Shown: positions 1 through 64,000 of the stretch, in pieces
How positions within the stretch are numbered: position 1 is the first letter of the stretch
Layout of the letters: the number at the start of each line of letters is the position of its first letter
Source of the DNA: Podarcis pityusensis
Lineage: Eukaryota
Length of the DNA: 64,000 bases
Assembly (NCBI GenBank): GCA_964106645.2
Contig: CAXKZF020000137.1
Direction: 5' to 3' (one strand)
Position numbers and translations under genes: made by a program
Notes under the pieces: generated by a model
Databases searched by the model: none
Told to the model about the DNA's origin: nothing
The model's input: the letters and a program-made list of their open reading frames with translations, nothing else

Positions 1-2
1 CT

Positions 3-782
3 GGAGCCGGTGACCCCGTCCTGTTCCTCCATGGCAGCGGCCCGGGCGCGACCGGCTGGAGCAACTTCCACCTCAACATTCCCGCCCTCGCCGACCGCTT
101 CAGAGTTCTGGCCTGGGACGCCCCCGGTTGGGGCCAGTCCACTTCGGCCCCTCCGGATCAGTACGACCACCCTGCCGCGGTCATCGAGTTCCTTGACGCC
201 CTTGATATCGACAAGGTCGCTCTCGTCGGCAACTCCATGGGCGGCGCCGTAGCAGTCGCCACTGCAGCCCGCTACCCAGACCGGGTCACCCACCTCATCA
301 CCATGGGCAGCGCCAGCTTCCCCGACGTCCCGCCGCTCTTCGGTGCTGGAGACGGGCCGAGCGAAGGGCTCAAGGTCCTCATCGAGGGATACCGCAACCC
401 CTCAGCCGAGAACATGCAACGTCTCGTGAACGTCATGACGTTCTCTCCCGAGTTCGCCACCCCGCAGCTCGCCCAGATGCGTGCCGACGCAGCTCAGGCT
501 CGCCCGGACCACCTCGAGAATTACCTTCGAGGGGTTGGACGGTCCGGGCCGGTCTCGCAGCCCGCCTCGCCGGCAGAGATCCGCGGCATCGCAACACCAA
601 CCCTGCTCGTCCACGGGCGTGACGACCGCGTCGTCCACTTCGAGCATTCTTTGCGGCTCTTGTCGATGATCGCGAACTCTCGACTCGTCCTGATCAACCG
701 CTGCGGTCACTGGGCCCAAATCGAGCACGCCCGTGAGTTCAACGTTCTTGTCGCGGACTTCCTGACGGTTCACAAGCACTAG
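3..782 (+). CDS. alpha/beta hydrolase, meta-cleavage product hydrolase (BphD/MhpC-like), 5' end outside window
   Basis: Frame open from the window edge: LFLHGSGPGATGWSNF, nucleophile GNSMGG, HGRDD, CGHWAQIE. Confidence 0.85.
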   Translation, partial: GAGDPVLFLHGSGPGATGWSNFHLNIPALADRFRVLAWDAPGWGQSTSAPPDQYDHPAAVIEFLDALDIDKVALVGNSMGGAVAVATAARYPDRVTHLITMGSASFPDVPPLFGAGDGPSEGLKVLIEGYRNPSAENMQRLVNVMTFSPEFATPQLAQMRADAAQARPDHLENYLRGVGRSGPVSQPASPAEIRGIATPTLLVHGRDDRVVHFEHSLRLLSMIANSRLVLINRCGHWAQIEHAREFNVLVADFLTVHKH

Positions 783-807
783 CACGTTCCCCGGGCTCGA
801 GCCGAGG

Positions 808-2130
808 TCACTGCTCGAGCCCGGAGTCGCGACGCGGCTTGGAGCTAGGTCTGGCGGCCTGTCCGCTCGGGGTCTTGTTTGGGCTGGTGATAGCGGACCT
901 GGTGCGGGTCTGGAGGATCTTGCTGTCGAGACGCTGCACGTTCTGCCGCTCGAGGACGAAGTGGTCGAACCCGGGGGCGCTAAAGCTAACCGCGCCGCGC
1001 CCGGCGGCGGTCAGGACGCCCTTGTTGATCAACGTGGCTCGCACGTCGCTGTTCTGCGTCGAGGTCCGCCCCATCAGCGAGTCGATGTGCCGGGTCTGCG
1101 CGATGCCGTCGCTACCCATGCTCTGTGCGGCAGCGGTGAGGTAGAGCCGCTCGACCGGGGTGGAGTTGGTCCACCGGCTGGCGAACGAGCCGTGCTCCAG
1201 AGCCTCCATGACGTGCTTGCCAGCGGCCGCGACCAGGCGCGCATCGATTTGAGAACCGACCACCAGAGGGTGCCCCTGCTCCATCGCCGCTTCCCAACAC
1301 CCCTCCCCCAGCTGCTGGATGCGCCACGGGTTGCCCTGCGCCATCTCCAGAGCAGCGACCGCAGCCTCCGGGGTCCACGTCACCCCCAGGTCCACAGACG
1401 GCTGGACCAGCGCCGCCAGGCTCTCGTCTGCGTTGAGCGGACCGACGTTGAGGTAGGAGAACCGCTCGGCGAAGCTGCTGCCCGCCCGCTCCAGCACGGC
1501 CGCGGTGTCCGGGGTCCCCGCGGCGACGATCACCACGGGCAGACCCCGGTCGCTGATGAGGTTCTGCGACGCCGTCGCCAAGGTGTTCAGGTCATCAGGG
1601 CTGCCGGTGTGCAGCTCGTCGACGAACACGGCCAGGCCGCGACGATCGTGGTCCAGATGAGCCGCAGCCGTCTCGGCGATGAGATCGGTAAGGTTCCCCG
1701 GCACCTTCTCCTCGCCTTCCAGACGGGTCCCGATCTTGATGACGCCGGCATTGACCTCAATGGAGAACTCCTTGAGGTGCTGCATCGCCCGATCCCACGC
1801 AGCGCTGGGCTTCGAGTCCCACACAGTCGAGCTGCGAGCCAGAGCCTCCCCCAGTGCCTGCATGTTGTCCCCGCCCGAGCGAGCGAACCGAGCACTGGCC
1901 ACGCCAAGGCCCATGTCCTGCGCCATCGACCGCATCCGCGTCAATGACACGGTCTTACCCATCCCTCGCACCCCGGTCAGCACGATCGGGCTCGGCGCGG
2001 GACGACCGAACGAAGCAACCGACAGCATCCGCGTTCCGACCTTGGAGAAAAGATCAGAACGGCCAGCCAGCACCGGCGGCTGTGCCCCGGTGCCGGGCTG
2101 GTACGGGCAGGGCAGATAGTTCATACCCAT
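808..2130 (-). CDS. AAA+ ATPase (AAA_16-like) with C-terminal winged helix
   Basis: PYQPGTG..LAGR N-terminus, Walker A GVRGMGKT, Walker B FVDELH, FAERF. Confidence 0.8.
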   Translation of the reverse strand: MGMNYLPCPYQPGTGAQPPVLAGRSDLFSKVGTRMLSVASFGRPAPSPIVLTGVRGMGKTVSLTRMRSMAQDMGLGVASARFARSGGDNMQALGEALARSSTVWDSKPSAAWDRAMQHLKEFSIEVNAGVIKIGTRLEGEEKVPGNLTDLIAETAAAHLDHDRRGLAVFVDELHTGSPDDLNTLATASQNLISDRGLPVVIVAAGTPDTAAVLERAGSSFAERFSYLNVGPLNADESLAALVQPSVDLGVTWTPEAAVAALEMAQGNPWRIQQLGEGCWEAAMEQGHPLVVGSQIDARLVAAAGKHVMEALEHGSFASRWTNSTPVERLYLTAAAQSMGSDGIAQTRHIDSLMGRTSTQNSDVRATLINKGVLTAAGRGAVSFSAPGFDHFVLERQNVQRLDSKILQTRTRSAITSPNKTPSGQAARPSSKPRRDSGLEQ

Positions 2131-2131
2131 A

Positions 2132-2163
2132 GTCTCCTATAAACAGACCCTATTATAGGAGAC
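2132..2163. promoter_or_regulatory. 11-bp inverted repeat operator upstream of AAA ATPase
   Basis: gtctcctataa-N10-ttataggagac immediately before the start codon. Confidence 0.6.
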
Positions 2164-2250
2164 GTGGGAAGACAGAAATCACCACATCGACCACATCCGC
2201 GTCAGCGGGTACCGAACCGCCGCCGGAGCCGGCTAGACAGAGACGCTGCT

Positions 2251-3087
2251 CTACGGTTGATCGTCCATGAGGTCGAGTTCGGCCCAGGCCCTCTCGACCC
2301 GACCGACTGAGGCGTGAGCCGCGGATCCTTCGAGTTGGGCGAGAATTGCCTGGACCACAGCGACCATGGGGGTCAGCGTCGGGGTGCGGTTCACTCCCTC
2401 GATCGGGGTTGTGACGACGTAGTCGGCATCAGCGCTCAGAGGTGATGAGCGCAGGTCAGTGAGGACGGCGGTCGTCGATCCGCTCTCCTTGGCCATGCGG
2501 GTCAGCCCCCGCAGGGCTCGTGTCAGCCGCCACACGTTCATCACAATGACGCAGTCGCGCTCGTCGAGCCGAGCAATAGCGACGGCCTGGGATGTCGCAG
2601 GGCCGGCGGCGACCTGAATGTCATGCCCGTAGATCGACGCGAGGTAGCTCAGGATCTGCGCTGGCCCTGCGCCGGAGCCGGTAGCGAGGATGACGGTGCG
2701 CCGCGCGTTGGCGATGGACTGGGCGATGCCCTTGATGGCTGAGATGTTCGTAGCTGACGTCAGCAAGGCCAGGTTCGCAGCGTCCTGGCGCAGCATCCGT
2801 GCCACGACATCATCCGAGACACCCTCGCGCCCCGGGTCCTCGGCGATGAGCGAGTCGAGGTATTCGGCCCTGATCGCCTTTCTCAGGTCGGTCCACCCCT
2901 CAAACTCGAGCTGTTGGGCGGCTCGGACAACGGTCGAGACGTTGACGCCGGCGCGTTCAGCTACCTCGCGAGCCGAGGCGTAGGACGCGAACTGCGGCAT
3001 CTGCGACACCAGCTGGACCACACGATCAGCCTGGACCCCCAGGGCAGCGCGGTCTGCGCGGCGGGCAAGCATCGATTCGATCGACAC
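2251..3087 (-). CDS. MurR/RpiR family transcriptional regulator
   Basis: HTH SAREVAERAGVNVSTVVRAAQQLEFEGW followed by a SIS domain. Confidence 0.9.
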   Translation of the reverse strand: MSIESMLARRADRAALGVQADRVVQLVSQMPQFASYASAREVAERAGVNVSTVVRAAQQLEFEGWTDLRKAIRAEYLDSLIAEDPGREGVSDDVVARMLRQDAANLALLTSATNISAIKGIAQSIANARRTVILATGSGAGPAQILSYLASIYGHDIQVAAGPATSQAVAIARLDERDCVIVMNVWRLTRALRGLTRMAKESGSTTAVLTDLRSSPLSADADYVVTTPIEGVNRTPTLTPMVAVVQAILAQLEGSAAHASVGRVERAWAELDLMDDQP

Positions 3088-3123
3088 AGTTCTTCGGCCT
3101 CTTTGGTGGGTCCTGGGCCCGAG

Positions 3124-3414
3124 CTACGCCTTCGCGACGATCTCGAGCACCTCGGTTGTCGCCGTCAGGGTATCCCCCGCGATCGCAGCGAGCTCCTGCG
3201 AGAAGGACCGGCGCAGCGGTGCTGCCAGCCAGTCCTCGTAGTCCTGCCGCCTCGCCCACTCGGCGACGACGACGACCGTGCGCGGGTTGTCGAGGGGCAG
3301 ACCCAGCCGCGTCGTCAATGCACCCGACTCAGGAAGCAGGCGCGCTGCACGGTATGCCTCCACGACCGCCTCTCGTCGGTCCGGAGCCAGGTCTAGCCGA
3401 AGCGTCGTCACCAT
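3124..3414 (-). CDS. antibiotic biosynthesis monooxygenase (ABM) domain protein
   Basis: ~96 aa with the VVVVAEW..RQDYEDW pattern. Confidence 0.65.
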   Translation of the reverse strand: MVTTLRLDLAPDRREAVVEAYRAARLLPESGALTTRLGLPLDNPRTVVVVAEWARRQDYEDWLAAPLRRSFSQELAAIAGDTLTATTEVLEIVAKA

Positions 3415-3445
3415 CATCACAAATGAAGTGTTGCACAGCATGGCA

Positions 3446-3467
3446 TGCTGCAACTAACGTTGCAGCA
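3446..3467. promoter_or_regulatory. palindromic operator, probably RpiR site, in divergent promoter
   Basis: tgctgcaac-taac-gttgcagca between divergent genes. Confidence 0.6.
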
Positions 3468-3494
3468 CTTCATCGGATGCCCACGGGAGCTCTC

Positions 3495-4922
3495 ATGACA
3501 ACTCGCAACGACGCGACGGCTGCACAGCACACCCACCTACTGACCAGGCTCGACAACCTCGAGCCCGGCCGTCCGCATCGTCCGGCTGATGACGATGGGC
3601 GGGCTGGGCTACACCTTCGACTCCTTCGACGGCGCGCTCATGGGCTATGCCCTGTCGGCGCTGATCGTGATCTGGTCGATCCCGGCCTCGGTCTCGGGGT
3701 GGCTGCTCTCCTCGATCTTCTTCGGCTACCTCGTCGGAGCGCTCGTCGCGGGCGTCCTGGCTGATCGCTACGGTCGCCGGCGTCTGATGATGACCTCGCT
3801 GCTGATCTTCTGCGCCTGCAGCCTGCTGACAGGCACGGCGAGTTCGGTGCCCGAGCTGTTCATCTGGCGGGCTCTGGCTGGCATCGGGATCGGCGCCGAG
3901 ACGGCGCTGATCGCCCCGTACATCTCGGAGTTCCTCCCGTCCCGGGTGCGCGGCAAGTTCGTCTCGCGCACGGTCGGGTTCCTCGCGTTTGGGTACATCC
4001 TGGCCGGGGTCGTCGCACCGGTGGCGATCTCCCCCAATCCCGAGACCGGCTGGCGCATCGCCGCCGTCATCGCCGCACTGCCGGTCGTGCTCCTGCTGTG
4101 GTGGCGCCGAGCCCTCCCGGAGTCTCCCCGCTTCCTGCTCTCCCAGGGACGTGTCGCGGAGGCCACCGCCGTGGTTGAGGACATGGAGCGGCGCAGCGGC
4201 GTCGACCCCGCGACGCACTCCATCCCCCCGGCCGACAGCACCCCGCCGCCGGTGGGCGGCGACGAACTCGCCAGCACCCCGGAGGTCGTCAAGCACAGCG
4301 CTCTCGCTCAGATCGCCGGCCTGTGGAAGGGCCCCCTCGCTCGGACCACTCTGGTGATCTGGCTGCTGTGGTTCATCTTCACCGGGGTGAACTACGGGTT
4401 CTCCTCGTGGTTGCCTGCGCTGCTGGTGCTGGAGAAGGGGCTGACCCTGACCAACTCCTTCCTGGTCGCGCTGATCACCTCCATCGCCCAGATCCCGGCT
4501 ACTACATCGCCAGCCTGCTGATCGACAAGATGGAGCGAAAGTGGCTGCTCGCGATCTACGCAGCCGGCGCCACCTGCGGCGCGCTGGTCGTGGCGTTCGC
4601 CGGCAGCACCTCGGTCCTGATTCTGGGATCGGCACTGCTCGCTGCTTTCACCAACGGGGCCGCCGGCATCTACTACACCTACACCTCAGAGCTGTACCCC
4701 ACCGCTGTGCGGGCTACCGCGATGGGAGCCGCGTCAGCAGTGGGACGGATCGGCGCCATCTCCGCGCCCATCGCGATCGGTTACCTCTTCACCCGCATGG
4801 GGTGGGTCAACATCTTCTTGCTGCTCGTTGCCGCCCTGGCGATCGCCGTGGCCGTGGTCGTGGTGTTCGGCCAGCGCACCTCTGGCCGGAGCCTGAACGA
4901 GGCCATCCCCGACAACGCCTGA
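3495..4922 (+). CDS. MFS transporter (aromatic acid/sugar porter-like), frameshifted near 3580 and 4497
   Basis: GVLADRYGRR, LPESPRFL and YTSELYPTAVRATAMG motifs spread over three frames. Confidence 0.8.
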
Positions 4923-4970
4923 CCGCGACCACGCCAACAGCACGCAGGCCACGAACGCCAAGGAGTCATC

Positions 4971-6200
4971 ATCCGCACTCTCATCATCAACGCCCGCACT
5001 CTCGAACCAGCCACCGCGCACCGCGAGGAGTCCGCGTGGATCGAGCTCGCCGACGGACTGATCGTCGACACCGGCACTGGCACTGCCCCGGCCCGCCGTG
5101 ACGAGGTCCGGGTCATCGATGCCCGCGGCGGCACCGTGATGCCCGGGCTCGTCGATGCTCACGTGCACATCACCGTCACCTCCACCGACGCCATCGATCG
5201 CGACAGCTGGACCCCGGGCTACACGACGGTTCGCGCCCTTCGTTGCGCCAACGACATGCTTCGACGGGGGTTCACCACCGTGCGCGACGTCGGCGGCGCC
5301 GACCACGGCATGGCCCGGGCGATCGCCGAGGGCCTCTCCCCTGGGCCCCGCCTGATCTTCGGCGGCAAGGCACTTTCACAGACCGGCGGGCACGGGGACT
5401 TTCGGTCCTTGAACGACGACTCGTATCGCTGCTGCGAGCTGAAGCCAGACTTCGGGCGGATCGCCGACGGCGTCGACGAGATCCAACGAGCTGCGCGAGA
5501 CGAGTTTCGCAAGGGGGCCCACCACCTGAAGATGGTCGTCTCTGGGGGGGTCGCCTCCCCCACCGATGAGATCTCCGCGGTCCAGTACACGCCCGAGGAG
5601 ATCCGGGCCGCCGTCGTCGAGGCCGAGAACCACAACCGGTACGTCACCGTCCACGCCTACCACCCACGAGCCATCAATCAGGCTCTACGGGCCGGCGCAC
5701 GCTGCGTCGAGCACGGCAACCTCATCGACGACGAGTCAATCCGCCTCCTGCTCGAGCACGACGCGTTCCTCGTCCCGACCATCATCACCTACGAGGCGAT
5801 GCACCAAGCCGGGGCCAAGTCCGGGCTCTCACCTACCTCGATGAGCAAGCTCGAGGAGGTTCGCACCGCAGCCATGGGGGCGCTCGAGCGAGCCGACCGC
5901 GCCGGGGTCAACCTCGTCTACGGCAGCGACCTGCTGGGCGCTCTGCAGCCGCGTCAGCTCGACGAGCTCACCATCCGCGCCAAAGTGCAGAGCACCATCG
6001 ACGTCATCCGCAGCGCGACCAGCACGGCGGCCCGACTGCTACGGATGGAAGGTCAGATCGGGACCCTGACCCCAGGCGCGTACGCCGACCTCGTCGTCCT
6101 CGACGGCGACCCCGTCGACGACATCTCAGTCCTCACCTCCCCGGACCAGCACCTCCGTCACGTCATTCACGACGGCATCGTCACCGACATCGCTAGCTGA
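4971..6200 (+). CDS. metal-dependent amidohydrolase (Xaa-Pro dipeptidase/ochratoxinase-like subgroup)
   Basis: MPGLVDAHVH, GFTTVRDVGG, HAY, EHG, GSD, ADLVVLDGDP; frame extends to an ATC just after AGGAG. Confidence 0.85.
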   Translation: MRTLIINARTLEPATAHREESAWIELADGLIVDTGTGTAPARRDEVRVIDARGGTVMPGLVDAHVHITVTSTDAIDRDSWTPGYTTVRALRCANDMLRRGFTTVRDVGGADHGMARAIAEGLSPGPRLIFGGKALSQTGGHGDFRSLNDDSYRCCELKPDFGRIADGVDEIQRAARDEFRKGAHHLKMVVSGGVASPTDEISAVQYTPEEIRAAVVEAENHNRYVTVHAYHPRAINQALRAGARCVEHGNLIDDESIRLLLEHDAFLVPTIITYEAMHQAGAKSGLSPTSMSKLEEVRTAAMGALERADRAGVNLVYGSDLLGALQPRQLDELTIRAKVQSTIDVIRSATSTAARLLRMEGQIGTLTPGAYADLVVLDGDPVDDISVLTSPDQHLRHVIHDGIVTDIAS

Positions 6201-6319
6201 CCCCAGCACCGCCCTGCGGGGTGGCCCGGCCCAGGGCTTCCCCGCGGGAGGGTCGACGGTGTGACAAGGTCGACTGCGGAGCTACCCGCGGTGGAGTCCG
6301 AGGATAGGTTGCGGTCACT

Positions 6320-6814
6320 ATGGCCTCGACTCCCCTGCACAGGCTGGTCCGCACGCCCGTGGCATTCCGGTACCTGACGCGGATCTACCCACCGCTGCTC
6401 GGTGCTGGCATCCGCGTGACATCGATCTCGCCGGACTGGACTCGTGGGGAGCTCGCGATGCACCTCTACCCATGGAACGCCAACCACAATGGGACCGCTT
6501 TCGGCGGCGCGCTGTTCTCAGCCACTGACGTCCTCTTCGGAACGATGCTGGCAGGCCAGCTCGGCGGGAAGTACACCGTGGCCACGAAGGAGGCCACCAT
6601 CCGCTTCCTCCGGCCAGGACTGGGTCTGATGCACTGCACCGTGGAAGTGCCCCGCCGCGAAGCCGAGTTCGCCATCGAGCAGCTGCGGACAACGACCGGT
6701 GTCGACATGCGCAACACCACACGGCTGTACGACAAGCATGGCAACGCCGTCGTCGAGGCCGAACATGTCCTACGGGTCAAGAAGCGAGAGGGGCGCCAGG
6801 TCGGTGGGCGTTAG
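6320..6814 (+). CDS. hotdog-fold thioesterase-like protein (DUF4442/PaaI)
   Basis: YPPLLGAGIRV, NANHNGTAFGGALFSATD. Confidence 0.8.
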   Translation: MASTPLHRLVRTPVAFRYLTRIYPPLLGAGIRVTSISPDWTRGELAMHLYPWNANHNGTAFGGALFSATDVLFGTMLAGQLGGKYTVATKEATIRFLRPGLGLMHCTVEVPRREAEFAIEQLRTTTGVDMRNTTRLYDKHGNAVVEAEHVLRVKKREGRQVGGR

Positions 6815-6909
6815 GCCCCCCACAAATCCCCAGGCGCACACCGATCGCGCACAAGGGATCCAGGCGATGAGCGGGTCTGATGATCGAGCCGCTCGCCGAG
6901 AGCCTCATA

Positions 6910-6928
6910 ATGTGAAGAGCGCACACAT
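6910..6928. promoter_or_regulatory. TetR operator ATGT-N11-ACAT (copy 1)
   Basis: atgt gaagagcgcac acat upstream of tetR; same spacing at 7648, 9633 and 9668. Confidence 0.6.
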
Positions 6929-6948
6929 GAGCATGGAGGCGAGCACCG

Positions 6949-7548
6949 TTGACCACGTCGACTCGGACGAGCTATCACCACGGAGATCTTCGCACTGAGC
7001 TGATCGCGGCGGCGATGCGCAAGCTCGAGATCGGCGAGTCGTTCTCCCTGCGCGGCCTGGCCCGCGAGACGGGGGTCTCGGCGACTGCGCCCTACCGGCA
7101 CTTCACCGATCGAGACGCTCTGGAATCTGCCCTGGCAGCCAAGGGCCTTCACGAGCTGCGCGCCGAGCTCGCCCGCCAGGGCGGACTGCCCTCGAGCGCC
7201 GACGAGCTCGCCGATCTCGCGGTGGGATACGTGGAGTTCGCCCTGCGCAGGCCGGCCCTGTTCCGGCTGATGTTCGGCAACGCCTGCGATGTCGACGACC
7301 AGGATCGAGTGCAGGCCGCCGCCGATGTGCACGAGCTGCTGGCTGCTGCCGTCACCAATGTCTTCCCGGAGTCAGACCCTGTTGACCTCACCCTCGCCGG
7401 GTGGGGGCTGGTCCACGGGCTGGCCTGCCTCTACCTCGACCGCAAGCTCGAGCCAGGCTCCATCGAAGAGGTCGCAGCGCAGGTGCGCGCGTCCTTCCTC
7501 GCCGTCCTGACCGCCTCGCCGAGTGGGGCTCCGAGCCACCGCACCTGA
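6949..7548 (+). CDS. TetR/AcrR family regulator (WHG-type C-terminus)
   Basis: YHHGDLR, FSLRGLARETGVSATAPYRHF, WGLVHGLA. Confidence 0.9.
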   Translation: MTTSTRTSYHHGDLRTELIAAAMRKLEIGESFSLRGLARETGVSATAPYRHFTDRDALESALAAKGLHELRAELARQGGLPSSADELADLAVGYVEFALRRPALFRLMFGNACDVDDQDRVQAAADVHELLAAAVTNVFPESDPVDLTLAGWGLVHGLACLYLDRKLEPGSIEEVAAQVRASFLAVLTASPSGAPSHRT

Positions 7549-7647
7549 CCGGCCATCGCTGCAGGACCCTCAGCCACCTGAAGGCCCCGATCCGGGCCGC
7601 TGGCCGCGAACACCCTTGACCACACCTCGCCACCCCGACTATCCTTA

Positions 7648-7666
7648 ATGTTAACACTGCTTACAT
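7648..7666. promoter_or_regulatory. TetR operator ATGT-N11-ACAT (copy 2)
   Basis: ccttaatgttaacactgcttacattgagg, downstream of a ttgacc -35-like hexamer. Confidence 0.65.
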
Positions 7667-7754
7667 TGAGGAGGTCGGTCGTGGTTCTTCTGCACATTGA
7701 ACCAGCGAAAGCGGATGACCGCAGGGTGGGACGAGACGTCGGAGGGATCGTCTC

Positions 7755-8465
7755 GTGACCAGCGTCTTGCAGGTGCTCTCTGCCGCCCGGGTCTGGACGC
7801 TGCGTGATGGGACTGAGCACCCGACGGGGTTCTGGGCGGAGGAGTTCGTGGTCCCGTACACCCGGTTCGTCGAGCAGGGATGGCAGGTGACCGTCGTCTC
7901 TCCTGGGGGTCGTGAGCCGGTGGTTGACGAGCTGAGCCTGGGGGTCAAGGGCGGGGTTCTCCCACCTGCGGCGAGGAAGCTCAGGGCCAGGCTCACCGAG
8001 CTCGCTCCTGTCCTGGCGAGCCCAGCAGACCTGTCGTCGGTCGATCCTGACGACTACGACCTGATCTTCTACTCCGGGGGCCATGGTCCGATGGAGGACC
8101 TGGCGGTCGACCCGGACTCCGGCGCCCTGCTGACCCGGCGGCTCGCTTCGGGGCGCCCGCTGGCGCTGCTGTGCCACGCCCCTGCGGCGGCTCTGGCCGC
8201 GAGCAACCCCGACGGCAGCTGGCCGTTCTCCGGATACCGGATGACGGGACTGTCCAACGTCGAAGAGCGCCTCAACCCCTTCGCGTGGAAGGCCAAGTGG
8301 CTCCTGGAGGACAGGCTCAAGGAGGCCGGCGCCAGCTACACCTCCGGCCTGCCGCTGAAGTCGCATGTCGTCGTCGACCGCAACCTCTACACCGGTCAGA
8401 ACCCCGGCTCCTCGGCTGCTCTGGCCGAACGACTGATCGACGACATGTCACAGCCGACCGCCTGA
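7755..8465 (+). CDS. DJ-1/PfpI (type 1 glutamine amidotransferase-like) protein
   Basis: TGFWAEE, GGHGPMEDL, LCHAPAA, TGQNPGSS. Confidence 0.9.
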   Translation: MTSVLQVLSAARVWTLRDGTEHPTGFWAEEFVVPYTRFVEQGWQVTVVSPGGREPVVDELSLGVKGGVLPPAARKLRARLTELAPVLASPADLSSVDPDDYDLIFYSGGHGPMEDLAVDPDSGALLTRRLASGRPLALLCHAPAAALAASNPDGSWPFSGYRMTGLSNVEERLNPFAWKAKWLLEDRLKEAGASYTSGLPLKSHVVVDRNLYTGQNPGSSAALAERLIDDMSQPTA

Positions 8466-8558
8466 GCGGTTCAGTCCCCAGCCACCTGCCAGCACCAACC
8501 GCGGTCGCTGGGCGACCTCGCAAGTACCCCACCGTGATCACAGAGAGGCAATGTTCCG

Positions 8559-9527
8559 ATGACCGAGCTACCGCCCCCCATCACCCCTTACCTCGAGCCC
8601 GAGGCGAAGGAGCTGTGCGAGCAGACCGATCCCCACCCGCGGATCTACGAGGTGCCCCCAGAGCAGGGTCGTCAGATCCTGCGTGACCTGCAGAGCGGCG
8701 AAGGCGTCGACCGACCCGAGGTCGACGAGGAGTGGGTAGAGGTCGACGCCGGGCAGTGGGGCACCGTGCGCACCCGCATCATCAAGCCCAAGGGCGCACA
8801 GGGACCCCTGCCCGTGGTGTTCTACATCCACGGTGCCGGCTGGGTCTTCGGTGACGAGGACACCCACGACCGCCTCTTCCGCGAGCTGGTGGTCGGCGCC
8901 GGAGCCGCCGGCGTCTTCCCCGTCTACGACCGCGCGCCAGAGAAGGGCTACCCCACCCAGGTCGAGCAGAACTACGCCGTCGGGCAGTGGGTGGTCCAGC
9001 ACGGGGCCAAGCACGGCCTAGACACCACCCGGATCGCCGTTACTGGCGAGTCCGTCGGGGGATGCATGTCCGCGGTCTTCGCCCTGATGAACAAGGACCG
9101 CGACGGCATCGACCTCAAGGCGCAGGTGCTGCTCTACCCGGTGACCAACGCCGACTTCGACACCCCGTCGTACCTGCAGTTCGCCGAGGGCTACTACCTC
9201 ACCCGCGACGGCATGAAGTGGTTCTGGGACGCCTACACCACCGACACCGCACAGCGCACCGAGAAGTACGCCTCTCCCCTGCAGGCCTCCCTCGAGGATC
9301 TCAAGGGCCTACCGCCCACGCTGGTCATCACCGACGAGGCAGACGTGCTGCGCGACGAGGGCGAGCAGTACGCGAACAAGCTCCGCGAGGCCGGCGTAGA
9401 CGTCACCTCGGTGCGAGTCGCCGGGATGGTCCACGACTTCCTGCTCCTGGACAGCCTGCGCGACACCAAGGCCGCCAACGTCGCGCGCGACCTCGCCATC
9501 GACGCGCTGGCGACCGCGCTGCGCTAG
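8559..9527 (+). CDS. HSL-family esterase/lipase
   Basis: HGAGW oxyanion hole, GESVGG, DVLRDEG, HDF. Confidence 0.9.
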   Translation: MTELPPPITPYLEPEAKELCEQTDPHPRIYEVPPEQGRQILRDLQSGEGVDRPEVDEEWVEVDAGQWGTVRTRIIKPKGAQGPLPVVFYIHGAGWVFGDEDTHDRLFRELVVGAGAAGVFPVYDRAPEKGYPTQVEQNYAVGQWVVQHGAKHGLDTTRIAVTGESVGGCMSAVFALMNKDRDGIDLKAQVLLYPVTNADFDTPSYLQFAEGYYLTRDGMKWFWDAYTTDTAQRTEKYASPLQASLEDLKGLPPTLVITDEADVLRDEGEQYANKLREAGVDVTSVRVAGMVHDFLLLDSLRDTKAANVARDLAIDALATALR

Positions 9528-9632
9528 ACCTTCACCCGCCGAGACCAGCAACATGCAGGGGCGTTCGAGGACCACACCTCGGGCGCCCCTGCCTGCGCAT
9601 GACGACCCATCGAGACCGATCCAGCACGCCAC

Positions 9633-9686
9633 ATGTTGACGTCGTCAACATGTGGGCCTACCCTCAGATGTAATCAGTGAACACAT
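9633..9686. promoter_or_regulatory. tandem TetR operators ATGT-N11-ACAT (copies 3 and 4)
   Basis: atgttgacgtcgtcaacat (9633-9651) and atgtaatcagtgaacacat (9668-9686). Confidence 0.6.
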
Positions 9687-9696
9687 GGAGGTTGTC

Positions 9697-10608
9697 GTGG
9701 CAGCAGGAGCAGAGCTGGTCGAGGTCGATCTGGGGGGCCGGCGTGTCCGGGTGCCCAAGGACGGGCTGTTCGCCAGGTACGCGATGAAGACCGACCTCGA
9801 GGAGGTCGTGAAGGACCCGCGGGTGCACAGCGTGGACTTCTTCCGCTCCCTGCCCAAGACGCAGGTGGAGTCGGCGATCGGGCCGACCTGGACCCCGAAC
9901 TTCTACTACGAGATGTCGAGGGCGCAGATCACCTACCTCGCGCCCCTTGGGGCCTTGCGTTCTCGCTTGCCTAAGGAGCTGCAGCCCCTTCAGGTCGCTC
10001 CCGGGATCGGCCTGTTCTCGGTGGTCTTCTTCCGCTACGACGTCTGCGACATCGACTTCTACACCGAGGCCACCGTCGGCATCGCCGTGCGTCCGGCTCG
10101 TCACGGCAAGCTCGGCGGCGCCGACCTGCTGTCCGGGCTGGCCAACGACACGATGCACGCCTACGTGCTCTCCCTGCCCGTCAACACCGAGATCGCTCAG
10201 ATCCGCGGTCACGACGGCTACGGCTTCCCCAAGTGGGTCACCGACATCGACGTCGACATCACCGACACCCGCACGACGGCCCGGGTCGGCAACGACCAGG
10301 GAGGCACCGACATCGCCCTGGACATCGCAACCCCTGCACAGAAGCGCAGCCAGACCGGCACCAACGTGTCGACCTTGATCTCCTACACCGAGCTCAACGG
10401 GGGCTGGCACTCCACGCTCAGCCAGACCAACACCTTGGCCTCCGGCAGCACCCTGCTGCCGCGAGACCTCTCTCTCGAGCTCGGCACGGGCCGGCTCAGC
10501 GACGACGTCCGTTCCCTGAGGCCCATGCGCGCTCTGCGACTCGACGTCGCCACCAGGTGCCAGAACGCCCTGCACATCCCCGTGCCGGTATCTGTGCCCA
10601 GCCGCTGA
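9697..10608 (+). CDS. acetoacetate decarboxylase family protein
   Basis: YVLSLPV, RGHDGYGFPKW Schiff-base lysine motif; GGAGG before the GTG. Confidence 0.8.
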   Translation: MAAGAELVEVDLGGRRVRVPKDGLFARYAMKTDLEEVVKDPRVHSVDFFRSLPKTQVESAIGPTWTPNFYYEMSRAQITYLAPLGALRSRLPKELQPLQVAPGIGLFSVVFFRYDVCDIDFYTEATVGIAVRPARHGKLGGADLLSGLANDTMHAYVLSLPVNTEIAQIRGHDGYGFPKWVTDIDVDITDTRTTARVGNDQGGTDIALDIATPAQKRSQTGTNVSTLISYTELNGGWHSTLSQTNTLASGSTLLPRDLSLELGTGRLSDDVRSLRPMRALRLDVATRCQNALHIPVPVSVPSR

Positions 10609-10636
10609 GTCGACGACACGAACAAGAGAAGGCGAC

Positions 10637-12238
10637 ATGCTCACACGCTCGACGACCACCCCTGGCCGGGCCGATCACCGCCAGGTCGGCCCGCACATCA
10701 CCTCCTCGCACCTGGACTCGCTTGCAGCGCGCGTCCAGGCAGCCGACCCCGGTGCCCGGGTCGAGGTCACCAACGCGATGACCGGGGCGGTCCTTGGCAG
10801 CGTCCCTCGCTGCTCACCTGCCGACGTCCAGGCCGCGGGTCTGCGCGCCCGGGTCGTCCAGCGGCAGTGGGCCCAGCGCCCGGTTCAGGAGCGGGCAGCG
10901 GTCCTGCTGCGCTTCCACGACCTCGTGCTCGCCCGCCAGGATGAGGTCCTCGACCTCATCCAGCTCGAGAACGGCAAGGCCCGCCGGCACGCCTTCGAAG
11001 AGATCCTCGACGTGACGATGAGCTCGCGCTACTACGCCCACACTGCCGCGGGGTACCTCGAGCCCAAGCGCCGCCGTGGCGCGCAGCCGGTGCTGACCAA
11101 GGTCTGGGAGCTGCACCACCCCAAGGGTCTGGTCGGGGTCATCTCCCCGTGGAACTACCCGCTGACCCTGGGGATCAGCGACGCCCTGCCGGCCCTGGTC
11201 GCCGGCAACGCGGTCCTGACCAAGCCCGACGCCCAGACCCCGTACTCCGCGCTGTGGGCTGTCGACCTCCTCGAGGAGGCGGGGATGCCCGCAGGCCTGG
11301 TCGAGGTCGTCACCGGCTCGGGAGCCGAGCTCGGGTCCTCGATCATCGCCAGCTCGGACTTCTTGATGTTCACCGGCTCGACGACGGTCGGGCGCACCGT
11401 CGCCGCCCAAGCCGGGGAGCAGCTCATCGACTGCTCCATGGAGCTCGGCGGCAAGAACGCCCTGATCGTCCTCGATGACGCCGACATCGACAAGGCCGTC
11501 TCCGGTGCGCTGCGGGCGTGCTTCTCCAACACCGGCCAGCTGTGCATCTCCATCGAACGCATCTATCTGCCCGAGACGATGTGGGAGGAGTTCACCACCA
11601 AGTTCGCCGGCCAAGCCAAGGCGATGTCGCTCTCTGCCGCGATCGACTACACCGGTGACATGGGATCCCTGATCTCCCAGAAACAGCTCGACACCGTCAC
11701 CCGCCACGTCGGCGACGCCACGTCCAAGGGAGCAACCCTCCTGGCCGGCGGGAAGCCCAGACCCGACCTCGGACCGTACTTCTACGAACCCACGATCCTC
11801 ACCGGCGTTGACGACACGATGGAGGTCTACGACCACGAGACCTTCGGCCCGCTGGTCTCGCTCTACCCGGTCCGCGACGAAGAAGACGCCATCGCTCGAG
11901 CCAACGACAGCCAGTACGGGCTCAACTTCAGCGTCTGGACCTCCGACGAAGAGCGAGGCCGGCGGGTGGCGGCCCGACTGCAGGCCGGCACCGTCAACAT
12001 CAACGACGCCTACGCCCCGACCTGGGGGTCGATGGACGCGCCCATGGGCGGCATGAAGGCCTCCGGCATCGGGCGCCGCCACGGCGAGCACGGGATCTTG
12101 AAGTACACCGAGTCCCAGACCATCGCCGTCGAACGCCTCCTGCCCGTCGGCGCGCCCGACGGCATGAACCCCAAGCTCTACGCCCGCATCGCCACCCTCG
12201 GCCTGCGCATCCTCAAGCGCGCACCAGGGATCAAGTAA
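10637..12238 (+). CDS. aldehyde dehydrogenase, succinic semialdehyde dehydrogenase-like
   Basis: ISPWNYP, FTGST, MELGGKN, GQLCISIER, ETFGP. Confidence 0.9.
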   Translation: MLTRSTTTPGRADHRQVGPHITSSHLDSLAARVQAADPGARVEVTNAMTGAVLGSVPRCSPADVQAAGLRARVVQRQWAQRPVQERAAVLLRFHDLVLARQDEVLDLIQLENGKARRHAFEEILDVTMSSRYYAHTAAGYLEPKRRRGAQPVLTKVWELHHPKGLVGVISPWNYPLTLGISDALPALVAGNAVLTKPDAQTPYSALWAVDLLEEAGMPAGLVEVVTGSGAELGSSIIASSDFLMFTGSTTVGRTVAAQAGEQLIDCSMELGGKNALIVLDDADIDKAVSGALRACFSNTGQLCISIERIYLPETMWEEFTTKFAGQAKAMSLSAAIDYTGDMGSLISQKQLDTVTRHVGDATSKGATLLAGGKPRPDLGPYFYEPTILTGVDDTMEVYDHETFGPLVSLYPVRDEEDAIARANDSQYGLNFSVWTSDEERGRRVAARLQAGTVNINDAYAPTWGSMDAPMGGMKASGIGRRHGEHGILKYTESQTIAVERLLPVGAPDGMNPKLYARIATLGLRILKRAPGIK

Positions 12239-12285
12239 CCCACTGGCTGCGCCCCACACCTCCCACCAGGAAGACACACACGACC

Positions 12286-13203
12286 ATGCAGACCGTGCTC
12301 GGAGCCAACGGCCAGATCGCCGAAGAGCTCACCCGGTACCTTCACGACACCACGACCGACGAGATCCGACTCGTCAGCCGCAACCCCACCAAGGTCCACG
12401 ACAGCGACCAGCTCTTCGCCGCTGACCTGACCGACTCCGAGGCAACCTCAGCCGCCGTCGCCGGCAGCGAGATCGCCTACCTCACCGTCGGCCTGCCCAT
12501 CGACTCCAGCGTGTGGGAACGCCAGTTCCCGGTGATGATGGCCAACACGATCGCCGCATGCCACGAACATGACTGCAAGCTCGTGTTCTTCGACAACACC
12601 TACATGTACCCCCGTACCTCCACCCCCCAGGTCGAGGACACCCCCTTCGCGCCGGTCGGTCGCAAGTCCACCGTCCGAGCACAGATCGCCACGATGCTGC
12701 TCGAGCAGATGCAGGCACAGACCATCGAGGCCGTGATCTGCAGGGCCCCGGAGTTCTACGGGCCCGCCAAGACCAAGAGCATCACCAACTCGGCCATCTT
12801 CGACCGCATCAAGCAGGGCAAGCGGCCCATGGTGCCGGTCAACGCCCACGCCTACCGAACCCTGATCTGGACCCCCGACGCCAGCCGCGGCATGGGGCTG
12901 ATCGGCAACACACCCGACGCCTACGGTCAGACCTGGCACCTGCCCTGCGACCCCGAGCGCCTCACCTACGCCGACATGATCGACGTGGCCTCGCAGATCA
13001 CCGGCAAGAAGATCCAGTACTCCACTGTCCCCACGGCAGCCTTCAAGATCGCCGGCCGATTCAACCCATCCGTGCGCGAGACCACTGAGCTCCTGCCCCG
13101 GTACGAGGGAGACAACATCTTCGACTCCACCAAGTTCGCCCAGCGCTTCCCCAACTACACCCCCACCAGCTACCACAACGGGATCCGTCAGATCCTGACC
13201 TAA
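12286..13203 (+). CDS. NAD-dependent epimerase/dehydratase family protein
   Basis: LGANGQIA, FFDNTYMY, RAPEFYGP. Confidence 0.85.
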   Translation: MQTVLGANGQIAEELTRYLHDTTTDEIRLVSRNPTKVHDSDQLFAADLTDSEATSAAVAGSEIAYLTVGLPIDSSVWERQFPVMMANTIAACHEHDCKLVFFDNTYMYPRTSTPQVEDTPFAPVGRKSTVRAQIATMLLEQMQAQTIEAVICRAPEFYGPAKTKSITNSAIFDRIKQGKRPMVPVNAHAYRTLIWTPDASRGMGLIGNTPDAYGQTWHLPCDPERLTYADMIDVASQITGKKIQYSTVPTAAFKIAGRFNPSVRETTELLPRYEGDNIFDSTKFAQRFPNYTPTSYHNGIRQILT

Positions 13204-13261
13204 CGGGGTCATCGGGCGCCGAGCGCCGGAAGCGAGTCAGGCGCTGCATGCGCCGCCGCAT

Positions 13262-13423
13262 GAAACATGCCTCCCGCTAAGGGTGAGGTCTGCCACCGCA
13301 TTACCAACCGCTCGCCATTTCAGCAGTCCCGATCGACTTCGCCGCCTTCACGTTTCCTTCCCTGCCCGGCTTTGGCCTGCAAGGGTGCCGGGGTGGTCAT
13401 CTACCGGACCGCAAACTTGACCG
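13262..13423. repeat. 162-bp direct repeat, copy 1 (copy 2 at 48397-48558)
   Basis: gaaacatgcctccc...gcaaactt(g/a)accg; two substitutions seen; cut by the IS at 13424. Confidence 0.9.
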
Positions 13424-14732
13424 GGGACTGCTGAAGGTCTGGTTGTCACTTCCGGTTGGTGTTTCAGGCCGCGTGAGCGGCACGGTTGATGGTCTCAAAC
13501 TCGATCGGGGTGAGCTTGCCGAGGGCTCGTTGCCGGCGGCGGCGGTGGTAGGTCCGCTCGATCCAGATGACGATCGCCAAGCGGAGCTGGTCGCGCGTCT
13601 CCCAGCGTCGGCTGTTGAGCACGTTCTTCTGCAGCAGGGCGAAGAACGACTCCATGGCGGCGTTGTCCGCCGAGGAGGCGACCCGACCCATCGAACCCCG
13701 CAGGCCGTGCCGGTGCAGCGCGGCTACGTAGGGCCGGGAGCGGAACTGGCTGCCCCGATCCGCATGGACCACGCACCCGGCGACGACGTCGCGGCCGCGG
13801 CGGGCGATGGCCATCTCGAGGGCGTCGACTGCGAGGTGGCTAGTCATCGTCGAGTCGATCGAGTAGCCGACGATCCGGCGGGACCAGAGGTCCTTGACCG
13901 CGCACAGGTACAGCTTCCCCTGCGCGGTGGGGTGCTCGGTGGGGGCACCTCCCTGCACGAAGTGCTTGGGGGAATGTCGGTCAGCCACACCATGTTCGGG
14001 GCGGGTGCGGTGAAGTCCCGCTCCACGAGGTCGTCGTGCACCGGCGGGCCCGGCTTCATGGACCGACCCCGCTTCCTCGCGTGGGCGGAGACGATCCCGG
14101 CTTGCGAGCACACCTTCCACACCCGCCGCTCGGACACCTCGTGGCCGGCTTCGGCCAGCTCATCGGCGATGAAGCGGTACCCGAACCCCGGGTCGTCGCG
14201 GTGCACCTCGTGGGCGGCGTTGGTCGCGTACGCGTCGACCAGGTCCCGCTCGCTGACGGGGTGCGTACGCCAGGAGTAGAACGCCTGCCGGGAGAACCCC
14301 AGCAGCCCGCAGGTCACCGCGACGGGGATCCCGTCGGCGGCAAGGTCCAGGACCAGCGGGTAGGTCATTTTGGGGACTGGCCCAGCCTCAGGTTCGCCTG
14401 CGAGAGATACGCCGCGGCGCGGCGCAGGACCTCGTTTTCCTGCTCCAGCGCACGGTTGCGTCGTTTGAGCTCCTTCAGCTCCTCCGAGTCGGCCTTGGTC
14501 GTGCCGGGACGGATCCCGTCCTCGACATCAGCGGTCTTGAGCCAGTTCCTCAGGCACGACTCGGAGATCCCGAAGTCCTTGGCCAGCTGCGCGATCGGAA
14601 CTTCGCCCTTGCGGGCGAGCGCGACCACATCGTCACGGAATTCCTTGGGGTGGGGTGCAGGCATGTCGACATCCTTCCAGCGGGACCTCCCGGCCCCACA
14701 GAACTGGTGTCAACCGAACCTTCAGCAGTCCC
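13424..14732 (-). mobile_element. IS3-family element (orfA 14365-14664, orfB 13464-14368 disrupted)
   Basis: Terminal IRs gggactgctgaagg; orfA HTH; orfB DDE motifs WLTDI, HADRGSQF, DNAAMESFF. Confidence 0.92.
13941..13972. repeat. 32-bp REP-like hairpin insertion in IS orfB
   Basis: ccccc-aagcacttcgtgcagggaggtg-ccccc splits the conserved WLTDI/TEHPT motif and shifts the frame. Confidence 0.7.
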
Positions 14733-14748
14733 CTGCTACGTTCCGGTT

Positions 14749-15360
14749 GTGAAGTCACGATGGAAGTTCAGAGGGGTCCTAGTCTCAGCAGTGTTGTCCG
14801 CAGCCGCAGGGGTGGCCGCAGCTCCGACCGTGTCGGCAAATTTCAACGAGCAGGGGTGTGAGTACGGGGATCTCAAGCCGTGCCCCGCGAACAGCAGGCA
14901 TCACATCTTCTTCTACGGCGACAGCATGTCGAGCTCGGCGATCTTTTGGACCAACCAGACGCGCAGCGACAGTTACAACCAGGTGCCGGGTTGGTCCACG
15001 GCCACAACGGAGTTCCACGGCAGCTCCGACGTTCATATGATGCTCAGCCGCAACGGCGAGAACATGCCTCCGCGAGTGACTGGGTCCTACAACTGTTCCG
15101 AGATCGGATCGGGCCGCGTATGCGATCACGGGCATGTGCGAATCAGGGCCGATGATTTCGAGCAGCTCGCTGGGTCGCAGCGGCAGTCGATCCTCTGCCA
15201 CGAGATCGGCCACTCCGTGGGCCTGTCTCACCCTTCCGATGATGGTCAGGTCGATGACCCCAACGTCTTCCACTGCATGACCAACCGTTCCGATGTCTCC
15301 CCCGCGTTCCTGGGGTCTCACAACACCGGTCACATGCAGGACGAGAGCTACTACAACTAA
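14749..15360 (+). CDS. secreted zinc metalloprotease (metzincin/matrixin-like)
   Basis: Signal peptide, HEIGHSVGLSH zinc motif, Met-turn HCMT. Confidence 0.85.
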   Translation: MKSRWKFRGVLVSAVLSAAAGVAAAPTVSANFNEQGCEYGDLKPCPANSRHHIFFYGDSMSSSAIFWTNQTRSDSYNQVPGWSTATTEFHGSSDVHMMLSRNGENMPPRVTGSYNCSEIGSGRVCDHGHVRIRADDFEQLAGSQRQSILCHEIGHSVGLSHPSDDGQVDDPNVFHCMTNRSDVSPAFLGSHNTGHMQDESYYN

Positions 15361-15374
15361 AGGAAGTGCCCATC

Positions 15375-16016
15375 ATGAACAAGGCAGCACACCTTGTAAT
15401 CCCGTCCCTCCTAGCCGTGACGATGCTTGGTGGGTGCTCCTCCATCGAATCAGACGCGACGAGCGCGCCGTCGACGGTGTCTCAGCTTGGTGATGGCACC
15501 GACCCGGGTGTTCGCAGCTATTACGGGAAGGTCAGCGAGACGGTCTCGACCGTCGAGGAGGCCGGCGAGCACGTCACTGTCCTCGGCACGGTCCAAAGCG
15601 AGTCACACGGCACTCCAGGCGGTGAGATCGACTCCTTCACGACCATCCGCTCCATCACCGTATCTGTCGATGAGGTGCTCAACGGATCCCTCGCTGACAA
15701 GACGGTGACCGTGGAGAACGGGATGTACGAGTGGCGTGATGCCGGCGACACCAACGTCGCGAACGCCCTGAAGTACACCGAACCCGGTCAGCCGTGGCTC
15801 AAGCCCGGAGAGTCCGCGGTGCTGGTGCTGAAGAAGGTCGCGGCAGACAGCGGCATCGAGATCGTCGACTACCACAGCTTCGGCGAGGCGGGAACCTTCC
15901 GCGTGACAAACGGCAAACTCGTCGCAACTCCGCGCACCCAAGAGCTAATGTCCGCGCCCGGCCTACCCCACGAGCTCGTCGGCGACACCCCGGAGCAGGT
16001 CGAGCAGAAGCTGTAA
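15375..16016 (+). CDS. lipoprotein with predicted OB/TIMP-like fold, paralog of 41698-42330
   Basis: Lipobox LGGC; TVLGTV, VSVDEVLNG, LKPGESAVLVL pattern. Confidence 0.7.
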   Translation: MNKAAHLVIPSLLAVTMLGGCSSIESDATSAPSTVSQLGDGTDPGVRSYYGKVSETVSTVEEAGEHVTVLGTVQSESHGTPGGEIDSFTTIRSITVSVDEVLNGSLADKTVTVENGMYEWRDAGDTNVANALKYTEPGQPWLKPGESAVLVLKKVAADSGIEIVDYHSFGEAGTFRVTNGKLVATPRTQELMSAPGLPHELVGDTPEQVEQKL

Positions 16017-16056
16017 CCGCCCTCCTTGGGTAAAGTGCGCGGTCACCCACCTCTGT

Positions 16057-16512
16057 GTGTGGCCGTGCACGGGTGCAAGGTACCTAGGTCGTTGGACCCA
16101 GGCAGAACCTTCTTCCCGCTGCACACCACGCAACCCGTCGATGGTCTGCGCATCCGGTCTTCGACGCTCGCGGTCCAGACGTGCCCTAGATGGCACCGCC
16201 ACACGACCCTCCAAATTCAATCCAAACCCCTACCCGCCGTTCACCACCATGCCAGTCAGTGCAGGCGACGGGACGTGTCCCGCACAAAACAGGGACTCCG
16301 TCTCCGTCATTGGATTCGCACCCATCGAAAGCCGCAGCACACTTCTCGCCTTCACCTGCCAGTGGTACACCACCGATGGCAGGTACACCATCGCCGCGGA
16401 CGTACGGATGGACTCCACCGACCAATCCTGGTCTCTTTCCCCGCCCTACTGCCCCGGCGGGGCCTACGACCTCTGGTCAGTTCTCACCCACGAGCTAGGT
16501 GTACTCGGCTGA
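16057..16512 (+). pseudogene. matrixin-like metalloprotease remnant
   Basis: LAFTCQWY..ADVRMD..YDLWSVLTHELG then VLG-stop; zinc motif broken. Confidence 0.6.
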
Positions 16513-16899
16513 CACGTTCATGACAGTCGGCTGATCGGGGGCAGGCCTCCGATGGCTGAGTGGCGTCGGCCAGTGTTGTAGTACTCCAGCCACGGCGCCA
16601 GCGCCGCGGCCCGGTCGGTGTTGGTGAGGAAGACCTGTCGGTATGCCCGGCGGGGCCGATAGGTGGGTGAACCCTAGGTCGGTCCCGGCCTGGCTCGGTC
16701 GGCCCGATGCCAGACGATCAGCCTGGCAACTCTCCTCGGGCTCGCTTGGGGGCAAGACGGTCCGTGGCTGGGTTGCCTGACGGCCTGCCCCTCCCCCTTC
16801 GGTCGGTGGCTATGGCCTCGAAGGGGTCGATCCCGCGCTGCCCTCGGTCTCCTCCCCTGCCTGCTGGGCTAGAAAGGCTGCCCACGTAGATCGGAGCCC

Positions 16900-17529
16900 A
16901 TGCCGAAGCCGATCTCTCGACGCGCCGCGCTCTCGCTGCTGCTCGCCTCGACTGCCGCAACCTCGGGATGCGCCACCTTTGGACCCGACGAGAACTCTGT
17001 CGAGGGCCAAGCCAAGAAGGCCGCCGGTAACCGGCAGGGCTACATCTCCGGCGACGGCTCCGTTCGGCAGATCCCATCATCCGAACGGGACAAGCCAGTC
17101 ACGTTGACCGGCAAGACGCTAGAGGGCAAGACCTGGTCCGTGGGAGATCACGGCGGGTCAGTGGTCATCGTCAACCTGTGGGTGTCCTGGTGCGGGCCAT
17201 GTCACGAAGAAGCCCCAGACCTTGTCCGCGCCCACAAGGCGCTGTCGACCGGCGAGGACCCCGTGAAGTTCATCGGCATCGACTACCGCGAGAGTTCCAT
17301 CAGCACCGGCCGCTCGCAAGCCTCAGCGTGGGGACTGCCCTACGACTCGATCTTCGACGACGGCGGCATCACCGCCATCCAGATGAACGGAGTGCTGGCC
17401 ACACAGCCCTCCACCGCAGTCCTCGACCGATCCGGCCGAGTCGCAGCTGTAGCACTAGGCAAGATCGACTACGCCACTCTGCGCGACCTCACCAAAGACG
17501 TCCTGGCAGAGAAAACCCCCGCTGCGTGA
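16900..17529 (+). CDS. TlpA/ResA family thiol-disulfide oxidoreductase lipoprotein
   Basis: SRR twin-arginine signal with lipobox TSGC; NLWVSWCGPCHEEAP. Confidence 0.9.
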   Translation: MPKPISRRAALSLLLASTAATSGCATFGPDENSVEGQAKKAAGNRQGYISGDGSVRQIPSSERDKPVTLTGKTLEGKTWSVGDHGGSVVIVNLWVSWCGPCHEEAPDLVRAHKALSTGEDPVKFIGIDYRESSISTGRSQASAWGLPYDSIFDDGGITAIQMNGVLATQPSTAVLDRSGRVAAVALGKIDYATLRDLTKDVLAEKTPAA

Positions 17530-17579
17530 GCCCAGATCAACCCTGCCCCTGAACCCACGCAGCGAGGACTCAACGAGAG

Positions 17580-17915
17580 TCAGCCAACCTGGTAGTCAAC
17601 CTTGTACGGCTGGGTGTCCTCGCGACAGGTATAGGTCGACCAGCCACCCTGCACATAGGTCCACGCGCCGTACTGCCAGTCCTGGCCAGCCCAGCAACGC
17701 ACCATCACCCGCACGCGCGACCCGTTGTTGGGCACGGCACACTTCGCGTATCCCCGGTTCGGGGTACTGGATGTACCTGACACCCCCACCGTCACCGTGC
17801 AACCCGACGCCGCAGCCACCTGCGACGGAGCCGACTGCGACGCACCAGCAGGCGCAGCCCCCAGCAGACCCGAAGCCGCTGCACCAGCCGCGGCAATCTT
17901 CACCATCTTCATCAT
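17580..17915 (-). CDS. small secreted 4-Cys protein
   Basis: Ala-rich signal peptide; C..AKC..VRC..YGAW..STYTC. Confidence 0.65.
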   Translation of the reverse strand: MMKMVKIAAAGAAASGLLGAAPAGASQSAPSQVAAASGCTVTVGVSGTSSTPNRGYAKCAVPNNGSRVRVMVRCWAGQDWQYGAWTYVQGGWSTYTCREDTQPYKVDYQVG

Positions 17916-17919
17916 GAAC

Positions 17920-19302
17920 TGAATCGCCCCGGGTCTGATGGAGGCTCTCAATCCTGGGAAGGATGATGAGAGTCATGGCAGCACCGAGGAAGTACAGCGT
18001 CGAGCTCCAGGCGAGGGCCACGCGGATGGCGTTGGATGCCCGGAAGGACCCAGAGTCGGCGCGGGGGGCGATCAAGCGGGTCGCTGACCAGCTGGGGGTG
18101 CATCCCGAAGCGTTGCGGACCTGGGTGCGTCAGGCTGAGATCGACGGTGGCACCCGGGCGGGTACCACGACCGACGACGCGACCAGGCTGGCGCAGCTTG
18201 AGCGCGAGAACCGCGAACTGCGTCGGGCCAACGAGATCCTCAAGACGAGCGCGGCTTTTTTCGCGGCCGCGGAGCTCGACCGCAAGCTGAAGTAGAGGTG
18301 CCCACCGCGGTGCTGGTCGACTACATCGACCAGCACCGCGACCGGTTCGGGGTCGAGCCGATCTGCACCGTCCTGAAGGACGCCGGCGTGCAGATTGCCC
18401 CGAGCACCTACTACGCCGCCAGGAACCGTGCGCCCTCGGCACGCGCCGTCCGTGACGCCGAGCTCATCGTCGACATCCGCAACGCTCACAAGGCGAACCT
18501 GGGTGTCTACGGCGTCCGCAAAATCCACGCCGAGCTCAATCGATCTGACCTCAAGGTGGCCCGCTGCACCGTCGAGCGGCTGATGCGGGCCGAAGGCCTG
18601 CGCGGGATCCCGCGGGCCAAGACCCGCAGGACCACCATCGGTGACGGCGCGCAGAGCCAGCGGCCGGAGGATCGGGTGAACCGGAAGTTCGTCGCGACCG
18701 CGCCGAATCAGCTGTGGGTGGCTGACCTGACCTACGTCCGCACGCACGCCGGCTGGACCTACGTCGCGTTCGTCCTCGACGTCTTCAGCCGGATGATCGT
18801 CGGCTGGCAGGTATCGACCTCGCTGCGCACCGACCTCGCACTGGACGCCCTCGACATGGGGCTGTGGGCACGCCAGCGCGCCGGCCAGGACGTCACCGGC
18901 TTGATCCACCACTCGGATCGAGGCGTGCAGTATCGAGCGATTCGCTACACCGAGCGCCTCGCCGAAGCCGAGGCCGTCGCATCCGTTGGTAGCAAAGGAG
19001 ATTCGTACGACAACGCCATGGCCGAGGCGCTGAACTCGCTGTTCACGGCCGAGTGCATCCGCAACCCCGTCATGCGGCCCACGGGCGGCTGGAAGAGCGT
19101 CGGCGACGTCGAGATCGCCGTCGCCGAGTACGTCGACTGGTTCAACCATCGACGACTCCACGGCGAGATCGGACTCGCCCCGCCAGCCGAGTTCGAGGCC
19201 AACCACTGGGCATCACAGCCCGCCGAGCACTACCGTCAGAACCCGGTCCTCACCGAGGTCGGATCCAACTAACCGAGCCTCCATCAGACCCGGGGCGATT
19301 CA
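17920..19302 (+). mobile_element. IS3-family element, IS6110-like (orfA 17975-18295, orfB 18298-19272)
   Basis: IRs tgaatcgccccgggtctgatggaggctc; WVADLTY, HSDRGVQY, DNAMAE; no target duplication visible. Confidence 0.95.
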
Positions 19303-19949
19303 ACGCGGTGCGAAGCCTGGATCCCGAAACTGCCAGGAGGGCCGTCGCGGCCGCGACCCAGACACTCGGGGTCGAGGCAGCAATGGTCGCCGTCTACCTG
19401 CCCTACCTCCGTCTCCTGGGACAGCAGTGGCAGGACGGGACCGTCACCGTCGCTCACGAGCACTTCATCAGCCACATCATCCGCAAGCACATCGGGAGCC
19501 TGGCGCAGGACCTCCACCCGGGGGGCCGCCGCACAGCCGTCATGGCCTGCCCCCCCGGGCGAACGCCACGACATCGCCCTGCTGATGATCTCTACGCTCC
19601 TCACGCGACGGGGATGGACGGTGCGATAGCTCGGGGCAGACACCCCTCTGGAGCGGTCGCCTCCGCGGCGGTGCGCGCCCGTGCCGACCTCGTCGTCCTC
19701 GGTGCCACCCGACCCGAGGCGCTTGCTGCCGCTGCGGACACGGCGGCCCGGCTCGTCGAGGTGACCCAGGTAGCCATCGGCGGCCCCGGCGCCTCACAGG
19801 CCATCGCAGATAAGATCGGAGCAACGCTCCTTGTAGCCAACCCCGTTCACTCAGCCCTACGCCTCGACGAGCTCATCCCCAAATCCGCAGACCGCTTCAA
19901 AGCACGACGCCAACCCCACGACCGGTCACTCATCAGCACAAGAATATAA
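19303..19949 (+). pseudogene. cobalamin-binding regulator (CarH/LitR-like) C-terminal remnant
   Basis: GQQWQDGTVTVAHEHF, ACPPGERHD; 5' end removed by IS, internal frameshift and stop. Confidence 0.7.
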
Positions 19950-20330
19950 GACCCGCCGGCGCTGCGTCCTGAGTGCGTGGTCTCAGCGGCCCATCGACCC
20001 GATCAGTTCGTGAGTTTCCAGGAGGCGTTGGGTCTTCTTCGCCCGGAACTGCCCGCCCCGATCCGAGTGAGCGATCGTCTGCTCGGGTGAGCGCAGCGCG
20101 ATCGCGTTTCGCATCGCCGAGACTGCCAAGGATGCCTTCATCCGAGAGTCGATGGAGTAGCCCACGATCTTGTTGGAGTAGACGTCCTGATCGCGAAGAT
20201 GTAGAGCTGTGCGACCTCGACCGATAGCAGGTCGCGTCCGGGCGCGAGGTGCTGCTGCGTCGCGATATCTCCTGACTGTCCGCCGAGGCGCGAGCTGGGA
20301 AGGCTTTCATCGCCGCACCTGCGGGCCATC
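19950..20330 (-). pseudogene. degenerate IS3 transposase fragment
   Basis: VGYSIDSRMKASL..HSDRGGQF..GSMGR. Confidence 0.75.
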
Positions 20331-20603
20331 AATTGACCAACCCACCAGATGTGGAGTGCCCGTCCCGTGCGTCTAAGCGACTCTAAGATAATGCCGATAA
20401 TCTATCTTATTCAGGTAGAGCTCTCCCCGACTCAGGAACCTCACGGTTCGACGCCCTCTTGCGAGCACTTCAGTGCACGCGACCGCACCTGCCGGCGAGT
20501 GCCTAGGGCTTCGAGCTCCGACATACCTTCCCATCGATATCGAGCCGACTGACCAGCCGACGAAGAGCGCTGCGCACATCCCCCCACGGAGCCGCGATAT
20601 TCG

Positions 20604-20622
20604 TCTAGTCTAATTGACTAGA
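20604..20622. promoter_or_regulatory. palindromic operator upstream of hicAB
   Basis: tctagtc-taatt-gactaga overlapping a ttgact hexamer. Confidence 0.6.
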
Positions 20623-20649
20623 TAAAGTCTACCAAGATTGACTACACTC

Positions 20650-20862
20650 ATGGTCTCCGAGCAACCCACTCGAAAAGTGCTCCGCCGACTACACGACGCT
20701 GGATGGTCGGTGGCGAGGACCCGCGGGTCACACAGCGTCTGGAAGTGCCCCTCCGGGCGTCACAGCGAGACGCTCCCGGACGGGCACAAGACCATCTCCC
20801 CGGGCGTGTATCGGAAGCTCACGAACAAGCTCGACGCCTGCACCTGCACCAAGGAGGACTGA
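20650..20862 (+). CDS. hicA: HicA family mRNA interferase toxin
   Basis: LHDAGW..RTRGSHSVW..PDGHKTISPG. Confidence 0.88.
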   Translation: MVSEQPTRKVLRRLHDAGWSVARTRGSHSVWKCPSGRHSETLPDGHKTISPGVYRKLTNKLDACTCTKED

Positions 20863-21239
20863 TGAACCGATACGACGTCACTGTCACCCGCGAGGGCGCG
20901 TGGTGGATGGTCGCGATCCCCTCCATCGACGGGCTCACCCAGACCCGCCGACTCGCCGAGGCTCTCGACGAAGCGCACTCGTACATCGTCGTGGACCAGG
21001 ACCTCGCCCCATCGGAGGTCGAGGTGAACCTCACCGCGCTCATCGTCCACGGCACCGACGTGCTCGCACAGCAGCGCCGCATCGAGGAGCTGCGAGAGCA
21101 GCAAGCCGCGGCCGAGCGCGCTCTACGCGAGGTCAGCGAGAGCCTCGCCCGCCGGCTCGTCGCCGAGCAGGTCCCTCTACGCGACGTCGGTACGGTCCTG
21201 CATGTCTCGCATCAGCGTGCGCACCAGCTCGTTTCATAG
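20862..21239 (+). CDS. hicB: HicB family antitoxin
   Basis: TREGAWWMVAIPSIDGLTQ plus C-terminal HTH; TGATG overlap with hicA. Confidence 0.85.
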   Translation: MNRYDVTVTREGAWWMVAIPSIDGLTQTRRLAEALDEAHSYIVVDQDLAPSEVEVNLTALIVHGTDVLAQQRRIEELREQQAAAERALREVSESLARRLVAEQVPLRDVGTVLHVSHQRAHQLVS

Positions 21240-21396
21240 TCATTGCTGACGAGCCCCTGGCCAGGCCTGGGACAAGTTCCGGATCGTGCAGAGATCTTCT
21301 TGTGACGGCGTTGATGGACCTACGGATCTACCCAGCGCAGCCCGACGGCTGTTCGGTGTGCCTTCGCGGGTGACTGGCGACCTAGCTCAAGGGCCT

Positions 21397-22434
21397 TCAG
21401 CGGGTCCGGGTGACCTTGGACAGTCCGCGCGGGGCGTCGGGGTCGTAGCCGCGGGCCAGGGCCATCGCGAGGGCCATCTGCTGGAAGGGGATGACCTCGA
21501 GCAGCGGTGCGAGCTCGGCCGAGGTGCTTGGCAGCACAACGTCCGGGGTCCAGGCGCCGCCCGACGGGCCGACGACGTGCAGGTCAGCCCCGCGCTCACG
21601 GGCCCGCTCTAGCACCGGGCGCATCGCCTCTCCGCCTGCGCCGGGTGAGAGCGCGGCAAGGACTGGCTGGTCGTGGTCAAGCATGGCGAGCGGCCCGTGG
21701 AGCAGGTCGGCGCCTGAGAAGGCTTGGGCCCCGACGTACGAGGTCTCCATGAGCTTGAGCGCGGCCTCGCGGGCCGTCGGGTAGGAGAAGCCGCGGCCGG
21801 TGAGCACCATGCGCTCGGCGAAGCGGAAGCGCTCAGAGATCCTGGTTATCGACTTGTCGGCGACGACCTGTTCGGCGAGCTCGGGTAGTGCGCGCGCGGC
21901 GGTGGCGTCTCCCCCGCGCCAGGCGTCGACGAGCAGCCACAGGGTGAGCAGGGTGGCGGTGTAGGTCTTCGTCGCTGCGACCGCGCGCTCCTGGCCGGCT
22001 CCGATCTGCACGCGTAGGTCGGCCACCTCGTCCAGGGGCGAGCCGGTCGTATTGGTCACCGAGAGGGTGAGCGCGCCCCCGGCCTTGGCCGCCCGGGTCG
22101 ACTCGACGAGGTCGGGCGATCCTCCGGACTGGCTCACGGCGACCCACAGCACGCCCTCGGCGCGCGGGGTGGTCCCGAAGGTCGTCACTGTCGATGGCGA
22201 GGCCAGCCCGGCGGGCAGCCCGAGACCGACTTCGACGAGGTACTTGAGGTACAGCCCGGCGTGGTCGCTGGTGCCGCGGGCGGCGATGACGACGAAGCGG
22301 GGCGCGGCGCGCGCGACCTGAGCCGCGACGGCCGTGATCTCGCCGAGCCCGTCGCTGAGGACCTGCTCGAAGACCGCGGGCTGCTCGGCGATCTCCGCCG
22401 TCATCAGGGCGCCCGGAGGCGTGTCTGCGCTCAT
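21397..22434 (-). CDS. double-SIS glucosamine-6-phosphate deaminase/isomerase (NagB-II-like)
   Basis: EIAEQP, ARGTSDHA, SQSGGSPD, AVAATKTY, PRGLSKVT. Confidence 0.85.
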   Translation of the reverse strand: MSADTPPGALMTAEIAEQPAVFEQVLSDGLGEITAVAAQVARAAPRFVVIAARGTSDHAGLYLKYLVEVGLGLPAGLASPSTVTTFGTTPRAEGVLWVAVSQSGGSPDLVESTRAAKAGGALTLSVTNTTGSPLDEVADLRVQIGAGQERAVAATKTYTATLLTLWLLVDAWRGGDATAARALPELAEQVVADKSITRISERFRFAERMVLTGRGFSYPTAREAALKLMETSYVGAQAFSGADLLHGPLAMLDHDQPVLAALSPGAGGEAMRPVLERARERGADLHVVGPSGGAWTPDVVLPSTSAELAPLLEVIPFQQMALAMALARGYDPDAPRGLSKVTRTR

Positions 22435-23126
22435 GCCTGACCTTCCTCTGCGTGGGCGGCCGCGACGGCGTCGACGAACCAGCCGGTGATGGTGATCGGG
22501 TGGGTGATCGCCGTGCCGACGACGACGCTCCACGCTCCCCGCTGCAGGGCCTGCGCGGCCTGCTCGGGCGTGCGGATCCGGCCCTCGGCCACGACGGGCA
22601 CGTCGACGGCAGCCGCGAGAGCCGCGACGAGGTCGAGGTCGGGGCCCTCCCCCTTCGTCGTGTACGCGGTGTACCCGGCCAGAGTCGTGCCGACGAGGTC
22701 GGCGCCGGCCGCGGCGGCGGCCACCCCCTCCTCGAAGGTTGAGCAGTCGGCCATGACGAGCGCATCGGTGCGCTCGTGCACACCGGCGATCGTCTCGGCG
22801 AGGGTGCGCCCGTCGGGTCGGCGCCGGCTCGTCCCGTCCAGCGCGACGACGTGGGCGCCGGCCGCGGCGACGGCAAGCGCATGATCAAGGGTCGGGGTGA
22901 TGAAGACGTCGTCCTGGCCGTCCTTCCACAGCCCGACGAGCGGCAGGTCGACGGCTGCGCGGATCGCGGCGATGTCGTCCAGCCCCTGAGCCCGGATGGC
23001 GCCGGCACCGCCGCGGGCGGCTGACTCCGCAACCCGTCGCATCGTGCCGGGGTCGCGCATGGGCTCGCCGGGGTAGGCCTGGCAGGAGACGACAAGTCGT
23101 CCGCGGATCGCGTCGAGCATGGTCAT
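22431..23126 (-). CDS. nanE: N-acetylmannosamine-6-phosphate 2-epimerase
   Basis: LVVSCQA, GLWK, VFITPT, GTTLAGYT, VVVGTAITHP. Confidence 0.93.
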   Translation of the reverse strand: MTMLDAIRGRLVVSCQAYPGEPMRDPGTMRRVAESAARGGAGAIRAQGLDDIAAIRAAVDLPLVGLWKDGQDDVFITPTLDHALAVAAAGAHVVALDGTSRRRPDGRTLAETIAGVHERTDALVMADCSTFEEGVAAAAAGADLVGTTLAGYTAYTTKGEGPDLDLVAALAAAVDVPVVAEGRIRTPEQAAQALQRGAWSVVVGTAITHPITITGWFVDAVAAAHAEEGQA

Positions 23127-24082
23127 GCGACGAGCTCCCAGGCCAGGGTTGCCGCGCCGAGCAGCGCGGCGTCGCCGCCGAGGGTCGACGGGCGCAACGG
23201 CAGGTCGGCCAACGCCGGCAGCAACTCCGCGCGGAAGGCCTGCTCGAGCGGCTGCCACCAGTGCGCACCCAGGCCGGCGACGCCGCCGCCGACGACGACC
23301 ACGTCGGGGTCGACGACGTTCGCGAGCCCGCCCAGGGCGGCGCCCACAGCGGTCCCGCCGAGCCAGATGGTCCGCAGGGCGAGGTCGTCGCGGACGAGGA
23401 GGTTGTCCCCTTCGCCTGCGGGCGGGGTCGCGGGCACCCCTGCGCGCGTGGCCATCTCGCGCAGGTCGCCCACGGGCCGCCCACCGTGGCGGAGGTACTC
23501 CTCGACGAGTGCGGGTCCCGAGGCGATTGCCTCGAGGTGACCGCGGCCGCCGCAGCTGCACGGGACCCGGGCGGCGTGCACGCTGGGCTGGTGTCCGGCG
23601 TGCCCGGCGACCCCACGTGCCCCGATCAGGGGCCGCCCGCCGACGACGACGGAGGCGCCGATGCCGGTGCCGACGGCCAGGACGAGCACGCTCTCGCAGC
23701 CCTCCCCCGCTCCGCGGGTGGCCTCGCCCAGACCGTGCGCGTGGACGTCGCCGACGACCGTCGTGGGCAGGCCGGTCCTCTCGCGCAGGGCGCCGACGAG
23801 GTCGGTGCCGACCCAGTCGCGCAGCACGTCGGTCGAGCCGAGGACGCGGCCGGTGCTGGGCTCGACCACTCCTGCGCTGCCGACGCCGAGGGCGAGCGGG
23901 TCCCCCTTCGTCAGCGAGCCGATGAGGTCGGCGGCGGCCCGTCTGACCGCCTCTGACCCCTCAGACCCCGGGGTGCGGGTGCTCGCCCGGTCGAGGATCT
24001 CGCCGGAGCCGGTGACGAGCGCGGCGGCGGTCTTCGTGCCGCCGATGTCGAGTGCCGCGACGACGGGCTGGTGGGGGCTCAG
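23123..24082 (-). CDS. nanK: ROK family kinase (N-acetylmannosamine kinase)
   Basis: ALDIGGTKT, GTGIG, GHAGH, CSCGGRGHLEAIASG; apparent CTG start overlapping the nanA stop. Confidence 0.8.
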   Translation of the reverse strand: MSPHQPVVAALDIGGTKTAAALVTGSGEILDRASTRTPGSEGSEAVRRAAADLIGSLTKGDPLALGVGSAGVVEPSTGRVLGSTDVLRDWVGTDLVGALRERTGLPTTVVGDVHAHGLGEATRGAGEGCESVLVLAVGTGIGASVVVGGRPLIGARGVAGHAGHQPSVHAARVPCSCGGRGHLEAIASGPALVEEYLRHGGRPVGDLREMATRAGVPATPPAGEGDNLLVRDDLALRTIWLGGTAVGAALGGLANVVDPDVVVVGGGVAGLGAHWWQPLEQAFRAELLPALADLPLRPSTLGGDAALLGAATLAWELVA

Positions 24083-25017
24083 AGCAGGCCCGCCTCGGCG
24101 AGCTGTACCCGGACGCGGTGACGCTCGGCGCCGTCCAGCCGGCGCATGGGCAGCGAGACGGCGTTGGAGCCGATGACGCCGAGCAGCTCCAGGGCGGTCT
24201 TGAAGGCACCAACGCCGCGGGTGGCCCCGGCGGTCGTCGCGGGGTCGGGCGCGTCGACGATCCGGAAGAGGCGGGTGAGGCGGTCCTGCTCGTCCCGCGC
24301 GGTGGCCCAGTCACCGGAGCTCGCGGCGTCGTGAAGGCGCACGTACCCGTGCGGGTCGACGTTGCCAAGGCCCGGGACGGACCCGGCTGCGCCGGCGAGC
24401 ATGCTGCCGTCGACGACGACCTCGTGACCGGTGAGCGCCGAGAAGTGCGCCGGGGCGCCCGCGTCGCGCAGCGTGAGGGTGAGCTGGCGGAAGGAGACGT
24501 CGTCGCCGCTGGAGTCCTTGACCCCCGCGAGTACGCCGTCGCAGGCAAGCCGGGTCACGAGGTCGACCGAGAGCTTCGTGTGCACGCACACGGGGATGTC
24601 GTAGGCGAGCACCGGCAGGTCGGTGGCCGCGGCGACGGCGCGGAAGTGACGCTCGACCTCGTGCGGGCCGACGATCGCGTAGAACGGCGCGGTGACGACG
24701 ACCGCGTCGGCGCCGAGCCGCTCGGCCGCGGCGACACGGGTCATCACTCGGGCGGTCGTCGGCTCGATGCAGCCGGCCATGACGGGCACAGCACCGGCGG
24801 CGGTGCGGGTGATCACCTCGAGCGCGAGGTCGCGCTGGGCGTCGGTGAGGAAGACCGTCTCGCCCGAGCTGCCGAGCGCGAAGAGCCCGTGAACCCCGGC
24901 GTCGAGGAGGTGCCCGACGAGACGTTCGAGCGAAGGGGTGTCGACCTCCCCCTCGTCGGTCAGGGGGGTGACGACGGGCGGGACGACTCCCGTGTAGGTC
25001 GGTCCGGGGGTGCTCAC
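24079..25017 (-). CDS. nanA: N-acetylneuraminate lyase (DapA family)
   Basis: LGSSGE, AYDIP, GVKDSSGD; nan context. Confidence 0.85.
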   Translation of the reverse strand: MSTPGPTYTGVVPPVVTPLTDEGEVDTPSLERLVGHLLDAGVHGLFALGSSGETVFLTDAQRDLALEVITRTAAGAVPVMAGCIEPTTARVMTRVAAAERLGADAVVVTAPFYAIVGPHEVERHFRAVAAATDLPVLAYDIPVCVHTKLSVDLVTRLACDGVLAGVKDSSGDDVSFRQLTLTLRDAGAPAHFSALTGHEVVVDGSMLAGAAGSVPGLGNVDPHGYVRLHDAASSGDWATARDEQDRLTRLFRIVDAPDPATTAGATRGVGAFKTALELLGVIGSNAVSLPMRRLDGAERHRVRVQLAEAGLL

Positions 25018-26093
25018 TGAGACTCCTTGGCGTGCGTGGTGCGGTCGGTGGCCGGTCTGGCGAGGGCGACGAGCTCGGCGTCGGTGGTCCCGGCCGGGAC
25101 GGGGTGGTGGCAGCGCAGCTCGTGCCGCGTGCCGTTGTCGGTGGCGCCGGTGCGCGGCTGCGGCATCTCCTCGGCGCAGATCTCGCTCGCCGACCAGCAG
25201 CGGGTGCGGAAGGGGCAGCCGCTCGGAGGCCGGGTGGCCGAGGGCACCGGCCCGACGAGCGGGATCGGCTCGGTCGGCGAGAGCAGCCCGGGGGTGGAGG
25301 AGAAGAGCGCCCGCGTGTACGGGTGCTGCGCCCCGGTGGGCAGCTGACGCGCCGGGGTCTGCTCGACGATCCGGCCGAGGTACATCGTGATGACCCGGTC
25401 GCTGACCCGCTTGACGGTCTGGATGTCGTGCGAGACGAAGACCATCGCGAGGTCGAGCCGCTGCCCGAGGTCGAGGAGCAGGTTGAGGATCTGCGCACGC
25501 ACCGAGACATCGAGCGCGCTCGTCGGCTCGTCGGCGATGACGAGCCCGGGCTCCAGCGCCAGGGCCCGGGCGATCGAGACGCGCTGACGCTGCCCACCGG
25601 AGAGCTGGCTCGGCAGGACTTCGGAGACCGAGCGCGGCAGCCCGACGAGCTCCATGAGCTCGCCGACCCGGGCCTCGCGCGACGCTTTCGAGCCGCGGCG
25701 GTGCACGTCGAGCGGGTCGCGCAGGATGTCATGCACCGACATGCGCCGGTTGAGCGAGCTCGCCGGGTCTTGGAAGACCATCCCGACGCCGGCGCCGATG
25801 TGGTGGCGCCGCTCCGAGGAGTTCATCGACCACACGTCCTGCCCGGCGATGCTCACGGTGCCCGAGGTCGGCTTCTGCAGGCCGACGAGGACCTTCGCGA
25901 GGGTCGACTTGCCGCACCCGGACTCCCCGACGACACCGACGGTCTCGCCGGGACGGATCGCGAGGTCGGCGCCCGTCAGGGCGTGCACCCGCTCCCGGTC
26001 GAAGAGGCCGCCACCGCGGGTGCGATGCACGACGCTCACGTCCTCGAGGGTGACGATCGGCGTCGCGATCGGGGCGGGGGCCTGGGGGCTCAT
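25014..26093 (-). CDS. oligopeptide-type ABC transporter ATP-binding subunit
   Basis: GESGCGKST, LSGGQRQR, ADEPT, HPYT, GCPFRTRC. Confidence 0.92.
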   Translation of the reverse strand: MSPQAPAPIATPIVTLEDVSVVHRTRGGGLFDRERVHALTGADLAIRPGETVGVVGESGCGKSTLAKVLVGLQKPTSGTVSIAGQDVWSMNSSERRHHIGAGVGMVFQDPASSLNRRMSVHDILRDPLDVHRRGSKASREARVGELMELVGLPRSVSEVLPSQLSGGQRQRVSIARALALEPGLVIADEPTSALDVSVRAQILNLLLDLGQRLDLAMVFVSHDIQTVKRVSDRVITMYLGRIVEQTPARQLPTGAQHPYTRALFSSTPGLLSPTEPIPLVGPVPSATRPPSGCPFRTRCWSASEICAEEMPQPRTGATDNGTRHELRCHHPVPAGTTDAELVALARPATDRTTHAKESQ

Positions 26094-28113
26094 CGGGCCA
26101 TCTCCTTCTCCAGCTGCTCCGCCGGGTGGTGGCAGGCCGCGCGGTGCGTCGCATGACCGCGCAGCTCCGGGGTGGTCCTCTCGCACACCTCGGTGGCCAT
26201 CGGGCAGCGGTCGGCGAAGCGGCACCCCGCGGGGAAGTCGGCCGGTGAGGGCACGACCCCACGGATCTGGGTCAGCCGCTTCGCGCCGGTCTCGAGCGAG
26301 AGGACCGAGCCGAGAAGGCCGCGGGCGTAGTGGTGGGCCGGCGCCTCGATGACGTCGGCGGTGACGCCGGTCTCGACGACCTGCCCGCCGTACATGACGA
26401 CGACCCGGTCGGCGATGTCGCTGACCAGGGCGAGGTCATGGCTGACGAGGACGAGGGCGAAGCCGAGCTCTGCCTGGAGCCGCAGGAGCAGAGCGATGAC
26501 CTGCGCCTGCACCGTGACGTCGAGGGCCGTGGTCGGCTCGTCGGCGATGATGAGCTTGGGGTCGCGGGAGAGCGCCATGGCGATGACGACGCGCTGTCGC
26601 TGACCGCCGGAGAGCTCGTGGGGGTAGGACGCGAGGGTGCGCTGCGGGTCCAGCCCGACGAGTCCCATCAGTTCCTCGGCGCTGCGCGTGCCGCCGCGCC
26701 GGACGAGCTGGCCGAGCTGCGTGCCGACCTTCATCGAGGGGTTGAGCGCCGAGAGCGCGTCCTGGTAGATCATCGCGATCTCGCGGCCCATGAGAGCGCG
26801 GCGACGGGCGGCCCCGAGGTGGAGCAGGTCAGTGCCGGTGAAGGAGATCGTGCCGCTCACCCGAGCGTCCTTGGGCAGCAGGCCCATGACGGCCAGGGAG
26901 GTCAAGGACTTGCCCGAGCCGGACTCGCCGACCAGGCCCACGACCTCGCCGGGTCGCACGGCAAAAGAGATTCCGTCGACGATGTCGACCCCGTCGTGCC
27001 GCCCGTCGAAGCCGACCCGCAGGTCGGTGACCTCGAGGACCGGGTCGGCGAGCGAGACCGGACGGGATCGCTCGCGCAGCCGCTGGGCGGCTGCGTACAG
27101 ACCCGGGAGGGCGACGACCTCCCCCTTCGCGATGTCCCGGTTGTCGGCGGGGTCTGCGACGGCGACCTGGTCGTCGTGCTCGCCCTCGCTCTCGTCGGCG
27201 ATCTGCTCGGCGACGGGGGTGCTCACGCCGCCGGCGACGGCTGCGCGGCGGGCGGCCGGGGCGGCCCACGCGTCGGAGATGCCCTCGGAGAGGACGTTGA
27301 GCGCGAGGACGGTCACCAGGATGAGCAGGCCGGGGAAGAGGGTGGCCCACCAGCCGCCGATCTGCACCATCTCCTTGCCGAACGCGATGACCGAACCCCA
27401 TGAGGAGTCGGCCTCCTGCGGGGCCAGACCACCGCCGATGAAGGACAGTGAGGCCTCGAAGACGATGGCGTCGGCGACCATGACGGTGACGAAGACGAGG
27501 ACGGGTGCTGCGCAGTTGCGCAGACGTGCCGCACGAGGATGTGCGGGCGTCGGGCGCCGATGAATCCGTTCGGCCGCGACGTAGTCCTCTCCGTACTGCG
27601 ACAGGACGTTGGCGCGCACGATGCGGGCGACCGAGGGCATGAAGACGAAGCCGATCGCCAGCACGAGGACGACGAGGTTGTTCTTGCCGAAGGAGATGAT
27701 GAGCAGCGCCGACAGGACGATGGCCGGGAAGGCCATGACCACGTCCAGGCAGCGCATGACGACCTCGTCGACGACGGTGCGGCTCGTCGCGGCGATCGCG
27801 CCGAGGACGGTGCCGGCGACCAGGGCGATGGCTGCTGCACCGAAGCCCACGAGCAGTGAGCGGGGGTGCCGGCGACAAGACGCGAGTAGATGTCGCGGCC
27901 GAGCTTGTCGACGCCGAACCAGAACTCGCTGCTCGGGCCGGTGCTCGCCGGGGCGAGACCGGTCTGGGTCGGGTCGTGGGTCGTGAGCAGCGGCGAGAAG
28001 ATCCCGACGAGCACGACGAGACCGATGAAGCCGAGGGAGATCCGGGAGGCCCAGCCGAGGCGGGCGAAGCCGATGCCCGGGCGGGAGAGACGGTCAGTGA
28101 GTGCACGGCGCAT
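26090..28113 (-). CDS. fused ABC permease + ATP-binding subunit (DppC-DppD), frameshifted near 27560 and 27865
   Basis: FGVDKLGRDIYSRL, EASLSF, GESGSGKS, LSGGQRQR. Confidence 0.85.
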
Positions 28114-29070
28114 CAGTGGCCTCCTCGCAGGCGCGGGTTGGCGAACATGTAGAGGATGTCGACGACGAGGTTGACGAGGACGAAGGCCAGCGCGATCGTC
28201 AGCACCGTGCCTTGGGCCAGCGCCGTGTCGTTCTGCTGGACGGCGCTCATCACCTGGGTGCCCATCCCGGGCAGCGAGAAGATCGCCTCGATGATCACCG
28301 TGCCGCCGATGAGGTAGCCGATCCGCAGCCCCAGGACGGTGAGGGGGTTGACCAGGGCGTTGCGCAGGACGTTGCGGCCGACGACCACCCGCGGCGGCAG
28401 GCCGGCGCCGATCGCCGTGCGCACGTAGTCCCTTGTCGAGCTCCTCGACCATCGAGGTGCGCACGATTCGTGCCAGGGAGCAGCCGACGGGGATGGCCAG
28501 GGCCAGGGCGGGCATGGCCATCGACTGCAGCCACTGGCTCACCGAGTCGGCGGGGTTGACGTAGCCGCCGGTGGGGAAGATCGAGCGCCGTACGCCGAGC
28601 TCCTGGATGAGGAGCAGTGCGAGCCAGAAGGACGGGGTGGCGATGCCGGCCATCGAGACCAGGCGCATCACCTGGTCGGGCCAGCGATCGCGGTACAGGG
28701 CCGCGGTGATCCCGAGGGCGAGAGCGATGACGAGGGCACCGAGGACACCGAGCACCGTGAGCTGCACCGTGAGCGGCAGGGCGGTCGCGATCTTGTCCGA
28801 GACCGGCTCCGAGGGCGGGAAGGTCATGCCCAGGTCGCCGCGGGCGAGGTCGGCCAGGAAATGCACATACCGGACGGGCAGGGGGTCATCGAGCCCGTTG
28901 GCCGCCTTGAAGGCCTCGACCTGGGCCGGGGAGGCCTGGTCGCCGAGCACCGACAGAGCCGGTCGACTGGGGAGAACTGCATGATCACGAAGACGAACAA
29001 GGTGATGCCCAGGACCAGCGGGACCAGCGTGAGCAGTCGTCGGGGCGACCAGGCTGAGGACGTTCAGCAT
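28113..29070 (-). CDS. ABC permease (DppB-like), several frameshifts
   Basis: GLDDPLPVRY, PSFWLA, RTSMVEEL, IEAIFSLPGMG in different frames. Confidence 0.85.
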
Positions 29071-29148
29071 GGGTGTGTCTCTCTCGTCGGTGAGGAGGAG
29101 GTGGGTCGCGCCCGATCCGGGAGTGGACGGGCCGGGCGCGACCCGAAG

Positions 29149-29183
29149 GGGTCTGGCGGCCAGGCGGGGGCGCCGCCAGACCC
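29149..29183 (-). terminator. hairpin between SBP and permease genes
   Basis: gggtctggcggc...gccgccagaccc. Confidence 0.5.
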
Positions 29184-29188
29184 GGTCG

Positions 29189-30817
29189 TCAGCCCTTCGG
29201 GCTGGCGTCGAGGAAGTACAGGCCCGTCGTCGACGCACCGGCGAAGCCGGGGAGCTTCTCCTTGTCGTACGCGGTGACGACCTGCGTGTGCAGGACCGGG
29301 TAGAGGGCTGCGGAATCGGCGGCGAGATCGATTGCCTGCTTCCACAGCTCGTCCCGGGCCTGGGTGTCCTCGGTCTGGGAGGCCTTGTCGAGCAGGCCGC
29401 TCATCTTCGTGCGGTCGGCCTCGTCCCAGCGGTAGCGGTCCACCGGCCAGGTCTTGCCGGCGTAGAACCACCGCATGAGCAGGTCGGTGTCGGTGCCGAA
29501 GACCGTCGGGGTCGCCGGAGGCGGCGAGGACGCGGAAGGTGTCCTTGGGGACGACGTCGCCATAGATCGCAGCCGAGGGCTGGGTGTTGAGGGTGACCTT
29601 GACGCCGACCTTCTTCCACGCCTCGACGAAGAGCGGGGCGACGTCCTTGACGATCGCGTTGTCGGTGGTGTCGAGCTGGAAGGACAGGTTGGTGGCACCG
29701 GCGTCCTTGAGCAGCTGCTTGGCCTTCTCAGGGTCGTAGTCGTAGACCGTCGAGGCCTTCTGGTACCCCTTCGTGCTCTCGTCGAGGTAGCTCGTGGCCG
29801 GCGCGCCGTACCCGTTGAGCGCGGTCTTGATGACCGACTCCTTGTCGATGGCGTAGTGCAGCGCCTGGCGGACCCGCTTGTCGTCGAACGGCTTGGCCGA
29901 GCTGTTGAACATGAGGAAGACCTGGTTGAAGGCCTGCTTGGTGTCGACCGCGTACTTGCCCTTCAGCGAGTCGACGTTGAGGTAGGGCACCTGCTCGATG
30001 GCCTGGACGCGGCCGCTCTGCAGGTCGGCGATCCGCGCGGAGGCCTCGGTCGTCGTGCTCCAGGTCATCGTGTCGGCCTTGGCCGGCTTCGGCCCATTGT
30101 AGCTCTCGTTCTTCGACAGCTTCAGCCCGGTCTCCTTCGAGGCGCTGTCGAGCTTCCACGGACCGGAGCCGATCGGCTTGGTGTCGAAGGCCTTGGCGTC
30201 CGCAGCACTCTTCGTCTGGCCTCGGGGACGATCTTCACGACCGAGATCCGCTCCTTGAAGAGCGGGAAGGCGTACTTGAGCGTGAACTCCACGGTGGTGT
30301 CATCCGTGGCCTTCACCGATTCGATGAACGGGATGAAGCCCTGCATGAGCGGCGGCGCCTCGGGGTCCGCCGGCTTGAGGATGCGCTGGAAGGACCACGC
30401 GACGTCCTTCGCAGTCACCGGGGTGCCGTCGGAGAACGTCGCACCGTCGCGAAGGGTGGCCGTGTAGCTCTTGCCGTCGGCCCCCTCCTTCGGCTCCTCC
30501 TTGGCCAGCGCGAGGTAGGGCTCGCGAGTGATCGGGTCGAGGTCGACCAGGCCCTCGAAGATGTGCTGGTTGGCGTCGGTGGCGACGGCCGAGGAGGCGT
30601 TGGCCGGGTCGAAGCCGCTGGACAGGGTGAAAGCGAGGCTGGCCTGGATCGAGGTGCTGCCCGAGCCGCCGTCGTCGACTGCGTTCGTGGAGGACGGCCC
30701 GCCGCTGCACGCGCTCACGCCCAGGGCGAGGACAGCCGCGGCGGACGCCGCCCGGGCGGCGGTTCGGTAGGGACGTCGCGCACCCCGGCGCAGACGCGGG
30801 TTCTGTGTCGTGCTCAC
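29189..30817 (-). CDS. family 5 ABC substrate-binding lipoprotein (sialic acid), frameshifted near 29505 and 30200
   Basis: Lipobox VSAC, LRDGATFSDGTPVTAKDV, PFDDKRVRQAL. Confidence 0.85.
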
Positions 30818-30877
30818 TGCTGCCTCCAGGGGCGTCCGGGGCTCCTGGCCACGATGCCAGGAGCTCTCGATCCAGTC

Positions 30878-30898
30878 ATCAGACATCTGATGTCTGAT
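30878..30898. promoter_or_regulatory. NanR operator palindrome
   Basis: atcagacatc-t-gatgtctgat in the divergent promoter. Confidence 0.8.
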
Positions 30899-30951
30899 TT
30901 CCGATAGTGTGGAGAGTGACAGATTCATCCGCGAAGGGCAAGGGGCACAGC

Positions 30952-31683
30952 ATGGCGAGCATCGACGCGGCACCGCGCACCACCGGAGGCCGCCAGCCCC
31001 TGCGAGGGCAGGAGGTCGTGGAGGGAATCAAGGCCTACATCCTGCGCAACAAGCTGTCTTCGGGCGACCCGCTGCCCACCGAGAGCGAGCTGTGCGAGGC
31101 CGTCGGGGCCAGCCGCTCCAGCGTGCGCGAGGCCATCAAGACCCTCGCCGCCCTCGACATCGTCGACGTCCGGCACGGCCACGGCACTTTCGTGGGCCGG
31201 CTCTCGCTCACCGCGCTGGTCGAGAGCCTGGCCTTCCGCGGGCTGCTGAGCAGCGCCGAGGACCACGAGGTCCTCGGGCAGGTCGTCGAGGTGCGCCAGA
31301 CCCTCGAGCAGGGGCTGGCCGGGCAGATCATCGGCAGCCTTACCGACGAGCACCGCGACGAGCTCGGCGCCCTAGCCGCCGAAATGCTGCGCCGGGCCGA
31401 GCGTGCCGAGGACTTCCTCGACGTCGACCGCGAATTCCACCTCAAGCTCATGGAGCCGCTCGGCAGTGACCTGCTCATGCAGCTCACCGAGGCCTTCTGG
31501 CAAGTGCAGGCGATCGTCGCACCGAGCCTGCGCACCGACCCGCCAGAGGTAGTGCGCACCGCAGAGCTGCACCGGGCCATAGTTGAATCCGCCTCCTCGG
31601 GCGACGAGCGTCGTCTGCGCGAGGCGATCGCCGACCACTACGCCCCGATCCGCACCGCGATCGCGCGCGTCCACCGGGCCTGA
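30952..31683 (+). CDS. nanR: GntR/FadR family regulator of nan cluster
   Basis: GDPLPTESELCEAVGASRSSVREA, FCD domain; divergent from nan operon. Confidence 0.85.
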   Translation: MASIDAAPRTTGGRQPLRGQEVVEGIKAYILRNKLSSGDPLPTESELCEAVGASRSSVREAIKTLAALDIVDVRHGHGTFVGRLSLTALVESLAFRGLLSSAEDHEVLGQVVEVRQTLEQGLAGQIIGSLTDEHRDELGALAAEMLRRAERAEDFLDVDREFHLKLMEPLGSDLLMQLTEAFWQVQAIVAPSLRTDPPEVVRTAELHRAIVESASSGDERRLREAIADHYAPIRTAIARVHRA

Positions 31684-31696
31684 GCGGGGCGCTCTC

Positions 31697-32662
31697 GTGC
31701 CGCTCTTTGACCTGCCGCTGGAGCAGCTGCGGGACTACCGCTCCGAACTCGTCTCACCGGCCGACCTCGAGGACTTCTGGGCGTGCACTCTGGCCGAGAC
31801 ACGAGCCTTTGAGCTCGACGTTCGGCTCACGCCGCACCCCCTTCACCTGGCCCACGTCGAGGTCGACGAGGTCGAGCTCAGCGGCTTCGGCGGGCACCGA
31901 GTGCACGGTCTCTACCTGCGTCCTGCAGGCTCGACTGCCAGGCCCGTCGTCGTGCAGTTCCTCGGGTACGGCGACGGCACAGGCAGCCCACTCGACTGGC
32001 TGGCCTGGCCCGCTGCCGGGGTTGCGACCCTCGTCCTGGACACCCGCGGCCAGGGCGCCCGCGCGCGACGGGCCGGGCGCACCGGTGACCCAGGCGGGTC
32101 GGCCTCGCCCCACGTCGAGGGCTTCCTGACGAAGGGGGTCCTCGACCCCTTCGACTACTACTATCGCCGCGTCTACACCGACGCCGTCCGCGCTGTCGAG
32201 GCGGCCCGGACCCTTCCGGGCGTCGACCCAGCGCGAGTCGCCGTGCAGGGCACGAGCCAGGGCGGGGCCATCGCGTTGGCCACCGCGGCTCTCGCCGACG
32301 GGATCGCAGCGGCCCTCGTCAACGTCCCCTTCCTGTGCGACGTCCGGCGGGCGATCGGCCTCACCGACCGGGCCCCGTACGGGGAACTGCTAGCGCTCGT
32401 GCGCACCCTCCGGCACGACGCGGAGCAGGCGTTGCAAACCCTCTCCTACTTCGACGGCGTCGTCATGGCCGGGCTCGCGCAAGTGCCCGCGTTCTTTTCC
32501 GTCGCGCTCATGGACGACGTGTGCCCACCCTCTACGGTCTTCGCGGCATACAACGCCTACGCAGGCCCGAAGGAGATCGTCGTCTACCCGTACAACGAGC
32601 ACGAGGGCGGCGGAGTGCAGCACCAAGAGAAGGAGATCGCCTGGCTGCTCACGCATTCCTAA
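31697..32662 (+). CDS. acetylxylan esterase / cephalosporin-C deacetylase (CE7)
   Basis: DTRGQG, GTSQGG, DDVCPPST, NEHEGG. Confidence 0.9.
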   Translation: MPLFDLPLEQLRDYRSELVSPADLEDFWACTLAETRAFELDVRLTPHPLHLAHVEVDEVELSGFGGHRVHGLYLRPAGSTARPVVVQFLGYGDGTGSPLDWLAWPAAGVATLVLDTRGQGARARRAGRTGDPGGSASPHVEGFLTKGVLDPFDYYYRRVYTDAVRAVEAARTLPGVDPARVAVQGTSQGGAIALATAALADGIAAALVNVPFLCDVRRAIGLTDRAPYGELLALVRTLRHDAEQALQTLSYFDGVVMAGLAQVPAFFSVALMDDVCPPSTVFAAYNAYAGPKEIVVYPYNEHEGGGVQHQEKEIAWLLTHS

Positions 32663-33077
32663 TGTGCATCGAGGCGCAGCCCGAGCACTGTCCCGCGATA
32701 CATCGTCGACGACATCGACATCTTCTGCGTGTGCCCAGACGGACTCTGACACCGATGCCCCCACGGCAAGACCGCAGGCACTGCCTCTGCCATGTCCTTC
32801 TCCGTCCGCTTGCCGCAGCCCGGCGAGGTCGTCCTACCAAAAGACGAGCGTTGAAGGGAAATCCCCCCCGGGGCAGTCCTGGGAGCCACGACGGAAACGC
32901 TGATTCAAGGCCACCGCGGCTAATTCGCGTTCACTTCTAAGGGTGCTTTCCTGGGTCGACGGGGACCCTTCTGAATCTGACCCACCCTGGGCGAGGCGAA
33001 CATGCTCGTCCTTCGTCGACGCCGGGCATCCACCCCCGCTACTAGCGAGGTTCCAAGCACGGGTCTACCGTCGATGG

Positions 33078-33782
33078 ATGGCGCTCAACAAGCGGGTGCA
33101 GCAGCAAGACACGCCACCCGTGCGGGTCGCGATTCTCAACGACTACGAGGTCATCGTCCGCGGTATCGCGGCGATGCTCGCCCCTTTTTCCGATCGGGTG
33201 GAGGTCGTCGAGCTCGACTCCGGCTTGCTGGTCTCTCAACCGGTTCATGTCGTCTTGTACGACACGTACGCGGCGGCTGCTGGCGATAGCCCGGAGGTTG
33301 ACCGGCTCGCTCGAGATCCGATGGTGGAGCACACGGTCCTCTACACCTGGGCGATCACAGACGAGGTCATCCAGATCGCCGCCACCCGGCACGTGTCCGG
33401 GGTGCTGTCGAAGTCCCTCGGCGGCGCTGAGCTCGTCGACGCGCTCGAGCGGATCTACGCCGGCCAGAGCGTGATCTCAGCGCCGGAAGTCGAGGACGAA
33501 GACACCCATGAGGGTGACTGGCCTGGCAAGGAGCAAGGGCTCACACCGCGACAGTCGGAGGTGGTCGTGTTGGTCGTGGCCGGGTTGAGCAATCAAGAGA
33601 TCGCCCATCGCTGCTACCTGAGCATGAACTCAGTGAAGTCCTACATCAGAGCGGCTTACCGCACGATGGGGGTCAAGTCACGCACTCAGGCCGTTCTGTG
33701 GGGTGTCGAGCACGGCTTCCGCGCCAGCCCCCGAGCCCGCCTGCTTCCCCATGGCGACGACCACGAGGTGCCCCGGGCCTGA
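33078..33782 (+). CDS. LuxR/NarL-type response regulator with atypical receiver
   Basis: RVAILNDYEVIVRG, LTPRQSEVV..GLSNQEIA..SVKSYIR. Confidence 0.85.
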   Translation: MALNKRVQQQDTPPVRVAILNDYEVIVRGIAAMLAPFSDRVEVVELDSGLLVSQPVHVVLYDTYAAAAGDSPEVDRLARDPMVEHTVLYTWAITDEVIQIAATRHVSGVLSKSLGGAELVDALERIYAGQSVISAPEVEDEDTHEGDWPGKEQGLTPRQSEVVVLVVAGLSNQEIAHRCYLSMNSVKSYIRAAYRTMGVKSRTQAVLWGVEHGFRASPRARLLPHGDDHEVPRA

Positions 33783-33817
33783 AAGGCCCCGCTCTAGATG
33801 TACTCGGTCACGACGTT

Positions 33818-34447
33818 GGGACTGCTGAAGGTTCGGTTGACACCAGTTCTGTGGGGCCGGGAGGTCCCGCTGGAAGCATGTCGACATGCCTGCACCCCAC
33901 CCCAAGGAATTCCGTGACGATGTGGTCGCGCTCGCCCGCAAGGGCGAAGTTCCGATCGCGCAGCTGGCCAAGGACTTCGGGATCTCCCAGTCGTGCCTGA
34001 GGAACTGGCTCAAGACCGCTGATGTCGAGGACGGGATCCGTCCCGGCACGACCAAGGCCGACTCGGAGGAGCTGAAGGAGCTCAAACGACGCAACCGCGC
34101 GCTGGAGCAGGAGAACGAAGTCCTGCGCCGCGCCGCGGCGTATCTCTCGCAGGCGAACCTGAGGCTGGGCCAGTCCCCAAAATGACCTACCCGCTGGTCC
34201 TGGACCTTGCCGCCGACGGGATCCCCGTCGCGGTGACCTGCGGGCTGCTGGGGTTCTCCCGGCAGGCGTTCTACTCCTGGCGTACGCACCCCGTCAGCGA
34301 GCGGGACCTGGTCGATGCCTACGCGACCAACGCCGCCCACGAGGTACACCGCGACGACCCGGGGTTCGGGTACCGCTTCATCGCCGATGAGCTGGCCGAA
34401 GCCGGCCACGAGGTCTCCGAGCGGCGGGTGTGGAAGGTGTGCTCGCA
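33818..34447 (+). mobile_element. truncated second copy of IS 13424-14732 (orfA 33886-34185 intact)
   Basis: Same left IR and near-identical orfA; orfB stops at KVCSQ. Confidence 0.9.
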
Positions 34448-34687
34448 ACGAAAGAGGCCACCATCCGCTTCCTTCGCCCTGGCCTGGGTCGGCTGCACTG
34501 CACCGTGGAAGTGCCCCGCCGCGAAGCCGAGTTCGCCATCGAGCAGCTGCGGACAACTACCGGTGTCGACATGCGCAACACCACACGGCTGTACGACAAG
34601 CGCGGCGACGCCGTCGTCGAAGCCGAACATGTCCTACGAGTCAAGAAGCGACAGGTCACGGGCGCTGAGGAGCGCCGCCACGCCTAG
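34448..34687 (+). pseudogene. 3' half of a diverged copy of thioesterase 6320-6814
   Basis: TKEATIRFLRPGLG..EHVLRVKKR aligns with 6584-6787 with scattered substitutions. Confidence 0.85.
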
Positions 34688-35040
34688 ATCGGGCCACCCC
34701 TACCTGCGGGGTCCAGCAGACCAGCCCGGCGGCCGGCCCCGCCGGCAAGGATCCCGTCAGTGACGCATCCGGCGCTCGCGTCGACCACGAGGAGAAGACC
34801 TCTCCCCCGACCTGCTCCAGACCGTCGGTCATCAAGCAGCCGTCACCCCTTGTCGCGTGCACCTCGGTAATACGGGGTGTCCGACCGTGGAACCGAAGCG
34901 CGCCCTCACCGCGTCGTAGTGGGCAACCAATCGGTAACAGAAGTACTCGGTCGGTCGTTCGCGCAGGTCAGCCCGCCAGCTCACGGGTACGGTCGCGGTT
35001 CGGTTCGGGTGGGGTGCTCGGACGTAGCAGGGGAGACAGC

Positions 35041-36030
35041 ATGGATGAGCGGTATGCCGCGATGCGCAAGAAGGCGCAGTACCACGCCGCACGATCGAGG
35101 CAACGGGCCGCGCGGATCGTCGAGCTCGAGGCGGCGCTGGATCGGGCGCAGTCAGCGGTGAGCACGGACCGGGTGCCGCCGGTCTACGGCGCGACGCGCT
35201 ACAGCGTCTTCGTCCCCGGCAGCCTGGAGTGGCAGCTGTCCTCGACGGGCGAGGACGAGCAGGCCTACCGGGAGCGGCTGTGGTCGGCCGAGCGGATGGG
35301 CCCGCGCCAGCAGGTCTTCCTCGAGTGGGCGACGCCGATCTACCAGGGCTTCCACGACGCCTACGGGTACCGCCACGTCGTGCAGTACAGCGCCGAGATG
35401 CCGGCGCGGTGGCGCGAGGCCCTGCTCGACGCCGCGGCGACCTACCCCGTGCTGCTGCCCGTGCCCTCGCACCGCTGGCAGGACCGGGTCGGGGCGATCC
35501 GCGAGGACCTGCGCGCCCGCGACGCCGGGCCCGGCCCGGTGGCCTGGCTGCGCGTCGACGACGACGACCTGCTCGCGACGACCTTCCTCGACCGGCTGGT
35601 CCCGCTGGTGACGACCGCGCACGACGGGTGGTCGGTCTCCTTCGGCAAGGGTCTGACGGCCGAGTACGAGGACGGTCGGCTCCACCGCTTCGGGCTGACC
35701 AACCGCACGATGGCCTCGATGGGGCAGACCTTCGTCGGCACGGTCGACCGCTCCGGCAGCCCGACCTTCCCCCCGCTCGTCAGCCACGTGCGCGCCCACC
35801 GCGAGATGCCCGTGGCCGTCGACTCCCGCGAGGTCGCCTACCTGCGCCTGCTCCACGACCAGCAGGACCGCGACCTCGCCGCAGATCCGGTGCAAAATCC
35901 CACCGACGCCTACCACGTGGAGCACCTCGACGAAGACCTCGCCCGTCTCTTCCCCACCGTGCTCCCCCACGCCGAACGCCCCGAGGAATCCCTGGTCACC
36001 TCGGCGCCCCGCCGTTCACGGGGTGATTGA
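35041..36030 (+). CDS. putative glycosyltransferase (putative rhamnosyl-transferase-like)
   Basis: TRYSVF, RLWSAERM..R, LRVDDDDLL. Confidence 0.7.
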   Translation: MDERYAAMRKKAQYHAARSRQRAARIVELEAALDRAQSAVSTDRVPPVYGATRYSVFVPGSLEWQLSSTGEDEQAYRERLWSAERMGPRQQVFLEWATPIYQGFHDAYGYRHVVQYSAEMPARWREALLDAAATYPVLLPVPSHRWQDRVGAIREDLRARDAGPGPVAWLRVDDDDLLATTFLDRLVPLVTTAHDGWSVSFGKGLTAEYEDGRLHRFGLTNRTMASMGQTFVGTVDRSGSPTFPPLVSHVRAHREMPVAVDSREVAYLRLLHDQQDRDLAADPVQNPTDAYHVEHLDEDLARLFPTVLPHAERPEESLVTSAPRRSRGD

Positions 36031-36144
36031 GACGGGTGTGCAACCGATGCAGTGATTCCCTTCATCCGGTCGACACCGTGCACAGTGATCCACGACCCTC
36101 GCCCAGGCGTCGCTCGATGCCAATCGCAGGGGTTGGGGAATTCG

Positions 36145-37523
36145 ATGCGTTCGCTCGTTCGTCGGGCGGCAGCTGTGCTGCTCGCCTTCTTTGTTATGTT
36201 CACCGGAGCCTGGAGCGCCGCCGCACCAGCGTCCGCGCGGACGATGTGCCCAGTCCGGATCGCAACGTCATCGGGGGCTGCCTCCTGCGGTTCGACGGGG
36301 CCGGCTTGCCCTTCTTGTTGCCGTCGCTGGGTCGGCCTTGCATCGGCGCGGTCTCGGTGACCCGGACCGGTCTGGGAGATCTCGAGATCCATCTCGCCCC
36401 CGGGGCGCGGTACCCCCAGACCCGTCTGCTGGTCAGCGCCGACACGACGCTGACCTCACGAGGGATCACCGTGGGCGCCTCCCGCAGCCCCCGCTCGATC
36501 GCGTTGCGCTTCTTCGACTCCAAGAGCGGCAAGCGGGTCGATATGCGCAACTCTGCGCACCGTGCCCGGGTCGTTCGCGGCGGCGCGTCGGTCGGCTGGC
36601 TGGGCCGCAGCGCCGTCAACGCGACACAGCTGGACCCCGGCATCGACGCCTATGGGCGCTACCACGACCGCCTGGCGACGGACGACCAGACGGTGGCCGG
36701 CGGGTGCGCCATCCGTTTCAGCTCCACCGGGCCGAAGATCCACGCCAACAGCAGCCACCACTGCACCGGGGTGCGCAGCGTCGGCATCAGCACCCTGGGG
36801 CGCCTGCGGATCGTGTACTCGGACGAGCAGCGAGGCAGCACCATCAACGTGTCGGCCGACCCGGACGAGACCCTGGTGCGACGGGGCATCATCACCGGCA
36901 TCAGCTCCTCTCCCGCCGAGCTGCACGTCGACCTCTACGACGCACGGGCGAAGAAGCGCGTTGACCTACGACGCCTCGCCGACCGGAAGGTCATGGCGGG
37001 TACGTACGCGAACATGTGGGTGGCCTGGACGAAGACCACCGCCCGCCCCGGCCTGGCCAACGCGAAGACGACCCCTGCCCTGGACAAGTACGGCCAGTTC
37101 GTCCACGGCTCGGCGCCCGCGGGCGGCGTGCGACAGACCGGGTGCGAGATCCGCTTCGGCGGGACGGGCGCTCAGCCCTCGATGACCTCGACGTCGGCGA
37201 GCAGCTGCACGGGCGCGTCGTCGGTGTCCGTGGGACCCGCAGGGACCTTGCGGGTGGTGGCAGCCGAGGGGACGTCCGGGCCCATCATCGCGACGACGAC
37301 GGTGTCGAGCCGCTCCGCGGCCGACTACGGCATCCGGGCCGGCGCGTCGGGCGGAGTCGGCATCACCGACTACCGCTTCTACAGCATCCGGCTCGCTCGC
37401 AGCCTGGACCTGCGCAAGGCCGCCGACCGCGACCTCTTCCGTCGCACGAACGCAGCAGTCGTCCTCGGCTGGACCCGCACGGTCCCATCCCCGGACGTCG
37501 TCACCACCCCCGCCGTGGGCTAG
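36145..37523 (+). CDS. secreted protein with three internal ~140-aa repeats, frameshift near 36230
   Basis: Signal peptide in one frame; repeated GC.(L/I)RF..C.G..SV..G.L..GI..G.S..DLR in the other. Confidence 0.65.
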
Positions 37524-37801
37524 CCCAGCCGCTCTCGGTGCGGAGCGGCCGGCAGATGCAGCGAGGTAGACGGACCCGCGGGCAGGGGAAGACCGCGGGC
37601 CCGCCTACACCCGTGATCGTCGCACCCGAGCTGTCTCCGACAGATGGAAAGAGATCGATGGATCCGCCACACGCCGCTGTGGTCTCACGCCCCTATCTCT
37701 GCACTGACCAGATTGATCTCAAACACCACAATGGCCACATAGACCAGCTGCTTCACGGTGTCTTCGAACCCTGGGCACCGGCGACTGATGCCCCTTCCGG
37801 A

Positions 37802-38224
37802 TCATGGCTGGGTCCAGTCCCCATCGCGCCGTCCCCGGCGCAGCACGTACCCGGCGCAGCATCCTCCCGTCAGGGCGGCGACGCACAGACTAGCCCTCAG
37901 GTCCACCAGGACTGGGTTGCTGCTGAAGATGAAGAACGGCAGCACGATGGGCAGGGAGGTCAAGGTGAGCGCGCCGACGATCGTCGCGATTCGTAGGAGC
38001 AGCCGGGGGAAGAAGTAGGAGATGGCGAACCCGAGGGTGACCGCAGCCAGGGCGATGGGACCGCCGCCGGACAGCTCTTGATCCTCGGTGCTCGCCGAGA
38101 CAGACACAAGGGCTACGAGAGCCACCACCAGTACGCCCTGGGCAACCGTCGAGGTTCGGCTGTCGTCGGTCTCATCACGGGCGGACGCATCCCCTGCCCC
38201 TGGGGTACCGCTCGTCTGATTCAC
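37802..38224 (-). CDS. hypothetical membrane protein (4 TM)
   Basis: Four hydrophobic stretches. Confidence 0.55.
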   Translation of the reverse strand: MNQTSGTPGAGDASARDETDDSRTSTVAQGVLVVALVALVSVSASTEDQELSGGGPIALAAVTLGFAISYFFPRLLLRIATIVGALTLTSLPIVLPFFIFSSNPVLVDLRASLCVAALTGGCCAGYVLRRGRRDGDWTQP

Positions 38225-38248
38225 CGGGCAAATGGTACGGATGTCGAT

Positions 38249-38518
38249 TCACCCGGTTCGAGCTGATCGAGCACGCGGCGTGCTCAAGTCAGGCAGGGCC
38301 AAGTGCCACCCCTTCGGCGCTCGGCGCCCGGCCCACCAGGATGGCCGCTTGCGCAGCGCCCCACTAGCCAGGCTCATTGCCAAGTGGTCGGCGACGATTT
38401 CTGCGATCTGCTCCCGCTGCGAGGTCGACAGGTCACCACCGGCGTCACCGAGCGGGTCGTAGTCTTCGAGCCCCTGCATAACCACGGCGTGAATCGCCGC
38501 CCAGTCACGATCCGGCAT
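38249..38518 (-). CDS. hypothetical protein
   Basis: Overlaps the upstream gene end; protein-like composition. Confidence 0.4.
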   Translation of the reverse strand: MPDRDWAAIHAVVMQGLEDYDPLGDAGGDLSTSQREQIAEIVADHLAMSLASGALRKRPSWWAGRRAPKGWHLALPDLSTPRARSARTG

Positions 38519-39107
38519 TGCCCTCAACCCAGACCCCGACATCATCGCGAGAAGTGCTCCTCAAAGGCACCAGCAGGTCGTGTGCTCGGTCAGAGAGAGC
38601 CTCCCACTCCGGGTCGAGGAGCTGCACCGCGAAACTCGACCCGGCGTGGTTGCAGTCCCAGATCAGGCCTCCGCGCCCGACACCGGTCCCCGTGATGCAG
38701 CGCCCCGCGTGCCCGAGCGCCAGTGCGAAGTCAGCGTCGTCGTCGGGGTCGAACTGATGCAGGTCGTGGTAGTCGAGCTCCATCTCGAGGAACTCGAGGC
38801 GACTACGCACCGCCGTGAGGGTCTCGGCCCCCAGCCACTCGGAGACGGCTGCCTGGCTGTCGTCCCCAACGGTGAACCACTTACGTCCCCTTCGCTCCCG
38901 GACGCGTCGCGTCACAGCACCCTCGGCGAAGGGCCACACCGCGAAACCCGCTGCCATGACGAGGAACCACCACCGGGCCGTCGGCGACTCCGCGGCGACC
39001 GCGCTAGCCAGCGTGAAAGCCACAGCTACGCCGATCGCTAGACCCTCCACGACGCTCTCCCCGAACCCTTCCCCGCTGCGCCAGCGGGAGTGGTCGTCGC
39101 GGATCAC
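38505..39107 (-). CDS. hypothetical membrane protein
   Basis: Two TM segments; GTGA coupling to the resolvase stop. Confidence 0.55.
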   Translation of the reverse strand: MIRDDHSRWRSGEGFGESVVEGLAIGVAVAFTLASAVAAESPTARWWFLVMAAGFAVWPFAEGAVTRRVRERRGRKWFTVGDDSQAAVSEWLGAETLTAVRSRLEFLEMELDYHDLHQFDPDDDADFALALGHAGRCITGTGVGRGGLIWDCNHAGSSFAVQLLDPEWEALSDRAHDLLVPLRSTSRDDVGVWVEGNAGS

Positions 39108-39757
39108 AGCGCGGTCCCCTTATTCGCGGGCTGACCATCGCCGCGGTACAGCGGCAACGTGCCCTCCTCCGGCCCGGCATCGAACCTCGCCAGCGACGCG
39201 ATCTCGCCACGCAGGACCCGCCCGACCACCGCCCGGGACAACCCCGTCGTCGACGCGATCACACCCTGAGTCTTGCCCGCCTCGGCCATCTCGTGCACGA
39301 GCCGGAACTGATGAGCCGTGACCCGCGACGGCCGCCCCAGCGGTCCCCCCTTCGCCCTGGCCGCAGCCAAAGCCGCACGAGTGCGCTCAGCAGTCATCTC
39401 CCGCTCGAACTGCGCCACCGACGCCATGACGTGGAATAGCAGCCGTCCACCCGGTGTGGTCGTGTCCAGCGACTCCGTCAGAGAGCGGAACTCCACCCCG
39501 CGGGTGCCGAGCTCGTCAACGACGCTGATGAGGTGCTTGAGCGACCGGCCGAGCCGGTCGAGCTTCCACACCGTCAGCACGTCCCCCGGCTCGAGGCGCT
39601 CGAGCAACCGGGCCAGGCCCGGGCGGTCCGTACGCGAGCCTGACGCGTGGTCGGTGACGATGTGCTCGTCGTCGACGCCCGCCCGACGCAGCGCGTCGAA
39701 CTGCATCGCCGTGTCCTGGTCGAGCGTGCTCACCCGCGCGTAGCCCCACTCAGTCAT
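39104..39757 (-). CDS. serine recombinase (resolvase/invertase family)
   Basis: GYARVST..Q, DRPGL, VWKLDRLGRS, AQFER, GRP, C-terminal HTH. Confidence 0.95.
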   Translation of the reverse strand: MTEWGYARVSTLDQDTAMQFDALRRAGVDDEHIVTDHASGSRTDRPGLARLLERLEPGDVLTVWKLDRLGRSLKHLISVVDELGTRGVEFRSLTESLDTTTPGGRLLFHVMASVAQFEREMTAERTRAALAAARAKGGPLGRPSRVTAHQFRLVHEMAEAGKTQGVIASTTGLSRAVVGRVLRGEIASLARFDAGPEEGTLPLYRGDGQPANKGTAL

Positions 39758-39887
39758 CGCTGGTCTGCTCCCGCTCACGACGAGCCCGCTCACGGCTCTT
39801 GTTGAGCCGCGGATAGACCCAGAAAGTGCCTGCCAAGCTGCCGATGGAGGCGCCCACGAAGGCCCACGGGTTGATGTACTCCGTCAT
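39750..39887 (-). CDS. small membrane peptide
   Basis: MTEYINPWAFVGASIGSLAGTFWVY plus basic tail. Confidence 0.4.
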   Translation of the reverse strand: MTEYINPWAFVGASIGSLAGTFWVYPRLNKSRERARREREQTSDD

Positions 39888-39944
39888 TTGACCCCAGAAC
39901 GCGATCACGACCCACGCTGACGGACTGGCCACACCCTGCTCCCC

Positions 39945-40068
39945 TGCTCGAAAGTCGCTAGTTTTCAACCTTTCGAGCAACATTATCAGTGAGCAGGGGT
40001 TTCGAACGCCTTTCAGAGCCTCCCGCGGCCCCTCCCCCGGGCTGCTCGAAAACGATCGTCACTGAGCC
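39945..40068. other. res site 1 (site I at 40043-40068 plus accessory subsites)
   Basis: tgctcgaaaacg-AT-cgtcactgagcc; IR tgctcgaaag-N15-ctttcgagca; directly upstream of the resolvase. Confidence 0.75.
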
Positions 40069-40161
40069 GTGCTGGATGCCCGCCTAGAATTGCGGGCATG
40101 GCGCGCCCTCGGGCATTCGACCTGCGTGACGTCGCCGCAACAGAGGTGCACGCTGCACCAC

Positions 40162-41533
40162 TGGGGCCTGACCCCGGTTCTTGGACACGCTGAATCCAGC
40201 ATCTGCTGGGGAAGCGAGATGATCGAGGGACCATGGCCAGGAAGAACTACTCCGAGGAGTTCCGTCGTCAGGCCGTCGACTTGTGTGAGTCCACGCCGGG
40301 GGCCACGGTCCGCGGTATCGCTGAGGACTTGGGCATCGTGCGCGGCACGCTGCGTCAGTGGCTCCAGGCGTACGGGACGGGCAAGAAGACCGCTGCCGAC
40401 GGGACGGCGACCTCCAGCCCCTTGCAGTCCAAGGCAGCGCCACCGGGGCCGAGCGAGGAGGAGTCGCTCGAGCAGCGGGTGGCTCGGTTGGAGGCCGAGA
40501 ACGCGACGCTGAGGGTGCAGGCGACGAAGCTGACCACCGAGCGGGAGATCCTGCAGAAGGCGGCCAAGTATTTCGCCGGGGAGACGCGCTGGTGAGTCGC
40601 TTCCAGTTCGTCGCCGACAACTCCGCCACCTACCCGGTGAAGCGACTGTGCGAGCTCCTCGAGGTGAGGCGCTCATCGTTCTACGCCTGGCAGGCAGGCG
40701 CACCAGCCAGGACCGAGCGGGCTGCGGCGGACGCCGAGCTCGAGACTCGGATCCGCAAGGTCCACACCGCCGACAACACCGTCGGAGCCCCGAGGATCAC
40801 TGCCGAGCTCAATGACGGGGTCCCCCAGGGCGAGCGGGTCAACCACAAGCGGGTGGCGCGGGTGATGCGCGCGGCCGGGATCACCGGATACGTCAAGCGA
40901 CGCAAGGTCCGCACGACCGTGCCCGAGCCGGCCGATCGGAAGGTGCCTGACCTGCTCAAGCGCGACTTCACCGCCACCGCGCCGAACCGGCGCTACGTCG
41001 GTGACATCACCTACCTGCCGCTGTCCCAGGCAGCCGGCGGTGGGAATCTCTACCTCGCGACCGTGATCGACTGCTACTCCCGTCGCCTCGTCGGCTGGGC
41101 CATCGCCGACCACATGCGCACCGAGCTCGTCGAAGACGCACTCAAGGCCGCCGCCACGACCAGAGGATCACTCGCTGGGGCCGTCTTTCACAGCGACCAC
41201 GGGTCGGTCTACTGCTCGAAGGACTACGTCACACTCTGCAGCACGCTCGGCGTCGCTCAGTCCATGGGCGCCGTCGGCTCCTCGGCCGACAACGCGCTGG
41301 CAGAGTCGTTCAACGCCGCCCTGAAGCGAGAGGTCCTCCAGGACGCCAAGACCTGGCCCGACGAGCTCACCTGCCGCCGGCAGACATTCAAATGGCTCAC
41401 CCGCTACAACACCAAGCGCCGCCACTCCTGGTGCCGCTACAACACGCCGATCACCTACGAGATCGCCGCCACCGCTACGCTGCAACCTGCTGCGTAATCA
41501 CACCCCGTGTCCAAGGACCGGGGGTAGGGCCCA
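40162..41533 (+). mobile_element. IS3-family element (orfA 40233-40595, orfB 40592-41497)
   Basis: TG..CA imperfect IRs containing cttggacacg; YVGDITY, HSDHGS, DNALAES. Confidence 0.95.
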
Positions 41534-41697
41534 CTGGATCGGTCGATGGAACTGGTCACCCATCACTACTCCGCCTAACTTGAGAGTTCGGCCTTGCCGG
41601 GCACATCGAGTACAAACCGGCCTCGCGCTCGTCCGTTGGGTCCAAGATGTATCGCAGGGGCGCGGTGCGTCCCGCACCATCTAGTTTGGGAGTCACC

Positions 41698-42330
41698 GTG
41701 ATCGCTCGACGTCATCGCGCCTTTCCCGTAGTCGTCGCCATGGCAGTGCTGGGTGGGTGCTCGGCCAGCGCGTCAGAACCGGCGCGCGGCTATGCCCCGT
41801 CAGGCGAGACCACTGAGGTGACGGACCCTGATGTGAGCGCCTACCAGGGCAGGGTCTTCGACTCGGTGACGTCGTTGGCTGAGGCGCGCAAGCACGTCAC
41901 GATCTTGGGCACCGTCCAAAGCGAATCCCACGGGGCTCCCGAGGGTGAGATCGATTCCTTTACGACTGTCCGCTCAATCACCGTGGCGGTCGACGAGGTG
42001 CTAGATGGGTCGCTCACCGCAGGCTCTATCACTGTTGAGAACGGGGTGTACGAGTGGGGAGCCCCTGGCGACAACGACGCAGGTACTGCCAGGCGCTACA
42101 CAGCGCCGGGTCAGCCGTGGCTCGAGCCGGGCGAATTGGCAGTCTTGGTGCTGAAGAAGGCTCCCGGCGGAGGGTCTGTCGAATACCACAGCTTTGGTGA
42201 GGCCGGAACCTACCGCGTCACGGACGGCAAGCTGGCTGCATCACCAAGGTCCCCCCAGTTGTTGTCGGTGCCAGGTCTCCCCCACGAGCTGGTCGGAAGA
42301 ACCCCGGCCCAGGTGGCAGAGAAGCTGTAG
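41698..42330 (+). CDS. lipoprotein, paralog of 15375-16016
   Basis: Lipobox LGGC; long identical blocks such as LGTVQSESHG, GEIDSFTT, YHSFGEAGT, PGLPHELVG. Confidence 0.75.
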   Translation: MIARRHRAFPVVVAMAVLGGCSASASEPARGYAPSGETTEVTDPDVSAYQGRVFDSVTSLAEARKHVTILGTVQSESHGAPEGEIDSFTTVRSITVAVDEVLDGSLTAGSITVENGVYEWGAPGDNDAGTARRYTAPGQPWLEPGELAVLVLKKAPGGGSVEYHSFGEAGTYRVTDGKLAASPRSPQLLSVPGLPHELVGRTPAQVAEKL

Positions 42331-42370
42331 GCAGGTGCGCACCTGGTGACTGCAACGTGCAGCATCACCA

Positions 42371-42485
42371 TGCTCACTGACGATGGTTTTCGAACGGCGA
42401 CACTCCATGTGCGGGGGTCGGCTCAGTGGGTTGTTCGAAAGTCGCCGCATAGAGATTCGAAAGGGCGGTGATCGAGATTCGAGCA
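42371..42485. other. res site 2, inverted relative to res site 1
   Basis: tgctcactgacg-AT-ggttttcgaacg followed by gttcgaaag, ttcgaaag and ttcgagca subsites. Confidence 0.7.
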
Positions 42486-42539
42486 GGCGTTTGGTGCAAC
42501 TCGAAGGGCGCGGGAGCGGGGGCGACCGTTGACCCCCGC

Positions 42540-43301
42540 CTAGCGCGCTCCGCCGACGTTGATCAGGGAGCCAACCTCAACGCGTGCATTGTGCTGCTTG
42601 CTAGCGCTGCGCGAAAGTTCGTGAGCCTTCGTCGCGTCTACTGGTCTGTTCAGCGTCACCTCGACGTCGTGGCACATGCCTGTGATGCTCGCGCTCTTCA
42701 CCATGTGGCCGTCGATCCCGTCTGTCAGCAGGTCGTCGGCGATTGCTCGGCGCTCGATCATGGTCGGACCCCGTGTGAACGAGACCGGGTAGGGGAAGTT
42801 CTCTTGGTCTGCGTAGGTCTGCAGCCGCTGTGCCTCCTCGTCGCCCGATCCGCCGAGCTGGATGACTAGCCCGTCGGTGGGGTCGGCCCAGTACAGTCCA
42901 CCGAAGGTCGACCCGGGTCGTGTCTTCTCGGCGGCTGTGAGGCGTTGTGCGAAGGAGTCGACGACGTCGAAGTTTGTGCCTAGGCCGCTCGTGCCCTCCG
43001 GGGTTCTGTTCGCTGCCGCATTGGGCTGGCAGGTTGGCGCCTGAACCCAAAGGGGTGCCGAGCCACCAGCCGCGGTTGAGATCGGGGTACCGCTTCGGGT
43101 TGGCTCGACAGGCGCAGAGACGGCGAGCACCGTAATCAGTGCGGCTGCGGCGGCCCCACCCCCGACGGCTGCAACGCGTCGCTTCTGCCGTCGGCGCGCT
43201 GCCGCGTTGAGGATGTCGCCGAACGGGGGAACGTGGTGACGAGCCAGCCCGGCCTCGCGGTCGATGAGCTCGCGGACGTCGTGGACGGACGGGGTGCTCA
43301 T
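42540..43301 (-). CDS. anti-sigma factor candidate with protease-prodomain-like extracellular part
   Basis: TGATG-coupled to ECF sigma; cytoplasmic helix, RRRQKRR, single TM, FGGLYWAD..LVIQL domain. Confidence 0.7.
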   Translation of the reverse strand: MSTPSVHDVRELIDREAGLARHHVPPFGDILNAAARRRQKRRVAAVGGGAAAAALITVLAVSAPVEPTRSGTPISTAAGGSAPLWVQAPTCQPNAAANRTPEGTSGLGTNFDVVDSFAQRLTAAEKTRPGSTFGGLYWADPTDGLVIQLGGSGDEEAQRLQTYADQENFPYPVSFTRGPTMIERRAIADDLLTDGIDGHMVKSASITGMCHDVEVTLNRPVDATKAHELSRSASKQHNARVEVGSLINVGGAR

Positions 43302-43781
43302 CAGGCTTCTCCTAGGTGCGTGCGCAGAGCGGTGCGGGCTCGTGACAGACGCGACTTGACGGTGCCCACGGGTACTTCGAGGTCTGCCGCGATCTCGTCG
43401 TCGGTCAGCCCGAGCGCGGCGTGACGGACAAGGACTTCGCTGTGCAGGGGTGGCAGGTCGAGCACGGCCTGCCACACCTCTCGGAGGCGGACGTCGTCAG
43501 GGGCGGCGCCGCCTTGCAGGTCTGGGTCGAGCATCGGCCGTAGCCGATGTCGACGGCGTGCGTCGTCGATGGCGAGGGCGGTACCCCACGGTGCGCAACC
43601 ACGCCACCGGCCGCTCGTACCGAGAGACCTTGTTCCAGTGCAGGACGAGGCGGGTGAACGTCTCCTGTGCGCAGTCTTCCGCGATCGCGCGCGACCCGCA
43701 CAGGACGGTCAGCTCAGCGACCAGGCGGGGGTAGTTGGCCGTGTAGAGCTGCTCGAGCTCAGCGGCCTGGTTCGTCCTCAC
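43301..43781 (-). CDS. ECF sigma factor (SigE/ECF39-like), frameshifted near 43530-43580
   Basis: AEDCAQETF..HWNKV, WLRTV, EIAADLEVPVGTVKSRLSRAR. Confidence 0.85.
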
Positions 43782-43789
43782 ACCTGTAA

Positions 43790-43817
43790 GACGCCGGCGA
43801 AGCGCAATCGTTCCATC
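43790..43817 (-). promoter_or_regulatory. ECF promoter GATGGAAC-N16-CGTC
   Basis: 8 nt before the GTG; same geometry at 45748-45775. Confidence 0.7.
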
Positions 43818-43876
43818 GGGGATCAGTTTGGTCGATCATCCCGACTGCTTGTTCGCCTCCTACAACCGGCCAGACC

Positions 43877-43902
43877 GGCTCACAACCGATCGTCATTGAG
43901 AA
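43877..43902. other. isolated res site I copy
   Basis: ggctcacaaccg-AT-cgtcattgagaa. Confidence 0.55.
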
Positions 43903-44066
43903 GATTCCGAGAGCGCCCTTCCCAGGCATCGGTGAAGACGATTTACCCCCGCCGATCACCCGTGAGGTGCGACGCTGTGCGCATGAGCTAAGGGGCGGGA
44001 CGGGGCGAGCTCAGCGAACGGCAGCACGGCGGACCGGCAGGGGCGATCGTTATCCCTGGGTGGGTC

Positions 44067-44291
44067 ATGGTCGCCTTGGCACTTGCATCGTTGGTGGTCG
44101 CGGCGCTCGGCGCCCAGGGGCTGCTCTCTGACGATCCAATCCTCGACGAGGGTCGGACGGGTCTGGCCCTAGTGCTATTAGTTGCAGTGTCCCTGTGCCA
44201 GGGCGCGATGAACCTCTTGAACTGGCGATTGCAGCAGCGCCGCATAAGCGACGAGGAACCTGCCCCAGTTCAGTCTCAATTCAGGCTCTGA
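44067..44291 (+). CDS. small membrane protein
   Basis: Two hydrophobic helices. Confidence 0.45.
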   Translation: MVALALASLVVAALGAQGLLSDDPILDEGRTGLALVLLVAVSLCQGAMNLLNWRLQQRRISDEEPAPVQSQFRL

Positions 44292-44322
44292 CGCCGTGCG
44301 AGCAAGAGACGCCCTCGACGCG

Positions 44323-44347
44323 TGCTCAGTGACGATCGTCGTGAGCG
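44323..44347. other. isolated res site I copy (hybrid arms)
   Basis: tgctcagtgacg-AT-cgtcgtgagcg. Confidence 0.65.
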
Positions 44348-44422
44348 ACTGTTCTCACTCCGCGGGGTGGGTGATCGAGGTCCTTGGGCGGTGACTGCTG
44401 TTCCCTTGAGGGGTGCATGCGC

Positions 44423-44941
44423 TTACTGACCCACGTCGAAGTACCCGATGACCGTCACGCCGTCGCTGCGGTAGACCGGCAGCCAGTCCACGGTCGGGGT
44501 GGGGATGGGCTCATCGAGGCTGGTCGGTGCGGGCTCCGCAGCCATGAGCTCGGAGTTGCGGAGGTACCCGTTGGCACCGTTCGTCGCGACCGCGGCGATG
44601 AGGTCGGGGGTGTTGGCCTCTGACGTCGAGTGGAGGTCGGTGCCGTACGACTCGCCCCGAGCATTCACTCCTGAGGCTGCTCTTGCGCCCTCGGAGTCCT
44701 CTTTGGGGAACGGGCGCCCGTTCGCAGGGGTGGGTGCAGGTCGAGCGGTGATAGTGACCGACACCGTCTCCCCACCGTCCGGCCCCATGTGAGTGGTCGG
44801 TGTTGTTGTCGGCGGTGGCGTCGTAGATCGCGCCGGAACAGCCACTGTCTCGCCGCCGCTTGCTACCGCCGCTCTCACTCCTGCTAGTGCTAGGACCGCT
44901 GCTGCCCCAGCGACGAACAGGCCCAGATTCCTATTGTTCAT
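44423..44941 (-). CDS. secreted/anchored protein with domain resembling the C-terminus of some BlaR1/M56-associated proteins
   Basis: NARGESYG..PDLIAAVATNGANGY..PVYRSDGVTVIGYF. Confidence 0.65.
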   Translation of the reverse strand: MNNRNLGLFVAGAAAVLALAGVRAAVASGGETVAVPARSTTPPPTTTPTTHMGPDGGETVSVTITARPAPTPANGRPFPKEDSEGARAASGVNARGESYGTDLHSTSEANTPDLIAAVATNGANGYLRNSELMAAEPAPTSLDEPIPTPTVDWLPVYRSDGVTVIGYFDVGQ

Positions 44942-45067
44942 CTCATCCCCCTGCCATCGGTACGGCGATACTCCTCGCGCCATCGCCTAGGAGCAAGGCC
45001 TCGAGATGGGGAGCACTACCCGCCGAATTGGCCGGAACCCTTAGCGGTTGCTCACGCTGACTGCTCT

Positions 45068-45580
45068 TTGCCTTCCATCACTGTGTTGCCAGCGAAGGTG
45101 GCTCCCGGTGGGTCCGTCACAGTCATAGGAAGCGCCTTCGGGACCGCGTGCAACGACGTCGGCCCAACTACGGAGCCAGCCCTTGGTGATCCCGCGATCG
45201 ACATCGACTTGATCCTGAGCGCTGACGGCAGCTCATCGACCCTTCTCACGGTCGACGCCGACGCTGACTACGCCTTCACCCAGCGCGTCACTATGCCTGC
45301 CGACGTCACCGGACCTGTGGAGATCTACGCGACCCTCGCCGAGGGCTACGACACGGACCCGGTCGCCCTCACGATCCAGGGGGTGCAACCCCCAGTCGCC
45401 GCGCCCTCAGCATCCACCGACGCCGCTCGGCCAGCTGTCGTCCAGACCGACTCTCCTCCCAAGAGCAAGGACAACGGGCCGGTTCTCCTGCTTGGTGGCG
45501 CATGCGCCATCGCGCTGATCGCAGCCGCCCTCGGCATCAGCCGCTCCCGTAGGCAAGGTGCGTCGCGTCCTGCCCACTGA
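45068..45580 (+). CDS. surface protein with C-terminal PAVVQTD-TM-basic tail; signal peptide damaged
   Basis: Ig-like VAPGGSVTVIG segment; upstream in-frame AHA-DC cleavage-like site without a start codon. Confidence 0.6.
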   Translation: MPSITVLPAKVAPGGSVTVIGSAFGTACNDVGPTTEPALGDPAIDIDLILSADGSSSTLLTVDADADYAFTQRVTMPADVTGPVEIYATLAEGYDTDPVALTIQGVQPPVAAPSASTDAARPAVVQTDSPPKSKDNGPVLLLGGACAIALIAAALGISRSRRQGASRPAH

Positions 45581-45643
45581 CGATCGTCACTGAGCAGGCT
45601 GCTGCCCCCTGCTTGCGTCCCATTCGACGATCGTCACTGCACG
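45571..45643. other. two tandem res site I copies
   Basis: tgcccactgacg-AT-cgtcactgagca (45571-45596) and tcccattcgacg-AT-cgtcactgcacg (45618-45643). Confidence 0.65.
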
Positions 45644-45747
45644 CCGCCGAGCGAGGGTAGGACCTCGAACCCTCGGACGAGGTTTCCCCCGCCAACGCGT
45701 GGGCCGCGATAGGCCGCTCCGAAGGCGTGAGCGAATAGTTAGGACTC

Positions 45748-45775
45748 GATGGAACCAACCGCTCGCCTCAGCGTC
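45748..45775 (+). promoter_or_regulatory. ECF promoter GATGGAAC-N16-CGTC
   Basis: 8 nt before ATG 45784. Confidence 0.7.
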
Positions 45776-45783
45776 ATATGGGC

Positions 45784-46266
45784 ATGAAGCTGCAGAACCG
45801 TGAGGGCTTGGCGGAGATCCACGCCGCCTTCTACCCCCGCCTGGTGGGTGAGCTGACCGTGGTGGCCGGCTCCCGCGCCTCGGCTGAGGACTGCGCTAAC
45901 GAGGCGTTCACCCGGCTGGTGCTGCACTGGAACAAGGTGTCGAAGTACGACAGTCCCATTGCCTGGCTACGCACCGTCGGATACCGGCTAGCGGTCGACG
46001 AGCAGCGACGAGCACGCCGTCAACTGGCTGTGCCTGATCACGAACCCTCCTCGAGGACCGGCGAGGACTACCCGCACTCGCACGAGATTTGGCAAGCGAT
46101 CCGCGACCTGCCCGTCAGCCAGCGTGAGGTCGTGGTCCGCCGAGCCGTGCACGACCTCACCGACGCCGAGATCGCCGAAGAACTCGCCGTGCCTATCGGA
46201 ACCGTCAAGTCGCGCCTGTCCCGGGCGCGCACCACTCTTCGCTCTCGTCTAGGAGAACCGTCATGA
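45784..46266 (+). CDS. ECF sigma factor (SigE/ECF39-like)
   Basis: AEDCANEAF..HWNKV, WLRTV, LPVSQREVV, EIAEELAVPIGTVKSRLSRAR. Confidence 0.92.
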   Translation: MKLQNREGLAEIHAAFYPRLVGELTVVAGSRASAEDCANEAFTRLVLHWNKVSKYDSPIAWLRTVGYRLAVDEQRRARRQLAVPDHEPSSRTGEDYPHSHEIWQAIRDLPVSQREVVVRRAVHDLTDAEIAEELAVPIGTVKSRLSRARTTLRSRLGEPS

Positions 46267-47027
46267 GCAGTCCCGATCTCGATGCCGTCCGCGCCCTCAT
46301 TCACGACGAAGCTGACCGTGCACGCCGAGACGTGCCCTCGCTGGACTCATTCATCGCGGCCGCGAGCACCCGTCAGCGCCGCCGCCGCCACGCAGCGCTG
46401 GGCGCGGTCTTGGGAGCAGCGGTCGTCGCTGGTGGGGTGGGGCTGACCGTTCAAGGGGGTGACCAACCCGCGGTCGTCAACGTCGCCTCGAGCCCGTCAT
46501 CGTCCTTCCAGTCCGCCGGCGCTGACCTCCCCGCGCATCCCCGTCCGGACCAGGTCGCAGATCACCTAGCCGAGACGCTTAACGGCCAGGGCCGCAACGG
46601 CGGCGCGACGTGGATCTCCGAGAAGAAGACACTCAACATCTACGTCTCTGGGCCTGCAGGCGGCAAGGACGCCGCAGTCGAGAAGACCCAGGCCCTGGGC
46701 GATGAGCTGACCAGTACCGTCGACTTCACCGTCACGGTGCACGCGGGGGGTCTGCGCTCGGAGGCGCAGCTGGTCTCGACGATGGAGGCCGTCGCCGACA
46801 CCAAGAGCTACGACCCGAGCGGGACGGTGAAGGTCCGCTCCGAGGTGATCAACTACGAGACGGGGAAGGTCGCGGTCGACGTGACCAGCCAGGCCGCCGC
46901 CGACATCGTCGAGAAGAAGTTCGGCGACGCCGTCGAGGTCCAGGTCAAGGCCCCCTACACCCAGGAAGAGATCGAGGAGATGTTCGGCGTGCTGTACAAG
47001 AAGGGCACCCCCGACCACGACTTCTAG
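46263..47027 (+). CDS. anti-sigma factor candidate; extracellular domain is a copy of the neighbouring protease propeptide
   Basis: ATGA-coupled to sigma; RQRRRR + TM; C-terminal ~150 aa align with the pro-region of 47101-48327. Confidence 0.8.
   Translation: MSSPDLDAVRALIHDEADRARRDVPSLDSFIAAASTRQRRRRHAALGAVLGAAVVAGGVGLTVQGGDQPAVVNVASSPSSSFQSAGADLPAHPRPDQVADHLAETLNGQGRNGGATWISEKKTLNIYVSGPAGGKDAAVEKTQALGDELTSTVDFTVTVHAGGLRSEAQLVSTMEAVADTKSYDPSGTVKVRSEVINYETGKVAVDVTSQAAADIVEKKFGDAVEVQVKAPYTQEEIEEMFGVLYKKGTPDHDF
46736..46985. repeat. 250-bp inverted repeat, left arm (partner 47779-48028)
   Basis: About 5 mismatches by manual comparison. Confidence 0.95.
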
Positions 47028-47045
47028 TAGCGGTCTCCGTACGCG

Positions 47046-47087
47046 CGATGAAGGGCCGAGTGTGCACACGCTCGGCCCTTCATCGCA
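47046..47087. terminator. bidirectional terminator hairpin between convergent genes (coordinates approximate)
   Basis: gcgatgaagggccgag-tgtgcacacg-ctcggcccttcatcgc. Confidence 0.75.
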
Positions 47088-47100
47088 TCTATTGCCTGCG

Positions 47101-48400
47101 TCAGTACGTGGCCGGGTATCCACCGAGCTCGTTGGCGATCGTTGCCGCCCGAGAGAACCGCGCGAAACCGCCCTGCACAATGCACGAGTGCACCCCAAGG
47201 GCGACGTAGTCGCCGCTATCCGGGGACGCGGAATTCGGCTGCGCCACGGTGCCACCAGAGTCACCGCCCACGGTGCCGCTGATGTTGGTCGTCGTCAGCG
47301 GCACACCGCAGGTGCGATCGAAAACCGTGCGGACTTCACCCGTATGGACGCCGCTGTTCGCTCCCGAGACGAGCAGGGGCTGGCCCACGCTCATCGTGTC
47401 GTCCCACGCGGTGATCGTGCGGCTGTCGCTGCCGTACCTGCCGCCGATCCAGAACTCGTTGCGGACTGAGTAGCCGTTGGGGGGGTCGATGATGGCCCCA
47501 TCGACGTACTCATCGAACTGCCAGGTGGTGCCCGCCGAGGTCGCGATGCCGTACCTCGGCCACTCGTACCGGTAGTAGGAGCTTGTGCCGAAAGCAAAGC
47601 AGTGGCCCGCAGTCACTAGACGAACCTGGCCTCCGCTGACCCACTTCAAGCCGGTGGTGCAGTTCGCGGTGTCCCCAGCGCCAGCGTCTGGAGTGCAGTC
47701 TCCGGTGGTCTGGACACACATTGCTGTGCCTCCATTCCACCCGTTGCTGGGCGAGTCGTTCCGGCGGTTCTCGACCTGGAACATCCTCTCGATCTCTTCC
47801 TGGGTGTATGGGGCCTTGACCTGGACCTCGACGGCGTCGCCGAACTTCTTCTCGACGATGTCGGCGGCGGCCTGGCTGGTCACGTCGACCGCGACCTTCC
47901 CCGTCTCGTAGTTGATCACCTCGGAGCGGACCTTCACCGTCACGCTCGGGTCGTAGCTCTTGGTGTCGGCGACGGCCTCCATCGTCGAGACCAGCTGCGC
48001 CTCCGAGCGAAGACCCCCCGCGTGCACCTGCACCTTGACGTTGGACCCGCGGATCACCTCTGACACAAGCGTCTTGACCTTGTCCACAGCCGCGCTCTCG
48101 CCCAGGTCGGGGCCCGCCACGTAGATGTTGAGGGTCTCCTCCTCGGAGATCCACGTCGCGCCGCCATCGCGACCAAGGGTCTCAAGGGTGGCCTTGAGCT
48201 TCTCGGCGACCTGGTCAGGACGAGCAGCTCCCCACCTAAACGCCAGGGCCTCCTCAAAGCGGTCGATCTCCTCGACGGTCAGAGGACGGGTCGAATGGGT
48301 GATCTCGCGGGCGAGCTCCATCGTCATCGGCGGCTGAGGGTCGGTGTCGACAGCGGTGGCGGCGCCGCCAACGGCAAGAGTGGCGAAGGCGGCAGAGAAA
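47101..48400 (-). CDS. secreted S1 (alpha-lytic/streptogrisin-like) serine protease with propeptide; start uncertain, probable frameshift near 48398
   Basis: CTTG, VTAGHC, VDGAII, GGDSGG; in-frame signal-like FSAAFATLAVGGAATA upstream of the ORF-track start. Confidence 0.88.
47779..48028. repeat. 250-bp inverted repeat, right arm
   Basis: Reverse complement of 46736-46985. Confidence 0.95.
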
Positions 48401-48558
48401 CATGCCTCCCGCTAAGGGTGAGGTCTGCCACCGCATCACCAACCGCTCGCCATTTCAGCAGTCCCGATCGACTTCGCCGCCTTCACGTTTCCTTCCCTGC
48501 CCGGCTTTGGCCTGCAAGGGTGCCGGGGTGGTCATCTACCGGACCGCAAACTTAACCG
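48397..48558. repeat. 162-bp direct repeat, copy 2
   Basis: Matches 13262-13423. Confidence 0.9.
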
Positions 48559-48768
48559 CCACTGCCTCGATCTCAACGGTGCAGCCGTACGGCAGCTCGC
48601 TCACCCCGATGAACGATCGTGCGGGGCGCGGCTCGGCGAAGTGCTCTATGAAGGACGAGTTCGCTTCGTCTCGAAGTGAGACGTCCGTTGCGTAGTACAC
48701 CGTCTTGACGACGTGCTCCAGGCCCAGCCCGGCCAGGGAGAGTCGAGATTCAAGTTTGCGAAGGGCTG
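48536..48768 (-). pseudogene. RidA/YjgF family 3' fragment
   Basis: LEHVVKTVYY..FAEPRPARSFIGVSELPYGCTVEIEAVA. Confidence 0.8.
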
Positions 48769-48896
48769 CGTCGACGGTGTCTCAGCTTGGTGATGGCACC
48801 GACCCGGGTGTTCGCAGCTATTACGGGAAGGTCAGCGAGACGGTCTCGACCGTCGAGGAGGCCGGCGAGCACGTCACTGTCCTCGGCACGGTCCAA
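48769..48896 (+). repeat. 128-bp exact copy of internal part of lipoprotein gene (15469-15596)
   Basis: No mismatch seen. Confidence 0.92.
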
Positions 48897-49408
48897 TGGG
48901 GCTGTGCATGATCCAGTGTCTGCGGGCCGCTGGGGTGAGCGAGATCGTCGTCTCCGAGCCCTCGCAGGTCAAGCGTGAGGTCGCCCTGGCCATGGGAGCC
49001 AGCGCCGCCATCGACCCCAGCGAACGCGGCGCGCTGCAGCGTGAGGTCGCTGCCCGCACGGACGGGGTCGGGGCGGACGTCGTCATCGAATCGGTCGGCA
49101 TCACCGCGACCTACCGTGAGGCGCTCGAGGTGGTCCGCAAGCGCGGGAAGGTCATGTTCTTCGGAGCGGTGGTCCCAGATATCGAGCTGCCCTTGCTGCG
49201 GATTCTGCACCGCGAGCTTGAGCTCATCGGATGTACCGGGGCCAACGACGAGACAGCCGCCGCGATCGCGGCGTTGGCGGACGGTACCGTCGACCTGTCG
49301 GCCATCCCGCGCGCCACCGTCGGGCTGGCTGATACCGAGGCTGGTCTGGCTCACCTGGCAGATCCCGGCTCTGGAGTCGTCAAACTTTTCATCAACCCGG
49401 CCGGTTGA
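48897..49408 (+). pseudogene. zinc-binding dehydrogenase (MDR) 3' half
   Basis: VSEPSQVKRE, GADVVIESVG, VKLFINP; N-terminal domain absent. Confidence 0.8.
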
Positions 49409-49435
49409 GCAGCACCGCACGAGGAAGGGGTCGAA

Positions 49436-50213
49436 GTGACTAAGGGCGAGCGGCACGCCTGCATCCTGCGGCTGCTGGAAGACGAAGGCCGCATCGAAGT
49501 CGTCGATCTTGCGCGGCGCCTCGGGGCATCAGAGATCACCACCCGCAGAGACGTCACCGAGCTAGCCACCCATGGATATGTCGAGCGAGTCCATGGAGCT
49601 GTCCTGCGGTCAGCGGGACGTTCCGCTGAGCGCCCTTTCCATGCTCGAGAGGGCCACGCCGCAACGGCGAAAGCAGCCATTGCCGCCGAAGCGGTGACGC
49701 TGGTCTCGGCCGGTGACGCCATCGCCCTCGACGTCGGCTCAACCGTGCTGGGCATGGTCGACCTGCTGGGTGAGATCCCGGACCTCACGATCGTCACCGC
49801 CAACCTGCGCACCGCGTGGTCTGTAGCCACGTCGACCGTCCTGCCAAACCACCGGCTGATCGTGGCAGGTGGTGTGGTGCGTACCGGTGAGACCTCGATG
49901 TACGGTGCCGGCGCGATCGCGCAGCTACGTCGTATGCGAGTTGACATCGCGTTCCTCGGCGTTGCCGGGCTGAGCCCCGAGGCTGGCCTGACGGACTTCA
50001 ACCTCGACGATGCTGAGGTCAAACAAGTGATGATCCAGACGGCTCGCCGCACGGTGGTTTTGGCTGACCACACGAAACTCGACCAGCAGCGCTTCGCCCA
50101 CGTCGCCGACATCCACGAGATCGATGAAGTCATCACCGACCCACAGGCCGACCCCGAGACTCTCGACGCCCTACGTGCAGACGGGGTCCAAGATCACGGT
50201 GGCCAACCTCTAA
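49436..50213 (+). CDS. DeoR/GlpR family regulator (frameshift near 50190)
   Basis: SEITTRRDV..RVHGAV, LDVGST, LADHTKL. Confidence 0.88.
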
Positions 50214-50558
50214 CCGAGGAGTGCGCGGCCCGACGCTGTCGAATCATCACCGCTGAACTGCGTGAGGGACACTCAGCTGAAGCGCAGTACGCCGAAACGG
50301 CCCCCTCGACGCAACAGCCCTGGCCAGTGCCTACCCAGCGGATCCAATGCCCACACCATCAGTTGAGCGCACTTCAGGCGGGGGAACAAGCACGCGCCGT
50401 CTCCACCGCGGGCGAGTGCATTGCGATTCGTCGGTCCCGACCGTGGCCAACACGTGATCCGGTGGCTGGGCGAAACGCGTGCGCCTGCGGCTGCCCAGCC
50501 CTAGGTTGAGCCTCGCCACCCCCTTCGCCCGCCACGGCCCGTCACCTCCGGAGACCCT

Positions 50559-51653
50559 ATGCCCTCGCGCACCCGTACCGCCGCCACGCTGCTCGCCTTC
50601 ACCGGGCTGACGCTCGGGGCGCCGGTCGCCACCGCCCATGCCGCCGACCCGGTGCCCGTCACCGCGGCGACGCCGGTCGTGTCGGACCGGGCCTGCGGGG
50701 TGGGGCAGGACACGATCGTCATCCCGGAGACGGAGGGCGTGACCTACTCGATCACCGCCGACGGCGACCGCCTGATCTTCCCGGAGGGAGTCGAGCTGCC
50801 GGGCGTCATCGCGGCGCTCTTGACGGACGGGGGGTCCGAGGACCCCTTCGAGGTCTGGCCCGACGAGCTGACGCTGACGCTCGACGTCACGGCCGACGAG
50901 GGCTACGTCCTTGCCCCGGGGAGCGCCGAGACCGTCGAGGTGACCCTCGATAGCACCGGGTGCGCCCCTGTGGAGCAGCCCTCCGTCGTGGTGGAGAGCA
51001 CGGAGTGCGAGTCGGTGACGCTCACCAACCCCTCGGACGCCGAGGTCACGGTCATGCTCGAGGACTGGGAGAGCTGGGAGCCGACGAGCTCCGTCGAGGA
51101 GACCCTGGCCCCCGGCGCGACCGAGACGCTCACCGTGGTCGAGGGGAACTACGACTGGTTCGCCCTCGACTCGCGGGCCGCCTCCTCGTTCTTCCTCGGC
51201 GAGCCCGACGACGGTGACTTCGAGGAGGGCATGTCGAGCACGACCCTCGCGAAGAAGTCTCTAGAGGACGTGACGACAGACCTGCCCCGCGCGCTCGGCG
51301 GACGCGCTGCCCAGGCGGACGACTACACGCCCACCGCCGAGGACCTCGAGGAGCTGCGACAGATCGGCCTCCTCATCGACGGGCTCGAGTCCGGCGCCTA
51401 CTTCTTCGGCACGGGCATGGTCCAGGTCGAGTCGTGCGACGACGCGACGTCGGAGCCGACGCCGCCGGTCACCCCGGTGGACGTCGACGGCGCGCCGGGT
51501 ACCGCAGACCCCGCCGACGAGGCGCCCCGTGTGCCCGCGGTGGTCCAGACCGACGGCGGCTCGCTCGACCGCAGCCCGGTCGGCGGGCTCGTGCTCGTCG
51601 GCGGGCTCCTCCTGGGCGCCGGCGCTGTCGTGCGCCGCGTGGTGCGGGGCTGA
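50559..51653 (+). CDS. acidic surface protein with signal peptide and PAVVQTDGG-TM-basic tail
   Basis: AHA cleavage site, IPETEGVTY, VTADEGY, C-terminal anchor. Confidence 0.75.
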   Translation: MPSRTRTAATLLAFTGLTLGAPVATAHAADPVPVTAATPVVSDRACGVGQDTIVIPETEGVTYSITADGDRLIFPEGVELPGVIAALLTDGGSEDPFEVWPDELTLTLDVTADEGYVLAPGSAETVEVTLDSTGCAPVEQPSVVVESTECESVTLTNPSDAEVTVMLEDWESWEPTSSVEETLAPGATETLTVVEGNYDWFALDSRAASSFFLGEPDDGDFEEGMSSTTLAKKSLEDVTTDLPRALGGRAAQADDYTPTAEDLEELRQIGLLIDGLESGAYFFGTGMVQVESCDDATSEPTPPVTPVDVDGAPGTADPADEAPRVPAVVQTDGGSLDRSPVGGLVLVGGLLLGAGAVVRRVVRG

Positions 51654-51670
51654 CGGACCCGGTGCGGGTG

Positions 51671-51892
51671 ATGGGCGGTGCCATCGCGGACGACGACAGG
51701 CGGCGCGAGCGGATCACCTGGTCGGTGGTCGCGGCGGGCGCAGCTCTCCTCCTGATGACCGGGTACGCCTTCCCCACCGCCGCCCTGATGGTCCTGCTCC
51801 TCGTCGCGCTCCCGCTCGGGCTGCTGGCGCTGGTCGTGGCAGTCGTCCTCACCGTGGCGAACGTCGCGCTGAGCAGCGGCAGCCGCCACTGA
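51671..51892 (+). CDS. small membrane protein
   Basis: Two long hydrophobic segments. Confidence 0.5.
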   Translation: MGGAIADDDRRRERITWSVVAAGAALLLMTGYAFPTAALMVLLLVALPLGLLALVVAVVLTVANVALSSGSRH

Positions 51893-52079
51893 CGAACTCG
51901 CGTAGAAGAAACCAGAACGGCACAACCCCCACCTACCCTCACGAGGCGAGGCGGCCGCGGTTGATACGTTCACACCCTTCGCGATTGCTCTCGCGCCGCG
52001 CACCAGCACGATCCCCTTCCGGGTAGGGCTTCACAGCTCGCTTCTTGGGCCCCCGCAGGAGAAGCCATGTCTGACGTCG

Positions 52080-52499
52080 TCAGTGGGCTGGCCCAGCTTC
52101 ACCTGAGGCAGCAGCGGTCGTAGCACTGACGAAAGAGTGAGCACGACTGGCTCTGGCGTCGGCAGGACCTTCGTAGGGATGACACGACCCCATCTGGTAG
52201 TGCCGGCGAAGCCCAGACCACATCTCCTCAATAACCTGTCCTTGGACGGGCACCATCGGTGACCGATGGATCATCTCCTTGGTGAACGCCACCTGCAGTT
52301 GTCCACCCTGACCAACGGCTGAGTGCCTCAGAGGTACGAGCCTGGCCTCTCGATCCTCCGAAACGAGGCTGACCAGCACCCACCCGGCGCATCGACTCAG
52401 ACAACACCCGTGGAACCAGCACGCCGTTCCTAACGATTCTCCGTAGGTGTCGATGACCATCCCACCTTCGACCACGCCAGATTCGTGCAACCGAAACAT
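52080..52499 (-). pseudogene. degenerate PRC-barrel domain protein
   Basis: VIDTYGESLG..WVLV..LVPL..LQVAFTKEMIHRSP..LRRHY. Confidence 0.45.
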
Positions 52500-53365
52500 G
52501 TCAACCCCTCCTACTTGCCGGTGCGCTTATCGCACATGCGAAGGGCGCTACATCTCTCTCATGGTGCCTCACCTGCTCGGCAACTGCCCTACCACCTAGT
52601 ACTGCGGCAGAGCAGCACGTGCCGTCTCAAAGGAGCGCTCAGCGAGCAATGCCGAAGTCAACGCCGCTGAAGGCGCGATCGCGATGACCATGGCGAGAAC
52701 TAGCACGGGCGTCGAGTTTGGTGACACCGGGTCTGCCAGCAGCGCTTGGACGCGAACGACCACAGCCATGCCGGCTGCGCCAAGAACAACCCGGCTCTCT
52801 CTGTTTGCAGTCCGGGCATCGTGACGAATAAGTGCAGCGTGGGCAATTGCACGGGCGGTCATCTGCCGATCTCCGGTGGTGGCTGCGGCCTCCTCGTCTG
52901 CCCATCGTTCGACGCAGTCGCGCACGACAGGCGCGCGGGTTCGCACCCAGCCCCGCCAGTCGTCCACTCGGGCGGGAGGTCTGTCCTGTGGGTCCCTGTG
53001 CACTGCGTCAGCGTTCGAAGCAACAGCTGAGGCTCCCTACATTCCCCCGCCGGATAGCTCCTCAGGGTCTTCTGCCAATTGGCGAGCGACGAACTGGTCG
53101 CTTCCGCCTGCCAGTCGTTCTTGTCGGTACGCCTCCACGGTCTCAGGATCTAGATGCAACAGGGCAAGACATTCACCGAACTGGTCACAGATGGCGACGT
53201 ACTCGCCGTCCTCACTGCCGCGTCCCGACCTGTGAGCTACGTAGCCGTGGACATCCGCGAACGCTGCGATGTCGTCTGCGAGCTGCTCGCGTTCTTGCTG
53301 GTACTGCTCGACGCCATCAGAGGGAACCCACCACGCATCCACTCGCTGCCAACGCGCTCGACTAC

Positions 53366-53565
53366 NNNNNNNNNNNNNNNNNNNNNNNNNNNNNNNNNNN
53401 NNNNNNNNNNNNNNNNNNNNNNNNNNNNNNNNNNNNNNNNNNNNNNNNNNNNNNNNNNNNNNNNNNNNNNNNNNNNNNNNNNNNNNNNNNNNNNNNNNNN
53501 NNNNNNNNNNNNNNNNNNNNNNNNNNNNNNNNNNNNNNNNNNNNNNNNNNNNNNNNNNNNNNNNN
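53366..53565. other. assembly gap (200 N)
   Basis: Run of N. Confidence 1.
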
Positions 53566-54294
53566 CCCAGAGCCGTCGACGGGCGTGTCAGCGCCTCACG
53601 TGCTGCGGGCGGGTCGAGATCGCGCAGTGCTCGGTAGGCGAAGCGCTCAGCATGGGTGACCGCGTCTGTCACAACATCGGGGGTATGGCTCAGCCCAGCT
53701 GCGACGAACGCTGCCGGCACCGCAGGAGCAGCGTCCTGCAGCTCCTGCCACGCGTAGGCCAACGTCCGCAGCGACGCGGCATCACCCGACTGCAGCTCGT
53801 CGACGAGGACAACCAGCCCACGCCGGTCGCTCTCTAGGGCCAGGGCGAGCCATTCGCGCGATCACCTCGCGCACCGCCCTGGTACGCCCCCGCTCCTCGC
53901 CCGGGCTGCCCTCGACCTCTACCGACAACGCCCCAGGGACACCAGCAGTGACTTGGAACCGGTCGACCCACCGCGCGAGGAGATCACCCTCGCCCCACGG
54001 CTTGCCCAGCTCCGCGAGCTCATCGACGAGCGTTGCCGACAACGACCCGTCACCAGCAGTGACGAACACCGTGGCCAGACGCATCTCCTCTTCAGCAAGG
54101 CGTTGAACCCGGCGCAACAAGCTGGTCTTGCCCACTCCACGCGGACCGGTGAGCACCCAGGCGCGGCCTGCGAGACGCTGCTCGAACACGACCCTGCTGA
54201 GGACCCCGCTGATCTCCGCCAGCTGATCATCACGCCCCGGGACCTCGCGGGCCATCTCCCCCGGCGTGAACGGACTCGCCTGCATCACCTTCAC
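53566..54294 (-). CDS. AAA+ ATPase, paralog of 808-2130; frameshift near 53835, 3' end lost in gap
   Basis: SPFTPG..GR, GPRGVGKT, LVDELQ, HAERF. Confidence 0.8.
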
Positions 54295-54307
54295 CCCTTT
54301 ACTGGTC

Positions 54308-54331
54308 CTTATAGTTGAGTGAACCTATAAG
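54308..54331. promoter_or_regulatory. palindromic operator upstream of second AAA ATPase
   Basis: cttatag-N10-ctataag. Confidence 0.55.
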
Positions 54332-54923
54332 ACCGTATATCGCGCTGTCCCGGTTTGCGCCCATCCGCTCAAGTAGGTGGTGGCAGCGACGTCGAGATTG
54401 GCCCCCACCGGGCGACGGTGCAGCAGGTGGGTACGGAACAACGCAGCCCCCGAGGTAGACGGCGAGGGGTATCAGGGGACCACCGCAACTTCAGCTCGAC
54501 AAGCCCACCGACCAGGCGCACATCTGCAGACCGACGAGTGGTTGATCATCCCGTGGGCATCACCGCCACTCACACGCCCAGAGTCCTTGCTGTGCTGCTC
54601 TGCCCTGGGCGCCGACCCGCCCGCGCGGGACGACGGCGGTGGCGGCGGTCAGAGGGCAAGCCGTCACGGTGCGAGGCGGGCGACCATCCACCGGCTGGAG
54701 ATCCACAGACGAACGAAGTGGCTCGTCGAGCTGTCCGGGGTGAAGCTCGACCAGTTGCCGTACCCAAGGACGCGGTGTCCGACGTCATGATGTAGGTCAT
54801 CAGAGCTCGTGCTCAACACGCGCACGTGGATCCATCGTCCGTTGGGGGGATGGCTGACTCCTCGCACGGTGTCGAGCTCGATGACGTCAGCGTTGTCACT
54901 CTTGGTGCGGCCCGTGTGCCTGA

Positions 54924-55484
54924 TCACCCACTGACTGCTACAGGATGGTCCTGCTCCTCGACGACCCGGGCGAGGCGGCGGGCGTCATACGCGACGTCGA
55001 AGTAGAAGTCGTCCCAGCTGATGCGCCTGCCCCTCCAACGTGCAGCGAAACAGGAACGGGCTTGCGGGTCGCCCTCGTAGATGGCGATGAGCTTGGCGAT
55101 CGCAGCGGCCGCCGACAGAACCGGTACCAGGGCGTGGCCGTGCCGGGGATGCACCACCAGCCGATCTCGTCCATCACCGTCGGCGCCGTCCTCGACGGTG
55201 GGATCTACGAGGGAGGGGTCGATTTCTGGGAGACGCAATTCGTATACGTCTCCGGTCTTGGTGACGACGCTGCGATGCTCCTGGTGCAGCTGACCTGCGT
55301 GCGTGTCGAAGTCGTAGCGGCAGCCTGGGTCGTGGGGCGCGTTGACGCGATGGGTGAGTCTGTAGAGGGGGTCCACCCGGGTGCCGTCCCGTTGCGGGTA
55401 CCCACGTACGGAGTGCACCTCGGTGGAGCATCCGCCACAGCGCAACGGCACCTCGAATGGTTGCGGATCCTTCTCGATCGCCAT
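54924..55484 (-). CDS. hypothetical protein with Cys/His motif
   Basis: LRCGGC..HDPGCRY; may continue in another frame toward 54790. Confidence 0.5.
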   Translation of the reverse strand: MAIEKDPQPFEVPLRCGGCSTEVHSVRGYPQRDGTRVDPLYRLTHRVNAPHDPGCRYDFDTHAGQLHQEHRSVVTKTGDVYELRLPEIDPSLVDPTVEDGADGDGRDRLVVHPRHGHALVPVLSAAAAIAKLIAIYEGDPQARSCFAARWRGRRISWDDFYFDVAYDARRLARVVEEQDHPVAVSG

Positions 55485-55765
55485 GCGGCCAAATACGCGC
55501 CCCGTGCTGTCGACAGCCTTCGGGATCCCACCCGATGCCCCATGTGTCCTCCCTTGATCGCGCCACCCGTATCACGGTCTCTACCAGTGTGATGTGGAAC
55601 TGTCGCGACGCAACCGGACACCTGCGATGCTGCTGAAGAGCGACCACACCAGGACCGACGACGAGGACGACCCTGACCACTGCTGCCGCCGCACCTGCCC
55701 AGGCAGCGCACCTGGCGGCCCTCCGGCTGGCACCTCTGGTGGTCATCGCGTCTGAACTTGTGTCA

Positions 55766-56152
55766 CTACCGCTTGACCCTCCCGCCCGAGCGGCAGATCG
55801 GAAAGCTCGGGTCGGTATGAACCCCGCACTGAGAGCAGATCGGGACATGGCGGGTCGTCAGCTTGCGGAACAGACGCCCCATCGCCCACACGGCTGCACA
55901 GGTCAGCGCCACGAAAGTCACCACCATCACCGGGCTCTCCACCTCTCGCGGCAAGAGCCACGCCGCGAGCGGAGCCACGGCCCCAGCCGCGCACACAGCA
56001 ACCAACACGATCGCGACCCAACCCAGACAGCCCGGAGTCGAGTGATAGGTCCGGTACACGATCAGCTCCTCTGGTAGCGGTCTCTTTGAGGAGATAAGCA
56101 CACCCCGGCGCCCATCGCCGCTTGAGAACCCGCGCACAGCACGACGCCGCAC
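55766..56152 (-). CDS. small membrane protein with C-terminal zinc-ribbon-like motif
   Basis: Two TM then CSQCG..CRSGG; start uncertain. Confidence 0.45.
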   Translation of the reverse strand: MRRRAVRGFSSGDGRRGVLISSKRPLPEELIVYRTYHSTPGCLGWVAIVLVAVCAAGAVAPLAAWLLPREVESPVMVVTFVALTCAAVWAMGRLFRKLTTRHVPICSQCGVHTDPSFPICRSGGRVKR

Positions 56153-56293
56153 AAAGCAGAAACCAGCAGGTCGCAGAACCCATCCCGACCTGCCACGTCG
56201 AAGCCCGCCGTCGCGAACCGATCGCTACCACCCGCGATCGACCCCCTCGACACGGAGCTGTGGCGCTGTCCCCTCGCACGACGCTAGGGTGGG

Positions 56294-56995
56294 TCAGCGG
56301 ACCCGCCACCGCCGGCCGACCAAGCGCGTGAGATCGACGTCGCCGGTGTCATCCCGCCAGGTCTCGGTGCGGCCGGTGGGGATCATCGCGCGTGGTGGGA
56401 TGCAGCGGGCATCGCCGACCTGATCCAGGACCGCAGCCTTGGCCAGACGGGCAGCGTGACGGTTCTTGACCTCGACGGCCTGGATGATCTCGCCGCCGGC
56501 GGTCTTGACCTTGCGGGCGGTGTCGTCGGTGGAGCCACTAGCGACACCAAGGACCCGAGCTGACCGGTAGTGCACGAGGTAGAGGGTGTGGCTCGTCAGC
56601 CAAGACACGGGCACAGCATCGGGCTGCTCAATCGTCGCGGCCAAAGATCTCTGCGCCTCGCGCACCAGCGCGGCCTGCCGATCACGGGAGGCCTGGTCCA
56701 GCGGCGGCCACAGCAGCTGGCCCTTGCCCCGCAGGATCGCCAGCTGCCGCATCCGGGGCAGGGCACGACGGGCCTGGTGGGGCATCTGGTCGGTGTCGGC
56801 GGCCTTGATCCAGCGTCGCAGGGTCGAGTCTGACACCTTCAACGCTGCGGCCGCGCGGGCGATGTGCAGCCGCCCGTCCTTGGGTGGGACCGCCGCCCAC
56901 AACCAGCACAGCAGGTCCGCCGTGGCGGGCGTGGGAGGCATCAGCTCAAGCGCGACGGGGTCCGCCGGGGTCGGGGGCGCGAACGTCGCTCTCAC
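56294..56995 (-). CDS. HTH protein coupled to tpg-like gene
   Basis: GTGA overlap; HIARAAAALKVSDSTLRRWIK. Confidence 0.65.
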   Translation of the reverse strand: MRATFAPPTPADPVALELMPPTPATADLLCWLWAAVPPKDGRLHIARAAAALKVSDSTLRRWIKAADTDQMPHQARRALPRMRQLAILRGKGQLLWPPLDQASRDRQAALVREAQRSLAATIEQPDAVPVSWLTSHTLYLVHYRSARVLGVASGSTDDTARKVKTAGGEIIQAVEVKNRHAARLAKAAVLDQVGDARCIPPRAMIPTGRTETWRDDTGDVDLTRLVGRRWRVR

Positions 56996-57669
56996 AGGTT
57001 CTTCCAGGTGAAGTCGGTCAGGTCGATCTGGACCTGACTGCCGAACCCGTCGAGGTTGCCCTCGAGGATCTCCAGCGCCTTCTCGTCCTCGCCGTCGATG
57101 AGCGCCTGGTACATCTCGTGGGTCTTGCTCGCGCTGAGGGTGAAGTTGAACGAGCGCTGGTCCCCGTTGCGGGTGTCGAAGGTGTCGACCCACACGTGCC
57201 CGGTCAGCGCACCGGCGAACGCGCTGGTCGGCGGCGCCTCACGCAACGCGCGACGGCGCGCGGGGCTGATGCTCGCCCGACGGCCCGCTGGGGAGCTCTG
57301 CCACTGGCTGCGCAGCTTCGCGCCAGCGCTCGAGCGGGGTGGGATCTTCCCGGACTTGATCCATCGCCGCACCGTCGAGGGGTGCACCCCGAGCTCGCGG
57401 GCTGCCTCGCCCACGTTCGGCCCGCCGCGCGGGCCCTTGCCGAAGGTCTCCACGACCAGGCGCTTGGCCCGCGGCCGCGGGGTCTTGTCGGTGATCGCGG
57501 ACAGCAGGTGGCGCACGCCCTTCTCCTGGGGCGTGCTTCCGGAGCGTTCCTTCTGCCGGCGCCCGCCGGGTGCCTCGATCGGGGCGGTCGACCCGTCGTC
57601 GACGGGGTCGTCGTCGCCGGGGTTCAGGCTGAAGGAGACCGGTGCGTCGTCGTCGTTGCCGGGGCTCAT
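56992..57669 (-). CDS. terminal protein (Tpg-like) of a linear replicon
   Basis: HTH NVGEAARELGVHPSTVRRWIK, WQSSP..RR segment, basic-to-acidic layout; directly after tap-like gene. Confidence 0.7.
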   Translation of the reverse strand: MSPGNDDDAPVSFSLNPGDDDPVDDGSTAPIEAPGGRRQKERSGSTPQEKGVRHLLSAITDKTPRPRAKRLVVETFGKGPRGGPNVGEAARELGVHPSTVRRWIKSGKIPPRSSAGAKLRSQWQSSPAGRRASISPARRRALREAPPTSAFAGALTGHVWVDTFDTRNGDQRSFNFTLSASKTHEMYQALIDGEDEKALEILEGNLDGFGSQVQIDLTDFTWKNL

Positions 57670-60083
57670 GACTTACCTGCTTCGGTGGCGATCGTGATCG
57701 GGGTCAGGGCGCTCATGCCGCGCTCGTAGTTCCACCGCGTAGAGCCGCCGGCGTGGTCGGGGAGGTGCTCGGGACCCCACTGCGCGAGGGGCGCGACCCC
57801 GACGGGCTTCCACTGGCCGGCGCCGGTGCCGTACTTGCCGGGCTTGCCAGGCCAGGCCTGCTGCGGGTCGTCGGTGCTCACCGCGTACAGCACGGTGTCA
57901 CGAGAAACCACGAGCGGGGAGATCCCGCTGAGCGTCTGGGCGTCGACGAGGGTCCGTAGCAGCGCGGTGCGGGCGGCGCCGACGACGTGGTCGCGCCACG
58001 CCGGCTGGCGCAGGTGCGCCTGGGTGGGCGGGTACTCCGTGGAGGCGAACTTCTGCACCATCGTGGCGTACACCTGCTTGACCGCGGCAGCCACTGCGGG
58101 GCTGGCCTCGGCGCGCGCAGCTTTGAGGTTTCGCCCGACCCGTTCGAGGTAGCGGGCGGTGTCGCGCCACACCCACGCCTCGCGGTAGGTCAGCAAGTCG
58201 GGCAGGTGCTCGTCGAGGATCTGCAGCTGCTTGAGGGTGTGGGCGGTGACGATCCGTAGGCCCTCTGCCGGGACCATCCCGATCGCGCCGGCGGGGTCGG
58301 GCATGGTCCACACCGGGGTGTCCCACGCGTCGACGACCCAGTACCCGGGGGTCTCCTTGCCGTCCCAACGGGCGGCCTCACCGACGAGGTGCTCGACCTC
58401 GCCGACGCCGAGCTCGAGGGAGGTGAAGGGGTTGAGGAAGTGCGAGCCGTGGTCGAAGGCCATCACGTAGGTGGTGGCACGCTCGGCCTCAGTCAGCTGG
58501 GACCAGGGCCGGTACCAGGAGAAGACCCGTTCACCCTCGGTGAACCGCGCGTCGGAGCGGCGCACCGAGGGTCGTAGGAAGTCGGGCTGGACCGGGTCCT
58601 GATTGCGGGTGAGGTACCCAGGGCGTGGGGCCTTGCTCGCCGGGGTGGGCGGGCGCAGGACGTCGATGAGGTCGATGCCGGTCTGTCCGGGGCTGACCCG
58701 CCAGGTCATCCCGACGCGGTCGGCGAACTCCTGCAGCCGGTCGACCAGGGTCTGCGGGTCGACGAGCTCGTCACGCCCGTCGCCGGCGTCGCGCGCGAAC
58801 AGGGCGTTGCCCGCGTAGGTCGTCCACGGCAGGGCGGTGATGTCGGCGCCGGCGGGCAGCTCCTCGGCGTGGGTGATGCGGGTGCGCACGTCCATCCGAT
58901 CACCCGCGAGTTCCCACCCGGCGGCCAGGGCGTCCTGCACCACCGGCAGTGGGTTGAACTCGCTGAAGATCTCCTCGCGGGCTCGGGCGCGGGCCTGGCG
59001 GGTGCCGTGCCCAGCCTGCGCGACCTCGAGCGGAAGACCCAGGGACTCCAGGGCGTCGGGGTAGATGAAGATCTCCCCGCGGTCGGGCATCGCCGCTCCT
59101 CCGCCGTGCCCGAGACGGAACGTGGCTGCGAGACGGGCGAGCTCGCCGAGGTGGGTGACCCCGGTCAGGGGGTGGGTGATGCCCCCGGGCAGGTAGAGAG
59201 TGTGCCCGTCCCAGGCCGCGACCGCCGCGGCGAACCGCGACCGATCCGGTCCCTTCTGGACCTTCCTGGCAGGCCGGCTACGCGACGTCGACGTCGGTGC
59301 GGTCTCTAGTGCAGTAGCGGGCGCGGGCGCGGCCGGTCGCGCGGGCTGTGACGTCTCCTCACGACGAGTCACCTGGCCCTCATCGGCCAGGCGGGAGCAC
59401 TCGCCCTGGTGCAGGGGCGAACCATCGCGGGTGTGGGTGGCGGGGGTGCCGCACACGATGCACGGGGCGCTATGACCGGTGGGCATCCGCACGAACCCGG
59501 GCCGCGTCGGCGGCAGATCACCCGCTGCGGACTTGTCGGCCGCGTCGCGGTCCCCCTGCTCGGGGCGCGCCTGCTCTGCTGCTGCACCGGGCTCAGCGGA
59601 GGGGTCGTCCTGCAGGAGCTGGTCGACCACGGCCGCAGACAGGCCCGAGGTCTTGGCCTGCTCGCCGCGGCGCGCAGCAGCCCGGCGGGCCTGGTCCAGC
59701 TCGGCCTGGGCAGCCTTGACCCGGGCGGCATGCTCGAGCAGGTCTGCGCCGGCGTGACGATGGGCACGCACCATCGTCATGCGCTGCTCCCACCCCGCCC
59801 GCTCCCCCGGCCCGGCCCACAACGTGACGCGGATCGTCCCGTCCCGCTCGTCGACGTCAAAAGAACTGCCCACGATGTTTAACGCAGCGAGCTCGTCGAT
59901 CTGGGCCTGCACACCCGGCTCACCAGCCAGCGGCCCAGCCGGCCCAGGCTTGGGGTCTTGGGTGTGGCAGGTGAGGTACGGCACGTCACCGCTCGTGATC
60001 TCGAGGTGGGACAGCCGCTCACGCAGCTGCCCAGGCAAAGACAGCAGCGCCCAGGCCAGGGTGCGGGCCGAACTCTGAGTCAT
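57666..60083 (-). CDS. telomere-associated protein (Tap-like), PolB-type domain
   Basis: PCIVCG..H..C finger, HLGELARLA..LG, AFDHGSHFL, PGYW, KQVY, RQPAWRDHVVGAAR, PLVVSRDTVLY. Confidence 0.78.
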   Translation of the reverse strand: MTQSSARTLAWALLSLPGQLRERLSHLEITSGDVPYLTCHTQDPKPGPAGPLAGEPGVQAQIDELAALNIVGSSFDVDERDGTIRVTLWAGPGERAGWEQRMTMVRAHRHAGADLLEHAARVKAAQAELDQARRAAARRGEQAKTSGLSAAVVDQLLQDDPSAEPGAAAEQARPEQGDRDAADKSAAGDLPPTRPGFVRMPTGHSAPCIVCGTPATHTRDGSPLHQGECSRLADEGQVTRREETSQPARPAAPAPATALETAPTSTSRSRPARKVQKGPDRSRFAAAVAAWDGHTLYLPGGITHPLTGVTHLGELARLAATFRLGHGGGAAMPDRGEIFIYPDALESLGLPLEVAQAGHGTRQARARAREEIFSEFNPLPVVQDALAAGWELAGDRMDVRTRITHAEELPAGADITALPWTTYAGNALFARDAGDGRDELVDPQTLVDRLQEFADRVGMTWRVSPGQTGIDLIDVLRPPTPASKAPRPGYLTRNQDPVQPDFLRPSVRRSDARFTEGERVFSWYRPWSQLTEAERATTYVMAFDHGSHFLNPFTSLELGVGEVEHLVGEAARWDGKETPGYWVVDAWDTPVWTMPDPAGAIGMVPAEGLRIVTAHTLKQLQILDEHLPDLLTYREAWVWRDTARYLERVGRNLKAARAEASPAVAAAVKQVYATMVQKFASTEYPPTQAHLRQPAWRDHVVGAARTALLRTLVDAQTLSGISPLVVSRDTVLYAVSTDDPQQAWPGKPGKYGTGAGQWKPVGVAPLAQWGPEHLPDHAGGSTRWNYERGMSALTPITIATEAGKS

Positions 60084-60162
60084 CGTCCGTCCTCCTCGGT
60101 GTCCTACAGGGGATGGTCAGGCCCCGGTTATCTCGGTTGGATCGCCCTAACGGTAGGCGCTG

Positions 60163-60942
60163 TCACCGCTTGGGCGTTGGCACGTCGGTGCTGGGGCTGC
60201 GGGGCAGTGCCTGGCCTGGGCACTTCGCCAGAATGCGACGCATGGCTGAACGTTCTTGCGGCGTCACGCTGAGGTCGTACTTGGTCTTCACGGCGATCTG
60301 CCGAGCCGCAAGTCGGCACGTCGCCGGCTGGTCGACGTGCCGTCCGATGTCGGTGCGGCCTGGCCACGCCTGGATGGTGCGGTCCCCCTTGCTCCGGTTG
60401 CTCGAGGCCGACGTGGCGAGCAGGTTCAGGGGGTCGTTGGCCAGCGCTGCACGGGTGTCCTGGTCTGCTTGCCAAGCACCCGATCTCCACGCATCGGCCA
60501 GGCTCACGACGTGATCGATGTCGATGCTGGACTGCTCGCCTCGTCGATACCGCTCGTGCTGACCGGTGTAGGGGTCGACCAAGGATCCACTGGCAGGTGA
60601 GCACCCGCGGGATCCAGGGTCGACTACCAGGTCCTGAAGGTCGCGCCGCAGGATGTCCGATCGGGTGTCGCACCCATTCCGTGAGCCAGACACCCCCAGG
60701 GCTGCGTCGCTCCACCGTTGGCCGAAGTGCTCTGCCTCGTAACCGGGCTGCGCGTGGCGTCGCTCCGCAAGACGGTCGAGTGCGTCAGCAGCGGCGCCGC
60801 TGGGTTCTGCTTGGACCTGCTGGTCGACGGCGGCCTGGTTGCTGCCCACAGAGGTCAGCCAGCCGGGGTCTGCGTGAACGGTTGCCGCAGCCGCAGCCGC
60901 TGCGAGTACCGCGGCCGCAGTGGTCAACGCTCTCTTCGACAT
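60163..60942 (-). CDS. exported HNH endonuclease family protein (DUF1524-like)
   Basis: NGCDTRSDILRRDL, DPYTG, DIDHVVSL, ANDPLNL, NRSKGD. Confidence 0.88.
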   Translation of the reverse strand: MSKRALTTAAAVLAAAAAAATVHADPGWLTSVGSNQAAVDQQVQAEPSGAAADALDRLAERRHAQPGYEAEHFGQRWSDAALGVSGSRNGCDTRSDILRRDLQDLVVDPGSRGCSPASGSLVDPYTGQHERYRRGEQSSIDIDHVVSLADAWRSGAWQADQDTRAALANDPLNLLATSASSNRSKGDRTIQAWPGRTDIGRHVDQPATCRLAARQIAVKTKYDLSVTPQERSAMRRILAKCPGQALPRSPSTDVPTPKR

Positions 60943-60999
60943 GAGTCCGCCCTCCTATTGCGCTCTACGGTAGCGCGTTAATGAGCTAGGGCGATTCGT

Positions 61000-63201
61000 T
61001 CAGTCCACGTCGTCGAAGATCGACTCGCCATCCGGCACCGGAGCAGGCCTGCGGGCTGTGACCATCTCGTCGTCGGGGATTGACTCGGTGCCGTCGTCGA
61101 TCCCGACGTTGGAGCGCCAGGCGACCAAGGCCAGCCCCGGGTCGTCAGGGTCTGGGGTCGGATCTTCCTCGACCACTCCCCACGAACCGTCACCGAGCTC
61201 GAGGAGATCTCCCGGCGCCAGCTCGTAGGCGTTCATGAGCTCTTCGGGGTCGTTGTACCCGGCGAACTCGTCGAGCTCACCGTCGGCCTCGGGGCCTGCC
61301 AGGTCGGGCACCGCGCCGTCGTCCCCGACCGCCTGAAGGTGGCGTCGGGCGCGAGCGGTCTCCTCCTCGCGGCTCTCGCCGGGCACCCGCTCTTGCCCAA
61401 CGCGAAGAACGGCGACTGGCGAAGCTGCCATGCGGCCGTCGACCGGGTTGGCCGCAGCGGCACGCAAGGGGTCCAGGTCGGGACGGTCGTCGGCGTAGTG
61501 CCACGCAGCACCGACGTAGTTATCGAAGGTGGGGGCGACCTCGTCCCCGGTCTCAGGGTCATAGCTGGTCTGTGGGACCTCGATGACCAGCCGGCGGTGT
61601 CGACGCTCCGCAGGTCGAAGCGCCTCGAGAAGAGCCGCTTCCTTGCTTCCCTCGGGGGCATCCACGTCTGGGAAACGGAAGAACTGGGCCTCGGCAGGCT
61701 GGCCGCTGGGGACGGTGACCATCCCGCGCTGGCGCAGACCGTGGGGGATGGCCACGCCTGTGGCCGCGCTCTGCCACATCATCATCGCGCCCTGAGGCTC
61801 GAGCCGGCCCACGCTCATGCGGAAGCCGAAGTTCGAGCGAGCTTCACCGCCGCCGCTGCCGCCTCCACCGAGGAGCGCGACGTCGGGGCGCTGCATCGAG
61901 ACGACGAGATGGACGCGGGCGCTGCGGGCCAGACGAAGGAGCGAACCGATCTGCTTGAGGGTGGGCGGCTTGTTGGCCTTGCCGGACTTGACGTCGGGGT
62001 ACCACGCCAGCAGGTTCTGGACCATCTCAGTGAGCTCGTCGAGCACCACCACGAGCGGCTCGAAGTCGGAGCGCTTCGCCCGGCCGGACTTGATCAGGTT
62101 GTACCGCTCAGTCATCACTCGCTCGGCCGCGTCGATGAGGGCGACCTGCTCCTGGATGGAGGTCGCGACCATCTGCACGTTGGGCCAGTCCCGGAAAGAC
62201 AGCCACTCGATTTGCTTGCCGTCCCCGATCCACACCGGCCATCCGCGGCGGGTGATCTCGCACAGCAGCGAGTACATCGTCGAGGTCTTGCCCGATCCGG
62301 TGCCGCCGCTGATGAGGACCTGGGGCAGCAGCGAGGGCACCCATTCGATGAGTCGACCGTCTTCGTCCATGGCGACCCGGATCCGCACCCTGTCGTAGTC
62401 GGCGAGGAGGTCGTCACCGGCCTCGGGTGCGTCGGCGGGCAACCAGAGGCTGGTGGGTAGCACCGGGCGCCGTTCGAAGCGAACGGTGTCGCCCGACAGG
62501 TCCCACCGGGCACGCCATCTGTCGGGCTGGATGGTGGTGACCCGGCTCTCGATTGCCCGACGAACCGCTGGCTGAGCCAGCCGGGTGGGGTCTCGGTGGG
62601 CAGCGCTGAGGGCGCACAGGTGCCCGTCGTCGTCGAACTCGACGCCAAGGATGGAGCCGGTCTCTCCGAGGAGCTTCATGACCGAGTCCTCGAGGCGCCG
62701 CTGCTCGTGCGGTCGTGCGTCGTCGTCGGCGGGGCGAAGGCGTTCGGGCACGAGCGCGACCCGCCGGTTGGGCCCGTCGAGGTCGTCGATGACGTATCGC
62801 TCCCCCAGTCGGGTCGACACCGCCTCGGCTAGACGACCCTTCCACTTGGGGTCGTAATCAGCCTGATGCGCCACATATGACAGCTCCACCCTCGAGATCC
62901 CGCCCTGGCCGTCGTGAACCACGCGGACCATCTCTCGTGAGGGCCCGCCGATCAGGGGGGCCAACGTGGTGGCCAGGGAGTCGCGCACCTGGTGACGTTG
63001 CCAGGTGCGTCGCCCCTGGAAGAACGTCGCACCTCCTAGCAGGAAACCCCCGGCCAGCGTGGGGACGTCCCACCCGGGATACCCCACGATCGGCAGGACC
63101 CCCCACCCGGCGACACCGGCACCGGCAAAAGCCAACGCCCGGGTGCGGTAGTCCCGGGGGGCGGCCTGGATCAGGTCGTGCTCGCCCGCGCCCGTGGTCA
63201 T
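61000..63201 (-). CDS. FtsK/SpoIIIE (TraB-like) DNA translocase
   Basis: Two N-terminal TM, GGTGSGKT, DGKQIE, VVLDE, RLARSARVH..QRPD. Confidence 0.88.
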   Translation of the reverse strand: MTTGAGEHDLIQAAPRDYRTRALAFAGAGVAGWGVLPIVGYPGWDVPTLAGGFLLGGATFFQGRRTWQRHQVRDSLATTLAPLIGGPSREMVRVVHDGQGGISRVELSYVAHQADYDPKWKGRLAEAVSTRLGERYVIDDLDGPNRRVALVPERLRPADDDARPHEQRRLEDSVMKLLGETGSILGVEFDDDGHLCALSAAHRDPTRLAQPAVRRAIESRVTTIQPDRWRARWDLSGDTVRFERRPVLPTSLWLPADAPEAGDDLLADYDRVRIRVAMDEDGRLIEWVPSLLPQVLISGGTGSGKTSTMYSLLCEITRRGWPVWIGDGKQIEWLSFRDWPNVQMVATSIQEQVALIDAAERVMTERYNLIKSGRAKRSDFEPLVVVLDELTEMVQNLLAWYPDVKSGKANKPPTLKQIGSLLRLARSARVHLVVSMQRPDVALLGGGGSGGGEARSNFGFRMSVGRLEPQGAMMMWQSAATGVAIPHGLRQRGMVTVPSGQPAEAQFFRFPDVDAPEGSKEAALLEALRPAERRHRRLVIEVPQTSYDPETGDEVAPTFDNYVGAAWHYADDRPDLDPLRAAAANPVDGRMAASPVAVLRVGQERVPGESREEETARARRHLQAVGDDGAVPDLAGPEADGELDEFAGYNDPEELMNAYELAPGDLLELGDGSWGVVEEDPTPDPDDPGLALVAWRSNVGIDDGTESIPDDEMVTARRPAPVPDGESIFDDVD

Positions 63202-63500
63202 CAAGACACCTGCGCCATCGGCTCGCTTGCCGCGCGCTCGTGTGTCAGGACGTGGCACCCCGCATGCCCTGGCACCTCGTCTGGCCCCTGGAGGGTCGCG
63301 GGCATGACGGCAGCGATCCGGCAATGGGTGGCGGGGTGCGCGAGGTTCATACCTACGAAGAGGTGCGTGGGGGTGTCGCTCTTGGAAGCGTGGACACACA
63401 GAAGGTGGCGGCGCCTGTGACGCCACCACCTCCGCGCACTGCTTATTCGTAGTAGCCCCACGGTACCGCCGGACCTGCACTGCAATCCAGACAGGATCAC
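63201..63500 (-). CDS. hypothetical protein
   Basis: TGATG coupling to the FtsK start. Confidence 0.35.
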   Translation of the reverse strand: MILSGLQCRSGGTVGLLRISSARRWWRHRRRHLLCVHASKSDTPTHLFVGMNLAHPATHCRIAAVMPATLQGPDEVPGHAGCHVLTHERAASEPMAQVS

Positions 63501-63843
63501 TCGCCGCGAGAACTCAGGTTGGAGGTGCTGCCGTCCCTCGAACGGGCTTGGGCCTACACCGACGGCGTCTGGGGGCCACGACGCGGCGCCTCGTTGACCA
63601 GCCGCCGCTTGGGGATCGTCAGCATCGGTCTGCCACGCCCATCTCGACCTCGGCGCGGATCCTGAACGGGGATGACCTCGCCGTCGTCCTCGGACGCCTT
63701 CTTCGTAGCTCCCATGATCATCAGCCTCCTCATTCGTCAGGTGTGGTCATTCCGGCACGTCGCTGAGCTGGACGACGGTTCGGCGGCCGCTGCTGCCGTC
63801 GGGCCGGGTGTAGCGCACGCTCTCCTTGCCCACGACCACAAGG

Positions 63844-64000
63844 TGAATCGCCCCGGGTCTGATGGAGGCTCTCAATCCTGGGAAGGATGATGAGAGTCAT
63901 GGCAGCACCGAGGAAGTACAGCGTCGAGCTCCAGGCGAGGGCCACGCGGATGGCGTTGGATGCCCGGGGGGACCCGGAGTCGGCGCGGGGGGCGATCAAG
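63844..64000 (+). mobile_element. second copy of IS6110-like element, runs off window
   Basis: Same left IR and orfA start as 17920. Confidence 0.95.

Follow-up and report, generated by a model that had tools for sequence, protein, structure and literature searches.

A small serine recombinase of Janibacter, of a kind normally used to separate joined plasmids, appears to swap whole gene modules (stress-sensing, surface and metal- or drug-resistance genes) in and out at short recognition sites, building cassette arrays much as integrons do but with a different class of enzyme. We analyzed a window of 64,000 nucleotides (contig CAXKZF020000137.1, assembly GCA_964106645.2), in which an earlier note had claimed that six resolvase crossover sites punctuate a run of gene modules. 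All six sites are present, and modules change partners at or a few bases from their central AT in related genomes. We favor a cassette array built by site-specific recombination at res site I (probability about 0.6), although this rests on comparative evidence without biochemistry, and both the identity of the enzyme that made each junction and the reuse of lone sites remain inferences.

The recombinase gene (39104-39757, minus strand) is intact and encodes a 217-aa protein of the resolvase/invertase family (PF00239, E 3e-46), which we call family A. It is 98% identical to a Janibacter melonis protein. The closest solved structure is Gin (E 6e-48, versus about 1e-29 for gamma-delta/Tn3). Close homologues sit on conjugative backbones encoding relaxase, coupling protein and ParA.

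We wondered whether the six sites exceed chance expectation. Their central ATs start at 40055, 42383, 43889, 44335, 45583 and 45630; the earlier note had placed each 12 nt before the central A. Leave-one-out PWM scores were 30, 22, 24, 17 and 34 bits for the first five sites. No other position in the window scored as high, and at most 0.1 such hits per 64 kb are expected from shuffles. The sixth site scored 8.8 bits, which is background level, yet it is a junction where flanks switch between the window and three related loci (L181, L182 and L001; L numbers denote the related loci compared here). The sixth site is thus weak by motif but real by synteny. As the note had stated, there are no convincing copies elsewhere in the window. 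In the wider comparison, background amounted to 3 weak hits in 1.59 Mb of other loci and 0.1–0.4 per shuffled window.

Two of the sites belong to full res sites that are inverted relative to each other. The first, res1 (39944-40069, minus strand), comprises crossover site I (40042-40069, central AT 40055-40056) and four accessory half-sites, at +47, +60 and +76 (head-to-tail) and at +101 (inverted). The same spacing was found in 8 res1-type sites that either lie next to resolvases 63–100% identical or are orphaned. The second, res2 (42370-42487, plus strand, central AT 42383-42384), carries accessory half-sites at about +36, +48, +70 and +93. Strikingly, the res2 lineage was never seen next to a recombinase gene: tblastn found no resolvase adjacent to any copy. 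In both res1 and res2, three half-sites lie head-to-tail and one is inverted, an assignment made by motif without footprinting. This is not the Tn3 pattern, in which accessory sites II and III are each made of inverted half-sites (PMC12217951), although, as in Tn3-type systems, res lies upstream of the recombinase with site I distal and the accessory sites proximal. Tn3-type tnpA transposases are probably about 1000 aa; the longest ORF of the window is 826 aa and none of the large ORFs scanned (not every ORF was scanned) hit a Tn3 transposase or tyrosine recombinase family.

The sites delimit a series of modules. Module A (40055-42383) has outer arms at both ends and carries a predicted lipoprotein gene (41698-42330, plus strand) with a lipobox-like N-terminus. 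Homologues of this protein were found at 60–66% only and this exact module was not found elsewhere. The earlier note had counted an IS as part of this module. However, the IS3-family element (40169-41526, plus strand; Pfam HTH_Tnp_1 and rve, terminal inverted repeats) is flanked by a 5-bp target duplication (40164-40168 and 41527-41531) and is a later insertion. Module B (42383-43890) contains the res2 accessory sites, a putative anti-sigma gene (42540-43301, minus strand) and an ECF sigma gene (43301-43781, minus strand). The sigma gene is frameshifted near 43575 but intact in L166. The anti-sigma assignment, also made in the note, rests on adjacency to the sigma gene and a sub-threshold NCBIfam hit. 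Module B is followed by a lone site I of the outer-outer type (43876-43903, AT 43889-43890), whose left arm travels with module B in L166 and with a related module in L195.

Module C, of 446 bp, also has outer arms at both ends and encodes a 74-aa membrane peptide (44067-44291, plus strand); it was not found elsewhere. The next lone outer-outer site (44322-44348, AT 44335-44336) has a 1-bp deletion in its right arm and lies between two convergent 3' ends. In L001, this right arm and module D are joined to a res2-type inner arm. Module D encodes a secreted Pro/Thr-rich protein (44423-44941, minus strand), and 44332-45052 is 94% identical to L001 8984-9704, where it is flanked by two sites. A possible decayed outer arm (45049-45065), below the PWM threshold, may separate modules D and E: L001 homology ends there and L001 has a real site 30 bp further on. 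Module E encodes a surface protein with a C-terminal hydrophobic segment and basic tail (45068-45580, plus strand); it gave no family hit and was not found elsewhere. Its stop codon lies in the arm of the next lone outer-outer site (45570-45597, AT 45583-45584), whose right arm has 3 different partners in the window, L081 and L001.

The last site (45617-45644, AT 45630-45631) lies 47 bp from the previous one and has the inner arm of a second family, family B, and a B-type outer arm. Its left arm matches the res of a 194-aa resolvase that is 39% identical to family A. Module F (45778-48327) follows, with an ECF sigma gene (45778-46266, plus strand), a putative anti-sigma gene (46263-47027, plus strand) and an S1-type protease gene (47101-48327, minus strand), the latter recognized by visible TAGHC and GDSGG motifs. 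Module F is 97.6% identical to L081 from the 45583 site and 83% identical to L181/L182 from the 45630 site. No site was found at its far end, and it occurs without a flanking site in the J. melonis M714 plasmid.

To test whether the sites are recombination points, we asked where synteny breaks between related loci. At least one end of every site is joined to different DNA. Of 33 alignment ends, 16 lie within 30 bp of a site, a zone that covers 4% of the region, although the ends are not independent. The inner end of res1 has 8 different partners in 8 loci and its outer flank differs in 8 of 8 loci, while the res2 end class was seen 8 times with 5 partners. Other breakpoints lie at the far edge of the accessory sites and are unexplained. 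The whole of module B recurs at 94% in L166, bounded by both crossover sites and abutting the res of a different resolvase. Likewise, a 4.25-kb cassette is shared at 97% by two isolate genomes (L194 and L195) with different flanks at both ATs, and L174 and L177 also share a module in different contexts. Strikingly, removal of a 2,560-bp chromate cassette from L177 restores the empty site of L178/L173 with no target duplication, and the circular junction of this cassette is a complete res2-type site. Two alleles do not reveal whether such an event was an insertion or a deletion, and several supporting loci are metagenome assemblies.

Independent arrays occur in other Janibacter loci: five sites in L195, seven in L001, four or five in L081, three in L191 and three in plasmid NZ_CP046475. 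Some have no recombinase nearby. Every junction class was observed: inner-outer, outer-outer, inner-inner and hybrids between the two resolvase families. Cargo is not limited to the envelope and signaling genes proposed in the note but includes chromate resistance and an ABC-F plus Tet(V)-like pair. PLSDB searches with res1, res2 and the whole region found only the M714 plasmid and IS3 relatives, and an exact search of viral contigs for a perfect lone site found nothing.

Taken together, these results suggest a cassette array shaped by small serine recombinases of Janibacter conjugative plasmids and islands. We infer that the recombinase cuts at the symmetric AT, which allows both alignments. 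Normal alignment of two directly repeated full res sites would excise a circle carrying one full res, which can re-enter at another site I; in this model the recombinase-less res2 lineage plays the cassette-site role. Antiparallel alignment would give an inner-inner scar plus a lone outer-outer site, and the predicted reciprocal inner-inner junction is present at L195:7520. Modules with outer arms at both ends (A, C, D+E) are most simply circles with a lone site that were reinserted, and one inversion between res1 and a lone site would convert an L166-like order into the order of the window. We also infer that the enzyme can act in trans, since arrays without a recombinase exist. However, wild-type Tn3 resolvase disfavors inverted and intermolecular reactions about 1000-fold (PMC9943657), Sin needs activating mutations for site I x site I reactions (PMC2764113), and reuse of a lone site is argued from parsimony only.

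Alternatively, the region may be a resolvase scar field, in which ordinary plasmid resolvases occasionally misjoin full res sites of successive plasmids and transposons, leaving lone sites as dead end products and orphan res sites as remnants. There is precedent for such shuffling: CinH recognizes foreign res sites (PMC9501444) and toxin-antitoxin modules are exchanged at the AT of res site I (PMC7157771). The L195 inner-inner product shows that lone sites can arise from two full sites, and decay is visible in the 1-bp deletion at 44335, the frameshifted sigma gene and truncated res2 copies. Yet three lone sites in a row need many separate antiparallel events if none is reused, and the res2 lineage has its own conserved geometry. 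Moreover, about 30 more distant actinobacterial resolvases with a clear site I rarely have even one extra copy, so arrays are not a generic by-product. We consider this explanation unlikely, but it is the strongest of the alternatives.

A multi-site inversion system (Gin/Min or shufflon-like) that mainly flips segments for phase variation of envelope and sigma genes is much less likely. The catalytic domain is closest to Gin, res1 and res2 are inverted in the window and in L001, and symmetric lone sites allow inversion. On the contrary, gene content and not only orientation differs in every locus compared, a filled/empty pair exists, the sites lie between genes rather than inside a variable gene, L081, L166 and L183 carry direct repeats, and resolvase-type accessory sites are conserved. 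Least likely of all, the palindromes could be transcription-factor operators, or the junctions could come from homologous recombination or assembly errors at short repeats. The sites are indeed intergenic palindromes and some supporting loci are metagenomic. However, 44335 lies between convergent 3' ends, 45583 overlaps a stop codon, and the motif is the site I found 115–300 bp upstream of each close resolvase homologue. Junctions share only about 7–15 bp, and switching is also seen among isolate genomes (L001, L081, L173, L181, L182, L194 and L195).

Among known systems, the pdif analogy fits better than the integron analogy; the earlier note had offered both. The pdif modules of Acinetobacter plasmids are self-contained gene modules between roughly 28-bp double-stranded sites, shuffled among plasmids with a recombinase possibly in trans, a mechanism also inferred from comparisons (PMC9501444). 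However, pdif uses the host tyrosine recombinases XerC/XerD and a 6-bp spacer, whereas the array sites have a 2-bp center and part of them carry accessory half-sites. A separate dif-like site lies at about 20390-20420. Like an integron, the array has a recombinase gene with an adjacent site and a variable cassette array on one side, and a cassette can be precisely present or absent. It is not an integron: the enzyme adjacent to the site is a serine recombinase rather than IntI, the sites are 28-bp two-arm palindromes around AT with no central variable region rather than attC-type folded sites, and the multi-gene cassettes have mixed and convergent orientation. A sigma-70 promoter scan was empty but is uninformative for Actinobacteria. 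In Tn3-family transposons, homology also breaks at the AT of site I, with passenger genes abutting site I and tnpR abutting the accessory sites (Lima-Mendez 2020, PMC7157771), but these are single exchanges inside transposons that have tnpA, without arrays, lone sites or orientation reversal.

Resolvase shuffling by CinH-RS2 of Acinetobacter plasmids (Kholodii 2001, 2004, as described in PMC9501444) likewise involves a plasmid small serine resolvase without a transposase that recognizes res sites of other systems and moves modules, including metal resistance, between replicons. The Janibacter loci show arrays of 3–7 sites, lone symmetric crossover sites, inner-inner scars and a recombinase-less res lineage attached to cargo, in an actinobacterial host. 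Literature searches, which did not cover most subscription papers including Kholodii 2001, found no report of serine-resolvase cassette arrays or of Janibacter plasmid resolvases. A more far-reaching possibility, which we regard as tentative, is a dedicated serine-recombinase counterpart of integrons in Intrasporangiaceae and Dermacoccaceae. In this view, an enzyme with naturally relaxed topological control would use res1 as a platform and the res2 lineage and lone symmetric sites as cassette sites, and would routinely integrate, excise and invert cassettes, including resistance genes, across plasmids and chromosomes.

The motif lets such arrays, which annotation misses, be found systematically, and a naturally relaxed small serine recombinase with a 28-bp site would also interest genome engineering. 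The natural outer-outer and inner-inner junctions test the rule that small resolvases are resolution-only and need accessory sites on both partners. The likely role of the array is modular exchange of ECF sigma/anti-sigma sensing units, envelope proteins and resistance genes. It would add, in Actinobacteria, a third route to cassette arrays beside integrons and pdif modules, one that already carries chromate resistance and an ABC-F plus Tet(V)-like pair in a human-derived isolate.

We first asked whether the six crossover-type sites are real. They exist as described in the earlier note, with the central AT at 40055, 42383, 43889, 44335, 45583 and 45630. A leave-one-out matrix scored the first five at 17-34 bits, with no equal elsewhere in the window and at most 0.1 expected per 64 kb. 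The sixth is at background level by motif. The adjacent gene (39104-39757, minus strand) is an intact PF00239 recombinase, 98% identical to a Janibacter melonis protein and, among solved structures, closer to Gin than to Tn3 or gamma-delta resolvase. No Tn3 transposase or tyrosine recombinase was found among the large ORFs scanned.

Each site consists of two arms around the AT. At full res sites, the arm facing the accessory region (inner) differs from the arm facing away (outer). The lone sites at 43889, 44335 and 45583 have outer-type arms on both sides. The first full site (res1, at 40055) has four accessory half-sites at +47, +60, +76 (same sense) and +101 (inverted), and this arrangement is conserved across resolvases that are 63-100% identical. 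The second (res2, at 42383) has a related but distinct spacing of about +36, +48, +70 and +93. This is not the inverted-pair pattern described for Tn3 (PMC12217951). Sites of the res2 type occur in at least ten places and never next to a recombinase gene. The distances between successive sites are 2328 bp (about 965 without the IS), 1506, 446, 1248 and 47 bp, and gene orientation is mixed. The IS3 element, which the earlier note had grouped with the lipoprotein gene as one module, is a later insertion with a 5-bp duplication.

We next tested by comparison with related loci whether DNA modules change partners at these sites. Close homologues of the recombinase lie on conjugative plasmid or island backbones with relaxase, coupling protein and ParA; an AAA ATPase gene of the window (857-2163), 91% identical to the J. 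melonis M714 plasmid, shows that the window contains more plasmid-derived DNA. The inner side of res1 is shared by eight loci, while the outer side differs in all eight. A further class of breakpoint, which remains unexplained, lies at the far edge of res: the DNA between the last accessory half-site of res1 and the recombinase start (window about 39750-39940; 9810-10004 in L001, the locus of J. melonis NBRC 107855) differs between loci and holds unrelated small membrane-peptide ORFs that overlap the start codon. The sigma/putative anti-sigma module B (42383-43889) is found at 94% identity in the related locus L166, bounded by both crossover sites and directly against the res of a resolvase only 82% identical in DNA; its sigma gene is intact there. 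Module D, which encodes a secreted protein, starts at the 44335 AT in L001, where it is joined to a res2-type inner arm. A 30-bp segment next to the 44335 site (44286-44315) also recurs, at 97% identity, inside a different L001 module (8234-8263), which is unexplained.

Module F, the sigma, putative anti-sigma and protease module, starts together with the 47-bp spacer at the 45583 AT in another J. melonis (L081, 97.6%), where it is joined to res2. Module F alone starts at the 45630 site in two more Janibacter genomes. The left arm of that site matches the res of a second resolvase family (family B), which is 39% identical to the first. In one locus, L181, a Tn5053-like tniA/tniB/tniQ/resolvase unit and merA-merR (2080-9835) lie directly left of the family-B site where module F begins, so res-hunter transposons and this array share a target. 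Within module F, the C-terminal part of the putative anti-sigma (46542-46985) and the N-terminal part of the convergent protease (47779-48222) form an 84% identical inverted duplication that is conserved in other strains; a shared extracellular domain may couple the two proteins. Overall, 16 of 33 alignment ends fall within 30 bp of a site, against 4% of the region, although these ends are not independent. Where the arms differ, the crossover narrows to the AT plus at most five bases.

We wondered whether similar arrays occur independently. In J. massiliensis-like loci, a 2,560-bp chrB-chrB-chrA cassette is present (L177, L174) or absent (L173, L178). Joining the L177 flanks reproduces the L178 empty site exactly over 62 bp, and the circular junction of the cassette is a complete res2-type site. 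Janibacter sp. Y6 (L195) has five sites over 7.7 kb with three sigma/anti-sigma pairs and no recombinase within the locus. These sites include a lone outer-outer site and an inner-inner junction, the reciprocal product expected from antiparallel exchange. A 4.25-kb cassette of this array is 97% identical in strain UYMM211, with different flanks at both ATs. Another locus, L191, has three sites, one of which is a lone palindrome of family-B outer arms. The gene set that lies between crossover sites in L191, a peptidase-like gene, a lipoprotein paralogue and a redoxin gene, is also present in the window (14650-17529; lipoprotein paralogue 72% to the module A cargo), but here without detectable sites and next to IS3 elements. 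In plasmid NZ_CP046475 of J. melonis M714 (L171:8563-12178), an ABC-F ribosomal-protection-like gene and a Tet(V)-like MFS efflux gene (both below the NCBIfam cut-offs) lie between two crossover-type sites, followed by a res1 with no recombinase gene. Calidifontibacter indicus has two direct sites. About 30 more distant actinobacterial resolvases have a clear single site I about 145 bp upstream and rarely an extra copy; single extra site-I-like copies near distant Mycobacterium and Paenarthrobacter resolvases (L021:7974, L058:5425, L043:8354) are possibly small versions of the same process. The background in unrelated loci is 3 weak hits in 1.59 Mb. Some of the supporting loci are metagenome assemblies, but switching is also seen among isolate genomes.

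The comparisons show partner exchange at site I, precise presence or absence of a cassette, all junction classes, and hybrids between the two resolvase families. Small serine recombinases cut at the central 2 bp and rotate (PMC9943657), and a symmetric AT is compatible with either alignment. We infer that direct full sites excise res-bearing circles that can reinsert, that antiparallel events make lone and inner-inner sites, and that modules with outer arms at both ends were reinserted through lone sites. In this scheme, one inversion between res1 and a lone site turns an L166-like order into the order of the window. The weak step is the reuse of lone sites, and the array may instead be a field of dead scars. 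Tn3 resolvase selects about 1000-fold against inverted and intermolecular reactions (PMC9943657) and Sin needs mutations for reactions between two copies of site I (PMC2764113), so either these enzymes are relaxed or rare events have accumulated under selection.

The array works like pdif modules and, loosely, like an integron, but it fails the defining tests for both, and it is also not a Tn3 transposon. A separate, conserved dif-like site, with two arms around a 6-bp spacer, lies near a HicA toxin gene (20638-20862) at window 20390-20420 and in four related loci (L001:12303-12338, L081:16863-16924, L169:9394-9429 and L171:25331-25378). The window copy has lost one base in the XerD-like arm. 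This suggests that pdif-type modules also exist in Janibacter plasmids, for which a literature search found no actinobacterial report. The nearest precedents for the array itself are resolvase shuffling by CinH-RS2 (PMC9501444) and the exchange of toxin-antitoxin modules at the AT of res site I (PMC7157771). We found no description of multi-cassette arrays, lone symmetric sites or a recombinase-less res lineage in the literature we could search, which omits most subscription journals.

Taken together, these results show that the feature is real and support, with refinements, the interpretation of the earlier note, in which the resolvase repeatedly captured or shuffled envelope and signalling modules at site I; that this particular resolvase made all the junctions is inferred. 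We are highly confident that the sites are resolvase crossover points that shuffle modules. With a probability of about 0.62, and without assigning particular junctions to one enzyme or a direction to the events, we favor the fuller cassette model, in which excised modules reinsert at such sites, over a field of dead scars.

Follow-up and report, generated by a model that had tools for sequence, protein, structure and literature searches.

The window analysed here, the whole stretch of 64,000 nucleotides from contig CAXKZF020000137.1 of the Podarcis pityusensis assembly GCA_964106645.2, contains a three-gene locus. A gene for an ECF sigma factor is coupled by an ATGA overlap to a 3' gene for a protein with one hydrophobic transmembrane (TM) helix, and this pair is convergent with a protease ORF (47101-48327, minus strand) (Table 1). 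Layout, coupling and the intervening hairpin lie where the initial annotation had placed them. The hairpin is likely a bidirectional terminator, and its counterpart is present in two of the related loci described below, G56 and L001.

Table 1 Features of the sigma/TM protein/protease locus and of its paralogous cassette (positions are those of the window)
Feature	Position	Strand	Comment
ECF-type promoter motif GGAAC-N16-CGTC	45751..45775	+	just 5' of sigma start; one of two matches in 64 kb
ECF sigma factor, 160 aa, SigE-like	45784..46266	+	Pfam Sigma70_r2 and r4_2
TM protein gene	46263-47027	+	ATGA overlap with sigma
Putative anti-sigma N-domain, cytoplasmic, aa 1-44	46263..46394	+	Arg cluster at end
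Single TM helix, aa 45-63	46395..46451	+	Kyte-Doolittle 2.04; next-best window 0.51
Ectodomain, pro-region N-domain	46542..46736	+	60-65% nt to protease copy
Ectodomain, pro-region C-domain (gene-conversion tract)	46737..46985	+	98% nt to protease copy
Variable short C-terminal tail and stop, in place of maturation junction	46986..47027	+	different at every locus
Hairpin between convergent genes	47045..47086	.	20-bp arm, z=-6.2
Mature S1 (alpha-lytic-like) protease domain	47101..47760	-	putative maturation site
Catalytic residues	His53 47602-47604, Asp87 47500-47502, Ser168 47257-47259	-	
Protease pro-region, inverted repeat arm 2	47779..48222	-	
N-terminal extension and remnant hydrophobic core of signal peptide	48223..48396	-	no start codon, no N-region
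162-nt repeat	48397..48558	.	IS-end-like motif at 48454-48465; copy at 13262-13423
Paralogous cassette: ECF promoter motif, frameshifted ECF sigma, TM protein (43301-42540)	42540..43814	-	

All named relatives recovered by homology searches belong to Janibacter. The window DNA is that of Janibacter, and the contig probably represents a bacterial contaminant in the lizard assembly. Run X1 is probably the source sample of the contig and therefore provides no independent support for the locus. The initial annotation had left room for an arrangement unique to this assembly, but the triad occurs in three independent genomes. The complete chromosome of Janibacter sp. G56 encodes the sigma factor, the TM protein and a convergent protease of 444 aa at 83% DNA identity to the window, and a plasmid of J. 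melonis M714 carries all three genes, with an unrelated gene inserted between those for the TM protein and the protease. A search for related loci among 185,579 GTDB species genomes returned one hit, G56; among plasmids only M714 was found, and scans of JGI metagenomes and viral contigs found none. The architecture is real and recurrent, and narrow, being confined to Janibacter in the genomes, plasmids, metagenomes and viral contigs searched.

According to Pfam the sigma factor carries regions 2 and 4 only; it scores 116 bits against TIGR02983, below the cut-off of 141.6. The N-domain of the TM protein (aa 1-44) is common to sigma-coupled TM proteins bearing unrelated ectodomains. Six of its 14 members match NF052375 'antisigma' (best E 5e-4), all below threshold, as is a match to NF038083; a PDB search with the N-domain gave no match. 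Further TM proteins with this N-domain and other ectodomains are found in L005 (16053-19850), L001 (5292-6442) and P0014, and some such ectodomains are shared with adjacent secreted genes (e.g., window 44423-44983). Shuffling of ectodomains on sigma-coupled TM proteins appears to be routine. P0041 is a natural frameshift fusion of sigma factor and TM protein.

The motif GGAAC-N16/17-CGTY has only two matches in the 64 kb, one before each of the ECF genes. In the loci compared it also precedes most of the homologous sigma genes and none of the protease genes, which leaves the sigma-TM operon as the evident target. The copy at the present locus is probably autoregulatory and would give rise to a leaderless or short-leader mRNA. 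Direct control of the protease gene by the sigma factor was considered and is unsupported. A scan for sigma-70 promoters and terminators gave nothing informative.

The protease has the motifs AGHC, D-x-A and GDSG, with the His53/Asp87/Ser168 triad intact; the His and Ser motifs are invariant among the aligned homologues, and the Asp is present in six of seven. The best PDB matches of a mature-domain profile were T. fusca protease A (2PFE, E=1e-4) and alpha-lytic protease, whose entries rank after 2PFE with E values of 0.03 and above. The initial annotation described a secreted S1 protease. The S1 assignment holds, but the window copy, compared with G56 and P0007, has neither a start codon nor a signal N-region, and no in-frame start was found 5' of the hydrophobic core of the signal peptide. 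Homology to G56, which keeps a full signal N-region at this point, ends at about 48396. Beyond it follows the 162-nt repeat, 99% identical to its second copy in the window, which has taken the place of the protease promoter, start codon and signal N-region, so that the window protease is probably not secreted and the locus, with a 5'-truncated enzyme gene, is probably sensor-only. A contig of run X1 extends 30 nt beyond the junction at 48397, the bridging rule being 31 nt. The proteases of G56 and M714 have intact signal peptides. An out-of-frame ATG near 48400 was considered as the result of a one-base frameshift and rejected, since this ATG is part of the inserted repeat. The 128 nt at 48769-48896 are identical to 15469-15596, within a lipoprotein gene, and the region 48400-48900 as a whole is a mosaic of fragments.

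The ectodomain of the TM protein aligns with the protease pro-region at 72% amino acid identity over 166 aa (E=1e-76), and the two coding segments form a 444-nt inverted repeat (46542-46985 and 47779-48222) with 84% identity overall. This bears out the proposal of the initial annotation that the ectodomain is a paralogous copy of the pro-region; we also agree that the homology stops just short of ENRR/NDSP and leaves the TM protein without a catalytic domain. A feature missed in that annotation is the distribution of differences between the arms, of which the distal 249 nt hold only 5 out of 73 (hypergeometric P=4e-22). We divided the alignment of pro-regions, comprising TM and protease copies from three genomes, at codon 65. 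Sequences of the proximal part group by gene type (support 1.0), with 60-65% nucleotide identity between TM and protease copies, whereas those of the distal part group by genome (support 0.99), with 97-100% identity within and 83-90% between genomes. Since within-genome identity in the distal part includes third positions (97-99%, versus 76-83% between genomes), it points to homogenisation at the DNA level and not to convergence, and indicates that the distal 249 nt are kept matched by gene conversion. In each of the three genomes the boundary falls at about codon 65, which is also the border between N- and C-domains in the AlphaFold model of the ectodomain (pLDDT 86). Between genomes, dS amounts to 1.1-2.0 for the mature proteases, 0.08-0.34 for the sigma factors and 0.2-0.4 for the shared tract, and these three pairs suggest that exchange went both ways and that sensor modules were newly combined with older alleles of the protease. 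Gene conversion alone is no proof of function; neighbouring inverted repeats are expected to homogenise without selection.

Searches of Pfam and NCBIfam assigned neither the ectodomain nor the protease of the window to a family. The Pfam profile of the alpha-lytic pro region (PF02983) did not match the pro-region, an atlas lead reached only 0.77, and a single-sequence PDB search gave no match. The ectodomain model resembles the alpha-lytic pro region in both domains (Foldseek probability 0.97; VIA Z 7.3, rmsd 7.1 for 4PRO), but is tied with KH-type folds, so homology to that pro region rests mainly on position in the zymogen. An AlphaFold model of the zymogen had a pLDDT below 50 in the catalytic domain and was not used.

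Contigs of run X1 tile the locus at a depth of 5-8x and its unitigs break at the repeat, as might be seen if a contaminant contig of low coverage had been misassembled to give the near-identical copy. The complete replicons of G56 and M714 refute this, as they share the layout and each has its own distinct tract sequence; the triad is therefore no artefact, and we consider the residual probability of one negligible. At window position 46955 run X1 and a strain run, X2, have A in place of C, and the assembled sequence may thus understate the similarity of the TM copy to the protease copy. An N gap is located at 53366-53565.

The arms are in frame as well as inverted, and share identical runs of 132-225 nt. 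Recombination between arms of about 250 nt could in principle flip the tail, the terminator and the catalytic domain, and so place a membrane-anchored protease on the anti-sigma factor while a free propeptide is secreted. In one JGI contig, L017, the protease signal and proximal pro-region do run into the TM tail, and the catalytic domain is attached to the other arm; yet this contig measures 1.8 kb, contains frameshift errors and may reflect an arbitrary route taken by the assembler at the repeat. The orientation of the window is also that of both complete replicons and of L001, searches revealed no TM-pro-S1 fusion protein, and the joint is absent from the run contigs, which cannot phase the repeat. 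An invertible switch is very improbable.

Two further Janibacter protease lineages possess a tethered copy of their own pro-region. In lineage 2, seen in L007, the genes for the sigma factor, the TM protein and the P0018 protease stand in tandem, and the ectodomain is 68% identical in nucleotides to the pro-region of its own protease, with no recent conversion. The paralogous window cassette (42540-43814) is an orphan of this lineage: its TM ectodomain has 49% identity to the P0018 pro-region (E 2e-58), and a lineage-2 protease is not adjacent. The sigma gene of this cassette (43300-43781, minus strand) has a frameshift near 43540, and in L008 its close homologue was likewise called as two separate genes. 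Lineage 3 has pro-only copies that are lipoproteins or signal-anchored proteins. In L015 a protease is followed by a pro-only lipoprotein, and another pro-only gene is identical over 127/127 nt to a protease gene of J. melonis, the two coming from different samples. Within the triads, as one would expect from the initial annotation, the ectodomain matches the protease of its own locus best, and pro-only proteins match the protease of their own lineage only.

The lineage-3 copies have, on the contigs seen, no anti-sigma domain and no adjacent sigma gene. They could speak for an immunity protein, i.e., a tethered inhibitor or in-trans folding helper that binds the protease while the sigma factor answers another envelope cue and merely co-expresses the ectodomain. 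The co-folding result given below is equally compatible with such a role. We nevertheless regard it as unlikely, because lineages 1 and 2 fuse the pro-domain to a conserved sigma-coupled N-module, relatives of which carry other variable ectodomains.

Sigma factor and TM protein frequently occur without an intact adjacent protease (L001, L005, L009 and L012). No protease gene adjoins the pair in J. terrae, L005 or L009, and in a strain 97.6% identical over the locus the sigma factor and TM protein are kept but the protease is reduced to its last 81 codons. Together with the lack of an ECF motif before protease genes and the 5' truncation in the window, this weakens the quorum-like loop through the cell's own protease that had been suggested initially, and makes a self-quorum circuit doubtful. 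Sensing of, or immunity against, a protease of kin or neighbours would fit the gene content better, the enzyme apparently having been lost repeatedly and the sensor retained.

The surroundings of the locus are modular. A palindromic site centred on GACGATCGTC is found at gene-module boundaries, both ECF cassettes included (window 40041-40069, 42371-42388, 43875-43903, 44113-44136, 44320-44340 and 45569-45640), and also in L001, L005, L008, L009 and L016. A serine resolvase is encoded at 39104-39793 and likewise near a GACGATCGTC site in L001; the resolvase probably uses these sites for crossover within a variable array of modules. An IS3-family element with 32-nt terminal inverted repeats occupies 40158-41537. 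In G56 (L004 1532-9155) a Tn5053-like mer transposon with TniABQ, resolvase, MerA-like reductase and MerR lies directly upstream of the triad. A family-1 TM protein (P0009/P0035, Logan) has a matrixin-like HExxH segment fused after the pro-domain, which resembles a matrixin-like gene in the region 14650-16016 of the window; that gene is followed by a lipoprotein gene homologous to 41647-42330.

Co-folding of the ectodomain with the mature protease scored 0.86 versus 0.39 for the best control, with contact agreement of at least 84% and partner pLDDT of at least 87, a mark that 51 of 78 solved pairs reach, as do 2 of 108 mismatched ones. In agreement with the binding proposed in the initial annotation, the model places the ectodomain on the protease hairpin (141-152) and the active-site region with His53, Asp87 and Ser168; here the folding model may be reproducing the solved alpha-lytic:pro complex. 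Conservation of the interface offers a partly independent check of the predicted binding, bearing in mind that some residues may be conserved for the fold. Of the 13 predicted contact positions in the N-domain, which lies outside the converted tract, 10 show the same residue in TM and protease copies throughout the three genomes, compared with 17 of 52 positions elsewhere (p=0.005), and predicted interface residues of this domain are preferentially conserved among TM proteins (p=0.003).

These conservation patterns, and the pairing in three lineages, argue against a chance recruitment, in which the duplicated pro-region would serve as a generic protease-sensitive ectodomain, its identity to the protease copy being due to neutral conversion and the protease being no longer a specific ligand. 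Some observations are in keeping with that explanation: sigma factor and TM protein outlive the protease, dN/dS of the C-domain (~0.4, versus 0.13-0.2 in most other segments) is compatible with relaxation, and the G56 TM copy has an 8-aa deletion within the tract. On balance we rate it slightly lower than the immunity protein.

We favour a three-part protease-sensing module with a receptor and inhibitor of the RsiV type, with a probability of roughly 0.55. The N-terminal helices of the TM protein would hold the ECF sigma factor at the membrane, and outside the cell the catalytically empty copy of the pro-region is predicted to clamp the cognate mature S1 protease as a propeptide inhibitor. By analogy, the bound protease, or clipping of the bound propeptide, would trigger regulated intramembrane proteolysis and free the sigma factor. 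This in turn would activate its own operon and supply more tethered propeptide as a surface inhibitor against the own or a kin protease. Gene conversion between the inverted copies of the pro C-domain, as seen in the three genomes, would keep the receptor matched to the adjacent protease allele. Tentatively, one may go further and picture a self-updating receptor, an anti-sigma factor that senses and neutralises a kin-specific protease and is re-tuned to new alleles by conversion and possibly occasional inversion; this extension is possible but rather doubtful, and if true would permit allele-specific detection of kin or competitors.

If the sensing module is confirmed, it would reveal a simple route for the origin of an enzyme receptor, by copying the inhibitory propeptide of the enzyme onto an anti-sigma anchor and matching it by conversion. 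To our knowledge, the ligand has been established for few ECF systems; in the present case the neighbouring gene predicts it, and three natural alleles permit direct tests of cross-specificity. The module has been seen only in Janibacter, is frequently decayed and is known from sequence and predicted structure. It suggests that other unnamed ectodomains of actinobacterial anti-sigma factors are perhaps copies of parts of their targets.

As the initial annotation supposed, the architecture seems undescribed: a literature search, whose coverage left out most subscription papers, found no account of it. Pro regions function in trans and also inhibit (10.1101/2020.08.30.274340). Like those of alpha-lytic proteases (PF02983; 2PRO/4PRO), the Janibacter pro-region is situated between signal peptide and S1 domain and is predicted to have two alpha/beta domains; unlike them, it has a second copy that is stand-alone and membrane-tethered, and it does not match PF02983. 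Stand-alone propeptide-like proteins exist elsewhere, namely the subtilisin-propeptide-like I9 inhibitors. Neither among these nor among PepSY proteins do we know of a fusion to an anti-sigma domain or of matching by conversion. PepSY proteins such as Streptomyces SspA (PMC4282423) also have a propeptide fold outside a zymogen; both groups differ from the Janibacter ectodomain in fold and in the protease families concerned.

Anti-sigma-I factors of the RsgI type in Clostridium thermocellum are likewise modular and use sensor domains taken from secreted enzymes, RsgI9 for instance having one that resembles an S1C peptidase (PMC12203970). They differ in the class of sigma factor and in the N-terminal domain, and sense polysaccharide by catalytic or binding modules, with no propeptide involved. 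The closest parallel in operation is the RsiV-sigV lysozyme sensor of Bacillus subtilis, C. difficile and E. faecalis, in which the sigV promoter is induced on activation (PMC4183432). RsiV is a single-pass anti-sigma factor whose ectodomain directly binds an extracellular enzyme, as is predicted here. Its ligand is a host enzyme and its ectodomain is unrelated, whereas the Janibacter ectodomain derives from the propeptide of its presumed ligand, which is encoded next to it and homogenised with it by conversion. The locus proteins match no RsiV-related family in Pfam or NCBIfam; the locus would most plausibly work like RsiV, without being homologous to it.

Follow-up and report, generated by a model that had tools for sequence, protein, structure and literature searches.

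Why two convergent genes of different function should carry, in inverted orientation, 250 nt that are almost the same in both is the question raised by one locus in the window, as the whole 64,000-nt stretch of DNA analysed here is called. The locus is a module of an ECF sigma factor gene, a gene for an anti-sigma-like membrane protein and a convergent gene for an S1E serine protease. A sequence-only reading had seen in it an old duplication with recent homogenisation, and had suggested either that gene conversion keeps receptor and protease matched or that crossover between the arms of the repeat operates a phase switch. The features of the module are as follows.

45778..46266, + strand: ECF (SigE-like) sigma factor gene (Pfam Sigma70_r2, r4_2, ECF)
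46263..47027, + strand: anti-sigma-like membrane protein, 254 aa (ORF and translation)
46542..46735, + strand: diverged first half (N-subdomain), anti-sigma copy; 65% identical to the protease copy, dS 0.79, trees with anti-sigma orthologues
46736..46985, + strand: left arm, 250-nt homogenised putative conversion tract encoding the C-subdomain of the anti-sigma ectodomain (VHAGG...EMF); 245/250 against the reverse complement of 47779-48028
47045..47086, no strand: 20-nt perfect hairpin, 95% complementary, 2-nt loop (repeat search)
47101..48327, - strand: S1E (alpha-lytic protease / streptogrisin type) serine protease with N-terminal pro region, 5'-truncated (PDB profile, AF2, Foldseek)
47779..48028, - strand: right arm, putative conversion tract, C-subdomain of the protease's own pro region, residues ~101-183 (pairing and PDB profile)
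48029..48222, - strand: diverged first half (N-subdomain) of the protease pro region (pairing, identity matrix, trees)
48328..48400, - strand: in-frame remnant of the signal-peptide h/c region (three-frame translation against Janibacter sp. G56; blastn end points)

Organisation of the module

The sigma factor contains both the sigma-2 and the sigma-4 domain (Pfam Sigma70_r2, Sigma70_r4_2) and matches the NCBIfam SigE-family model TIGR02983 at E 1e-33, which is under the family cut-off. Its stop codon overlaps the start of the next gene as ATGA. In the product of that gene the N-terminus is short and cytoplasmic, an Arg-rich stretch and one hydrophobic helix (~residues 44-64) follow, and the ectodomain is made up of a two-subdomain pro-region-like domain (residues 94-241) and a 13-residue tail. 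It matches no Pfam family and no recognised anti-sigma domain (e.g. zf-HC2/RskA), and its sole NCBIfam match, CU044_5270, is weak (E 2e-4) and far under the cut-off. An ECF sigma gene always precedes its homologues, and it is operon position, translational coupling and this conserved synteny that point to an anti-sigma role. The hairpin sits in the 73-nt spacer of the convergent anti-sigma and protease genes and is likely to be a bidirectional terminator. The protease gene of the window has neither a start codon nor a signal-peptide start, with a TAG upstream in the three-frame translation against G56, and homology to intact relatives stops near 48393 (blastn end points); the full signal peptide is present in J. 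melonis M714 and in L010.

The inverted repeat

A repeat search of the window identified a 444-nt inverted repeat with arms at 46542-46985 and 47779-48222, 84% complementary and with 793 nt between them. On base-by-base pairing the inner 250 nt (46736-46985 vs 48028-47779) match at 245 positions (98%, and also 98% at third codon positions), whereas the outer 194 nt match at only 126 (65%, with 52% at third codon positions). The identity breakpoint was placed at 46736 by maximum chi-square, the outer and inner parts differ with a Fisher p of 2.4e-22, and the longest mismatch-free run between the arms is 132 nt. The differences are G/T at 46754 (synonymous), G/T at 46822 (Gly/Val), C/A at 46955 (synonymous) and GA/AG at 46977-46978 (Glu/Arg), so the earlier count of about five differences in 250 bp was exact. 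Its description of a diverged first half and a second half near-identical even at synonymous sites was also accurate, and both arms are indeed in frame, in ORF 46263-47027 (+, anti-sigma-like) and ORF 47101-48327 (-, protease). The dS between the anti-sigma and protease copies in the window is 0.79 over the first half and 0.036 over the tract, and the abrupt change of identity at 46736, together with homogenised synonymous sites, is the signature by which gene conversion is recognised. The number of arm differences varies by sample, since in run X1 the left arm has A, not C, at 46955.

It might be supposed that the identity is a product of assembly, the assembler having merged two diverged copies into a single consensus sequence or having duplicated one copy. 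The window scaffold does have an N gap (53366-53565), and the Logan contigs of run X1 are of low depth and broken at the arms. However, word depth in the core of the repeat is 12 against 5-7.5 in the flanks of the same contigs, which fits two copies, arm-specific differences are seen in contigs, and the same repeat occurs in two independent complete assemblies and several drafts. The roughly twofold core depth and the agreement of the two complete assemblies make an artefact extremely improbable, and the consensus collapse that was named at the outset as fatal to the case is not borne out in the Logan contigs. In draft assemblies of J. melonis the breaks fall precisely at the arms, with partial proteins starting or ending there and contigs of 1.6-1.7 kb that correspond to the middle segment. 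X1 also has a contig of a minor variant (46729 T, 46754 T), which was considered as a recombinant and rejected; it is read as a second strain because the allele of J. melonis L002 is matched outside the tract as well.

Identity of the protease and of the shared domain

The catalytic triad of the protease (His242, Asp276, Ser357) is invariant in 28 sequences. Single-sequence searches of Pfam, NCBIfam and the PDB with the protease and the anti-sigma-like protein gave nothing significant, and the PDB matches came only from a profile of the 28 sequences, which reached 2sfa at E 1.7e-18 and alpha-lytic protease at 1e-11. An AF2 model of the protease (pLDDT 82.7) has a Foldseek TM of 0.82 to SGPA, and structure comparison matched it to VIA with a Z of 24.7 and an rmsd of 2.5 over 185 residues. 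The protease thus combines the chymotrypsin fold with a His-Asp-Ser triad, as is characteristic of S1E. A model from a 7-sequence alignment had a pLDDT of 40 and was unusable.

In the same profile, positions 89-184 align with residues 65-161 of 2pro/3pro/4pro, the pro region of alpha-lytic protease, at E 2.2e-4, a significant but modest value, and in the AF2 model the pro region forms two alpha/beta subdomains; the fold of the pro region was assigned from the profile and from secondary structure within the model of the full protease. On this sequence evidence the tract is assigned to the C-terminal subdomain of a pro region of the alpha-lytic protease type, and the ectodomain of the membrane protein and the pro region of the protease are regarded as old paralogues. 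Complex prediction with the pro-like domain and the protease gave a score of 0.89 against 0.52 for the best control; of 78 solved complexes 51 attained that mark, and of 108 mismatched pairs 2 did. Three runs shared at least 77% of contacts with a partner pLDDT of at least 87. Most of the residues predicted to make contact belong to the tract (167-196, 238-245), and their contacts include His242, Asp276 and Ser357. The prediction places the C-subdomain at the active site of the protease, though it may simply reproduce the solved complex of alpha-lytic protease with its pro region.

Comparison between genomes

The same arrangement, sigma gene, anti-sigma gene and convergent protease gene, was found on the chromosome of Janibacter sp. 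G56 (L004) and on a plasmid of J. melonis M714 (L006). The arms in G56 are 97.3% identical, aside from a 24-nt in-frame indel, and those in M714 match at 249 of 250 positions despite an extra gene of 268 aa between them; in both genomes the borders of the tract fall at the same codons as in the window. Over the first half the anti-sigma and protease copies are 60-66% identical in every genome and orthologues 67-95%, whereas over the tract identity is 97.3-99.6% within a genome and 83-90% between genomes. When the anti-sigma and protease genes are compared with each other, dS is 0.8-2.1 over the first half and 0.02-0.04 over the tract; between lineages the tract has a dS of 0.21-0.38. Phylogenetic analysis of the two halves gave conflicting trees: the first half groups by gene, with within-genome pairs rejected (p-AU <=7e-4), while the tract groups by genome, with protease monophyly rejected (p-AU 1.9e-4). 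Two alleles of one anti-sigma protein, P0065 and P0071, show no difference in the 159 residues that precede the tract and 15 differences in the 83 residues within it. Within-genome paralogues are thus closer than between-genome orthologues over a delimited tract, which is how concerted evolution is defined, and concerted evolution is shown in at least three lineages. Since each of at least three genomes has its own near-identical tract, gene conversion must have been repeated, and that the 250-nt identity is a gene-conversion tract propagated repeatedly is strongly supported.

In searches for further examples, a profile scan of genome contigs with the protease alignment found Janibacter sp. 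G56 only and a scan of metagenome contigs with the domain alignment gave no match, while the 13 matches of a DNA-pattern scan had no tblastn support and were taken as chance.

An explanation without conversion would invoke extreme purifying selection or a very recent partial duplication in one ancestor. The tract does encode a functional subdomain, but its synonymous sites are alike within genomes and diverged between them, the three lineages have three different tract sequences, and the trees and AU tests contradict such an origin, so this explanation must be considered very improbable. The old duplication with recent homogenisation that had been read from the window is strongly supported by the contrast in dS between the halves. 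The gene conversion part of the first suggestion likewise stands, on the homogenised tracts of three genomes, the conflicting half-trees and the AU tests; the dS profile in relatives, which had been proposed as a check, was high over the first half and near zero over the tract within genomes.

Possible inversion and the proposed switch

The second suggestion was that of a programmed, reversible alternation between a separate anti-sigma protein with a secreted zymogen and an anti-sigma::pro::protease fusion with a free secreted pro-domain. Both predicted products are in frame, and near-identity of the arms has been kept in several lineages. The in-frame property is, however, automatic for homologous coding arms, since both encode the same domain. 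No recombinase gene lies within the module (window 45580-48393), and the orientation is standard in the assembled contigs of the window, G56, M714, L010 and L031. The nearest recombinases, a transposon/plasmid-type serine resolvase (39104-39793) and an IS (rve) transposase (40358-41497), belong to the mobile-element context. A motif search placed resolvase-type 21-nt sites at 44320 and 45579 and none in the arms, and in M714 no recombinase is annotated within 6 kb of the module. With the start codon and signal-peptide start of the protease lost, the secreted propeptide-only inhibitor that was part of the proposal could not be made from the window.

The proposed search for natural fusions of anti-sigma and protease had a divided outcome. 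P0004 (L009), from a cluster of 17 members, joins the anti-sigma N-terminus, encoded beside a sigma gene, to a transmembrane helix, a pro-like domain and an HExxHxxGxxH metalloprotease, and is a stable natural analogue of the predicted fusion, but no anti-sigma::S1 fusion was found among the homologues. P0016 was suggested as one by its aligned range and was rejected, its C-terminal extension not being a protease. The Logan contigs of ten runs end at the arms without an internal strand-change joint, although such contigs cannot phase a 250-nt repeat.

The one inverted contig, L011, has 1762 nt, comes from a metagenome (JGI sample 3300080651, Ga0671532_0064358) and ends within the second arm. 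Its sequence first follows the window in reverse complement over 48402-47766 and then in the forward sense over 47100-47883, i.e. the middle segment is inverted, and it carries exactly the junction expected of the switch: a signal peptide and a protease-type first half joined through the arm to the anti-sigma tail, with the convergent protease behind. Its + arm is identical to the anti-sigma arm of L012 at 249 of 250 positions. Both genes are frameshifted, and the junction lies in a stretch of up to 155 nt that is possibly identical in both arms. Either L011 records a genuine inversion of the RecA type or the assembler misjoined the sequence through the repeat. Taken together, these observations make a programmed switch unlikely, and it is similarly doubtful that homologous recombination without a recombinase acts as a toggle of which L011 is the flipped state and P0004-type fusions the fixed second state; were this true, the flipped state would be an anti-sigma::pro::protease membrane zymogen under sigma control together with a free secreted pro-domain. 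Inversions that are not programmed, arising as crossover outcomes and complementing conversion, with L011 as a real and possibly fixed case in a decaying locus, are a real possibility, if somewhat short of a probable one. The collinearity of L011 and the near-identity of its + arm to that of L012 agree with this, the frameshifts fit a locus no longer under selection, and at tuf up to half of recombination events invert (PMC6735719). On the other side, the evidence is one contig whose reciprocal junction falls outside it, and assemblers may exit an inverted repeat wrongly.

Proposed mechanism

Taken as a whole, a gene-conversion tract is the best explanation, and a highly probable one, with mimicry of the pro region as its proposed functional side. 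The C-subdomain would be repeatedly overwritten, one gene from the other, through homologous, presumably RecA-dependent, recombination of the inverted copies, with the N-subdomains free to diverge, down to 60-66% DNA identity. Recurrent overwriting would cause the two copies to evolve in concert within a genome and to drift apart between genomes. The left border, which coincides with the boundary between the two subdomains, would be fixed because heteroduplex formation stops at the diverged first half. Crossovers between the arms would probably be an occasional by-product that inverts the 0.8-kb middle segment, with no dedicated switch. If it is the C-subdomain that docks on the protease and inserts its tail into the active site, homogenisation would ensure that the ectodomain of the anti-sigma-like protein goes on faithfully mimicking the pro region of the protease, and the mature protease could bind or degrade the ectodomain, so coupling sigma activity to protease maturation.

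Because the tract encodes the pro-region C-domain, with its predicted docking on the protease, it is plausible that conversion keeps receptor and protease matched, but self-sustaining neutral conversion would leave an identical pattern. Several lineages can dispense with the protease while their anti-sigma gene stays intact, which weakens the need for a matched pair: J. melonis L001-L003 have lost the protease gene by deletion, J. terrae CP144167 lacks it, L011 has a frameshifted copy and the copy of the window is 5'-truncated.

Gene conversion between inverted paralogues is textbook knowledge. Here conversion appears limited to one structural subdomain, joins functionally different genes and recurs in several Janibacter lineages. 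It points to a signalling design absent from the papers searched, in which an anti-sigma ectodomain would be a mimic of a protease's pro region synchronised at the DNA level. If the mimicry is functional, it would offer a secreted protease a simple route to report its own maturation to an ECF sigma factor, and would be a clean natural case of concerted evolution preserving an interaction surface. In practical terms, short-read assemblies of these plasmids are broken up by the repeat, which can also give rise to inverted chimeric contigs.

Comparison with known systems

The closest parallel is the inverted tufA/tufB pair of Salmonella, which shows concerted evolution by RecA-dependent gene conversion (PMC5485169; PMC6735719), with up to 50% of such recombination events yielding an inversion (PMC6735719). 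In both cases recombination keeps two inverted paralogous stretches of coding sequence within a genome almost identical, the tracts are contiguous and blocked by diverged sequence, and the same recombination can invert the DNA between. However, tufA and tufB are homogenised as whole genes, lie 761 kb apart and leave their proteins unchanged on inversion, whereas in Janibacter only a 250-nt sub-domain segment is homogenised, the two genes differ in function (membrane sensor vs protease zymogen), the arms are 0.8-1.6 kb apart and inversion would make chimeric proteins. Intragenic and partial-intergenic invertons and shufflons (bioRxiv 10.1101/2023.03.11.532203) resemble the module in that inverted repeats in coding sequence could recode two proteins. 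They have short repeats, dedicated invertases and both orientations in long reads, whereas the present repeat is a 250-nt homologous coding one, the module contains no invertase, and its orientation is known from assembled contigs.

Alpha-lytic protease and its pro region are represented by PDB 2PRO/3PRO/4PRO and have been reviewed (bioRxiv 10.1101/2020.08.30.274340). The pro region is both foldase and inhibitor and is able to work in trans too, and its C-domain is the conserved core and the only part present in SGPB. The Janibacter protease shares the S1E catalytic domain and a large N-terminal pro region of two domains, but its sequences are very distant, with no Pfam match and with the profile alone reaching the PDB, and a second pro-like domain copy is carried on a sigma-linked membrane protein. 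No such copy was found in the papers searched on the S1E/alpha-lytic family, and a literature search for anti-sigma factors with a propeptide or prodomain found nothing relevant.

RseA/DegS, RsiW/PrsW and RsiV are the paradigms of anti-sigma factors under site-1 proteolysis. RsgI9 of C. thermocellum, whose S1C-NTF2 ectodomain (PDB 7SJY) was a match in structure comparison, is, like the putative anti-sigma factor of Janibacter, a single-pass protein with a protease-linked extracytoplasmic domain. Unlike that of the RsgI9-type anti-sigma factors, the Janibacter ectodomain resembles not a protease but the pro region of one, i.e. an inhibitor and chaperone, and, unlike in the RsgI9- and RseA-type systems, the link to the protease would be kept at the DNA level by gene conversion.

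Gene content and structure of the repeat

The region holds a sigma/anti-sigma pair and a convergent protease gene, and the extent of the module they form was set by homology to relatives.

Features of the module and its right flank in the window
45580-48393: module extent, from homology to relatives
45778-46266, + strand: ECF sigma gene
46263-47027, + strand: anti-sigma-like membrane protein, 254 aa, translationally coupled to sigma
47101-48327, - strand: convergent ORF, 408 aa (protease)
48896-49408, right of the module: 5'-truncated zinc-dehydrogenase fragment (ADH_zinc_N only)

A repeat search found one long inverted repeat (46542-46985 / 47779-48222, 444 nt, 84%), the arms of which are two copies of a shared domain, one in the anti-sigma-like gene and one in the protease pro region. 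Paired base by base, the arms fall into two parts that meet at a breakpoint, 46736. To the left, in the outer first half of the domain, 126 of 194 positions matched (65%; 52% at third codon positions), whereas to the right, in the inner tract (46736-46985 / 47779-48028), 245 of 250 did, with 98% at each of the three codon positions (Fisher p 2.4e-22 for the contrast; longest perfect run 132 nt). The sequence-only reading, of a diverged first half followed by 250 near-identical bp with about five differences, was accurate, and the differences lie at 46754, 46822, 46955 and 46977-46978.

Assembly artefact was rejected as a source of this identity. Depth was checked in Logan contigs (k=31, ending at the arms) of X1, the sequencing run that best covers the region. 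The tract core was covered at roughly double the depth of the flanking sequence (12 vs 5-7.5), arm-specific letters were carried by separate short contigs, and independent assemblies (G56, M714) have the same structure. The left arm in X1 has A rather than C at 46955, so the number of arm differences varies slightly among samples. A minor X1 contig across 46699-46765 (depth 2 vs 6) carried T at both 46729 and 46754, as J. melonis L002 does, and probably represents a second strain in that sample.

Beyond the module, the sigma gene of a second sigma/anti-sigma pair lies at 43301-43781 (-). It is broken into two ORFs that overlap in different frames (region 2 in 43497-43781, region 4 in 43301-43534), the break being a sequencing error or a frameshift. 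Two inverted copies of a 21-nt sequence lie at 44320-44340 and 45579-45599 (0 and 1 mismatch; chance expectation 0.02), the second of them where module homology to J. melonis L001 starts on the left (45580).

Concerted evolution in Janibacter

All relatives found were Janibacter. The complete chromosome of Janibacter sp. G56 carries the same module, sigma and anti-sigma convergent with protease, with arms 97.3% identical leaving aside a 24-nt in-frame indel. On the J. melonis M714 plasmid (CP046475, L006) the arms are identical at 249 of 250 positions and spaced by 1630 nt, with an extra 268-aa hypothetical gene between them (L006 6897-7703). In the window, G56 and M714 alike the tract starts at the VHAGG codons and ends at EMF.

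Identity of the two parts of the domain (codon alignment of 11 copies)
First half: anti-sigma vs protease of the same genome, 60-66%; orthologues between genomes, 67-95%
Tract: anti-sigma vs protease of the same genome, 97.3-99.6%; orthologues between genomes, 83-90%

The dS estimates gave the same contrast, the two genes of one genome differing by 0.8-2.1 in the first half and by 0.02-0.04 in the tract, with tract values of 0.21-0.38 between lineages. Maximum-likelihood trees clustered the first half by gene, same-genome pairing being rejected (p-AU between 3e-152 and 7e-4), and the tract by genome (window with L001 97/97, G56 86/88, M714 92/88), with protease monophyly rejected (p-AU 1.9e-4). 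The J. terrae-type anti-sigma alleles P0065 and P0071 are identical over the 159 residues ahead of the tract but differ at 15 of the 83 within it. Draft J. melonis assemblies are broken exactly at the arms, where partial proteins begin or end, and contain contigs of 1.6-1.7 kb that match the middle segment.

Judged by these sequence comparisons, the repeat is a case of concerted evolution by repeated gene conversion, in at least three independent events, and conversion conserved across lineages is strongly supported. The proposal of an old duplication with recent homogenisation is thus borne out by the identity matrix, the dS contrast and the conflicting trees.

Nature of the shared domain

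Single-sequence searches with the protease and the anti-sigma-like protein gave no significant match, and an exhaustive search of 1.84 billion representatives yielded no more than 35 relatives. A profile of 28 sequences (A3) matched S1E (alpha-lytic protease / streptogrisin type) proteases in the PDB (E 1.7e-18 to 1e-11), and its positions 89-184, the tract-encoded subdomain, aligned to residues 65-161 of the alpha-lytic protease pro region (2pro/3pro/4pro; E 2.2e-4). The AF2 model of the protease (pLDDT 82.7) has two alpha/beta subdomains (residues ~37-103 and 109-184) ahead of a chymotrypsin fold, with Foldseek TM 0.82 to SGPA and VIA Z 24.7 to a Lysobacter protease; His242, Asp276 and Ser357 are invariant in the 28-sequence alignment. 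From the profile match and the model subdomains, the tract (protease residues ~101-183) is the C-domain of an alpha-lytic-protease-type pro region. The family literature describes this C-domain as the core conserved among such pro regions, whose roles are those of foldase and inhibitor, in trans too (bioRxiv 10.1101/2020.08.30.274340).

A complex predicted between the protease catalytic domain (186-408) and the anti-sigma ectodomain (94-254) scored 0.89 against 0.52 for the best control. Of 78 solved complexes, 51 reach the mark that this score passes, as do 2 of 108 mismatched pairs. At least 77% of contacts were shared between runs, with partner pLDDT of at least 87. The predicted ectodomain contacts fall mostly within the tract (167-196, 238-245), with its tail against His242, Asp276 and Ser357. 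Since a similar complex (4PRO) is already solved, the prediction shows likeness, not binding.

A possible inversion, and loss of the protease

Crossover between the arms had also been proposed to act as a phase switch yielding an anti-sigma-propeptide-protease fusion. The in-frame property that suggested this is automatic for arms encoding the same domain, and no recombinase lies in the module (45580-48393). The nearest, a serine resolvase (39104-39793) and an IS transposase (40358-41497), are part of a mobile-element context to which the 21-nt sites at 44320 and 45579, outside the arms, also belong; M714 has no annotated recombinase within 6 kb. Junctions are standard in the window, G56, M714, L010 and L031. 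A programmed switch is unlikely. One metagenome contig (L011, JGI Ga0671532_0064358, 1762 nt) has its middle segment inverted relative to the window and all other copies, in the order signal peptide, protease-type first half, arm, anti-sigma tail, stop, spacer and convergent protease, ending inside the second arm. Its + arm is identical to the anti-sigma arm of contig L012 at 249 of 250 positions, the join is confined to a stretch of at most 155 nt, possibly identical in both arms, and both genes are frameshifted, a 4-nt deletion included. Either the contig records a genuine inversion by crossover at a locus in decay, or the assembler left the repeat on the wrong path. Inversion accompanies up to half of recombination events at tuf (PMC6735719), which leads one to expect it now and then at this repeat too; sporadic inversion by homologous recombination is likely, and one case has perhaps been seen.

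Anti-sigma fusions to S1 proteases were absent among the homologues found, but contig L009 (305-1363, P0004) offers a stable analogue of the predicted fusion, in which an ECF sigma gene precedes a protein with an anti-sigma N-terminus, a transmembrane helix, a pro-like domain and a metzincin-like HExxHxxGxxH domain of ~100 aa. In its first half, anti-sigma-type sequence is mixed with protease-type sequence as a mosaic. The cluster has 17 members, and in member P0057 (510 aa) sigma and fusion protein are read as a single product. Proteins P0016, P0073 and P0074 (Janibacter sp. UYMM211, Y6) are anti-sigma-like, with the same pro-like ectodomain and an extra C-terminal domain of ~150 aa.

The protease ORF in the window begins at an internal Met. 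In frame upstream (48328-48400) lies the h/c part of a signal peptide with a TAG and without a start codon; start codon and n-region are gone at a rearrangement breakpoint near 48393, where homology to G56 ends; with the dehydrogenase fragment beyond it, the module thus closes on the right in a junkyard junction. The full signal peptide is present in M714, G56 and L010. In J. melonis L001-L003 the protease is deleted down to a 246-nt 3' stump (the last 246 nt kept in GCA_023712135), in J. terrae CP144167 it is absent at the locus, and in L011 it is frameshifted (loss coordinates: L001 8769-9089; L028 8769-9400). The sigma/anti-sigma pair stays intact while the protease is repeatedly lost or damaged, which speaks against a strict need for a matched pair. 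Adaptive matching of ectodomain and protease through conversion is plausible, at somewhat below even confidence. No comparable case was found in the literature searched.

Comparison with known systems

Structural matches of the protease model (residues 185-404) include 7SJY, the S1C-NTF2 ectodomain of RsgI9, an anti-sigma of C. thermocellum (Z 12.3), so a sensor domain related to proteases has been seen on an anti-sigma factor before. The closest documented precedent for this conversion between inverted copies is tufA/tufB in Salmonella; its conversion tracts are contiguous, and sequence that has diverged blocks them (PMC5485169). The stable left border of the tract can be explained in the same way, and selection need not be invoked.
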